A stretch of 64,000 nt of DNA from Amoebidium appalachense (Eukaryota > Protista > Ichthyosporea): positions 6,455,167 through 6,519,166 of the forward strand of contig CAVNZM010000005.1 of the NCBI GenBank assembly GCA_963693365.1, read 5' to 3'. Position 1 is the first letter of the stretch. Every line of letters begins with the position of its first letter. Shown piece after piece: positions 1 through 64,000 of this stretch. Under the pieces are notes generated by a model that was not told the origin of the DNA, did not search any database, and saw only the letters and a program-made list of their open reading frames with translations. The translations under genes and the position numbers were made by a program.

Positions 1-197
1 CCTCACGTGATTTGTGCAAGGGTAAACTAACAGGGGTAGGGGTAACTTTTAGTATGCAGTTCTGAGCAGAAGGGAAACCTGGAATAGAATAATGCTGGTG
101 GCGGTGGTGATGGGGTTTTATTTTTTTTGCTATCGGGAGCAAACTAACTAAACGTGACACATGCAAGGGTATCCTAACAGGGAGGGGTAACTCTTAG

Positions 198-711
198 GGC
201 CAACGACAATCAGCTGTTTGTGGCGGCCGCTTCGCCAGCTCGCGACACGACGGCATCATACCACGCATGGGGACATTCCACAGTCGTTGATCCCTGGTAT
301 GTGATTGGCTGAAATTTTATCGCTGTTTGCTGATTGGCATTGTAGGACTCAGTGAAATCGAGGGGGAGGGGTGGGGGGTAGGGGGGGGGGAGGGGGGGGG
401 ATGGTGTGTGTGTGTGTGTGTGTAGGTTTTGTTTTTGATAACTATTCGGGGGGTTATGTGTGTATGTGTATGTGTGGCGGGTAGGGGAGGGAGGGCAATA
501 CACATGTGTTGAAACGCTCACCCTAGGCACGGGAGTGTGTATGGCACATGCTTGCTACTCGACCATTCACTCATTCATCAGTTTTCCACTCATTACCACC
601 CTGTGTTCACAATGCGTATCTACAATGTCCTATGAAGCCGCTAGTTCCATGCATGCTCTTCCTCCTCCTCCTCTTCTTCTTCTTTCTTTCTTTCTTTCTT
701 TTTTTTTTTTT

Positions 712-758
<47 letters not shown>

Positions 759-1154
759 ATGGTTGACACAGCTCGAGGTAACCAACTAAACTTGCGTACA
801 CATCACGCTAGGCATGCATACGCTCTTTTCTCACTGCAACAAGTATTCCCACACGCTTATAGACCATGCACGTGACTTTGCCCCTCCCCCTCCCCCCTCC
901 CCCCTCCCCCCACCCACCCATCCTCACCCACCCACCCCCCCTCCGCCCCCTCTCAACCCCACCCCATTGGCTAATTTTGCGGAAATATTTCCATATATGG
1001 CAGGGGCACGGTGCTGTCGACCACTGAGCATGAGCCATCGATCGTGTATGCTACGATCGATCTGGATCGGGTGGACGAGGTTCGATCCTCCATCCCAATC
1101 ACAAAACAGCGCAGGCACGATTTGTACATGTCCCCTGCACCTGTTGCAAAATAA
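198..1154 (+). CDS. NIT2: Omega-amidase / nitrilase-family protein, last two exons (198-296, 1004-1154); 5' part lies outside the window
   Basis: Spliced translation [33 protein letters not shown]|[41 protein letters not shown]...* matches the NIT2 C-terminal signature ([24 protein letters not shown]). Canonical tag| and |gtatgt, cag| splice sites. Not in the ORF track. Confidence 0.88.
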
Positions 1155-1260
1155 TCAGTTTGTAAATTGATTATGGGTTTCTGCGATTTGAAATATCAAT
1201 TTCGGTGGGGTGCTGATACGAACAGTGTATGTAAACCTCGAGTTTGGTTGTTATTCCACC

Positions 1261-1445
<185 letters not shown>

Positions 1446-1648
1446 GTGGCTTTTTTGCTTTATTTGATGGCAGTGGTTGTTTTGTGTTTGTGAATGTGCT
1501 GACCCTGAAACACAACGGATGCTACAGTTTCATTGTTTTCCCAGGCCTCCCTTTTTTTATCACTGTATTTTCCCTGTCGAGTAGGAATATCGAGCTATGT
1601 TCATGTACAAAGTGTTTTTTTCTTGTGTTTTTATTCCATACCTATGCC

Positions 1649-1685
<37 letters not shown>

Positions 1686-1914
1686 GTAAATGATTTCATT
1701 GACATGTGTGTAGTTAAAAAACACTCGAACCACAGCTGAATAGCCTGTAATTTGCTGTAACAGTTCCACTACAATAAATTTCAAGTGCCGGTCCTGGACC
1801 CGCTACGCTCATGATATTTGTGATGGAATTTACCATATATATATATGTTTACAAGGCATGTACGATGACTGTTTTAAATGGCTAACTGCCGCACACCCAC
1901 ATGCACGTGATGTT

Positions 1915-1995
<81 letters not shown>

Positions 1996-2168
1996 TCCTC
2001 CTCCTCCTCCTCCAGTGCTTCATGAGGATGTGCTCAGCTTCATTGAATCATGATTTGGATTGTGCGTACATGTACATGTGGTACGTAATTAGCAAACCAT
2101 GCCATCTCCTCACCACACATGCAATGGTTATCAGGCCCATCATTTTATGCCTATATATGAGCGTGTCT

Positions 2169-2206
<38 letters not shown>

Positions 2207-2854
2207 GCTAGGGGCTGGGCAGGGGGGGGGGGAGGAGGGGGGGAGGGGGGGGAAGAGGGAGATGCATATCTGGACAATGGCGATGCTGTTTATTATCAGC
2301 ATATACAAGTGAGGCAGTGATAAGTTTTTTTGTCGGAACCAGGCCAACAGTACTTCCACCCAACAAGATAGATATGAAGATAACGTCACTACAGGATATG
2401 AATCATGCATATGCGTGAACCTGATACAGATATCTTTGCCCCCCTATTTTCAACTCTTCTTTCTTCATTTTCTTTTTTCTTTTCTTTTTTCTTTTTTTTT
2501 TTTTTGATCCCTTTAAACTTCAGTGCAAGTTTTATAATGCAAGGCTCCGGAGCTCAGTCAAAACATTCTTTGAATAAGGCATTCATTATCGAGTGCACAG
2601 ACGCATTTGCCTGGTCCAGGAGAAATCTATTTTTGTTTTCTGTTTCCGAGTAACATGCTACGTTTCTATTTTCCCATCCCCCCCCCCCCCCCCCCCCCCC
2701 CCCTACCTGCCCGTGTTGCTCAAGATGGACACAACAATAGGCCCGGTACCGCAATCGTAACAAAAAAAAAAAAAAAAAAAAAAAAGTACATTCAGTGATG
2801 CATTTTTACAGGATGATCACGAGTAGGTAGCATCCATCATTCATCAACAACCCT

Positions 2855-2914
<60 letters not shown>

Positions 2915-3755
2915 GGGGGGTTGAGTCCAATGCATGGCATATGTGACCCTGGATTTCAAGTGATTGTGTGGGCTTCAACCTTTAGTATATTTGCCATAAT
3001 GGGTTATTTGTGCTACAGCGCTTGCTGCATGTCTTCATGTACCAGGTGTGTGTGTGTGTGTGTGCATGTGTGCATGCATGCATGTGTGCGCGCGCGCGTG
3101 TGTGTGAGTGTGTGTGTGCGTAGGGAGGGGGGGGGGGGGGGGGGGGGGGGTAGCTGAAATATTTAGCTTATGTCAAGTTTTATTTTCGGTTGCGCATGGG
3201 CATGCCATACACCAATATGGTGCAACTATTTGTGTGAAATGTATTTAACGGAGCAGTAGGCAGATGAACGTATAGGAAAGAAGTGTGTGTGTACATGTGT
3301 GTGTGTGTGTGTCTGCGTGTGTTTGTGTGTTTGTGTGTGTGAGTGGGGGGGGGGGGGGGGGGGGGGGGGGGAGGGGGGGGGGAGGGAGGGGGGGGGGGGA
3401 GGGGGGAGACATTGAAACCTGAACAACAGAGAGAAGTCATACTGACAATCCATGAAGTGCGATTAATGTGAGGGCGGGGAGTCACGTATCAGACGGGCCA
3501 AAAGGGGTGGGTGGGAGGAGGAGGAGGAGGAGGGGAGGGGGGGGGGCGGGTGGGGGAGGGGGAGAGAGGGAAGGGAGGGAGAATATATCAATGGATTCCC
3601 TGAGACGTGGGCAGGGGAGGGGAAGGAAGGGGGTGGCTTGCCAATTAGGTGTGACGAGCTTTTCTTTTTCCCTTATTGTCTATCATTTTCTTCTGGTTTC
3701 TTTGTGTGTGTGTGTGTGTGAATGTAATGGTTGTGGTGGTGGTGGTAGTGGTAGT

Positions 3756-3822
<67 letters not shown>

Positions 3823-3961
3823 GCGCGCATGTGTCTATGCGCACGCGCGTGCATGTGAACCGAAAAGGGAAACGGGACTCTGTGGAGAAATGGGGCACGG
3901 GCGGTGGTCTAAGAAGGGGGTGAAGGGGGTGGTCTTTGCAATGGGTTGAAGCCAGGGAAAA

Positions 3962-3995
<34 letters not shown>

Positions 3996-4028
3996 GGCAC
4001 CATCACATGCCATAGGCAGCCTTGAATT

Positions 4029-6322
<2,294 letters not shown>

Positions 6323-7106
6323 GGTATCAAACTCAGGAAAACTCAGGGAAAGCGCTCAGACAGGACCCTTTTGGATGATCGAAGTTACTTGTTTGGCCGA
6401 ATCAGTACACAGTTACCGCAGGTTGGTTATTGCAGGTGCTTAGAAAGAAAACTTGAGCTACCTTTGTGTGGAGTTGAGTTCGATTGAATGAAAAGCACAC
6501 AAATGGAGATTGTGCATGGATGGCTTGTTGATGTTCGCGTTTCTTTGTTTTTCGGAGAATAATTCCCACAATACAGAAAACCCATGCAGATGCGTGATAA
6601 GGTGTTAAGTGCTTTGTGGAAAAAGCTTGCACGTCCTTACTGTGCCCATGGCCTATGTATACGATCAAAAGGATGTTGGCTGAGTCTAATTATCACGGCG
6701 TTCCTAGGTTCAAGTTAGAAAACGATTGAAACCGGGTTTTTGCCATGGTTTTCTTTTTGACAGTGTCAAAAGATCTATGCACCACAAATTGATTGGATAA
6801 ATAGAATTTGCTATATTCAATATTATTGGCTCATTTACTAATCATTTATTTTGAATAGATCTTGCGATCGCACCTGGCGTTGTGGCCAGCATAAATATAT
6901 ATGGCCAGGGGTATGTGTGCGCGCAGTAGTACCAGGGGGGAGGGGTGGGGGGGGAGGGGGGGGGGGAAGAAGGGGGGCCTGCTTGTGGCACAAGTGTAAC
7001 AGGTCGAGTGCAACGGTGGCTCACACACACAGTCCATATCAACACACTACAAACGTAAATTTCGAGAAGATTAGTGATAAGCCGCCGGCAAGATCGAGCC
7101 TCTTAA

Positions 7107-8582
7107 GGGCCTGTTTGGCAACGCGGGTTAGTGTAATCTGGATTTCGGGGGATATCTGGATATCAAAATCGAGATCCAGATTATGCTGCAGAATCCGGAT
7201 CTCAGCCGAAACCTGGGTTAAGCCGGGTAGATAACCCATGGATGCCAAACAGCCCACGTACGATTTCGGGTTAGATTTGCTCTGCAGCTGTCACGCTGTT
7301 CATCACCGGTCGGTGACTTGCAATTGCAGACCCGCTACACATATACACCATAGTGATAAGCAGTAATAAACCACGAAAGTGCTGAGTTGTATACGGTTTT
7401 ATTTGAGACACTCACCATGTATGCAGCCCGGAACATAGCCGTTTTGGCTGCGATTGCAGCCTTGACCTATAGCCCAGAGCTCAAAGAGCCCTGTCGTACT
7501 TCCCCGCTCAGTGGTAGAGAGTATGTGCAAGAACTGCTTGGCACAGCTCACGAGACAAGGGTGAACGATGTCCTACGCGTGAGTCCATATGTTGCAAGGG
7601 AGTTAATTGAGAAGTTGGCTCCATTCATTGAAGAGAGTGATAACATGGACGCTCAGGAAGTTACCTGCATGATGCTGTATACCCTTGGGCAGGGTGTTGC
7701 AGTCAGGAACGTTGCCGAACGTTTCCAACACAGCACCGAGACCGTGAGCCGGTATGTAGTGCTATGACTCCTGCCCTGTTGAATTATGTTATTGGCTGTG
7801 TGTTTGCAGCATTTGTCTGTGCTTGTTAAACAACAATGCTCCGAATGGGTTGTGTTCCACTGTCCAGGGTGCACGTGCGCGTGCACTGTCTCAAGGTTTT
7901 GCTGTTGTTTTCAATGAAGCTTATATGTAGGAATGTGGAAAATAATCAGACATCATTGTGTGCTGCAGGCGTTTTCGAGAAGGCATCGATGCCACGCTTG
8001 CTGCTCTCGGGGAAGAATACATGATTCAACCCGATGAGTCATATATGGTGCCTAGTTGGGTGCGTGAAAACCCTGAGTTTTGGCCTTACTTCCGTATTGT
8101 TCTCGGGGCAGTTGATGGCACTCTTGTTCCGTGCAAGGTCAAACCGGAGGCTGCTGATCGGTATCGGTGCAGGAAAGGTTTCACAGCACAAAATGTATTG
8201 GGTGCATGCGACTGGGAAGCATATTCCACATATTGTTTGCCCGGTGGGGAGGGATGTGGTGCAGACAACACAGTGTTGAACTGTGCCCTCGAGCAGCCCC
8301 CTCCACAAAATTTACGTGTGCCGACGGGGAAAGTTTACCTGGGTGACCAGGGCTACCCGAACACAAACGAAATTTTGGCACCCTACAGAGGAGTCCGCTA
8401 TCATCTGAAGGAGTACGGGACGGGAGCAATGGCGTATTTAGCCCCCCCCCCCCCCCCCCCCCCCCCCTCCCCCCCCCCTCCCCCCTCCCCCCAAAAAAAG
8501 AAGGCCCCTCGACCCATCACTCCCTCCCTACATCTGTAAAAAAGTGTGCTTTTCCTGTTTCCTTTTGATCCTCACACACACA

Positions 8583-8652
<70 letters not shown>

Positions 8653-9644
8653 CACATGCACAGAGAGAGTGGATAGGGAGAGAAAAAGAGAGATAGATAG
8701 TTTACACATCCAACCTGAAGGTCGTGCGCGCATGCACAAACACCTACACAGACTCACGTGTACAAATACGCACACACACATGCGTCCGCGTGTGCCCGCA
8801 CGGGTCATGCCCGCGTGCACACACTAAACGAACATGCACACACACAAACAGCCACGCGCACACACACACTGTCATATTGATGTTGAAGAGTCTGGTGTTG
8901 TCTATTCATGTGTCGTGTTCTAGTCCTCAGAATGCGAAGGAGTTATTCAACCTGAGGCATGCCAAGGCGCGGGTGGTCATTGAGCGGTTCTATGGTATGC
9001 TGAAAAACCGCTTTCAGATACTCCAGAAAGCCACCAACTACTGTCCTAAGATGCTCTCGAAGATCATTCTTGTGTGCTTTCTACTTATGAACTTTATAAA
9101 AAAGCACAACGCGGAGGAGCATGGCCACTACTCAGACGAAGAGCAGCACAACTTGCCTACACGTGGTAAGTCTTTGGTTGCATTTGGTTTTGTTTCTCTT
9201 CCTCTACCAGTTTTTCAGTTATTTTTGTTTTTATTTTGTTCTCTGGTTTTGTGGTGGGCAACGGGTCAAGATGGGTTGGAGTGTGCGTCTGCACGTTTTT
9301 TTGATGTGGTTTTTGTGGTGTGACTGATATTGCTCGAGTTGGGATGGAGTGTGCCTCTGAGCGGCGGCAGCGTTGTTGGTGTGTGTGGGGAGCCAGGGGA
9401 AAGGAGGGGGTGGGTAGGGGGATGATTTATAAGACTGTATGCTTGATGTAAAGGCCTTGATGTTTTTTAACTCTGTGTTAGGCAGGGGCAACCAAAACCA
9501 ACAAGAAGACGAGGCAGAGGCAGATGCCAGAAGAGATCAAATTGCTGCAGCTATGTGGGTTGACTACACGAGCAGGGCACAGGGTGCCTGGTGAATAGTA
9601 AATGAGCACTGAATCGTGCAGTGACATGTGTCCGTCCCGTCCCC

Positions 9645-9681
<37 letters not shown>

Positions 9682-10250
9682 AAAGAAAGATAGTAGGTAA
9701 AAGAAAAGAAAAAAACTGCACACACACACACCTTTCTGCACATGATGTTGCAAAGGTCATTCTGAGTACTTTTGTATTCCTACTAATGCTGCACCAGGCG
9801 GCGAGGCCGAACACTAAAACAATGATTTCAAACGGTGATCACTACATCATACTCACTTCTACACGTAAAAGATGTTTCTTGCACTATCCCCCCGCCCACA
9901 CCATAACAAAAAAGAGAAAGAAATTGGCGCCCTTTCAACAATCCTTTTTTGGCCACTTCAAACTATCGACGATTGGTGCAAAAGGACACCATATATAGTT
10001 CCATAAAATGAACATTCATTGGGTCGGACATTCAGGACCTGAAAGGATTTCGCGCTAATCCACCTCCCGAGGTGGATTAGTGGAATCCAGATTACGGCCA
10101 TGTCCGAGGGGTTTGAAACCCAGATTTACGTGACCGGATCTGGCCGTCTGTTTGGCAGCGGCTGGATTTTGAGATTTGGATTTAGCGCTAAACCCAAAAT
10201 CGCCCGTAATCCGGATTTAGGACCCTAAACCCGGGTTGCCAAACAGGCCC
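7107..10250 (+). mobile_element. PIF/Harbinger DNA transposon, 3144 bp
   Basis: TIRs GGGCCTGTTTGGCAAC(G/C)CGGGTT at 7107 and ...AACCCGGGTTGCCAAACAGGCCC ending at 10250. TSD TAA at 7104-7106 and 10251-10253. Subterminal (T)CCGGAT/CTGGAT motifs. Contains a DDE transposase. Confidence 0.93.
7417..9594 (+). CDS. Harbinger/PIF DDE transposase, 4 exons (7417-7751, 7969-8433, 8924-9165, 9482-9594)
   Basis: In-frame splicing yields HTH ERFQHSTETVSR, GAVDGT, RCRKGFTAQNVLGACD, YLGDQGY, PYRGVRYHLKEY, ELFNLRHAKARVVIERFYGMLKNRF and C-terminal RDQIAAAMW, all canonical PIF motifs with no stops. Confidence 0.9.
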
Positions 10251-10253
10251 TAA

Positions 10254-10828
10254 GGGGTCACCCGCAAGTTGCATATATTTATATATATTCATATATATTC
10301 ATATATATTCATATATATTTACGCCATATATTTACATATATTTACATATATTCATATATATTCATATATATTTTCATATATCTGCATATAACCTGAAATA
10401 TCTCGTACATCGTAGAAATAGTTGGAAATACTGGGATATATAAGCAAATCACGTTCAAGAGTGGCAGAGGCTGTGCCACTCTCGACCACGATATGAGATC
10501 AGGAGTCGGCGCGCGGATCGGAACGATTACGCATCTTATGTTTGATTGGTCCGATAGTGAACGTGTATGGCACAGGCTGTGCGACTCTCGATCGATACAG
10601 CCAAGCGCGCGGATCGGAATGATTACTTATCTGATGTTTGATTGGTTCGATATTGAACGTATGTGACGGTGTATGGAGTGGTGTGTGGCACAGGCTGTGC
10701 CATTCTCGATCACGTGTACATATATTCATATATATTCATACAAATTCATATATATTTATATATATTTACATATATCATCATATATATTCTTATATATTCA
10801 TATATATTTACCGGTTGCGGGTGACCCC
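10254..10828. mobile_element. MITE-like element, about 575 bp
   Basis: TIRs GGGGTCACCCGCAA / TTGCGGGTGACCCC. Subterminal (ATATATTCAT)-type arrays at both ends and an internal ~90-bp direct repeat (10509 and 10605). Flanks TAA and TCA (imperfect TSD). Confidence 0.72.
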
Positions 10829-11178
10829 TCACTTATGTTGATGCATCCGAAATGTACTCTGATCGGAGAACTTAGCGGCCATAAGTACTCTGACCGCAGT
10901 ACTTTAGGAATGCTTGTTTCGGAAGGATACCGCGAGCTATTGGGGCCCAGGAGCCCGCTTTTTTTTGTACAGCCAGTAAGAAAACATAAGTTTACACCTT
11001 TTTTGTCTTTGGTACGGTAACTAACAAGGCCTTCCCTAGCTTTTATTGGTTGCCGACGCTGTTGCAAGTTTTTGAATTCATGCTCGACAACAACATGATT
11101 CATGATCAAACGGACGAAACTTGCTGAGTCCGCGAACACAACAAGCCATGGGTTTCATGTGAAAGATGAGCGCCCAAC

Positions 11179-12829
11179 ATGGCCAAAACATTAGACCCAA
11201 TAGAGTCACTTTATTCTGGAGCTCGTGTCTGTTGTTTTGCATACATATTTGACGGGGTTCAGGGGGAAGATTTCACAGATGACACCACACGTTGGTCTTA
11301 CAAGAAGTTCGGCCTGAGTTGGGACACACAAATACTGGTTGGCACAGTAGTGAAACGATGCAAGACAAACGAAGGCAGTGAATGGAAAGTAAAGTTTGAT
11401 TTTGACGGTACCACAGAAGTAGTTCTGCGCCATCAGCTAACTTTAATAGATGAAGAAGACAGTGAACACACAAGTAGCGAGCTAGAGAGTGATAGTGACG
11501 AAGATCCAGATGGAGACATCCAACAAGTAGAGATTCCTGTCACAGACAGTGAGAATGAAGATGAGATAGAACTTGTAGATGAACAAGTAGAGTTACCTAC
11601 CCCCACCGACCCCACGTGCACCTTGCAATGGACCATTCCAGATGAGCAAGTACTTGACAAAAGAACAGGCCCACGCAGAAAACCAACCATTCCACTAGCA
11701 CTAAACAAGCGCAAGAGTGTTCTGTGTTTGTTTGAACACTTCATGCCTATGGAGTATCTCTTCACAGCAGTCATTCCACTCACAAACGAAGTAGGTCGTG
11801 CACGTTACAAAAATTGGGTTGACTTAACCCCGGGTGAGCTACTTAGGTGGTTGGGTATGTGGATTTACATGGCTGGAACATTCGAACCCGGTTAGGATGG
11901 CAAGCAAACCGTACCGACAGTTGGGAGCTGGAACAGGCACCACCTTGCGTCTTCTAACCCCAAGGGCCAACCCCACCCACCGTAACCCCAGAACGATCGT
12001 CGGAGACAGCTGGTTTGGGTCAGTAACCGGGACAAGGGAAGTGTACAAAATCGGATTCTACGCACTTTTCAATGTCAAAACCGCAACCAGAGACTTTCCC
12101 CTCAACATGTTGGACCTTCTATGTGAGGAAGGACGTGGTGTATGGTCGGAGGCAGTGTGCAGTGTGGACGGAGTAGACCTCGTTGCGGTGTTATGGAGAA
12201 ACAAGAACTACAGTATGAAAGTGATCACCTCATGTTCAAGTACTCAGCCGGGTCAACCGAGAAAATCACGAAACGGAAATGACGTCCCCCAACCGAAAGC
12301 AGTCGAAGAATACTTCGAAAACTACAACATGGCCGATATATTCAACAAAACACGAATGTTAAACGGCTCTGTGGACGAAGCCTTGGGCACTAAACGTCAC
12401 CAACTCCGCACCTTTGGGGGGCTTCTGGGGTTTGTAGTAGCAAACGTACACTTTGCATACAGATACTTTGGCAAATCCACAAACACGAGCATGGACACAA
12501 GGCGTGAGCTAGCAGAAGCACTCATATGCAACCCCCACCTGCCTGCACTAGAATACCCCCTTCCCCCTGCTGCTCCTGCCCCCCATGCTCTACACGGACA
12601 CCAGCGTGCCAGAAAAGAAAGAAAAGGTAGATGCGTTCTCTGCTTTAGGAACAAAGGGGAACGCCACCAGACACATACCTACTGCATCAAGTGTAATGTG
12701 TTTCTCTGCAATGATCAAACACGTGCATGCTTCGAAAACCACATCACACATGGTGTTCCTCCACGCACACGCACCCAAGTCAACACAAACACAGGCCCGG
12801 TACGATCACGCAGAAACACTACACGTTAA
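11179..12829 (+). pseudogene. piggyBac-like transposase, internally deleted and frameshifted (ORFs 11179-11895 and ~11895-12829)
   Basis: Acidic N-terminal linker, LFEHFMP...TNE...W.DLT..EL.RWLGM, TIVGDSWFGSV (D-x-W-F), Y...YNMAD, and a C-terminal cysteine-rich domain RCVLC...THTYCIKCNVFLC...CFENH. The segment carrying the first catalytic Asp (VDE) is missing at the junction near 11890. Element ends are not resolved. Confidence 0.8.
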
Positions 12830-13819
12830 AGTACCTTCTGCCCACTGGTCAGTTTCTGTACATTGCGCAACACTCATTTGTCGTTTTCGGATTAGGGGTG
12901 ATTTGTTTGGTTTTTATTCGTTTCTTCGAAACTGTTTGTGGTAACTAGATGCTAAAAGGGTTATTTGAAGTGTGTGTACCGAAAAAAACGAATTTGAAAG
13001 CTGATGTCAATGTTTCTCAAACGAAAAATGCACCTGTGGTGCAAAAGCAACAACGTGAACGTTTAAAGTATGCATCTTTGGCACGCATTTGTAACAAGTT
13101 TGACGTTTTTCTTGGCTCAGGCCTATGGCCTCCCGGTGCCAGAACCCGTAAAGTGCAAAATAAGCCATACCAACAAGCATTCCGAGAAATTATTGTAGTC
13201 ATGGGGTGCGCAAACACTACAAAGTTCTCCGTAAATTGAAGCTCAAAATCGTTGAATGCCTACCATTACTTACTAAGCCACTACCCCGCCAAGAATTTTT
13301 CTACGGTTTTTTTGTGATGTGCTTGTTCCCTGTCACGTTAGGGTAAAATGGTGAGAAAAAGAGAGTAACACGTGCAAAACTGACCCTGCGCCAGGCGTTT
13401 TTATATGATGACGTCATACAGTACTCTGGTTGGAGCATTTATCGATTCAGGTCGGATCAATGTGGCTCGTTCGACAAGTTGCGCGCGATCCTTATACAAG
13501 TATGTAGTGGTAAAAACACGAAACTCAGAAGGAAAAACTGCACACCGACGTTCATGACAACCTAACGGTCACGTAGACACCAAGAACACGTAGGTTTGTT
13601 TCTGATAACTGCTTCATATTGCGCTGCGGACTTGGCGTTGCCAGCGAAAAACTGGAAGAAAAAAAAAGAAAAAAAAGAAAAAAAAGAAAAAATAAAGAAA
13701 AGAAGACTGGACTTTCTGGACGAATTTTTGGCTACGTGCCAAATACCGTCTCCCCACGGTGCTCTACACCATATAGTAATTAGTAGCAAATAAAGAAATT
13801 AGTGTGGGCATGCTAGTCA

Positions 13820-14110
13820 CAAAATTTCAAGGCTTTTTGTTGTGTTTTCATCGAGTTCACTATGTAGCGTTCTGTACAGGGCCACTAGAAATGTGGATCC
13901 GCATTCGGGCGGAATCGAGCCTGACTGGGGCTGTCCGGACAAATTCTGGGTTTTGTAAAATGGTCGCCCAAAGGAGCGCGGGCCCTTCAAGAAGTAGTAG
14001 AAAGCAAAAAGCAGTGTGGTAGCTTGCCCGGGGCAAAGTTTGAAGGCTTTATGCTGTCTTTTTATCGAGTCCACTATGTAGCGTTTTCCAGCGGCCCGTT
14101 CACCCGCTCT
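13820..14110. repeat. Diverged ~215-bp-period direct repeat, probably a DNA-transposon remnant
   Basis: CAAAATTTCAAGGCTTT...ATCGAGTTCACTATGTAGCGTT (~13820) versus CAAAGTTTGAAGGCTTT...ATCGAGTCCACTATGTAGCGTT (~14034). Confidence 0.55.
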
Positions 14111-14247
14111 GGAGGGATCCTGGGCCAACTTTGATCTGGCGACATGACGAGGAATGCGGAAAAAACACGATACCCCTTGTTGGTTGGCAAGCGCTGGCAC
14201 CCTCTTTTAGATACATGCACTAACTTTATTGTTGATGATTTGATAGA

Positions 14248-15024
14248 CCCGCTCTTCCGGCTACACGCATCCCCGCCGGATTCGCCCCTGTACCTCTTCC
14301 CTTCCCCATCGTCTCTGCCCATTGCCGAGCGCTATGTGGAATGGCTGGCGACCCCCCCGGAGGTACGGCTAGATCATAGTGTGAATATGAATAGTTTCAA
14401 GTCTATGGCTGATAGATATCTTTTTACTCTACGTGTTGAGTCCCTTCCGGTGTTAGGACCGCACAAACACCAACTACTAGTAGCCTATATGGCGGATACG
14501 GTTAGAGAGTCTCGTTCATACATAGATTCGTTTATTCGTAATGTGGTGTGGTGTAAAAACGCAAAGATGATTATGGCTTGGCGGTGTAATCGGTTTCTGG
14601 TGTCTCCTGCTCGTATGTGTAATATGTGTGGGGGGCGGTTTACTCGCGGCTGCATATCTATCAATAAATGCAACCTGTTAGCTAATGTATTAGAACCGGA
14701 GGTTATTGGCGGTTTTATTCTCTTTTCTTCATCTCTTCCTCAATATATCCGTTTTAAGATGACTATCCTAGATCACCTTATTAATGCTGCACAGTATGAT
14801 ATTGTGATCCGGTGCCTTAACTTTCTGTCGGAGCTACCGATGCTAGCATCTGCTTACCCATAATATGTAATAGGGGTGTCAGATCCTACGATGGCGCTCA
14901 TTGTTGCCTAGCATGTACATATGTCACTGGCTGCATTTGATTGGCTGTGCTGGAAAACGCAGTAGGCCGTCGAATGTGGCTGGGCCTCCGGCAATGTCCA
15001 CGCAATAAAAAGTGTGTAAACCCC
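14248..15024 (+). mobile_element. 3' fragment of a second, divergent LINE family (B) nested in LINE A copy 1
   Basis: Flanked by duplicated GATAGA (14242-14247, 15025-15030). Encodes WRCNRF...C..C...FTRGCI..C.LL...TILDHLIN...YD..IRCL, homologous to the family A ORF2 C-terminus (WRSNKY...CP...FNRSCI.KC.LI...NILDFILN...YD.FIRCI). Stop at 14863. Ends in GTAAACCCC. Confidence 0.82.
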
Positions 15025-15079
15025 GATAGATCTCGGTGATTATGCTGGCGGTGGTAGAAAGGAATATCCCGATGCTCTC

Positions 15080-17365
15080 TTGTTACCAAACACCACTCCC
15101 GCTAGACTAGGTGAACCCCTGTCTCAAAAGGAAAGCTTGCGCCGGCTTGCTAGTATGAATCGATTTGGCCCCCCTGCTCGTATTATTGGTGATACCACTG
15201 GAGACCCCCTCATAGACTCTGATAAGTATTTCTCGGAACTGTTTAAAGATAGGACCCCCGCTCAGAAACCTATTGTGTGGCCTGTAGACCCATCTATCCC
15301 CATAGAATCGATCCTCCCCTTTTTCAGTCCCGATGCCATATGGTCTGTGATATCTAGTTATAGCTCTAGTAAGTCTTGTGGACCTGATGGACTCCCTGCT
15401 GGGTTTCTTAAAATCCTTGTTCCCTCCTACCCACAAAAGGAAAGTGATCGTGCTATTAAACCTGATCTTACTATCATGTTAAGCTCTCTCTTTTCTTGGT
15501 GTGTTAAATGTGGACATGTCCCGTCATCTTGGTTAGATACCTTAGTGATCCCCATAGTTAAGAAGGACTCTGAGGGCCCCATATCATCCTTTCGCCCCAT
15601 TACACTAACCCAGGTTGTTCGTAGATTCTTTGAAGCTTGCTTACTTAGGTTATTTGCACATCACCCTAGGTTTCAATCTATTCTTCACATACACCCATGC
15701 CAATCCGCTTTTCGTAAAAACAATTCATGTTATGTTCAAATAATGGCACTGCACGATTCTATGCAAGTTGGTGCACGATATGTTGGCTTTATTGATTGGA
15801 AAACTGCTTACGATTCTGTCTCCCCTGGTCTCCTATGGGAAAAGCTTGCTGCACGGGGTGTACCACACTGCATTGGTGTTCTGTTAGAAGCACTCTTGTC
15901 TCAAACCTATGGTAGAGCTGTGGTTAATGGGCATCTTTCATATGGTTTTGCTCGTACTAGAGGTCTCTTGCAGGGTTCATTGCTTAGCCCCTTTTTGTTT
16001 AACCTATTTATAGATGATTTGGCTGTCAAGATTTACCCCGAAAACGATGACCCTATTAATAACTTTCCGCCTGCACTTCTCTATGCTGATGATCTGTCCC
16101 TCCTTGCCCGTACCCCTAAACGCCTGCAAAGATTGTTCGATGTAGTGTCAGAGTGGTGCAAGGCAAACCTTATGATCCTTAACATAGACAAATGTGGTGT
16201 TCTTGTACCTGATATAGCTAACAATTTACACACATTTACATTATCATCTAAACCTGTACCTATAGTTCCAGAATACAAATATCTTGGTATTCCGGTTGAT
16301 TCTGTTGGTGTTATGTTTCCCCATATGGTCGAAAAGAGGGTAGAGTTGGCTCGTAAGCGGTTAGCTTTCTTCTCGGCTAATATTTTTAAAGACACACCCC
16401 TCCATCCTTCTATTAGACTTACATTTATTCGCACTTTTGTCTTCCCGGCATGTGAATATGGTTTACCCCTTCTCGCCGTATGGATCAAGAAAGAGAGAAC
16501 TAGAGCGCTTAAACCCTTGGCAAATTTCCTTGAAGCAGAAGTTGCCTCCTTTCCATCTAACAACTGTTGTAAACCTGGGCCTGTAACGCTCTCGATATAT
16601 GGTCTGGTCCCAATAGCTGCTAGAGTATCCTATCTCGCGCTGAAATTCAATAAGCACATAAGCCGCTTAAAGAAGTATTTGCCCTCCCACCCTCTCTTCT
16701 CTGTCCGACCTGTCCCCTCCTCACCTCTCCCCTCTTTCCTCCCCTCTCTCTCCCCTTCTCCCCTGGGCACAAATACAAATAAACCCCGCAATAGTGCGTG
16801 TGTGACTTTGGACTGCCACTTACTTATTAAACATGTACACAATCACAAGATAATCACGCAATATAACAAATGGAAAAAGATACCACACGACACTAGACCC
16901 GATGAAAGCATACACCTTGAAAAACTAAGCCTTATGTCTCGTTTTATATATACTGACCGCCTCAACCATATTGCCAAATATGGCACTCGCAAATGTATAA
17001 CACCTAAATACATATTACCTTCCTGTAGAACTGGTCTTTCTCTAGCTGATGGTATTATTGATCAATTACCACGCTTTTACTGTACACGTGCTATACAGTG
17101 GAGATCTAATAAGTATAAGGTGGCATCATTTGCATGCCCAAACAACACACACACACACCAGTTTAACCGGTCATGTATCGCCAAATGTAGTTTGATAGAC
17201 CACATAATACCGCAACACACACACGTCACATTCACAACAGACACCCAGAAAGATAGCCTACCTGTAAATTACAACATCCTTGATTTTATACTAAACACGC
17301 GTAACTACGACCTGTTTATTAGATGTATTGATTGGCTTGAGAAACACATCACTACAAAATTATAG
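15080..17365 (+). CDS. LINE A ORF2 reverse transcriptase plus C-terminal Cys/His region (endonuclease missing in this copy)
   Basis: Non-LTR RT motifs GPDG, W...VIPIVKK, FRPITL, Q.AFR, FIDWKTAYDSV, GLLQGSLLSPFLFNLFIDDL, YADD, YKYLG in an uninterrupted frame. Confidence 0.92.
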   Translation: MLPNTTPARLGEPLSQKESLRRLASMNRFGPPARIIGDTTGDPLIDSDKYFSELFKDRTPAQKPIVWPVDPSIPIESILPFFSPDAIWSVISSYSSSKSCGPDGLPAGFLKILVPSYPQKESDRAIKPDLTIMLSSLFSWCVKCGHVPSSWLDTLVIPIVKKDSEGPISSFRPITLTQVVRRFFEACLLRLFAHHPRFQSILHIHPCQSAFRKNNSCYVQIMALHDSMQVGARYVGFIDWKTAYDSVSPGLLWEKLAARGVPHCIGVLLEALLSQTYGRAVVNGHLSYGFARTRGLLQGSLLSPFLFNLFIDDLAVKIYPENDDPINNFPPALLYADDLSLLARTPKRLQRLFDVVSEWCKANLMILNIDKCGVLVPDIANNLHTFTLSSKPVPIVPEYKYLGIPVDSVGVMFPHMVEKRVELARKRLAFFSANIFKDTPLHPSIRLTFIRTFVFPACEYGLPLLAVWIKKERTRALKPLANFLEAEVASFPSNNCCKPGPVTLSIYGLVPIAARVSYLALKFNKHISRLKKYLPSHPLFSVRPVPSSPLPSFLPSLSPSPLGTNTNKPRNSACVTLDCHLLIKHVHNHKIITQYNKWKKIPHDTRPDESIHLEKLSLMSRFIYTDRLNHIAKYGTRKCITPKYILPSCRTGLSLADGIIDQLPRFYCTRAIQWRSNKYKVASFACPNNTHTHQFNRSCIAKCSLIDHIIPQHTHVTFTTDTQKDSLPVNYNILDFILNTRNYDLFIRCIDWLEKHITTKL

Positions 17366-17385
17366 CGCACGCGCACACACACACA

Positions 17386-17423
<38 letters not shown>

Positions 17424-17428
<5 letters not shown>

Positions 17429-17903
17429 ACAGTTGGACTAGCTAGGATAAGGCAGAGTACAACTGAATCAAAATAAAGACAGAGAACGGGTAGAAAGGCA
17501 CACGCGGCCAGGTTGCTTTTACTATGGGCCGACTCAGTCTGTCTCAGACTTCACTGATGTGATCCCCGTACTGGGACGGCTTTCTTATATAGCCCCCAGG
17601 TTTCGGATCAAGGCCCAGGATTGGTTCATCCGCGGCCAGCGCGGGTGGCAACATGCCATTCGTGATTCTGGTGCGGTCCGAGCCAGTCAGACCTTCGTCC
17701 TATTTATGCAAACCTCTTATTGGTTCACTTCGTTTATGTGGTATGCAGCGGAAGAACCATATATGGTTCAATTCTTAGGTCAGAGTGAGTCCTATTGGTG
17801 CGGACATAATATTTATGTGATATTCATGACAAAGCACGAATCGTGTGGTAGTAGATCACATTCTTTAGTAAACATGTACAGTTCAGGTGTACAGTTGTTT
17901 ACA
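17424..17903 (-). repeat. 3' LTR (480 bp)
   Basis: Termini TGTAAACA...TGTTTACA; direct repeat of 20515-20994. Confidence 0.93.
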
Positions 17904-20502
17904 CTCCCCCCCTTGTTGGGAGCCTGGTGGTGTCGTTAGACAAGCAAACCACCAGGCTGAGAGGCGATAAACAACCTTCAGCGAGAATTCTCGTGCGCCG
18001 ACCTGCTGGGCAGAACAGAGCAAGGACGGTTGAATAGAGTTGTGCACGTCTATGAGCACTTCTTCATTTGCCAAAACGTAAATTCATGCAGCATTCTTCT
18101 GTGATTTCATTTTCGTGGCGAAGATTATTGCAGAGTGTGTGCGAATTGTTCGCTTCGTCTCTGTGCTTGGCTTTTCTGTAGAAGTAGTATTTTTCTTTTT
18201 GGGAATTTTTCCTTTTTAGGATACTCCCGCAGATTCGTTTTCAATTGCGAGTAATTTGGTTGTGTGGATGAATGATCATACCAAACATTCGATAATGAAT
18301 ATAACTCAAGCCTTAGGTCACTTCGTAGCTCAGGTAGTGGTGGATAGCTTCAAGGCTTAGCCGCTGCTCCTTATCCCGGTTCTACCTTAAGACTGTAAGC
18401 CGAGATACCATGGCCGGAAAAGCCACTTCTTTCATGAACAAAGAGCACTTCTTTCCTTTCAGCTTTAACCCTGCATCATCGGAGCTGGGAAAAACAGAAT
18501 AAAAATGCCCTAAATGTTCTTCGTTGGGCGACATAAAGAAATATATCAGCCCGTCAGAACCAGTAAAAACCCGGTTCATAATTCATAAGAAGAGGGTAGG
18601 CAAAGCAAGCCTCCTTCAGAAAACACATGCTTCCATTCGTGAGCAGTTTTCGTATCCCATTTGCCAGCCATTTTCGTTGAGCAGGGGGATTCCAGGCATA
18701 ATACATTCTTCTGGAGGCTTGGCCTAAAAAGAAAAGTCGTCACAGTCGCCCTTTCTTTTGTAAGCAACTTCGTGAGCGCGCTTCGTATCTTCATATCCTC
18801 CAGTGCAGGTCTGGATGGTGCCCCATCCTCTGCTTCTTTTGTAGGTGGCCCTACTGTTGGTTCTGTTTGTTGTGTGGAAAACCAAAACCATTCGTGTTCG
18901 TGGAACTGCTTTGTGCTGTGCTTTCTTTCGTGTTGGTGTTCATGGAGTTACCCCATTCACACACCTACTACTTTCATACATCAGACGTAAGTAGCTGCCT
19001 GGGGGGTGTGTGGTTCGTGTTCGTGGCATTCTTCTGTTCCTTCGTGAGAAGAATATTCGTTTTAGCAGAGGTGCCCAATAAGGCAGCTTGTGGGGTTGTC
19101 TCCCGCATGTGCCCATTGGTGGGGTATGCACGTGCTAAATTGTTACAGTGTCATCATATTGCAAGGGAATAACATGGTCACCTCCGTACCAGGGCCTAGG
19201 TACACATGATGGTCCGATGTGTTAGTCAACAACACCTTGCATTCGTATTCGTATTCGTCTTCCTCGTCACTTTCTTCAGTAGTGAAGGAGGGTATTCGTA
19301 ATTCGAAACTGAAAGGCTTCCAGCCAAAATACTGACACTGTATGCTGGGGTTGTGAGGGAACGGTGCCCATACCACATTCTTTTGTTTTCTTTATTCTGG
19401 TGGGGGTGTGCCGGCAGCAATTTTATTTTGCATGCGGGTATTCCAGGCTTTACAGCATAGTTCGTATGTTATAGTATTTGTACAGTATTGCCACACACTG
19501 GCAGTTACCTGTAAATTCGTACCCCACAGCTTCGTTTGTTTCGCATGCACGAACAAAGTTCTGCATCGACTTTATTACATGCCTTCTGTGCACCAAGAGT
19601 GCAAATTCGTTGGGGCATGGCACCAGGAAGGGCCATACATGAGGCATATGTTCGTAATGTGTTTAGGCATGCCAGCATACGTTCATGCGCATGTTGTGCA
19701 TCCTGTGCGATAAACTATGGGGCATGCTGTATTCGACAACAGCAAGAAATTCGAAGCATGCATGCAAAACTACTTTCACAGCACCTTATGTCCTACATGC
19801 TATAGGAACAGCGACTATCTTCTTCTTTAAATGCATTCGTGCTGAAAGTGGCCGTGCATCTGGCTTGCGAGTGTGGACGTGCATGCGGTGGCATGGACAC
19901 GATGGCAGTGTGCAATAGCGCAATGCACGCAAGGGCAACGGTTTTATTTTCTTCCTAACATAGAGGGGGCTGTGTGCATTGCAACCCAAGCAGTGTTGTG
20001 CATTCGTTCTTTCATTTTCGTATTTCCAATTCATTTTGCTTTCGTTTTTCGTTTTTTGTCGTTTGATAACTTCGTTACTTCGTTTTGTTTTCGTGTTGCA
20101 TTCATTTCGTATTTCCTCTATGCATTCGTTTGTCGTTAATTCTTTATTTCATTGTGTATTCGTGATGGTTCGTTTTTCGTTGGTTCATTGCTTCGTTAGC
20201 AATTCTTTATTCGTTTGTTCGTGTATTCGTTGTTTCGTTGTGTATTCGTTTTTCTTCACATTTTTTTTTGTGTCGTAGCAAAAGCCGTTTTACATGCTTT
20301 CAATTCTTTCCGTGTAGGTGGGCTGGCCACTTCAAACTTGTCGGTGTATATATTCTAAGTCGGACAAGGAAAGATGTACCTATCATCGTGGTAAAAAGGA
20401 TTTGTGATCGGCCATGGCAGATTCTTGGGGTAATTGAAAGATGTGAGATTCTTGTGCTGATTGAAAGATGTGAGATTCGAAGGATGCGAGATTCTTGAAC
20501 TG

Positions 20503-20513
20503 CGCGGTCGCCA
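20503..20513 (-). promoter_or_regulatory. Primer binding site, probably tRNA-Arg
   Basis: TGGCGACCGCG lies 1 nt from the 5' LTR and is complementary to a tRNA 3' end CGCGGUCG-CCA, as in eukaryotic tRNA-Arg (tRNA assignment from recall). Confidence 0.65.
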
Positions 20514-20514
20514 A

Positions 20515-20994
20515 TTTAAACAGTTGAACTAGCTAGGATAAGGCAGAGTACAACTGAATCAAAATAAAGACAGAGAACGGGTAGAAAGGCACACGCGGCC
20601 AGGTTGCTTTTACTATGGGCCGACTCAGTCTGTCTCAGACTTCACTGATGTGATCCCCGTACTGGGACGGCTTTCTTATATAGCCCCCAGGTTTCGGATC
20701 AAGGCCCAGGATTGGTTCATCCGCGGCCAGCGCGGGTGGCAACATGCCATTCGTGATTCTGGTGCGGTCCGAGCCAGTCAGACCTTCGTCCTATTTATGC
20801 AAACCTCTTATTGGTTCACTTCGTTTATGTGGTATGCAGCGGAAGAACCATATATGGTTCAATTCTTAGGTCAGAGTGAGTCCTATTGGTGCGGACATAA
20901 TATTTATGTGATATTCATGACAAAGCACGAATCGTGTGGTAGTAGATCACATTCTTTAGTAAACATGTACAGTTCAGGTGTACAGTTGTTTACA
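20515..20994 (-). repeat. 5' LTR (480 bp)
   Basis: Same sequence as 17424-17903 except for two substitutions seen near the PBS-proximal end. Confidence 0.93.
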
Positions 20995-21067
20995 ACACAC
21001 ACACACACACACAACCAGCTGATACCGAGTGTCCCAAGGGGAGCCCCTTTAAAAAAAAAAATAATAA

Positions 21068-21110
<43 letters not shown>

Positions 21111-21907
21111 AAATAAAAATAAAAAAAAATAAAAACGGGGAACCCCAACTAATTGATTTCTCCTTGTAGTCTTTATGGTGTCTCGTAGAGAAAGTAAACC
21201 CTGATATATAGTCACCACCCGACATCTATGTACGTGATCATGATATACCGCTGAGGGGATATTCCGAGCAAACCCCCCCCCCCCATACCTGAGACTGGTT
21301 CTCTTTGCCTCGAGTAAACAGCGTAAACCCCTCTTTTATTACACCAATCACCTTGGTCCAGAGATAAAAAAGGCAGGAAACTTCAGCAGCTAACTGGGCA
21401 TACCAAGAAAGCGCGCGCGACTCTCGACCACTACGCTGTAGGGGGGGTCGCCTGAAACGGGCCACTCTGGTGGCTCCTTCGGCTTGAATGAGCCACATAT
21501 GTGGCTCATAGGCAACTTATCACTAGGGTAAACATAGTTGCACGAAGTATGTAAAAGGCAAAAGCAAATAGAAAAGGGTAAAGTGCACTTCATTAGTATC
21601 CAATGACAATACACTGTTTGGAGGTTTTTATTATTGCTGCATCATGCTCAAGGTCTGCCTCAAACCTTGAGGCCCCCAGCTTGCGGTGTTGATGGCAGTA
21701 GACATCCAATATATATCACCCTCAGCGTGTGGATGTGCAGGTACATATGCCATAGGTGTAGTGTTTATCGCTCACTCACTGCGATACATGCAGCTCCTGC
21801 AGAATGTGGGGTGGAAAGGGTGGGGACGGAGGGTGAGAGGGGAGGGGAGGGGAAAGGGAGACGAGAGGTAAGGGGAGGGAGGGAGGAAGGCGAGAGAGAG
21901 AGAGAGA

Positions 21908-22026
<119 letters not shown>

Positions 22027-22065
22027 AGAGAGAGAGAGAGAGAGAGTTTCAGAGAGAGAGAGAGT

Positions 22066-22148
<83 letters not shown>

Positions 22149-22374
22149 GGGGGGGGGGGAGGGGGGGAGAGAGCTGGGAGGGATGGAGAGAGAGAGAGAG
22201 AGGGGGGGAGAGAGAGAAAGGGAGGGAGGGAGGGAGGGAGGGAGGGAGACAGGGAGAGAGGGAAAGGAGAGGGAGATGGAGGGAGGGATTGAGGGCGAGA
22301 GAAAGATTGAGAGATGAGAGAGTGTTCGTGTAAGAGACACGGAGGACCAGTAGTGGCAGTAGTAGATACAGATG

Positions 22375-22412
<38 letters not shown>

Positions 22413-22516
22413 GGGGTGCAAGGTGGGCAGGACGGACAGGGTAAAATGGAGGAAAATCATCATTGCAAAGAGGGGACGTTGCAGTTGGGGGTGGTGAAAG
22501 TGATGGTGGTGGTGGT

Positions 22517-22588
<72 letters not shown>

Positions 22589-25500
22589 TCATGGGCAAGG
22601 AGCGGCTGTGAGGAGTCAGGTGGAATGAGGTGCAAAAGAGCTCGACGTGTGTAAGATAGAGAAGAAGGCACCCTGATTAGAGCATGCTTATCAATCACCG
22701 TGTGGCCGTCCCAAAAATGTAGTAAAAATGATTTCACACATGATGGTGCAAGTGAATTTCCTCGGTTCTTTTCGTTCATTTCTCCCCCCCTTTTCTCTTT
22801 TCTTTTCTTTTCCTCCCGCCCACTTTCTTCTTCTTCTTTTTCTTCTCTTACCCCCCCCCCCCCCCCCCCCCCCCCCACAAAAAAAATATATATATATATA
22901 TATATATAGTTTCTTTCTTTCTTTATTTATTTATTTCTTTCTTTCTTTTCCTTTTTTTTTTTTTTTTTTTTATGGGGGGGGGGGGGGGGGGGGGGGGAGG
23001 CTATTGCAGAAGAAGTAACTTGAACCGGCCAGCACGTTTTTGGTGTCACTATCAAACAAAACTCAATGAGCGCCACACAAGAATTATTTCGGCGATATAT
23101 TATTGAAGCAAATTTCTTAGGGATATACCTATTGAGGCTTCAAGACTTCCAAGTGAACTCAGAAATCAGACATCCGGAGCACTCCTATCATTAGGTTTGT
23201 TATAAACTGCATGCCAGTAACCGGGCAAAAAAAATCAACCACTAAGAATTTAATTAATTAGAGTGTGCACCTGCTAATATTAGTGTAATAATTGACCAAA
23301 CCGATGGCTAGCTAGTGTGTGACAGATGGCCGGCGTGGGATAGTAAGTGCTGATTCAAGTATAAGACCAACCGCGTGTAAACGTGCAGCTGTGCCCATTG
23401 ACACTTGAACCAAAAAGATGAACATCTGTACACATATATATATATGCACCTTGTCTGGTGCTTTTTCTGGCAAACATGTGCGCGAACGTATTTACGTGTC
23501 TGTGCCTATGCATGTGCACATGCGCACACAGGTTTAGGTTGTTTTCTTCGTAAGTGCACGTGTGAGGAAGTGACTGTGGCACTGCCATGGGCAAACGAGC
23601 AACAAGGGTGGACGGGTAGGCGGTTCTGGGTCTGTGTGTGTGTGTGTGCATGTGTGTGTGTGTGCGCGCTCGTGTCTGTGCGTGTCTGCAGCTGTTTATG
23701 TGTGTGTGTGTGTGTGTGTGTGCTACGACAGTGTGTGTAAGAGGGGAGAGGGGGGGGGAGGGGGGGAGGGGGGGGGGGGGAAGGGGGGGGGGGGGGGGGG
23801 GGGTGGTCATGCACCTCTTCCACTGCGCCCACTGCCTGCATGATGCCGTCAGCCACTCCCACTGCGGCTGCTGCCACCACAGCCCACAGGGCCACGGCCA
23901 CACACAAAAACACCTCCACAGAGGCAACTTGCACAGAATGGGTGTGTGTCATGTTTGAACCTAGGCTGCTCTACGTGTACGTACTTACGTATGGATGTAG
24001 ATGATTCAATGTTTTATCCTGTCCCGGTCAGGGTGCACGTTTAGAATCTTTTCAAACGTTAACGAAGAAATTGCGAGGTCTACCGCATCATAGGAGTCGG
24101 CTTGACTTGCAAAACTCTGATTTCCTCAGGTACGAATGATTCGGTTTCGTGACTATCTGGGTAGGTGCAGTGCCTGTGCCCAAATGTGACCGTGCAAACC
24201 AAGGGGCACGGTTATTACCAGTGAAGAGCTTGAAAGCACTGTCCAAACAAGTTATGTGCTCCTAGTAACAGTGACTGCACACACTGAATCCAACGAACTT
24301 GGGGAAAGAATTTGATCATACACATCTGAGATGTGTGGCTCTTTATTTCTCTTTTATGCAGAAATAGTGGGAGTTTTTAGGTGGCCATGGGCACGTGTTT
24401 GACAGCTAGGCGTACATGAAACCAAATGGCGGCGTGCAGATAACGCGTGATCGTAGCAGGTACTCAGCAAAAACATAAATTGTGACATGTGCAACACAGA
24501 GAGCTAGTATGGACACTAGCAAAAATTCCCCAACGGACACGGGTGAACAACGGGGGCCATCGCGTATGTGGTTACATGTCTTCAGATCTTACAGAGTGAG
24601 ACTGAGGGCACACATACACGTACATACGTACTCCGGCCAGATCCAGCTGCTGCACCATTTGCATAGCAAGTCAGTCTGCGCTTTATCGCAGGCGCAGAAG
24701 CTCAGAACTGTGCAGCAACTTGCCGTTGAGTTTTTCATTTTGTCAAGATGCTGTTATTCATTGCAATAGATCTCAGACTAGTACATACTGTACATGTGCA
24801 ACCCATGCACATGTAGCATGGGCATATGAAACCGGATGGGCACATGGAACCGGTCCGAGAGCTCGTTAACATGTTATTACACCTGCGTGTGCATCAGCGG
24901 CATATGCAAGTACACAAGCAACGAGGCTCAATTTTTCCGTTGTGGCACTTCTTAAGACACGTGCCATGTGTGAAGGCTTTTGCGTGAATGATGCAACACG
25001 TGCACGATTCAAAAAGCATGTGAGAAACCTCGGGAGGCCGGGTGGCCGCGCGCGATGATTGGTTCGGAGGCCTCTCCGGAGTGAAGAAACCGCGAAACCG
25101 GGTGCTGGTATGATACTCAGTGAGAAAACTTGGTGATTTCAAAGATAATATGTGGCATGTATATTTATTCTGTTTTGAGCTCACACTCATTTCAGATAAC
25201 TGCATTAATAACCATAAGCAGTTTTAATGCCTATAGCAGCGCACGGTGCCGGCACTGACTCGGCAGAGTCAACGGTGTGCACTTGATGTGCCGATCACGT
25301 GCGAGGCCACCAAATATGGCTTAGCATACCGTGATATGATTGGACTCTTAGTTCCACACCCGTTGTTGCTCTTTATGGTAGTTTGATTAAACGTTTGATT
25401 GGTTACTCTAGTGTTTACTCCGTGGTGATTGGCACTCAGGAAACCACCCAGCTCTTGCCGTTATCAGTTGCGTGATTGTGGAGCAATAGAATTAGAGGTA

Positions 25501-26115
25501 TCCTGAATCGGGTTGCTTTTTGCATGACTGGATAAAAAAAGGAAAGCCTACGCTTTTGTTGAAAGTGAATAAAAAATTACCTCAAAAGCTCTATAATGGC
25601 ACAGTGTTTAAAATAAATACATTTTTTCGCTGGGTATTTGAATTTTTGCTGACGTTAGCCACGTAGCCTCGCGGCTCTAGCTCCGCAGAATAAGAAGTCT
25701 ACTAATAGACAATTCTTTGCACTCCTCCACAATAATTTGGCCTCTTTCAATCCGACTGCGTAAAAAGCTCAGACTGCGCAGGTTTTGTGTCAGTAATAAC
25801 TTTGTTGGAGCTACCACCGTATAACATACGTACAAGTCTGCTAATAGGTTTGAACCCTCTATATAGTATTCATTCTCTTTATTAATGCCTTGCTAAGAAA
25901 CTACTAGGTGATAATATGTTCCTAATTCTTTAAAATGGCGTTAGATTCAGGTGCTGTTCTTTAGTTTGTGGTGGTGTGCCACCATCCGATGCTGTTTGGG
26001 GTTTCACACCCAGCAACGGAGCAACCAGATACACGTGCCTATCCGTATCGTTATTGCGTGGGATTGCTTGCTTGCTTGCTATGGTTGCCACCTATAATCT
26101 TCCCCCTCCCTCCCT

Positions 26116-26147
<32 letters not shown>

Positions 26148-26526
26148 AGTCTCTTTTCTTGTTTACCCGTGCACCCATGCATCCATCGTGAGTTGATTGT
26201 GAGTTGGGCGCCCTAGAGCTTTTCTTCCCCCCCCCCCCCCCCCCCCCTCCCCCCACTCCCCTCTAAAACCACCCCCTATAATCCCCGTTCTCCTCCAACC
26301 TTTAATTCCCCCCCCCTCCCCCCCCCCCCCCCCCGACCTCCCCCCACTGTTCCTCCGGCTCCACATTTCAGCCAACCCTTTTCACGGTTTCGGTATTGTT
26401 TTTACTTCTTTTTAATCTTGCGCCCCTCACGTCTTCCTCCTTCCGCCCACACGAGCACAAAACGCCCTCGAAGGGTCTAATACCCCTAAGCCACTGGCTG
26501 ACGTACTGTGTGCACACAGTGTAGCC

Positions 26527-27399
26527 ATGCTACGATCAGCACTCAGCCGCTTGGCGGCAACACGAGCGGCCAGCGTTAAAGCTGCCGCAGGGACTGTGGG
26601 TAGTCCCGTGCAGCACCAGAACTTGGTGGCACGGTTCATGTCACAGGAGACTAAGGCAAAGCCCAAAAGGAGATTCTTTAAGGTGTGTGTGTGTGTGTAT
26701 GTTTGTGCGTGTGCTTGTATGTATGTATGTGTGTGTGTGTGTGTGTGCATCGATGAAGGAAAGACGAAGTGAAATTAAGGATGGTGGATGGGAAATAGTG
26801 CTTGCACAAAGATACAGATGATGCCGGCGTGTGGCGTTTGGGCTGGGAAGAAGGAGTGAGGACTATGGAGGGGGGGGGGGGGGGGGGGTAAACAGGAAGC
26901 GTAGTCTTATAATCTTGACGAGAGCGGGTGTTTGCTTTGTACTTGCTTTATCTCACCAAGCTTGAATACTGTGCCAGTATCAAACAATCACTTCTCGTAG
27001 CTAATAAACCTAACTTGCTGCATGCAAACATCACACCTCTTTAACGCCAGACAAACAATCCTCCTCCTTACTTGCTCTTGCAAACATAACATCAGCCAAG
27101 TGATTGAGCACCGGCGTTTGTACAATGGGCAACTGTGCAATTGCCGATGCTCACTCACTTTGTGCAATTCTCGATGCTCATTCACTGTTTGCAATAGTCA
27201 CTGTTTGCAACAGTCACTCTATGCAATAATCAATGCTCATTCACTGTTTGCCAGTGTCTTTAATGCTCACTCACTCTTTGCAACTGTCCATGCTGATTCA
27301 CTGTTTGCATAGACCAAGATTGCCCTGGGGCTGTGGGCGCTTGCCGGGTTGGTGGACTTGGCTTTCAACGATGACTGGGATACCATCATCGACAAGTAC

Positions 27400-27434
<35 letters not shown>

Positions 27435-27794
27435 TTATGTGTGTGTGTGTCAAGGGAAGTGGAGGGTGGGGAGGGTGTTTGCGTATGTATGACGTGATCA
27501 TGTCTTTATGTGTGTGCGGGCTTGGGGACTGTGGTGATCTTCTGGAAGGCACCTCCCCCCCCCCCCCCCCCCCCACCCCCCCCCAACACACACACACACC
27601 ATCCCTCAGACTCCCAGCCAGCCCAACGTCTACTGAATTATTCTGTTGTGCCTTTGCACTTCTGCTTCTGCAGCTTCCCCTCCCCCCTCCCTCTCGGGGC
27701 TCGGCCCCTCGACCCCCTCCCCCCTCCCCCCTCTCCTGCCCTGTCCATCCTCCCACGTCTCCATGATCGGAAGATCGGTCCCCCCCCCCCCCCT

Positions 27795-27825
<31 letters not shown>

Positions 27826-28718
27826 TCATTCACATCTCTTTCTCCCCTTTCACACTCTTCATTTCCTTTTCCTCCTTCTTTGTTTGCGCTTGGATCCTGA
27901 CTGGTGTCCTCGTAGGTTCCGTTTCAAGCTGACGGATGAACAACGCAAAGACAGGCCGCATGTAGTGATTCTGGGCACAGGTGTGTGCGTGTTGTTTGGG
28001 GGGGGGGGGGGGGGGGGGGGGGGGGATGGAGGGGGATGATGTGTGTGGGTGTATGTGTGGGTGGACGGGTGTGTGGTTGGGTGGCTATGTGTGTTGTGTG
28101 CAAGTGTGTTGTGGGAGTGGGTGTGTGTGTATGTGGGTGGGTGGGTGGATGGGTGGATGTTCATGGGTGTGTGGTGTGTGTGTGGGAGTGGGTGTGGGTG
28201 TGTCTGGCTTCAAGGTAAAACGGGTTGTTCGCGTCAGTGTGTCAGAGTTTCCATTTGTGCATGTTTGTATCCCCCCCGCCCCTTCCCCCCCCCCCCCCCC
28301 CCCCCCCCCCCTCGGGGGCCCTTCTTCACCCAAATCCCTCCTACCATCATCCAAACACTGAAACTGCCTTCTCTCCCCCCTTCCCCACCTCCCCGGGGGC
28401 CCTTCCTGCGTGCGCACAACAACAGTTGTCTTGTGTTGTCCGTCGTGAATGTGCAGTCCGTGCTCTGTAACACAATATCACCCCCCCCCCCCCCCCCCTC
28501 CCCTCCCCCCCCCCCCCCTCTCTTTCTCTCTCTCCCCCCTTCCCCCCTCCCCCCCCCCTTATCCCCCCTCCCCCTCCGTCGTATATCGTAGTTCTTTTGA
28601 CCTCCCCGCCTCCCGCCCCTTTCCTTCAAAAATGGGCATATTCTTGATGTATGCTTTTAAACAGTTGCATTGTGTTGTCCGTTGTGAAGTCTTACTTTGT
28701 TTTCTGTTACACCCTCTA

Positions 28719-28749
<31 letters not shown>

Positions 28750-29579
28750 GATTTCCTTTCGTACTCTGTATCCTATTCTAATCCCCCCCCCCCCCCTCTC
28801 ACCCTTTCCCTCCGTTTTTTCAGGTTGGGGTGCACTGAGCGCTATCCGCAAGATGCGCCCAGACCTCTACAATATCACAATCATCTCCCCTCGAAACTAT
28901 TTCCTCTTTACCCCCCTCCTCCCCTCCACCACGACTGGCGTGATTGAAACGAGGTGCATTATCGAACCCATCAGAGACTACTGTGTGAGAGCTAACGGCG
29001 CACACGCTCAGTATGTATCCGTTTGAAATGTTTTCGGATGTTATTCAACCCCCCCACCCCCCCCCCCCCCCTCCCTCTCTTCCCTCTTTCACTTCCCCTT
29101 CTTCACTTCTCAACACACGTGCACACGTACGTCTTTGTCGGTGTAAACCGCCTTTTGTTTTTGGAAATTCTGCTTTCGGCGTGGGGTCATAAAGGGGAGG
29201 AAGGGATAGTGTGTGTGTGGTGGTGGTGGTGGTGGGAGGGGGGAGGGGGGGGGGGGGGGGGAGGGGGGGGGAAGGGGGGGGAAGGGGAGGGAATGCCTGG
29301 GTGAGCGGTTCCTTTCTACCTTAACCACCTCTACGTATGTGTTTTTTCCGACCTATTTATAGGAGTTGGCCACACATTCAAGCATTCAAGTCGTTATTCA
29401 AATCGGGCCGGCATACTTACGGGTCGGGTCAGGTTCTACGAGGCTGAGTGTGTGAACATTGACCCGGATACCAACACCGTCACCTGTGTGAATACTATTG
29501 ATGGCACTCCTGCTGGGGTATGTTTGCCCCCCTCCCCTCCCCCCCCCGCCCCCCCCCCCCCCCTCCCCCCCTACCCCCT

Positions 29580-29611
<32 letters not shown>

Positions 29612-30138
29612 CCATTCATTACTTTCCCCCTCCTTCCCCTTAGCCACCCCCCACCCCCCCAGGGAGCTCCTCTTATTCCTGCTTCCTACGTTTTGCATGT
29701 GACCTTTTTTTTCTTGCATTGTTGCCCATCGAATTCATCTCCCCCCCCCCCCCCCCCCCCCCCTCCCCCCCCCCCCCCCCCCCCCAAACACTCGCACACA
29801 CCAAAAGAGAAGGAGGTTTTCCGTCCTTTTCCCTTATTCCTCCGGCTGTTTCGAGACTCACATCTCCTCCCTTTCCTCCCAGACACACACACGTGCGCGG
29901 ACCCCCCCCCCCCAACACACACACACACGTGGCGCACACACACACACACCCCACACACACACACACAGACACCCTTCAAGCTGCAGTATGACCATTTGGT
30001 GGTGGCCGTAGGCACTCAGTCGGCAACCTTCAACATCCCCGGCGTGAAGGAGGTAAGTGTGTGTGTGTGTGTGTGTGTGTTTTCTCACCTGCTCCCTCCC
30101 TATCTGTGTGATTCTACCCACGTGTGTGATGTATGCGG

Positions 30139-30203
<65 letters not shown>

Positions 30204-30969
30204 ACTCTGACACCTACAATGCCCGAACCATCTTATCTTACTTATACATTTCCCCGCTCACCCTTTTCGACTGCAAACTACATACACACTGCCTACGGTT
30301 CCAGTTTTTCATATCTTCCACTCTCTATGTCCTATTTTTCTTGACCCCTCCCCCTCCACCCCCCCCCCCCCCCCCCCCCCCCCCCGGCGCGGATGGGCTC
30401 TGCACATTATGCATACCCTTTGTGTGGTTTGCACCATGTGTACTTCGTATAACCCATTCTAACTCCCCCCTCCCCCCCCTCCCCCCCCCCCCTCGCCCCC
30501 TCCCGGTTTTTTCAGCATGCGCTATTCATGAAGGAGGCCCGCGATGGTCGTCGTCTGAGACAACGGATTATGGACGTGCTGGAGAGGGTGAACTGCCCAG
30601 ATGCCGTGGTATGTATTTGTTTGTGTGTTGGCTGTTAAAAGGTTAAAGCCCATCTTTCGTTTAGATAGCTCATAAAGTGTAATTATTTTTGGGCAACGAT
30701 TTCTGTCCGTTTTTTTTTTTTTCTTGAGGTGAGTGACTATATGCCGTGCAATACTTTTCGCAGTTCTTTCTGGGGTGGCAATATAGCCGCGGCGGCGACG
30801 CGGGGGGGGGGGGGGGGGGGGGGGGAGGGGGGGGGAGGAAGGGGGAGGATGGGGGAGAAACCATGAACGCTGCTTTGCATCTTCCTCCCTTTTCTTACTC
30901 CCGCATGCTCCCCGCCCCCGCCCCCTCCACACACATACACACACATAGGCATCACCCCACTCCTCCCCC

Positions 30970-31014
<45 letters not shown>

Positions 31015-31848
31015 ACACACACACACACACATCATCACCTCCCTCCCCCAAAAAACATAAACACACACACACGCACACTTAAAGGAGCCGCAAGTAGCGG
31101 AGCGTCTTCTCCACTTTGTGGTGGTGGGCGGTGGGCCCACTGGTGTTGAGTGTGCTGCCGAACTGCATGACTTTGTGGTGGATGAGGTGGCAAGATACTT
31201 CCCTCAGCTCAAGGATAAGTGCGTGTTCTTTAACGGGGGATGCCCGGGGGAGGGGGGGGAGGGGGGAGGAGGAGGAGGAGGGGGGGGGGGGAGAGAGAAG
31301 GGGGGGAGTGATTGTGTGTGGCTTCTGGAAGAAAAGGAGGGAGGGGAGGGGGGGGGGGGGGGGGGGGGGGAGAGAGAGAGAGAGAGAGATGTGGGGGGGG
31401 GGGGGGGGAGGATGGGAGAGATGGCAGGAGTGAGGGGCGGGGGAGGCAGTCAGTATCATGTGTTGTTGTGGGGCTGCCGGGCAAAGGGGGGGGGGGGGGG
31501 GGGGGGGGGGGGGATAATGCAGGATGAGGTTTGCAGGTGGAAAGCCACACTTTGCTGGGTGGGTTGAAGAAAGCCGACATAAGCATTGGACATACTCATG
31601 ATGTGTGTCTTGCGCAAACAGACACGCACACACACACAGAGGCACATGCACACACACACACACATCCACACACACATTCGCCACGGGCCACACACACACA
31701 CTCTCTCTCTCTCTCGCTCTCTTGCTCTCCCACACACTCTTATCTCTTTTCCTTCCTCTCAAGGATTTTTTGCTATCTCTCTCTCTCTGTCCGTGCCTAA
31801 AACAGATCCTCACCCCTTCCCCCTCATCCCCCCTTCTGCCCCCCCCCC

Positions 31849-31879
<31 letters not shown>

Positions 31880-33006
31880 ACACACACACCCCCCCCCCCC
31901 CACACACACACACACGCACACACACACACACAGGGTCAAGATCACTCTGATCGAGGCTCTCCCCAACGTGCTCTCCATGTTCAGCACATCCCTCGTCGAA
32001 TATGCCACAGAGAAATTCAAACGTGAAAACATCGATGTGAAGACTAAGTATGGGTCACACTCTTCCGTGGGGTGCCAGGAAAAAGGGGGAAAGAGGGGCC
32101 ACTGTTTTGTTTGTTTGGGTGGATGGGTGTGTGTGGTCGTGGTTGTGGCGTTTGGTTGTGGGTGTGGTTGGGTGGGTGGAGGGGGGGCAAGGGGAGGGGG
32201 GTATGTGTGGGGTGATGTGTCTGTGTGTGTGTTCTGTGTGCTTGTGTGGTGTTTGGGGGGGGGGAGGAGAGCTCAGAAGAACTTCAAGGCCGGTCCGGGA
32301 GTGATAACCCCACACTTACAGGCGACTTCCTAACGGGAAAGGCAAACAGAAATGTTTATTTATGTGGTATCTGGCACTAGCTGGTGGCTGAGTGCCAAGC
32401 TTGCACTTGCCGTGCATGCTCAAGCAACTGGTCACGGTGGGCTGTGGCCAGAGGGGCTTCCAGAAAACACCTAGAAGTAGAAACGGGACTAAGGCCAGCG
32501 AAGAGGTTGGGAAGTCTGGAGGAGGAGAAGGGAAGAAGTTGGTCCTCGGCTCTTTTTTTGGAAGTGGGGGCAGGGGAGGGGGGGGGGGGGGGGGGGAGGG
32601 GGTGTCGAAAAATGTAGCGTTCTTGTTCTGAACAATGAGTTAGGTGGGGTAATGGGACCCGGGTAGGGGGGGGGGGGGGGGGGGGGGGGGGGCAGGTGAG
32701 TGGGTGTGTAGGGGGGTGGGGGGGGAGGGGGGGGGGGAGAGAGAAAGAAGTGGGGGGGCGGTGGGAGGGTGGTGATGGTGGGGCCGGGGGGGGGGGGGGG
32801 GGGGAGGGGGAGGGGGAGAAGGGATAAATCAGGGGCAGGAGAGGAGAGAGGATTATGTTTAAGGTTGGAATGGGTTTGTGCGGAAACTAACACGGTTTTT
32901 GTGCAAAGGTCACTGGTGGTGAAGGTGGATGATGATACGGTCAGCATCAAGAGTCTGGAGACGGGCCAGGTGTGTGTGTGTCTCTCTCTGTGTGTGTTTT
33001 TTTGTT

Positions 33007-33043
<37 letters not shown>

Positions 33044-33120
33044 TGTGCATGTGTGTGTGGGTGTGTATGTGTGTATTTATGTTGGAGGGGGAAGTAGGTG
33101 TCGTTTTTGTGTTTTTTTTT

Positions 33121-33173
<53 letters not shown>

Positions 33174-33213
33174 GGGAAGGAAGGGGTTGTATGTGTGTGT
33201 TTGTGTGTGTGTG

Positions 33214-33246
<33 letters not shown>

Positions 33247-33531
33247 TGTGTGTTTGTGTGCGCGCATGTGTATAGGTCTATGTGCAGCCCAGAACTCACC
33301 TGCCAATTCCTGCAAATCTACCGCAACATTCAACCTGTTTTTATTTAAAACCTGCACGATCTCTTTTTGTCTCCTTTGGCACATTGCTTGAATTTATTAT
33401 ATTTTTAATTTAATAACCTGACATAAAATCTTAAAGGTGTCCACGATGCCCTACGGTACCCTCCTGTGGGCATCCGGTGTTGCCGTCCGTCCAGTCATCA
33501 GCAGTCTCATCAAATCCATCGGCGCTGTAAG

Positions 33532-33572
<41 letters not shown>

Positions 33573-33740
33573 CCCCCTTCCCTCCCCTCCGGCCCTTACC
33601 CCCCCACCCCCCTTCTCCCTTCCTTTTCCCCTCCTTTTCCTATACGGTACATTCTCTACAGGTATAATGCATACGGTAAGAGAGGAAGACAAATGGATGG
33701 GTTGGTGTTTGTGTGTGTGTGTGTCTTTTTTTTTTTGGGA

Positions 33741-33776
<36 letters not shown>

Positions 33777-34039
33777 GCAGGGAACGAACAGAGTGAAGTC
33801 ATGAAGAAACCAGCCCCCACGTGTGATAACTTTTACTCTCCCTCCTTCCCTGCACACCCTCCCTGCGGTTCCCTTCCCCACCTTCTATTCTTGCTCATTC
33901 TTGCACCCATCAAAGGTTACAGAATAAATTTGATTATAGATAAAGCACAGGCACACGTCCCTACACACCTGTGCTTACCCCCAAAAACCCTCTCCCCCCC
34001 TTCCCCTCCCCACCACCAACACCACCCCGCACGCGCGCG

Positions 34040-34132
<93 letters not shown>

Positions 34133-36024
34133 CTGACCCTCCTATTGCAGGATAAGGGCCAGACCAACCCCAAGGCTCTTGCCGTCGACAAACATCTGAG
34201 GGTGGTCGGTACGTCACCCCTCCCACCCCCCTCCACCTCCCCCCCCCCCCCCCCCCCCCCCCCCTCCCCCCGCGCGGCCTTGCACCCTCCCCCCCTCCTC
34301 CATACTTCAATGTTTGCCTTTGCATGTGTCCTTCGTGTATGCGTACTTCGTACCGTGTTCCGCATTCAAACCCCCCCTCCCCAACCATTCCCCCCTTCAA
34401 CCTCCAACTTGTTCGCACTCTCTTCTCTACATCTATCCCACCCACCACCCCCTCCTGTTGAACATGCACAGGATGCACACACGTGACTCTTTTCCCATGG
34501 ATGCATGCATGTGGGAACTGAGGTGCTTGCACACGAGGTTGGCTGATATGAATGGTGCACGTTTTCGTTGGTGTGTGTGTGTGTGGGTGTGGGTGTGGGT
34601 GGGTGGGTGGGTGGGTGGGTGGGTGTGGGTGTGGGTGTGTGTTGTGTTATGGCGTGGTGGTGGTGTTCCCCCCCCCCCCCCCCCCTCCCCCTCTTCCCCC
34701 TCAATTGGGGTGGGTGGGTGAGTGGGGGATAGGCACTGAGTCTCATTCCAACACTGAAGGGTTGAGGTTTGTAAGGATGGTTACTAAAATATAACGGGAC
34801 ACACACACACACACACACACAGGCACGAACAACATCTGGGCCATTGGTGACTGTGCATTCAACGGCCATCCCCCCACCGCCCAAGTTGCCAGCCAGGAGG
34901 TAACAACCCCCCCCCTCCCCCCCCCCCCCCCCCCGCGCCTCCGCCGTCTCCCTCCTCACCTCCTCCTCCTCCTCCCCCCCCCTCCCCGCGCCATGAAACT
35001 AAGAATTCCCCCCTCCCCCCCCACCCCACCCCCCACCTTTGATGCGTACTCTTTGTGTGCGTTTTTTTTTTTTTTGTTTGTTTGTTTGTTTGTTTTTCCC
35101 TGCACAAACTGCATTCTGTGGTCTGCAGCGAATGTGTGCATCTCAAACTCTGTAATACACTTCACCCCCTCCCCTCCCTCACAATCATCTGTCCCAATCG
35201 TACAATGACAAGAACCATGACGACGCAGAGAAAATGAAGAGTGAAAGCTTGCGCAAAAAAAGAGGGAACACACTGAGAAATAGGTGGGGAGGTACGGGGG
35301 GGTGGGGGTGGGTGTGGGGGGGGGAAGACTTCTGGTACGCATGTGCATATGTCACTTTTGCATGTGATGGTTCACCAATCATGCTACGTATGTGAGATGC
35401 ACCAATCAAATCTCCTGCCTGTGTAGATTGACCAATGGAATGCCGCCTCAGGGCAAGTATCTGGGCCGCATGCTGAAGGAAGCGGCTGGGATTCTGAACC
35501 AGGACAAACTGCACCATAACCACGAGGTGGGTGGTGGAGGTGTTTTTTTTTTTTTTGTTTGTTTACTTAAGTTATTTATTTATTTCATTATTTATTTATT
35601 TCTGGTGGGTGGGTGGGGGCGGGGAAGGGGGGGGGGGGGGGGGGGGACAGGGAGAGCGGAACCGGGGGGGGGGGAGGGGGGGGGATACAATGTAGCAGTG
35701 GTGTTTTTTTCCCTCCTTGGGTTTCTCCACCCCCCCCCCCCCCCCCCCCCCCCCCCCGTTATTTTACTTTTTTTTTCTTTCCATAGGAAGATTAGGGAAT
35801 GGGAGAAGGGGGAGAGAGGGGGGGGGGGGGGGGGAGGGGGAGGGAGGAGGGAGCAGCACATGAGGGGGGAGGGGGGAAGGGAGGAGGGGGGGGGGAGGCA
35901 GGGGCAGATGGAGAGGGAACAGATGGGCTTTAGGTATTAACTCTAAGGCTCCCTTGATACGCACAAGCGTGCATGTGTACCCATATCACACACACACACG
36001 CGCGCACGCACACACACACACACA

Positions 36025-36067
<43 letters not shown>

Positions 36068-37451
36068 ACACGTACACACGTACACACACACAGGGGCTTG
36101 AGGAGTACCTCAAGACTAAGCCTGAGTTCCAATACAACCACATGGGCGCCTTTGCCTACATTGGTGACACGGCAGCTATTGCTGATTTCGGCAAGGTGTG
36201 TTCCACCCCCCCCCCCCCCCCCCCTTCTCTTTCTCTCCCCCCTCTCTCTCTTCTTCCCCCCCCTCCCCCCCCCCCCCCTCTCTTCCTTCCCCCTCCCCCT
36301 TCCCTCCTCCCTCCCCCCCCCCCCCCCCCCCCCCCCGCCGCCCTCTCTCTCTGTGTGTGTGTGTGTGTATGCTGGCGGGTGCTGATGTGTGAACTTGCGT
36401 GTGTGCTGCTTTTTAGGTGGTGCAGTTTGTGAACTAGTGTGTGTGTATGCCTGTGCGGGTTGTTTCATTTTACGTTGTTTCAAAATCTTTCTTCGTACCA
36501 CGTCCCCTTTGACCGCGTGCCATGTACACCAACAATCAAACCAACTCGTATTGCACCATGCCTCTACCCCTTCTTTCCCTTCCGATTTCTGCCTCCGCGA
36601 CATCTTTACTTCCATGCTACCGGGCATGGTTGCTCTGTGTCGTGCATCTGTAAGCACATACGCATTTTTCGCTGCACTGCATTAGTTTGCACACAAACCT
36701 TCACCGTTTTGCTCACCTTACTTGCACAAGCAACCCTGCTCGTCTTTGATCAAGACGGGTTGACCCTCCCAAGTTCAGTTGATGCTGCTGTCTGAGTTGG
36801 AGCGTCGTATATGCGCGGGCTAAGGGGTCGAAACTCAGACGCAATTGATGACTTGGGCCCTCCCTGAGGATGGGCTCTGCTTATGACGCTGTGTGCATGG
36901 CTGATGCTGCATTCTTAAATGTTTGCCTTTCCATGTGTCCTGCACCATGCTTCTCATCGTGTATGCGTACTTTGTACTGTGTTCCGCATTCCCCCCCCCC
37001 CCCCCCCCCCCCCCCCCAACCCAAAAAAAAAAAAAAAAAAAAAAAGAAGAAGAAGAAGAAGAAGGGAAAAAAAAAGGAGGGGGGGGGGGGGGGGGGGGGG
37101 GGGGGAGAGGGGGGGTGAAGAAAAAGGAAAGAGAGAGAGAAAGGAAAGAATAGGGGGGCAAAAAAAAAAAAAAAAAAGGAGAAAAGAAAATAAAAAACCA
37201 AGTCAAAACGCACCAATAGCAAATTCTCAGAACTCCCAAATCCGCCAATCCAGAACACTCACGTGACCTCCCACCAATCACAGAGCAAGGACGACCCTGG
37301 CCTGTTTGGTACCAGTGCAGGCACCACGACCTACTTCCTCTGGCGCAGTGTCTACTTCACTAAGCTGCTCTCTTACCGCAACAGAATGCTGATCAGCTCA
37401 AACTGGCTCTTCACCTATCTCTTTGGACGCGACACTAGCAGAAACGCATAG
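26527..37451 (+). CDS. Mitochondrial alternative (type II) NADH:ubiquinone oxidoreductase, NDE/NDI1-like, 16 exons (approx. 26527-26682, 27313-27395, 27916-27980, 28824-29010, 29433-29517, 29969-30052, 30516-30608, 31085-31218, 31934-32047, 32909-32969, 33437-33526, 34151-34208, 34823-34899, 35452-35526, 36094-36196, 37285-37451)
   Basis: Mitochondrial presequence [16 protein letters not shown]; VVILGTGWGA; [15 protein letters not shown]; YDHLVVAVG...[16 protein letters not shown]; [19 protein letters not shown]; [14 protein letters not shown]; IWAIGDCA...[14 protein letters not shown]; [13 protein letters not shown]; [16 protein letters not shown]...WL...FGRD. Internal exon edges may be off by a few nt. 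Confidence 0.93.
27130..27310. repeat. ~25-30 bp degenerate tandem repeat (TGCTCA(C/T)TCACT(G/C)TTTGCAA) before the NDH-2 exon 2 acceptor
   Basis: Five to six imperfect units visible. Confidence 0.65.
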
Positions 37452-37930
37452 CCTACCACCTTGGCTTGGCTCTCCCCACCTACCATCCCCACCAACATAC
37501 ACGCACACATACACATACGCACACACATGCACGCATGCACGCACACACATACGTACCCTCCAAGCACGCATGCACGCACACACAGATGCGTGCAGTACAC
37601 ACATGAACATACGTGTTGCACACACACATGCACACAAAGGTGATACTACTACGGTCCCATGGGCACACGCCTGTAATCAGACACACGAAGAGGCATTTTA
37701 TGGAATGATTGCGTGTCACCCTACCTAACCTATGGACGAAATTGTTTTAAATGATTGGCCGTGTACCAATTTAAGATTTCGTCTTACGATCCTTAAAACG
37801 GTGTATGATTTGTATTGTGTTGTTGCTATGAAATGGAGAACTTATTGTTTCTTGTACTTGGCCTTACTTCTACCATTCCAATCAACCATGCCCCTTTATT
37901 GCTCATTATTAAAAGCCACATATCCCTCCC

Positions 37931-37965
<35 letters not shown>

Positions 37966-38070
37966 CCTGCTTTTCTCTATTTTTTTTTTTTGGTGGGTTC
38001 AGGGGTTTATCAGATAATGACGCAGGACATATATAAATTATATATATATATATATACTATACTATATATA

Positions 38071-38111
<41 letters not shown>

Positions 38112-38391
38112 CCAATTTGATATGGCATTATATTCCGCCTGAGATTTTGTTGGAATTCGTGTCCACAGTGTTTTTGACTACAGATATAATCGGCGATTTG
38201 ATCGGTGTATGTTGATGTAGGTGTGCCCCGGAGGCAACATGTGCACGTGAGATTCGAGTGCTTTAAAGATTCAATTAACTGCAGCATATTTCATGTCATA
38301 GGTTATACTCTGTAATTGACAAATGTTGACGAAATCTGAGCATTGCATGAGGTAGTTCGACATCGCACCCGCATGGTGCACGTGTGTGTGT

Positions 38392-38425
<34 letters not shown>

Positions 38426-38850
38426 GTGAGGTCTCGAGAGATCGTGAGAGAGGTGTGGGTGTGTGTTACCCCATCAATTGGGGGGGAGGGGGGGGTCTGT
38501 AGGCTCATTGTGCGCCGACGTTGGTGCAGTTTGTGACACCTGGCATTTATTTGGTCTTGGGACTGTGGGGCAAAAAAAAAAAAAAAAAAAAAAAAATCTC
38601 TACAACGATGCATGCATCATCAGTCTCATGCACATGGCATGCTTGTTGATATGCACCTTGCAGCTAAAGGGGTGCTGGTGCATTTGATATATTATAAAGG
38701 TGATGTATGTTTGGTGATATCTCAAATTGTGGTGGGGACGTCGGAACAGGACAAAAATTGGTTGATTTTGTGAATTGGTCTCCCTCTCTCTCTCTCTCTC
38801 TCTCCCCCCTCCCTCCCTCCCTCCCTCCCTCCCTCCCTCCCTCCCTCCCT

Positions 38851-38937
<87 letters not shown>

Positions 38938-39096
38938 TGTGTGCGCGCGCTCGTGTATTGTGTGACACTTAACGACACTGTGTGTGTTTGTGACCCTTTT
39001 TGTGCGTGTGTGTGCGACACTGTGTGCGTGCCTGTGCGAGGGTGTCTCTCTCTGTGTGTGTGAGTGTGACACTGTGTGTGTGGGTGGGTGTTTGTT

Positions 39097-39163
<67 letters not shown>

Positions 39164-39746
39164 TGTTCAATGGTGCCAATGTGTGCCACAGGGTATGTGT
39201 GTGTGGGACTGTGTGTGTATTTGGGGCCAGGCATCTGGCGTGATCATTGATTCAACTCAGGGCCATCCCCATAGTAGTATTATTACAGAAAGAAGAAACA
39301 TCTTTCAAATTATTCATCCAACAACTTCCTTTCACTTACCACTGGGTGTGTTATGGTTAACGGAAACAAATCACTCGGGCTTTAAGCATTGTAAATAAAT
39401 GGGTGCCTACAGTGCAGCTAGCGCTGCAATGTGCGGTATGTACATGTCTTGAGTTCGGAAAACACTTCGACTGAGAATTTTTTTTTTCATACTGACAATC
39501 ACACTGACGGCTTTCAAATTGCCCCCTACGAAGTAAACCCCCCCCCCCCCCCCCAGCACACACACACACCTTCCCCAGGTCTCCCCCCCCCCCCCTCTCC
39601 CCCCCCCCCCAAAAAAGCAGGAAATGCAGAAGTGCAACCGTAAAGTCCTGATTCATGATGATACTACGCGCAAGCACTTATACCACATGTACCAAACAAA
39701 CATACCATGAAAGCTTCAAAAAAGCCTTGCATCTGTTTGAGTATGC

Positions 39747-39798
<52 letters not shown>

Positions 39799-39926
39799 GT
39801 TTGCGTGTGTGTGTCTGTGTCACGGTGCGTGTGCATGTGTGCTGTTAAATGTGTGTCTGTGTGTGTACGCGCGTGTGTGCGTGTGTGCGCATGCGTGCGC
39901 AATGTGTGTGTGTGTCTGTTTGTGTG

Positions 39927-40007
<81 letters not shown>

Positions 40008-40035
40008 TGTGTGTGTGTCTGTGTCTGTGTGTGCG

Positions 40036-40108
<73 letters not shown>

Positions 40109-40301
40109 AAGTCCGTGCGTGCATGTGCAGCGCGACTGTGCTCAGATCGAAATGGGGAGCGTCGTCTCCTATCTCATGAACACCCCCGTCCGCACCAAAC
40201 ACACATACACACACACACCCAACCAAAAGCGTGAGAATTTAGAAAGAAAAAACCACCAAAAGATCTCGTCCCGGGCAGTCACATTGCCTCCAAGGGGGAT
40301 C

Positions 40302-41087
40302 CTACACCTTTGTCTTGAAAATACTTGTGGTGCTCGTAGCCAAGGCATGCTCCGGCGTCTCGTCAACGGGATCCAAAGGCATGAAAAACCTCCACCCGCC
40401 GCCCCCTACGCTGGTCCCCTGGTTCCCCGATACCACCGGGGGGGTCTGCAAGTTTGTCGAAAATTCGGCGTTGATCCTGGCGGTCGAAAGGGCGCTCAGC
40501 TGGGTGCTGGTTGGGTGGCCTTTCCTCTTTTGGCTGATCGTCGGGAAAACGTAAACCGCGCAGTTGAAGAACCCCCACATTGGCGTGACAATAATGTTAA
40601 TAAGTATGAGTGTGTACGATGTGTGCCCTTGAGGGAGCCGCTCGTGAAAATACAATACGCAAGTGGGGAGCCAAACGAGAAACATGACAACACTGTAGCT
40701 GAGCACCTGAGCCACTGCCTGCATGCTCGACCCGGTGATTTGATGCCCGACACCCAGTTTAACCCTTATTAGGCGGACCGCCAAATATACGGAACATATG
40801 GTGACGCCAGCGTAAATAACCCAAAGCCACAGGTAGAAAACGGCAAGACGGACTTCAGGGTAATCGGGCCCCACCCAGCAATAGGCTCCAAGGGGTGTGT
40901 AGAAGTCGCGGATCGCAAGCGTGATTGAGATTACGATTGGAATTCCCCAGCAGAAAAAGTAGCAGAATGGAAGAAGGCGCCACATTTTCGAATCGGACCA
41001 GAGGAACCCGACCCGTAGGACCATGTCGAGCGCGAGGGTCAGGCACCATAGGAGGCTGCTGAGGAATAGCTGGAATACGGACGCCTG

Positions 41088-41152
<65 letters not shown>

Positions 41153-41189
41153 TGTAGATGGGGAAGTAGATGACACGGAGTGGTAATTT

Positions 41190-41252
<63 letters not shown>

Positions 41253-41576
41253 ACGGTCTGTGTGTGTGTCTGTGTGTGTGTGTGTGTGTGTGTTTGCCAA
41301 TGCATGTGTGTGGGTGTGTGTGGGCGTGTTTGTGTGTTTGTGTTGTGTGTGTGTGCGTGTGTGCTCTGGGGGGGGGGGAGGGGCCGGTAAGACGGTCAGT
41401 CAAGAACAACAGGAGCAAATATACTTCGGGGAGGTGGTCATTCTCACAAACAACACCGGTGCGTAGAACAATGTGCAAATGAGGCCGTTCCCGGATTGGG
41501 TGTGACGGTCTCTTGAAAATATTCGTGTGTTTGGGTGGTTGAGTGGTGTTGGCCCCAGTGTGTATGCCAGTGTGTG

Positions 41577-41615
<39 letters not shown>

Positions 41616-42327
41616 TGAGCACGAGTGAGTGAGTGAGTGAGTGTGTGTGAGTGAGTGTGTGTGTGCTGTCGCGCGTGTGTGGCGGGGGCCTTTGGAATGC
41701 GGAACATGGTAGGAAGTTCAACTGTGCGTTGAGAAACGGTGTGCAGGACACCGGCCGTCACTAGTGGTGTGCAAACTTATGCAAAGTATGTTGCAGTATA
41801 AACTCAGAACGTAAGACACCGGAAAAGCAACAGGCCTGGTGGTAGCAAGCAAGAGAAGACCATTCTCCCCTCCCCCCCCCCCCCCCCCCCCCCCCCCCCA
41901 CCAACAACAACAAAAACAACACACACTCCCCTCGACTCCTCCCCCTCCCCCTCCCCCCCACCCGCCCCCCCTCCCCCCCCCTCCTCTCCCATTCTACCTC
42001 CCCCCTACTGTAATCACTACAAAGAACGTAAGCAAACACGCATAAAGTTTTCCCCCAACAATAAGGTAAGCAACATACGGTCAACCCACCTGAACGGTGC
42101 AGAATATCTTGTTTCCCTGCGCCCATGGCCCCAGGAACAGGGCGAGCTCGAAGAGAAACTCAGCACAGACCATGTGCACAAATATCACGTGACGACTTAG
42201 CCTGCCCTCGCTCACTTTCCGTGCGTAGAAGATTGAGTGTGGTTATTGAGCCAATCATGCCAATCAAGGCAGTGATGTGTACAATGAAAGCCAATAAGGC
42301 TATTTGGGCTTCGGTTAGTTTCGTCAT
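40302..42327 (-). CDS. G-protein-coupled receptor, cAMP-receptor (CAR)/GCR1-like; last exon 41084-40302, first exon from ATG at 42327, middle exons unresolved
   Basis: TM1 ([21 protein letters not shown]), then Q...Q.F..S.LW...[33 protein letters not shown] and [10 protein letters not shown], the CAR/GCR1 7TM pattern. Confidence 0.78.
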
Positions 42328-44250
42328 GTTTACGAACCAAAACGACAACTCCTAACGTGTGTGTGTGTGTGTCTGTCAAGTGTGTTCGTGTGGTGAGTGT
42401 GCGGGAAGTGGGGAACAGGCGCGGAATTCATCGATGGGATGAGTATTTAGGGATTGCTCCCCACACTGTGCGCTCGGCTACACGCGTATGTCGTAGCTAA
42501 AAGTATACGCCGGTGCCATAAAAGAATCTTGAGTTTCGATTCAATATTACGTGATGACCAGATATGTGTTTTTGCGTACTTGCGTGGTTTTTCAAAAGCT
42601 TGGTTTTATATTCTTTCCCGATGATTAGCAGCTCTTTTACATAAAGAAATCACGTTCTGAAGCTCCGTTGTCGAGAGTCTCTCGCCTACTTGCGCATGAG
42701 GAGCATGGTGCAAAACATGAACATGTATATGTAAAGGCACAAACAGCAGCTGTTCGCTTAGTGAGCCTTACACGTTCCTAAGAAGCCCTAAAAGGTACAT
42801 CGTTTTCTTTCCTCTTTCAAACAACTAAAAATACTATATTATGGTATGTGGGTGGGCTACTTGAACAGTGCGGTTGCCCCCCCCCTCCCCCCCCCCCCCA
42901 AAAAAAAACATAAACACGGGTAACAAATGACAAACGTAGTAATTAGACCGCGTGTTTCCTTCCTTCTCAGACAGTCAGGAGCCCGAGTGACGCACGAGCG
43001 GCACACAGGCAGGCTGAGGCAGCAAGGCCTTGCCCGGCCGGGTCCTGAACATCTATCCGGAAAATAAATATTACAAAGTCTTAACTACAATATCTACATT
43101 TCTGATAACGTGAGATAGAAAGTCAATCTTGCTCCTTATATTCCTGTACTGGGAACCCTCTACGCAGTGAATTAGATAGGTATGTTTAAAATTGGATAAT
43201 GAGAAAAAAAAAGAAAAAAAAAAAGAGGGGGAAACACACTGAGAAATATACTTACAGCACATATGGACAAGAAGGTGTGACTCAGTCATCCTGAACACTG
43301 AGATATTCGAAAAAATGAGATGTGATATGCAAAATCCGAAATACAACTGATTTGCAGGAACTAAATAGGACAGTGTGCATACCCTGCGTTAAAATGAGAT
43401 TCCTGCGAAATAAAACAGATAGTCAGTGACTCAATTGACGTTTGTACCGCCGGTGTACATGTGAGTTATAAGTTCATTCCGAAGCAGAACTTCAGCCGTT
43501 TCTCTACGTACATATTTATTTTTATTTTTCTTGTAATTGAGTGAGAGTAAACACGGTCAATGGTACTCCGTTGACTCCGTCCTCAACCAGTTGGGGCCGC
43601 CGCTGTCGCGACATGTATACGTACGTACGTGTATACATATGTATGTACACCAAATATACCACACGTAGCCACCATGCCCCCGGAATATATGATCACATTT
43701 TCTGCTTTTACACAAGACGCGTGGCAATGTGTAATACCTTGACTCAGAGGATTGTGCACGTGTGTGCCGCGCGTGGCTGTGTTTCGTTAGTTTTTTCTTA
43801 CCATGATTCAAGAGTAGTATGGTAAGTTGTAACTCTTTCCACAACCCCTTTTCTCAGCTTGCTAACTCAGACCGCCACAAGTCATCCGTAGCTCGCACGT
43901 ATACGGTTGGAGATAACTACCAAATTCTGCCGGTGTCACTTGTAATACTGATAGTCAGTCTAAGTCTTCAATAATTATTCAGAGGACTCTCTAAATTCTG
44001 CTCTGCCAGACCAGACCAAAATACTGCACGGCATCCAATTCTTCGCCACACTTTCCAGTTACTACATACTTTCACATCAAAGGAACAGGTAGTACCTGCT
44101 GGTTCACGCGTTCGAATAGCGAAAGACTTAAGTCCCAAAACTCACGACTTCGACACGTCCAAACGGATTCAACTTCTCCTTTCGGAGTCTTTAGTTTCTC
44201 CCCGCTCACTCTCGTTCTCGTTCACTTTCTGTCCTAGCCTCTCTCTCTCA

Positions 44251-44281
<31 letters not shown>

Positions 44282-45856
44282 GCCCCTCCTGCCTCCCCCT
44301 CTCTGGCTCTCTCCGAGTCTCTCTCTCCCCCTCTCTCTTCCTTCTCTTCGTCTCCCTGCACAGACACACACACATGTGTACACAGCCCTCTCCCTCTCCC
44401 CCCCCCCCCCTCTCTCTCTGTGTGTGTGTGTGCGTGTGTGTCTGTCTCTCTGTCTCTCCTCTCCCTCCCCCTTCACTCTTCATCTTCTGTCTCCCTCTCC
44501 CCTCCTTCAGGCTCCTTGCTTTCCTCCTTGCCCGCTCCGGGCCTCTCTATCACCGTAACTCTCTCGCTCCCTCCCTCCCTCCCCACCACCACCATCCTTC
44601 CCCCTCCCCCCTCCCCCCCCCCCCCTCCCCCCCCCCCTCCCGGCTCCCCAACCTTTCCCACACACTGACACACACACATACCTCTCCGCCAATTTCCGTC
44701 CCTCTCCATCCCTCCCACCATCTCGTGCTGTCCCTCTCCCTTTCACCAAGTTCTGGGCCTCCTCCTCCTCCCTCCCTCCCTCCCACGTCCCCACACCCGG
44801 GCTCCGAGTGCTCTCAGGCTCGTTTCTCAGCTCCCTCGATCCTCTCTCACACTCTTCTCCCCCCTCCCCCCCCCCCCCCCCCCCCCCCCCCCGCCGCCGC
44901 CAATTCTACCCTCGGAACCTTTCCCTCTTTCCCCCCCCCCCCCCCCGTCCTCTTCCTTCCCCTTCCCTGCCCGCCCTCTCTCTCCGTCGCCTCCCTTCCC
45001 CACCCCCCCCCCCCCCCCCCACAAAAAAAAAAAACAAAAAAAAACCGTGATAGCCTGCCCAGCACCCTACTATGACGCCCAGCTCATGTCCCATGCACAC
45101 TACGTTTCCAATCCACTGACCGTATAGCAGCATCTGCTTTTCGAGATCTGGCAGTTGAAGCCAGTCAATCGCACATGCACACCACACAACGTTTCAAATG
45201 AGTGCGTTTCACAATGCAGCCCCTTGCAGCGCCCACCCCCCTGACCCGATCGCGAGCTGAACTTCCATATCCAACGGTTTCTGTACTGTATAGATTTTCC
45301 TCTTTCCTTTTTACAAGCTTTACCCTAAGCCAGTACTTGTGCACGTGGTGGTTATAGATTAACGAGATATGTCACTGAGGTGCTGGGAGGCGTAGGCTCG
45401 AGGGCTGAGTGATTTAGGAGTTCGAGCGCCGCGCTCTGCTTTTTGAGCTTTATGATTGGTAATTCTGCGAATCTATAAATAGCGCTTGACGCCTGTGCCT
45501 GGCTTATTGCTATCACCGAGCCGCGAGAGGCGCGCGAGACTCGAAAGGTGTGACGGAGAGAGAGGGAGGGAGAGAGTTTTTCATTGTATAGAGAGCGGAG
45601 GTGGCAGGTACAGGGCTCTCACCAACACGCTTATTTTGTTATCTCCTTATTACACTTACTTGACTAAATTTCTTCGACCATTTATGTAATTTAAAATACG
45701 CCGAGCCTGCTGGACTGAAAAAGGCACCCATTGTATGCATACGAAGTTTTAAGGACTTTGAAATTATCTATAACTGCATTTTGCATCGTGATTAGCATAG
45801 TCTCTTTCCACCCCTTCTCCCCCTCACCGCTCCTCCCCCCCAAATTCCTTACAAAG

Positions 45857-46789
45857 ATGGCGAAAGTCACGCCTGTTCACGTTCACACCTCAGACCAGTT
45901 TCCTCTTTCCACCACCGTTTTCGAACCCGCCAGAATTCATACACACAGCCCGGCAATATACGTGTCAAATGCAATGGGCGTAACACAAACCTTCTACCAC
46001 AAATTCTGCAGATTTCTCTCTGAGACATACCACGCACCTGTTGTCACGTTTGACTTTCGGGGCATGGGAAGCTCGTTCAAATCCGGGCAGAAACTACACG
46101 ACCTGAAAGAAACAAACATCATTGACCACTGGGCAGGGGAGGACCTTCCAGCAATTACTTCCTTTCTCGCAAAAACGTTTCCAGAAAGGCACATCGTCCA
46201 CCTCGGACATTCCATAGGGGCACACATGGCCCCGCTGAATCCCCTCAACTCAACGGTACATAGGCACCTCTTTATCTCTGCGTCCACTTCTTTCCACACG
46301 TCGGTCCACCTTCCAAGAGCATCCGGCGTTGCTCTTGCCGCGTGCGCAGGCCTTGCCTCTTTGATTCACTTCTACCCTATGGGGTGGATTACAAAAGGTG
46401 CACATGTGCCCAGAGATGCGGGTGTGCAGTGGGCGAAGTGGAGACACACGCCTAAGTACTGCACCGTGCACCCTACGGCAGAAGAGCGGTACCTGAATTT
46501 CGGCAAACCCAAAGGTGGGGTTCTTGCACTGGCGTTTTCGGATGATGAGCTGTGCAAGAGAGCGGGGTTTGAAGGCTGGCTTGGAAATTTCCCTGAGAAC
46601 ATTAGACCCCATCTTGTGTATGTGGACCCAAAGCAGGCGTTTGGGCCAAAGAGGAGGGTGGGACACATGAACATGTTCAAGGAGAGTACTAAAGACATTC
46701 TCTGGCACAGGTTTGGGGATTTCTTGGTGCATGGGGAGGCGCGGGGTTTGGTGGATGCTATGAAGCACGGGGTAAGAAAGTCGCATTGA
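45857..46789 (+). CDS. Intronless alpha/beta hydrolase, bacterial 'predicted alpha/beta hydrolase' (COG4757-like) type, 310 aa
   Basis: AMGV.Q.FY..FC.FL, VVTFDFRGMG.S, W...DLPA, nucleophile elbow GHSIG, P.....QWAKW, FSDD (acid) and VGHM (His). ATG at 45857 is supported by the paralog start MAKVTP. Confidence 0.85.
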   Translation: MAKVTPVHVHTSDQFPLSTTVFEPARIHTHSPAIYVSNAMGVTQTFYHKFCRFLSETYHAPVVTFDFRGMGSSFKSGQKLHDLKETNIIDHWAGEDLPAITSFLAKTFPERHIVHLGHSIGAHMAPLNPLNSTVHRHLFISASTSFHTSVHLPRASGVALAACAGLASLIHFYPMGWITKGAHVPRDAGVQWAKWRHTPKYCTVHPTAEERYLNFGKPKGGVLALAFSDDELCKRAGFEGWLGNFPENIRPHLVYVDPKQAFGPKRRVGHMNMFKESTKDILWHRFGDFLVHGEARGLVDAMKHGVRKSH

Positions 46790-47180
46790 GAAAAGCTGAA
46801 AGGTCTGTGGGAACCTGCATTGTTGTAGTCATAACGTCATGTTCAAACCGGGGTTATTTGGGCATACAAGTACCATATGTAGCCAACGGTTGTATGATGA
46901 GATCGAGTGTGGTTAGAACGAACTTGGAATGTTATCTTTTGCGGCAGCAAAGAAGTGTGAGAGCTGTTTTATCTGTGGTGCTTTTTTACCCAACCGTTAT
47001 GGTCAATTTGAACCGTGATTGTGCAAAGAAGGAGAAGTCAAATGAATGGATATGCAGTGTTGTCAGTTGTACTTAAAACTTGCACGAGTCCCTGAATGTT
47101 GATCTTGCATTCCTAAGGTTCACAGGAAAACCTCAGTAAATGAAAAGGCGACAATTCTGAGCCTATGATACAAGCACTGG

Positions 47181-47248
<68 letters not shown>

Positions 47249-47761
47249 TTGTGTGTGTGTCTGCCGGGTCTGTGAGTGCCAGTGTGTCTCTCTGTGTGCT
47301 TGTGTTGGTTGCAATTGTAGTGTAGCCCAACCTTCGAATTCCGAACCCTAATTTTCCCTCCTCCTTTCGCTCTCTCTCTTCCCCTCCCCTCCGAGTCCGT
47401 CTCGCTCTCTGTCCCTCTCTCTTGGTCCCCCCCCCCCCCCCCCCCCCCTCCACGCATTCAAACCCCCTCCGCCTCCCCCCCCCCCCCCCCCCGGCTTCGA
47501 GCTCTCGGCCTTTCTCTCCCTTGCTCCTCTTCACCCCCTCAACCGTCCATAGACTCTTTCACTCTCCCCCCCTTCTCTTCATCCAGTCTCTTTTCCTGTC
47601 TTTCTTTCTTTCACACTCTCTTTTTTTGTTCGATCCTCGGCCCCTCCCCCCACCTCCCCAGTCCCATCTCATCTCCCCCTGCCTCTCCCCTCCCCTCTTT
47701 CTCTAATCCTCATGCATAGTCGCCCAGCAATCTAGTAAACACCAAGGCCGCCTTGACAACG

Positions 47762-48094
47762 GAGGCCTTGATATATGCACGACCGTTTTGCGGCACATTA
47801 AGTTTCTACCGACTCTAGGTTAGCAGCCTGCGCCCATCTTTCTTGTTATGACACACCCTCTGCTCGCATGCATCCCCGGGTCAACGTCGAAAGGTGCAGC
47901 CCCTTGCAACACCCACCTGGCCATCCCGTAACGTGGTAATCATATATTGCAAGGGGCTGCACCTTTCGACGTTGACCCGGGGATGCATGCGAGCAGAGGG
48001 TGTGTCATAACAAGAAAGATGGGCGCAGGCTGCTGACCTAGAGTCGGTAGAAATTTAATGTGCCGCAAAACGGTCGTGCATATATCAAGGCCTC
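47762..48094. repeat. Long inverted repeat: 148-bp arms (47762-47909, 47947-48094) with a 37-nt spacer
   Basis: The arms are reverse complements with only two mismatches. Confidence 0.93.
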
Positions 48095-48177
48095 TACCTC
48101 CCAGGGGTTAACGCGTACTAATTGTCAATTGAATCTTGTATACACCAATCAGATACGACTTGGATCTATCGCCCAGT

Positions 48178-48222
<45 letters not shown>

Positions 48223-50563
48223 AAAAAAAAAAAACAAAAAACACACACACATACACACACACCTCATCTCTACTCCCCCTTTTTCTCCAAGTGCGCGCGC
48301 ACCACTCACTTTAAGATATGCTGCTACCAATTGAGCCATGTGGGGATATGGATATAGGCCTCCTTAGGTTGTACAATGTTAGCACTGGTTTTTAGTCACT
48401 CCTTGCGGCTAGAGCTTATTTCCCATGCACCCTTAATGAACACCTGTTCCCCCCTTCCCCCCCTTCCCCCCCCCCCCCACCTCTTCCCCCTCCCCATTTC
48501 TCCTCCAAACCCAACCGGATTCATCTTCTCGCAAACCATGCTGTGCAAGAGAACCTGTACCTCGTGATCTATGTTATTTGCATCACCCTTAATTTCACCA
48601 CTCGTACGTGTACGCAGACCTCAAGCCTTTTTTCTCCCTTAACCTCTGGGCCGCTTGCCACTGATATGCCTCTTATCGCATATCCTTATGAAAATGACTT
48701 TCCCTTTCTGTATGATTATCTTTTTCCTACAGAAAACGGTCTTTGCTGTTTGCTTGAAAGGATGTTGGTTGTTGTCGGCTAGCTTCTAGGAGCAACAAGA
48801 AGGATGGGCAGGTTTGGTGTTTTTTATAAGCCTTGTTTTGTATGTAGCTGCAGATTTGTCGCTCCCCCCCCCCCCCCCCCCCCCCCCTCCCCCCCCTCCC
48901 TTGCACACACACACACACACACACTCTCTCTCTCTCTCTCCCTCTCCCCCCCCCCCCCTCCCCTCCCCCCCCCCTTCTCTCTCTACCCCCCTCCTCATCC
49001 ATCCCTCCCCCCCCACTAAATCTCGTCCTCACTCTCTCTTCACTATCACTCTCACTCTCTCTCTCTCCCCCCCCTCCCCCTCCCCCCCCCCCCCCCCTCG
49101 TTTCTCTCTCTGTCCCCATTTCTCGCTGCCCCCCCCCCCCCCCCCCCCCCCACCCACCCCTCTTAACTCTTTTTGCTCCCGGTTTCTCCCTCTTCTGTGT
49201 TTCAACCCCCTTGGGTGGAGGGGAGGGGGGAAAAGTGTAGGAAAACCTGAAAAAACCGAGCGAGGTTTTCACGTTTTTCTTGTCGGTTGGTGACCGTAGG
49301 TGGTCTGATCGATCGGTTGGTCCCATTTTCGCGTCACCCGGCCCTCATATGATTGGAGTAAGTGGTCCGGGCCGTTGCACACTTCACACGGTTTGCACGC
49401 GTACGCGTGTGCACAGGTGTACCGCTGTCGATGTGACGACGTCTCTATCGACGTTCCGGCGCTGAGCTTTGCAACTTGCACTTGCATTTGCCATGCCACC
49501 TGTCATGAACACTTCGCAACTTATATGCATGCCGCACCTTCGTTTTTCAGTTTTAGTCCGTACTGCTGAAAGGTGTGCTAATACGATTTCATAATTTAAA
49601 CATCATTTCTTCTCCCACCTCTTCTCTTCCCCCCCCCCCCCTCCCCCCCCAAACAAAGTTCCGGGCCACTTCCTTAAAAGAAAAATGGCGAAAGTAACGC
49701 CTATTCAGATTCACACAGCGGACCAGTTCCCTCTCTCCGCAACCGTCTTTGAACCCACGGAAATGCATACAAACAACCCGGCAATATTCGTGTCAAACGC
49801 GATGGGCGTAACGCAAACCTTCTACCACGAATTCTGCAGGTTTCTCTCCGAGACCTATCACGCCCCCGTTGTCACGTTTGACTTTCGGGGCATGGGGAGC
49901 TCTTTTCAACCAGGGCAGAAACTACACGATTTGAAAGAAACAAACGTCATCGACCACTGGGCAGGGAAGGACCTCCCAGCAATTACCTCCTTCGTCGCGA
50001 AATGTTTCCAGAAAGGCACATCGTCCACCTGGGACATTCCCTAGGTGCACACATGGCCCCACTGAATCCTCTTAACTCAGCCGTCCACAGGCACCTCTTT
50101 GTCTCTGCGGCTACCTCATTCCACACGTCAATGCACCTTCCAAGAGTATCTGGCGTTGCTCTTGCTGCGTGTGCAGGCTTGGCCTCTTGGATCCACTTCT
50201 TCCCTATGGGTTGGATATCACAAGGCGCACACGTGCCCAGAGATGTGGGTGTGCAGTGGGCGAATTGAAGGCACACGCCAAAGTACTGCACCGTGCATCC
50301 TACAGCGGAAGAAAGTTATCGGAATTTCGGAAAACCCAAAGGGGGGGCTCTTTCGCTTGCGTTTTCTGATGATGAGTTGATCAAGAGAGCGGGGTTTGAA
50401 GGCTGGCTTGGAAACTTCCCTGAGAAACACAAGACCCCATCTGGTGCACATCGATTCAAATGTCGCTTTCTATTATCTGCTAATAAATAGTATCCTTCGC
50501 GCATCCACCCCTAAACCAGGCCATCCGTGGCCCTAAGGGCCGGGGAACACCCCCATCCATGTC

Positions 50564-51748
50564 ATGGCACATGCCTATAATCGTTTCAGAACCTCTTTCA
50601 AAGTTCCATCTACACCCATCACACATGTGCGACCATTAAAACGTCCAGCAGATACACCTACCACAGATGCACAACCAGAAAAACATCGCCTTAGACTAAG
50701 CGCAACACCTATTTACAATACACTACCCATTCAGAATAACACCACACCACTCCGTAGAAACACAATAACAACCATGCCGAAACTTTCGGTTGATACAGTA
50801 CTGGCAGAACTTGCCCTCGTTAAGAAACAGCTAAATGAGCTGTTACCACTCAAGAACATGATAGAAAAACTCCAAACAGAAAATACCCAACTCAAGCTCA
50901 CCATTGATTCACTCACAGCCCAGCTAAACATTAGTGGATCGCAAAACCCCAAAACTCATGAGCAAACATCTCGCGACGGAGACATTTCCACCCCAACACA
51001 AAACAACACAGGACCGGAAGCACAGCTCCCGGCAGAGTTCCTAGAATATGCGAACTCTCGTAAAACACCCGAGCTCCGCCAAATTGCCAAGGAAACATAT
51101 GCCAGCATTCTTGCAGGCAACGAGTACCGCCGCAACTCCCCTCCCAAACCGCCGGCTAAGGGGAACACCCAAGCAAACGGTAACATCAACATCCCACCCA
51201 AATACGAGAGGGTGTATTTCAAAGTCAAGCACGGCAGACGCCCACACAGGGCCATGTGGTCCATCTTCAAGGCTCTCGGCTTCCGGTGCTCTCGCATCCT
51301 TTGTCTGTCCTTCATTGGATACGATGTGCTGGAAGTAGCAGTACGGGGCGACTATAACCGTGCGTTCATCCGTGACGCGACAAAGGGGTGTGGAAGCTTC
51401 TTCACCCACCTCCCAAGCTACGACCCATGCGCGCCGGAAAACATTCAGAAAGCAGACAAAGAACGTAAAGTGTCTGCTAAGAATGCGTGCGCCACACGTT
51501 GTCGTGTACGCATCAGCAAGGCAAAAGAGTTCCTCGCAAAGTTGGAAAACGATGCTACGAGCGTGATAGACACGGACACGAAGGAACCAATGTTTTCTGG
51601 TGAGAAACTGCTCGAGCGCAAACGCCGATGCGAGATGGAAATCGAGCTCTTCTGCGAACTGTTCGCGCTGGCGGAAGGTCGTGCATACGACCCCGTAAGC
51701 GACAAGTGGGAACCAACCCCACAGGTGTCGGACCAAACCGATGCCTAA
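50564..51748 (+). CDS. LINE ORF1 protein (394 aa; coiled coil plus a putative RNA-binding domain)
   Basis: Long open frame immediately upstream of ORF2. Heptad region LAELALVKKQLNEL...IEKLQTENTQLKLTIDSL; basic alpha/beta region RVYFKV...RILCLSFIGYDVLEVAV...YDP. No CCHC knuckle. Confidence 0.85.
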   Translation: MAHAYNRFRTSFKVPSTPITHVRPLKRPADTPTTDAQPEKHRLRLSATPIYNTLPIQNNTTPLRRNTITTMPKLSVDTVLAELALVKKQLNELLPLKNMIEKLQTENTQLKLTIDSLTAQLNISGSQNPKTHEQTSRDGDISTPTQNNTGPEAQLPAEFLEYANSRKTPELRQIAKETYASILAGNEYRRNSPPKPPAKGNTQANGNINIPPKYERVYFKVKHGRRPHRAMWSIFKALGFRCSRILCLSFIGYDVLEVAVRGDYNRAFIRDATKGCGSFFTHLPSYDPCAPENIQKADKERKVSAKNACATRCRVRISKAKEFLAKLENDATSVIDTDTKEPMFSGEKLLERKRRCEMEIELFCELFALAEGRAYDPVSDKWEPTPQVSDQTDA

Positions 51749-54700
51749 TTTATCCTTCTTCTTCTGGAATGCTCGGACACTGGGCCCCCAAAAGGGCCTC
51801 CCCCCCGGGACACTCGACGATAAAATCAGCTACATACAACAACAGACAAACAACCACACGTTTACAGTGATTTGCGAAACACAGTTTAAAAACCACCACA
51901 AATTCAACTCTACATTGGTCGACACATCCACACACCCCGGTTACGCGAAAAACCGAGGCATTATTGTACTTGCCGCACCACACGTGAGAGTGAAGTGCAA
52001 ACCGGTAGCAAAAACGGAATTCTCGGTTTCTATAGAGTTTCTTTCTAATGTTTTTACTTTTGTATATTACCCACCATCTATGTCGGTTGTCGAATTGACT
52101 CACGAGTTGTCACAGTTACCAATGTCCACTGTTATTTTAGGTGATTTTAACACGCGACTCCACCACACAGACACACTGCAAGTGAGTGTCGGGTACCCAT
52201 CTAAGCCCCCGGAGCGTGCTATCCCTTTAGCAAGGTATGTCCAAAGTCACACTTTGCGGTTCCCTCAAATATCCCATGCCCACAACACCGACTGGGGAGT
52301 GGCCTTTTGGCCATCAACCATGTCAAAACTCTCTCTCCCTCCTAACCTCTCTAGGTCATCTGACCACTCTCCTATCCTTTTCCTACCTAAGATCTCCCTT
52401 GATCTGCTCCCCCCTCCCCCTCCCACCTTTCGCCTCCGTCTATCCCAGCTTAAGTCACAGTGGGGTAGAGTTGATGTATGTGTATGCTATGCTACGAAAC
52501 ACCCTATATATATGCGCCTATTAGAATCTGCACAAGCCAGGCCAGATTCACATCTCGTACTACTAGATACATGCACTAACTTTATTGTTGATGATTTGAT
52601 AGATCTCGGTGATTATGCTGGCGGTGGTAGGAAGGAATATCCCGATGCTCTCTTGTTACCAAACACCACTCCCGCTAGACTAGGTGAACCCCTGTCTCAA
52701 AAGGAAAGCTTGCGCCGGCTTGCTAGTATGAATCGATTTGGCCCCCCTGCTCGTATTATTGGTGATACCACTGGAGACCCCCTCATAGACTCTGATAAGT
52801 ATTTCTCGGAACTGTTTAAAGATAGGACCCCCGCTCAGAAACCTATTGTGTGGCCTGTAGACCCATCTATCCCCATAGAATCGATCCTCCCCTTTTTCAG
52901 TCCCGATGCCATATGGTCTGTGATATCTAGTTATAGCTCTAGTAAGTCTTGTGGACCTGATGGACTCCCTGCTGGGTTTCTTAAAATCCTTGTTCCCTCC
53001 TACCCACAAAAGGAAAGTGATCGTGCTATTAAACCTGATCTTACTATCATGTTAAGCTCTCTCTTTTCTTGGTGTGTTAAATGTGGACATGTCCCGTCAT
53101 CTTGGTTAGATACCTTAGTGATCCCCATAGTTAAGAAGGACTCTGAGGGCCCCATATCATCCTTTCGCCCCATTACACTAACCCAGGTTGTTCGTAGATT
53201 CTTTGAAGCTTGCTTACTTAGGTTTAGTTGCACATCACCCTAGGTTTCAATCTATTCTTCACATACACCCATGCCAATCCGCTTTTCGTAAAAACAATTC
53301 ATGTTATGTTCAAATAATGGCACTGCACGATTCTATGCAAGTTGGTGCACAATATGTTGGCTTTATTGATTGGAAAACTGCTTACGATTCTGTCTCCCCT
53401 GGTCTCCTATGGGAAAAGCTTGCTGCACGGGGTGTACCACACTGCATTGGTGTTCTGTTAGAAGCACTCTTGTCTCAAACCTATGGTAGAGCTGTGGTTA
53501 ATGGGCATCTTTCATATGGTTTTGCTCGTACTAGAGGTCTCTTGCAGGGTTCATTGCTTAGCCCCTTTTTGTTTAACCTATTTATAGATGATTTGGCTGT
53601 CAAGATTTACCCCGAAAACGATGACCCTATTAATAACTTTCCGCCTGCACTTCTCTATGCTGATGATCTGTCCCTCCTTGCCCGTACCCCTAGACGCCTG
53701 CAAAGATTGTTCGATGTAGTGTCAGAGTGGTGCAAGGCAAACCTTATGATCCTTAACATAGACAAATGTGGTGTTCTTGTACCTGATATAGCTAACAATT
53801 TACACACATTTACATTATCATCTAAACCTGTACCTATAGTTCCAGAATACAAATATCTTGGTGTTCCGGTTGATTCTGTTGGTGTTATGTTTCCCCATAT
53901 GGTCGAAAAGAGGGTAGAGTTGGCTCGTAAGCGGTTAGCTTTCTTCTCGGCTAATATTTTTAAAGACACACCCCTCCATCCTTCTATTAGACTTACATTT
54001 ATTCGCACTTTTGTCTTTGTTCCCGGCATGTGAATATGGTTTACCCCTTCTCGCCGCTTGGATCAAGAAAGAGAGAACTAGAGCGCTTAAACCCTTGGCA
54101 AATTTCCTTGAAGCAGAAGTTGCCTCCTTTCTATCTAACAACTGTTGTAAACCTGGGCCTGTAACGCTCTCGATATATGGTCTGGTCCCAATAGCTGCTA
54201 GAGTATCCTATCTCGCGCTGAAATTCAATAAGCACATAAGCCGCTTAAAGAAGTATTTGCCCTCCCACCCTCTCTTCTCTATCCGACCTGTCCCCTCCTC
54301 ACCTCTCCCCTCTTTCCTCCCCTCTCTCTCCCCTTCTCCCCTGGGCACAAATACAAATAAACCCCGCAATAGTGTGTGTGTGACTTTGGACTGCCACTTA
54401 CTTATTAAACATGTACACAATCACAAGATAATCACGCAATATAACAAATGGAAAAAGATACCACACGACACTAGACCCGATGAAAGCATACACCTTGAAA
54501 AACTAAGCCTTATGTCTCGTTTTATATATACTGACCGCCTCAACCATATTGCCAAATATGGCACTCGCAAGTGTATAACACCTAAATACATATTACCTTC
54601 CTGTAGAACTGGTCTTTCTCTAGCTGATGCTATTATTGCCAGTGATCAATTACCACGCTTTTACTGTACACGTGCTATACAGTGGAGATCTAATAAGTAT

Positions 54701-54949
54701 AAGGTGGCATCATTTGCATGCCCAAACAACACACACACACACCAGTTTAACCGGTCATGTATCGCCAAATGTAGTTTGATAGACCACATAATACCGCAAC
54801 ACACACACGTCACATTCACAACAGACACCCAGAAAGATAGCCTACCTGTAAATTACAACATCCTTGATTTTATACTAAACACGCGTAACTACGACCTGTT
54901 TATTAGATGTATTGATTGGCTTGAGAAACACATCACTACAAAATTATAG
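51741..54949 (+). pseudogene. LINE ORF2 (APE endonuclease + RT + Cys/His C-terminus) with two frameshifts (~53224, +1; ~54016, +4)
   Basis: APE motifs FWNAR, VICET, ILGDFN, SDHSPI, followed by RT motifs through YADD. Frameshifts were located by comparison with copies 1 and 3. Confidence 0.9.
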
Positions 54950-54969
54950 CGCACGCGCACACACACACA

Positions 54970-55036
<67 letters not shown>

Positions 55037-55068
55037 CCAGCTGATACCGAGTGTCCCGAGGGGAGCCC

Positions 55069-55104
<36 letters not shown>

Positions 55105-55557
55105 GGGGAACCCCAACTAATTGATTTCTCCTTGTAGTCTTTATGGTGTCTCGTAGAGAAAGTAAACCCTGATATATAGTCACCACCCGACATCTATGTA
55201 CGTGATCATGATATACCGCTGAGGGGATATTCCGAGCAAACCCCCCCCCCCCATACCTGAGACTGGTTCTCTTTGCCTCGAGTAAACAGCGTAAACCCCT
55301 GGTGTATATGGACCCAAAGCAGGCGTTTGGACCAACGAGGAGGGTGGGACACATGAACATGTTCAACGAGAGCACAAAAGACATTCTCTGGCATAGGATG
55401 GGGGATTTCTTGGTGCATGGGGAAGCAGGAGGTTTGATGGATGCCTGAGCACGGGGTAAGAAAGTCACATTAGGAGAGGCCGAAAGGTCGTGGCCATTTG
55501 CAATTGGTGTAGTAGTATGACAACGGTTTAAAAGGTGTTGTTTAAGCATGCTACAGG

Positions 55558-55756
55558 GTAGGCCGAATATAAGATTACGTGAATTCTCGCTCTAGCCCAC
55601 TAGAATCTTAGTTCCAGACCCCCCTAGCCCACGAGGACAAAGGGAAAAAATCTTAATTTTCATATGTGCAGTGGGGGCTAGCCAGCTAGAATCTTAAATT
55701 TTCCAAAAATCCTAGCGCTAGAAACTTATATTCGGAAAATCTTAAAATTAGCCTAC
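55558..55756. mobile_element. Small MITE-like element (199 bp)
   Basis: Imperfect TIRs GTAGGCCGAATATAAGATT / AATCTTAAAATTAGCCTAC, duplicated CAGG flanks (55554-55557, 55757-55760), internal CTAGAATCTTA and CTAGCC repeats. Confidence 0.62.
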
Positions 55757-56852
55757 CAGGGCCTGTAGTAACGTCTGTAGGTGTGATGTAAGCACCTGTA
55801 GCTTTGTAGCTGTGTGGCTTTATCAGTTTGAATGTGTGTAAAACGAACTTGAAGATTGTGATGTTTTGTTTTTTCACAGGAAAGAAATGTAAGAGGTTTT
55901 TTTTCCTTTGGTATATCGAGCTTTTTAAAATGGGGAACGGTTTGGGCATGCAAGTAACGTCAGTAGCTTTGATGTAAGCGCAAGTAGCTTTGTAGCTGTG
56001 CAGGTTTATGACTTTAAAAGTGTGTAGAACGAATTCCTTCACCTGTGATGTTTGTTTTTTTCGCAGGAAAGAAATGTATGCAAGAGGTTTGTTTTCTTTG
56101 GTGTGTTGTGCTCGAGAGGAATTTACAAGAAGGCACAACTGGACGGCGAATGTGAAACGTGCATATACACAGAAGCAGTAAACAATGACTGCATACACAA
56201 TGCTATTATTTGTACTTGGAGCTTAAGCAGTGCCTGCAGGTAGATCCTGCGCATGCACACGTGCGAACCATAGGGGAACCCCAGGAAAGGAAAAGGAGGC
56301 GATGCTTAGACTCCTATGAAGCACCCGATGATATTGGATAGAATCAATTCTAATGCTTTTCCCATGACATAGACACTGACCAAGTTGAACATATGTACGA
56401 GTGTGCGACTTCTTTTTACGCTCCATATCACGTAACATCAGACGCAATTGAAAAAGAATGATAAGGAGTGGTAGTAAGATATATCGAGGGAGGGAGGGAG
56501 AGCAAGGCGCTGGGAGCTGGGGGGGAAGGGATAAGAGAGAAAGAGAGAGGAACGGTTAGCACTAGCAAAATTGGTGTCTCAGAGTCAAGCCTCTCAAGCT
56601 TGGTTAAAAAGAGGGGCATTAAAAACTTTGTGCAGGGAGAGCTAGTCTCCCTGGGCGGTTTGGTGGGGTGGGCAGGGAATGCTGGTGGCAGTGGTGGTGA
56701 TGGGAGGGAAGGGGGGCCGGGGGGAGGGGGAGGGGGGCAAAGGCAAACAAGCATACGTAGGGATGGGAAACCACATCACACCGAACACACAAGCCGTCGC
56801 CCGGATTTACGTAAACGGTGAGGTAAGTGGACAAACAAACACGCACGCAGTT

Positions 56853-57020
56853 GGGCACATAGCAGCTGAAAATGGGGAAGGAAACACGCCGACCACTCAA
56901 ATTTGAAGTAAACGCTGCATTATCAGCTGGTAAAACTGAGACTGGAACAGCAGAAAACGAGTGTTGTTTTTGCGAGGCTATTAAAGGGAATAGTGGGTTG
57001 AGGTTCGACGAACAAAAAGG
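56853..57020 (+). pseudogene. Degenerate copy of exon 1 of the gene starting at 61400
   Basis: GGGCACATAGCAGCTGAAAATGGGGAAG.AA..ACGCCGACCAC.CAAA...GGTAAAAC.GAGA.TGGA.CAGCAGAAAACGA matches 61381-61540, with indels. Confidence 0.8.
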
Positions 57021-59131
57021 CCTGGTGGATGCAAAGAAGTCGGGGTGAGAAAGTCACACGGAGAGGAGCTGTGGGTATGGTGTAACGCGCGTCTCAAACC
57101 GGGTTCTTTGGGCAAACCGAAAAACGTAAATGTGTCGTTTAATAAACGTTGCAGTGATGTAAGTACAAGTAGCTTTGTAGATGTGTAGGTTTATGAAGTG
57201 AAAGTGAGTTCATAGAACGAACATGAAAGCTGTTATGCTTTCTGGCCTCAAGAAACGCGAGAACTTTTTTTTCCTTGTGTGTCACGAAGATTTTACAAGA
57301 AGGCACAACTAGACGGTGAACGTGAACGTGCCATGATATGCACAGGAGCAGTTACAATAGATGGCTGCACACACACTGTAATTTGTACTTTGAACTTGCG
57401 CGAGTACGCATGTTAACGTAGAAGATCAATAGATCTTGCACGGCTGAGGTCCATACATAGGGGAACCCCACTAATGAAAATATAAAAGGCGAATTCAAGA
57501 TGCCGAGTTTATGATAAAGCACCGGAGATTCTTCTCCCTGACACGATTATGAAAGTATATGTATGTGTACTAACAGTTGCGTAACGCCTCATGTCACGTA
57601 ATGTCATAAGGATTGTAACAAGGCTGAGCTTGACTGTTAAGAAGGAAGCGAGAGGGAGCCTCGGATATTGGGGGGAGGGGGGGGGGGGGGGGGGGGGGGG
57701 AGCAAGACTCTGGTGTGGGTGGCTAGGCTTGGGGTGCTGGTGGGGGTAGGGGGATGGGTTAAAGGGGAGGGAGGGGGGTGGAGGGAGGGGGGAGGAGGAA
57801 GAGAGGGCGGAAGGCCTAGGAAGATTACCGCTAGCGAAGTGGGAGTCTTTTTAGGCTGACGTCGACATACTACATACTAGATGAGAAAAACGAGGGGCTT
57901 AAATAGAGGGATTAGGGAGAGCAAGTTTCCGTGGGTGGGTGGGTGGTGGTGGTGGTGGTGGTGGTGAAGGTGGGGGAGTGGGTGGGGAAGGGTAGGGTGG
58001 GGAGGGCGCTGGGCTGAGGTGGGCAGAGGGGGAGGGGGGGAGTAAGAATGAGTAAGCCGCCTGTGAGTCTCTTTTGAAGCCAACCGTGTCTTTTTAATAT
58101 TTGGTTGGTATCGCAAGGATACTGTTGTTGTTGCCCCCTCGGAGAAGGGTGGGGGAGGGGGGGAAGGGGGGGGAGGGGGGGGAGGAAGAATGAGGCCTAG
58201 GGCTAAACAGCTTTTGAGTCTCGTTGACAAGCTGACTGTCCTTTTTGGTTGTTAATGGGGTACTGTAAGGATGTTGTTGTTGTTGGCCCCCCCGGGGAGG
58301 GGGGGGGGGGAGGAGGAGACGGGGGAGGAGGGGGGGGGGGAGGGGGGGGGGGGGGGGGGGAGGGGAATAGCCGGCTCAGGCACTACTGCTAACAAAATAG
58401 TACGGAGAGAAAACTCAGTGATCAGATGGAGCTAGATGGGAGAAGAACCGATCCTCATATATGACTTAAGTGGAAGACAGCGTGAGCTAAGTTCTGAAAG
58501 GAGGGGCTTTGAGGTGAAAGGAAACTAGCCCTCCGCCAACCCCCCTAACCCCCCAATCATTCCGTAATCTTTAGTAATTTTTTTTTTTTTGTCCGTAAAC
58601 ATGCACATAGGCAGTGGGGTGGCCCAGGGGGAAGGAAAGGGGCAGGGGGAGGGGAGGAGGGGGGGTATGGGGGGAGGGGGGGGCGAGGGATGATGTGGTC
58701 AGCTATGATATATTTCTTCACTTTTCTCCATCATAGAAAACTATGACAGACTCTGGGCATTAGTGAGATCTGTTGATGTGGAGGTTCTGAGCTGAGAGAC
58801 CAAGTGATGTATGTGCATGTACATGTGCGTCTGTGCCTGTGTGCATGCGTGTGTGCATTTCCTGAGGTTGGTCACCTGCACTCGCACGTGCCTGCGTGTT
58901 GGCGCAAAGGGGACCTGTTGCCGCAGTGTGCGTGCGCACGTGTGAAATGTGCACGTGATTGTGGTGCAAAGTGCCCGAGAACACACCAGAACACAGGCCG
59001 GGAACACTAACTTTGGCGGTTACGTAACGCGCAGTTTGGGTGGTGCGTTATGACGTCATTGGATGCGATATGAACCAATCATTGCCTGGTTGAGGTGTGT
59101 CGTTATGTGCACGTGCATTGCTAAGTACATA

Positions 59132-59197
59132 AAACTGCTATGGGCGTGGTTAGTACTGCGGTGGGGGACCACGCGGGAATACCACGTGCTGTAATCT
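59132..59197 (+). rRNA. 5S rRNA 3' half (retroposed pseudogene fragment)
   Basis: GGGCGTGGTTAGTACTGCGGTGGGGGACCACGCGGGAATACCACGTGCTGTAATCT follows the eukaryotic 5S consensus GGTTAGTAC...GGGAGACC...GGGAATACC..GTGCTGT. Helices CGTGG/CCACG and CTGCGGTGG/CCACGCGG with loop E (TTAGTA/GAATA) are intact. Confidence 0.88.
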
Positions 59198-60586
59198 CTA
59201 TTTATAGATGATTTGGCTGTCAAGATTTACGCCGAAAACGATGACCCTATTAATAACTTTCCGCCTGCACTTCTCTATGCTGATGATCTGTCCCTCCTTG
59301 CCCGTACCCCTAGACGCCTGCAAAGATTGTTCGATGTAGTGTCAGAGTGGTGCAAGGCAAACCTTATGATCCTTAACATAGACAAATGTGGTGTTCTTGT
59401 ACCTGATATAGCTAACAATTTACACACATTTACATTATCATCTAAACCTGTACCTATAGTTCCAGAATACAAATATCTTGGTGTTCCGGTTGATTCTGTT
59501 GGTGTTATGTTTCCCCATATGGTCGAAAAGAGGGTAGAGTTGGCTCGTAAGCGGTTAGCTTTCTTCTCGGCTAATATTTTTAAAGACACACCCCTCCATC
59601 CTTCTATTAGACTTACATTTATTCGCACTTTTGTCTTCCCGGCATGTGAATATGGTTTACCCCTTCTCGCCGCTTGGATCAAGAAAGAGAGAACTAGAGC
59701 GCTTAAACCCTTGGCAAATTTCCTTGAAGCAGAAGTTGCCTCCTTTCTATCTAACAACTGTTGTAAACCTGGGCCTGTAACGCTCTCGATATATGGTCTG
59801 GTCCCAATAGCTGCTAGAGTATCCTATCTCGCGCTGAAATTCAATAAGCACATAAGCCGCTTAAAGAAGTATTTGCCCTCCCACCCTCTCTTCTCTATCC
59901 GACCTGTCCCCTCCTCACCTCTCCCCTCTTTCCTCCCCTCTCTCTCCCCTTCTCCCCTGGGCACAAATACAAATAAACCCCGCAATAGTGTGTGTGTGAC
60001 TTTGGACTGCCACTTACTTATTAAACATGTACACAATCACAAGATAATCACGCAATATAACAAATGGAAAAAGATACCACACGACACTAGACCCGATGAA
60101 AGCATACACCTTGAAAAACTAAGCCTTATGTCTCGTTTTATATATACTGACCGCCTCAACCATATTGCCAAATATGGCACTCGCAAGTGTATAACACCTA
60201 AATACATATTACCTTCCTGTAGAACTGGTCTTTCTCTAGCTGATGCTATTATTGCCAGTGATCAATTACCACGCTTTTACTGTACACGTGCTATACAGTG
60301 GAGATCTAATAAGTATAAGGTGGCATCATTTGCATGCCCAAACAACACACACACACACCAGTTTAACCGGTCATGTATCGCCAAATGTAGTTTGATAGAC
60401 CACATAATACCGCAACACACACACGTCACATTCACAACAGACACCCAGAAAGATAGCCTACCTGTAAATTACAACATCCTTGATTTTATACTAAACACGC
60501 GTAACTACGACCTGTTTATTAGATGTATTGATTGGCTTGAGAAACACATCACTACAAAATTATAGCGCACGCGCACACACACACAC

Positions 60587-60645
<59 letters not shown>

Positions 60646-60677
60646 CCAGCTGATACCGAGTGTCCCGAGGGGAGCCC

Positions 60678-60722
<45 letters not shown>

Positions 60723-60956
60723 AAAAATAAAAAAATAAAAAAATAAAAAAAAAAAAAAAACGGGGAACCCCAACTAATTGATTTCTCCTTGTAGTCTTTA
60801 TGGTGTCTCGTAGAGAAAGTAAACCCTGATATATAGTCACCACCCGACATCTATGTACGTGATCATGATATACCGCTGAGGGGATATTCCGAGCAAACCC
60901 CCCCCCCCCATACCTGAGACTGGTTCTCTTTGCCTCGAGTAAACAGCGTAAACCCC
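59132..60956 (+). mobile_element. 5S rRNA-LINE A chimeric insertion (LINE part 59198-60956, 5'-truncated)
   Basis: A single 9-bp TSD AAGTACATA (59123-59131, 60957-60965) brackets both the 5S fragment and the LINE fragment. The LINE part is near-identical to 53577-55299 and open-frame to 60565. Confidence 0.9.
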
Positions 60957-61399
60957 AAGTACATATCACGCACACTCATACCCATATCCCGGGATATGTA
61001 CGCGTACGGCACTCAAGACACATGCACACACACACGTGTACACGCGCACATACAGGTGTACTGTAGCCAAGTAGTTATCTATGGAACTCTTGAAAGTCAC
61101 GGGTGTTCGTTTTTCTCCGTTGAATTCAGTCAGCGTTGGTGTAAAAATAAGATCACTTTTTTCTACGGTCGTGCTAATACTTTAGAGCACATCTCTTTTT
61201 TTACACTTCGTGTCAAAAGCACCAGTTACTATATAGAGGACAACCAAAGTTTAGACAAACAGGCTTGAGCTAAGTTTAATGACAGTTAACACGCAAGTGG
61301 TCACCCGGTTTTTTCTTGATAGAGAGGTAAATGGCTTGGTCACAGCCTATACTTAGACACACAAACACACTCGCACACATGGGCACATAGCAGCTGAAA

Positions 61400-61652
61400 A
61401 TGGGGAAGAAATCACGCCGACCACCCAAACTGAACGCTGCATCCTCAGCGGGTAAAACGGAGATTGGATCAGCAGAAAACGACTGTTACTACTGTGACGT
61501 TATAAGGAAGAATAGTGCGCTAAGGTTCAACAAAAGGGTATTGGGGGTGGTGCCATTTGCGGATGAAAAGATTGAACCGCTGTGGGAGAGTGTGTGTGCA
61601 CAACACTTAAAGGAGGTACGTACTGTGTGTGTGTGTGTGGGGGGGGGGGGGG

Positions 61653-61733
<81 letters not shown>

Positions 61734-62916
61734 TGTGTGCTTGTGTTGGTTGTAGTGTAGCCGAACCTTTGGGCGCTCGTGCTAGGGTACGTGTGCCTTT
61801 GTGGCTTTGTAGCGGAAAGGATATGTTTTATGTTGCTCGTCGTGTGCATGTGTCCCTTGTTCGTGTTTGTGCCTGATAAGTGTGCAATACTTTTCCTGTG
61901 TGTTTGCCTGTGTCCTATGTGGTTGTCTGTGTGTCTGTGTTTTGGGAAAGGAGCCGGACAGGCGCGCAGGCGTAGGGGGAGAGGGAGGGTTGTGGCGGGG
62001 AGGGGGGGGGGGGGGGGGGGGGGGGGATGACTACCTTAGTGTGGATTTTCACTTCTTCATACATGTCGAAGTACTGATTTTGAGTGTGGTTTTGTACGGG
62101 ATGGAAAGTGGCTAACTGTATTCAGTTCTTAAGTGTTTATTTGCTAGTTACCTCTAGATCTCTCTCCCTCTTTCGTTTTGGTTGCATGATTTTCTTTCAT
62201 ACGCTTCGCCTGCTCATTCCTGGGAGGTTGAAGGCTGGAGAGTGTGTTTGGGATGGAGGGAGGGGATTGGAGGACTGCTGGAGGAGGAAGAACCCTCTCG
62301 GCAGGAAGGGGGGCAGGTGGGGGGAGGGGAGGGGGGGGGGGGGGGGGGGGGGGGGGAGAGGGAGTGACAGTCTGGACTGTGTGTGTGTGTGTGTGTGTGT
62401 GGGAGGTGTGTGTCTGCGGGAACGGGGTCTTCCTTTCACACCTGTGACGTCAGCGTATACTTGAGAGAAAACCAGAAAATTTCAGTATTCAGGAGGGAAA
62501 CCCCGGTTGAAAGATTCATCCAAGTTATGTCTTCTTTCTTGATTTTCTGTCTTTTCATTTGTTCTTGTTCTTTGCCTTCTCAATGGCTTCGCAGAGGAGA
62601 GGAGTGGAAATGACAATTTGGGTTGGTGGGGATGGAAGAATTGCAGAAACGGGGACACGGCATGTTTTTTTTTTTTGTTTGTTTATTTTTTTGTTTTTGA
62701 ACGGAGAGGGTTGAGTGGGGGGATGGGAAAAGCCGTAGGGTTAACGGGGGGGAGGAAAGGGGGCGGAGGGGGGGGGGGGGGGGGGGGGGGGGGTGCTATC
62801 TGTCTCTTTTCTTTGTCTTGCGTGCATTCTAACCCTTGAGGGAGCGGCCTCTCCCCCTCTCCCTTTCCCCACCCCACCCCACCTCACACCAATTCACACC
62901 CACCTCGCATTCTCCT

Positions 62917-62961
<45 letters not shown>

Positions 62962-63060
62962 ACCTCCATCCGTCTGCTTTCCCCTTCATTACTCCTGTAT
63001 CTAAGACAAACGGATATCATTTCACCTGTAGTGGAATGCCTCCCCCGGCCCCCCCTCCGT

Positions 63061-63098
<38 letters not shown>

Positions 63099-64000
63099 GC
63101 GCGTACACACGTACACACACGTACACACGCTCATATACACGCATACACACATACACACACACGTACGTACGTACACAGGTGTTGTCCATTAAGGCCGACC
63201 TTCTCTCCCAACCATCCTGGGCTGGCCACTATGAGAACTATGCATACCTGCACATACTCACTAGTCTCCGTGGGTTGGTCAAACCCTCACACATGGAGAG
63301 GCCGGCACCACACGTTCTCAAAGCAGCGCTTGAGGTGCTTTCCCTTTTTTCTTCCCCCTCTCCGTTCCGTTCCTCCCTACCTCCGTCGTCCTCTGCTAGC
63401 TTTTTTTTCTTTTCCTTTTTTTTTCTTTTTCTTTTTCTTTTTATTTTATTTTTTTGTGTGTGTGTGTGTGGGTGGGTGGGGAGGGAGGGAGAGGGGGGCG
63501 GAGGAGGGGGAGGGGGGGGGCACCCGGGGGGGGGGGGGAGGAGGGGGGGGGGGAAGCAGGATGGTTAGGCAGCTGATACGGTCTTCTTTTTCTTACGTTT
63601 TGAGTTTTCGCAGTGTACTGACATAACCATCTGTGGTACACAGGCAGGAATCGCGGATGCACTGTGTGACGCGATATACCGTTACCCCACCACCCGCGAG
63701 ATCCTCTGGCGTTGCTTCACCCTATTAGTCGAGCTTCTCCTGCCCGGGTACACAAAGAATCCGGAAAACGTGACGAATGTTCTGTGTAAAGCTACGGAAT
63801 TCTTTCTCGCTTGCGGTGGTTTCGACGACCAAAGTTTGGAGATTTTTGTGACCACTTGGGACGGGCTTTTGAAAATCGGGTATATTCCGACGGATATTAC
63901 GCCGATTTTGAAATGCGCCTACTTCGGGGCCCGGGAACCCGACGCCGGCCAATTCTGTGTGGGAAAACAACCAGTGAAGTGTTCCCATTCAGCCGCGGCG
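61400..64000 (+). CDS. Protein of unknown function, 5' exons (61400-61615, 63179-63332, 63644 to beyond the window end)
   Basis: Phase-0 GT-AG joins give a continuous complex-sequence frame: MGKKSRRPPK...AQHLKE|VLSIKADLL...KAALE|AGIADALCDAIYRYPTTREILWRCFTLLVELL..., open to the window end. No family recognised. Confidence 0.65.

What the first reader, a model, noticed from the sequence alone, without database searches (positions are those of the whole stretch)
59123..60965. 5S rRNA-LINE chimera: a Pol III RNA fused to a LINE 3' half within one target-site duplication
Seen: 66 nt of the 3' half of 5S rRNA, ending at about the mature 3' end (...GTGCTGTAATCT), is joined directly and in the same sense to mid-RT sequence of LINE A. 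The 9-bp TSD AAGTACATA flanks the combined unit. Known: U6-L1 and rarer 5S-L1 chimeras arise in vertebrates by RT template jumping or RNA ligation, and 5S-derived SINE3 elements pair a 5S head with a LINE tail. Inference: this LINE's RT jumps onto the 3' end of cellular small RNAs. The insertion is a snapshot of the step that can create a SINE3-like element in a non-animal lineage. It is young (near-identical to the full-length copy) and sits about 440 bp upstream of a host ATG.
Basis: partly seen in the sequence, partly recalled or inferred. Interest (0 to 1): 0.8.

Follow-up and report, generated by a model that had tools for sequence, protein, structure and literature searches.

The report
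One-off 5S rRNA-LINE chimeric insertion
The last 66 bases of 5S ribosomal RNA are fused to the back half of a jumping gene inside one target-site duplication, in what is likely a single-celled relative of animals; it was likely made when the copying enzyme hopped onto a 5S RNA, a by-product already known from mammals and fungi, and it is predicted to be unable to spread as a new short repeat.

Summary
59132-59197 is the 3' 66 nt of this organism's 5S rRNA: identical to the gene in run contigs and ending at the first T of its Pol III terminator. It is joined bluntly, same sense, to a 5'-truncated APE-RT LINE (59198-60956), and one 9-bp duplication encloses both. The LINE protein is 98% identical to an Amoebidium EukProt record, so the host is likely an ichthyosporean. 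Best reading (0.68): one target-primed insertion in which the RT jumped from LINE RNA onto the 3' end of mature 5S RNA. One run shows a second, single-locus joint at the same 5S base, to the last 21 nt of a different LINE. This element is not a SINE3 or a plausible founder: the 5S 5' half and the start of box A are missing, five T-runs lie before the tail, and no multi-copy family was seen. Not shown: no listed contig bridges the 5S|LINE joint, and no empty site was found. Small-RNA/LINE chimeras are described in mammals and Magnaporthe, and this scan found 5S versions before in other genomes (unreviewed notes). New lineage, known kind.

The parts
59123..59131 (+). left copy of the 9-bp target-site duplication
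   Evidence: spanned with the flank and the first 30 nt of 5S by X1 and X2 contigs
59132..59197 (+). 3' 66 nt of 5S rRNA (about model positions 55-120), 5'-truncated inside the box A region, ending at the first T of the gene's Pol III terminator
   Evidence: RF00001; identical to the organism's 5S gene contigs, loose ends show the gene's continuation on both sides; box A position recalled
59198..60565 (+). 3' part of LINE A ORF2, from mid-RT (just upstream of the YADD motif) to the stop codon; frame open; starts at base 3132 of the 4853-bp full-length copy
60566..60956 (+). LINE A 3' UTR: (CA)n tract, internal A-rich tract, then a 196-bp end identical in all 3 window copies and ending GTAAACCCC without a poly(A) tail
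60957..60965 (+). right copy of the 9-bp target-site duplication
50447..55299 (+). full-length LINE A sister copy (ORF1, APE-RT ORF2 broken by two frameshifts), 5-6-bp TSD; reference for the junction
14210..21331 (+). 5'-truncated LINE A copy, 7-10-bp TSD, interrupted by a LINE B piece and an LTR element; no small-RNA head found
14248..15024 (+). 3' piece of LINE B, a distant relative (25% protein identity); its last 21 nt (15004-15024) are what follows the 5S end in the second joint seen in run X2

Best explanation
This is a single, likely dead-on-arrival insertion: the 3' 66 nt of 5S rRNA joined to a truncated LINE within one 9-bp duplication, likely made when the LINE reverse transcriptase jumped from its own RNA onto the 3' end of a mature 5S rRNA. 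Steps: (1, inferred from established LINE biology) the APE domain nicks the target and the RT copies LINE A RNA from its CCCC end; (2, shown as a breakpoint) copying of LINE RNA stops 1759 nt in, in mid-RT; (3, inferred) the RT takes up the free 3' end of 5S rRNA, possibly through a non-templated A paired to the terminal U, and copies on; (4, shown as a breakpoint) it stops after 66 nt and the cDNA is joined to the target, leaving the 9-bp duplication. The product has no complete Pol III promoter and no LINE promoter, so it is predicted not to multiply.
For: One TSD around both parts, chance about 3e-5; no repeat of the 5S end after the LINE end for k = 3-14, so the LINE did not simply land behind an older 5S relic. 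5S part identical to the gene and ending at the first T of the gene's terminator, with no gene flank: an RNA end. Same sense, blunt joint, no microhomology with either window copy of the LINE, which excludes twin priming (orientation rule: 10.1101/2025.02.02.635956, passages). In X2 a second joint leaves 5S at the same base into the last 21 nt of LINE B and then at least 234 nt of other DNA (decomposed): the same acceptor end used by another family. Jumping onto template 3' ends is shown in vitro for R2 RT (PMC8857657, abstract and section 10) and L1 ORF2p (PMC10830420, passages). RtcB ligation needs a cyclic-phosphate end that 5S does not normally carry (PMC6789731, passages).
Against: No listed contig bridges the 5S|LINE joint (only part of the pieces are listed, and a short low-depth link between two deep repeats is easily lost). 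No empty site was seen. The sequence cannot tell jumping from prior RNA ligation: both give a sense, blunt joint. PMC8857657 (section 10) argues that jumping may not be needed in vivo and that L1 chimeras arise by pre-ligation. The second joint rests on one contig in 1 of 6 runs laid, read from a two-contig consensus.
Confidence: 0.68

Rival explanations
1. RNA ligation first: a cellular ligase joined the 3' end of 5S rRNA to a broken LINE RNA, and the fused RNA was then inserted and 5'-truncated, as for human U6/L1.
For: Predicts the same sense, blunt joint at the small RNA's 3' end; shown for U6/L1 (PMC6789731, passages). The second joint starts exactly at the predicted loop of LINE B's terminal hairpin, a place where a nuclease could cut.
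Against: RtcB needs a 2',3'-cyclic phosphate, which 5S is said not to carry normally (PMC6789731, passages). The loop start is equally where an RT would meet the stem's other arm. No fusion RNA was tested.
Confidence: 0.12
2. Copy of a master: a 5S-LINE fusion arose once elsewhere (for example a truncated LINE directly behind a 5S gene), was transcribed through and retrotransposed; this locus is a 5'-truncated daughter, i.e. a small SINE3-like family.
For: 5' truncation inside the 5S part is what a daughter copy would show. The junction's copy number could not be read.
Against: Five T-runs of 4 or more in the LINE part would stop Pol III. The gene's terminator is cut after one T, unlike a genomic neighbour. 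In 5 of 6 runs laid a contig leaves 5S at 59197; in none listed does it go on into LINE A.
Confidence: 0.08
3. Two steps or DNA repair: a separately made 5S cDNA or a 5S DNA piece was patched in when the LINE's 5' end was joined to the target, or an older 5S relic and a later LINE sit side by side.
For: Neither joint shows clear microhomology; foreign DNA at LINE 5' ends is known (general knowledge).
Against: The piece ends exactly at the mature RNA end, twice; the TSD encloses both parts and no second duplication lies between them; the 5S piece has 0 differences from the gene.
Confidence: 0.07
4. Assembly artefact at the 5S|LINE joint.
Against: Flank|5S is carried by contigs of two samples at single-copy-like depth (46.8 and 66.4); a mis-join would hardly produce a matching 9-bp duplication 1.8 kb away or stop at the terminator's first T.
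Confidence: 0.05

Closest known systems
Small-RNA/LINE-1 chimeric insertions of mammals, including 5S/L1 (10.1101/2025.02.02.635956, passages read; U6 chimeras in PMC4476161, passages read)
   Same: Non-LINE RNA copy fused 5' of a truncated LINE, one TSD, each a unique event that does not self-propagate; 5S made up 10.5% of 253 human candidates; U6 chimeras also made by L2 and RTE clades.
   Different: Human 5S/L1 chimeras are mostly antisense and hold the 5' 46-90 nt of 5S; this one is sense, holds the 3' 66 nt and joins at the mature 3' end, as U6 does. The LINE here is not mammalian L1 and has no terminal poly(A).
WEIRD/MGL-LINE (MINE) chimeras of Magnaporthe grisea (PMC2104539, abstract and Background read)
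   Same: Non-animal host; cellular RNA joined in the same sense to a truncated LINE 3' part, flanked by direct repeats; explained by template switching.
   Different: The captured RNA there is a non-coding RNA of unknown function, stated to be full-length; here it is 5S and 5'-truncated.
SINE3 (5S-derived SINEs; PMC4494074, PMC10886601, PMC5063351, passages read)
   Same: 5S sequence 5' of a LINE-derived 3' end, with a TSD.
   Different: SINE3 keeps the 5S 5' part with boxes A, IE and C and is multi-copy and short; this element lacks the 5' half, is 1.8 kb, holds internal T-runs and shows no family.
APE-RT LINEs of early-diverging opisthokonts
   Same: ORF1 resembles unnamed proteins from clusters whose commonest phylum is Mucoromycota (0.92-0.93, a lead only); ORF2 has APE motifs and RT; a Mucor saturninus RT protein is among the 41 hits (27%).
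   Different: Clade not assigned here; ends in GTAAACCCC with the A-rich tract inside the 3' UTR.

Membership tests
Small-RNA/LINE chimeric insertion (broad definition, 10.1101/2025.02.02.635956) | Unrelated RNA-derived sequence at the 5' end of a truncated LINE | tested here: met
Small-RNA/LINE chimeric insertion (broad definition, 10.1101/2025.02.02.635956) | One TSD around both parts | tested here: met
Small-RNA/LINE chimeric insertion (broad definition, 10.1101/2025.02.02.635956) | Both parts arrive together: empty allele lacks both | tested here: inconclusive
   X8, X9 and X12 gave no cover of the flank, X7 only part of it at depth about 3; no genome held
Buzdin/Gogvadze-type chimera (PMC2104539, Background) | 5' part is a full-length cellular RNA | tested here: not met
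   66 nt, about model positions 55-120 of 120; so filed only under the broad class
Buzdin/Gogvadze-type chimera (PMC2104539, Background) | Directly joined, same orientation, direct repeats | tested here: met
SINE3 | 5S head with complete internal Pol III promoter (box A, IE, box C) | tested here: not met
   starts at about model position 55, inside box A (position about 50-64, recalled); the gene's upstream bases are absent
SINE3 | Short element that Pol III can read to the tail | tested here: not met
   1825 bp; T-runs at 59577, 59629, 60136, 60275, 60484
SINE3 | Many copies sharing one head-tail junction | tested here: inconclusive
   one copy in the window; no high-depth contig from the 5S end into a LINE among those listed; whole genome not searchable
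SINE3 | LINE-derived 3' tail | tested here: met
U6/L1-type RtcB ligation product | Small RNA with 2',3'-cyclic phosphate; fusion RNA exists apart from insertion | not testable with these tools
   no RNA holder on record; requirement from PMC6789731 passages
APE-RT non-LTR retrotransposon (LINE A) | ORF1, APE catalytic motifs, RT domain, TSDs, 5' truncation | tested here: met
   ORF1; GDxN and SDH invariant in 9 of 9 aligned proteins; PF00078 E 5e-28; TSDs at 3 of 3 copies. Pfam gave no endonuclease hit for the window's own APE region
APE-RT non-LTR retrotransposon (LINE A) | Assignment to a named clade (L1, RTE, Tad and so on) | not tested
   no tree built; PDB hits to R2 and L1 RTs are equally distant

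The most novel reading that the evidence does not exclude
In this ichthyosporean, two distant LINE families that end in GTAAACCCC instead of poly(A) both jump onto the same terminal U of mature 5S rRNA, and the second product (5S plus only the last 21 nt of LINE B, seen in run X2) keeps a whole 5S head: a minimal, promoter-complete SINE3 founder caught at copy number one in a culturable relative of animals.
Probability: 0.12. Interest if true: 0.6.

Novelty: new member of a known kind. Interest (0 to 1): 0.3.

Why it matters
It extends small-RNA capture by LINE reverse transcriptases to a likely ichthyosporean and to LINEs without a poly(A) end. Because 5S is not known to carry the cyclic-phosphate end that RtcB needs, sense joints at the mature 5S end bear on the open question of template jumping versus RNA ligation in vivo. 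It supports the general idea that such joins are the raw material of SINE3, but this element itself is a dead end, and the class is already described.

Tried and rejected
Whole-genome screen of LINE 5' flanks: impossible, no genome held. Exact scans for the LINE A end in metagenome contigs and viral contigs, and for the 5S end in metagenome contigs: 0 hits each. No RNA holder listed. Diverged 5S contigs in X2 (depth 23-28) and X12 (2-4 differences) probably belong to another organism and were set aside. Small-RNA heads on the other two LINE A copies and on LINE B: none at E up to 1 (0 of 3 junctions), no tRNA in the window, no Rfam family in the 3' UTR. The paralogous region at 55.9-57.1 kb aligns only near the ATG and gives no empty site. 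Microhomology-guided joining via the T-rich likeness of the 5S flank and the LINE upstream of the break was considered and rejected: none of that sequence is in the chimera. Twin priming rejected by orientation. No look-alike among the scan's earlier windows. Literature searches for a 5S/LINE chimera or SINE in ichthyosporeans and for the CCCC end listed no such paper; the main text of PMC11244446 has 0 hits for 'SINE' and '5S rRNA'; its supplements, which may name this LINE family, were not read.

Full report
Observation. The window reads flank - AAGTACATA (59123-59131) - 66 nt (59132-59197) - LINE (59198-60956) - AAGTACATA (60957-60965) - flank. Rfam places 5S rRNA here (33.4 bits, E 2.3e-4; gathering 38), with the well-aligned part at about model positions 55-120 of 120, the last base being model position 120. 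A 25-nt core occurs once in the window and in 0 of 100 shuffles. The chance of the 9-mer recurring at the boundary is about 4e-6 per register.

The LINE. Three copies of LINE A lie in the window: a full-length one at 50447-55299, a truncated and doubly interrupted one at 14210-21331, and this one. The full-length copy has ORF1 and an ORF2 split over three frames, so it is not intact. ORF2 carries RT (PF00078, E 5e-28) and endonuclease motifs invariant in 9 of 9 aligned homologues, though Pfam gave no endonuclease hit for the window's own APE region. The chimera's LINE part starts at base 3132 of 4853, keeps an open frame, and differs from the full-length copy by 1 substitution and that copy's 4-nt insertion over 1368 nt. 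All 3 copies end in GTAAACCCC directly followed by their TSD (5-6, 7-10 and 9 bp). The best of 41 protein hits is 98% identical and is labelled Amoebidium parasiticum by EukProt, so the host is likely an Amoebidium (Ichthyosporea, unicellular holozoan). About half of an Amoebidium genome is transposable elements (PMC11244446, passages read). No clade was assigned.

Read evidence. No genome is held. Of 24 listed runs, 20 hold the stretch; 6 were laid, all as contigs. The organism's own 5S gene is identical to the piece (X1, X9), continues upstream as 5S, and continues after 59197 into a T-run. So the piece ends at the first T of the Pol III terminator and carries no gene flank: it was copied from the RNA. 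No listed contig bridges 59197/59198 (32 of 20,425 pieces and 24 of 728 loose ends listed; 26 of 104 and 18 of 21). No run gave an empty site. Depth ratios, which the tool warns are not copy numbers, put 5S at roughly 40-150 times and LINE A at several times that.

A second joint. In 5 of the 6 runs a contig leaves 5S at 59197. In X1, X7, X8 and X9 it is the gene's terminator only. In X2 two contigs leave there, with a consensus whose first 21 nt equal window 15004-15024, the end of LINE B. The listed agreement (0.87) and median length (133) are reproduced exactly by one 12-nt gene end plus one end of 255 nt or more. I infer a single-locus 5S + 21-nt LINE B tail insertion; the contig running on without a break argues for one copy, not a family. 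Its 5' extent and TSD are unknown. LINE B is a distant relative of LINE A (25% over 174 aa, E 1e-14). The 21 nt begin at the loop of a predicted terminal hairpin. This rests on one contig in one run.

Mechanism. Same sense excludes twin priming (10.1101/2025.02.02.635956, passages). A LINE landing behind an older relic would duplicate the 5S end, which it does not. There is no microhomology at the 5S|LINE joint with either window copy. That leaves template jumping during target-primed reverse transcription or prior RNA ligation. Jumping onto a template's 3' end after non-templated addition is shown in vitro for R2 RT (PMC8857657, abstract and section 10) and for L1 ORF2p (PMC10830420, passages). 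Ligation is shown for U6/L1 but needs a cyclic phosphate that 5S is said not to carry normally (PMC6789731, passages); PMC8857657 nevertheless doubts that jumping matters in vivo. I give jumping 0.68, ligation 0.12, copy of a master 0.08, repair patch or two steps 0.07, artefact 0.05. The two breakpoints, the TSD and the RNA-end match are shown; the jump itself is inferred.

Not a SINE3. SINE3 heads serve as Pol III promoters with boxes A, IE and C (PMC10886601, PMC4494074, passages). This piece begins inside box A (position recalled, about 50-64 of 5S), lacks the transcription start, and is followed by five T-runs of 4 or more before the tail. No multi-copy junction was seen, but the genome could not be searched.

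Age. Identity to the 5S gene, a perfect TSD and an open frame all indicate youth. One caution: this copy and the full-length neighbour 4 kb away share C at 60246 and a 6-nt insertion at 60253-60258 that almost no contig depth supports (window allele 262 of 264,081 in X1, 247 of 270,983 in X2), about 4-6 single-copy equivalents. Contigs drop rare variants, so this is a hint only, but it may mean a shared rare parent, local origin or gene conversion.

Known kinds. Human 5S/L1 chimeras are 10.5% of 253 candidates, mostly antisense and 5'-half, each unique and non-propagating (10.1101/2025.02.02.635956, passages). U6 chimeras are made by L1, L2 and RTE LINEs (PMC4476161, passages). Outside animals, template-switch chimeras are described in Magnaporthe (PMC2104539, abstract and Background) and 5S-derived SINEs in Aspergillus (PMC5063351, passages). 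This scan's unreviewed notes list similar 5S, U6 and 5.8S chimeras in other genomes; I did not test them. My searches listed no paper on such chimeras in ichthyosporeans; other listed papers were seen as listings only, and no supplements were read.

Verdict. Real, well formed and ordinary in kind: a new member of the small-RNA/LINE chimera class, in a new lineage, with U6-like geometry (sense, mature 3' end) rather than the human 5S geometry. Interest 0.3.

Noticed in passing
run X2 contigs at window 59197; window 15004-15024: A second 5S joint at the same base, to the last 21 nt of LINE B and then other DNA; inferred to be a single locus. If its 5S head is complete it is a far better SINE3 founder candidate than the element reported.
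   Followed up: partly
window 15016-15024, 21323-21331, 55291-55299, 60948-60956: Two LINE families only 25% alike in protein both end in GTAAACCCC with no poly(A); LINE A has its (CA)n and A-rich tracts inside the 3' UTR. Both are predicted to have a stem just before the last 8 nt (weak for LINE A). One paper search found no description.
   Followed up: partly
window 60246-60258 and 54630-54642: The chimera and the full-length copy 4 kb away share a substitution and a 6-nt insertion that are rare in the family's contigs: shared rare parent, local origin or gene conversion.
   Followed up: partly
window 14210-21331: Three-level nest: LINE A carries a LINE B 3' piece (14248-15024, 6-bp TSD) and, in its CA tract, an element with 481-bp direct repeats (17423-17903, 20514-20994, 99.6% alike) and no long ORF between them, likely a non-autonomous LTR element.
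   Followed up: no
window 49686-50446 / 55300-55513 and 45859-46789: The full-length LINE A interrupts one of two intronless alpha/beta-hydrolase paralogs (85% alike; PF12697); the interrupted one also has stops.
   Followed up: no
window 51801-51816 and 55048-55063: 16-nt, 94% complementary arms link the start of ORF2 with the 3' UTR of LINE A; possibly a long-range RNA pairing, possibly chance (1 of 16 pairs listed).
   Followed up: no
window 61400-61624 and 56872-57045: Short duplicated ORF with a CxxC motif, frame conserved for 58 codons; no clear family. The chimera lies 435 bp upstream of one copy.
   Followed up: partly
window 11170-12829: piggyBac-type transposase pieces (PF13843, E 6e-10) in two frames.
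   Followed up: no
window 47762-48094: A 333-bp near-perfect palindrome (91%), possibly a miniature inverted-repeat element.
   Followed up: no
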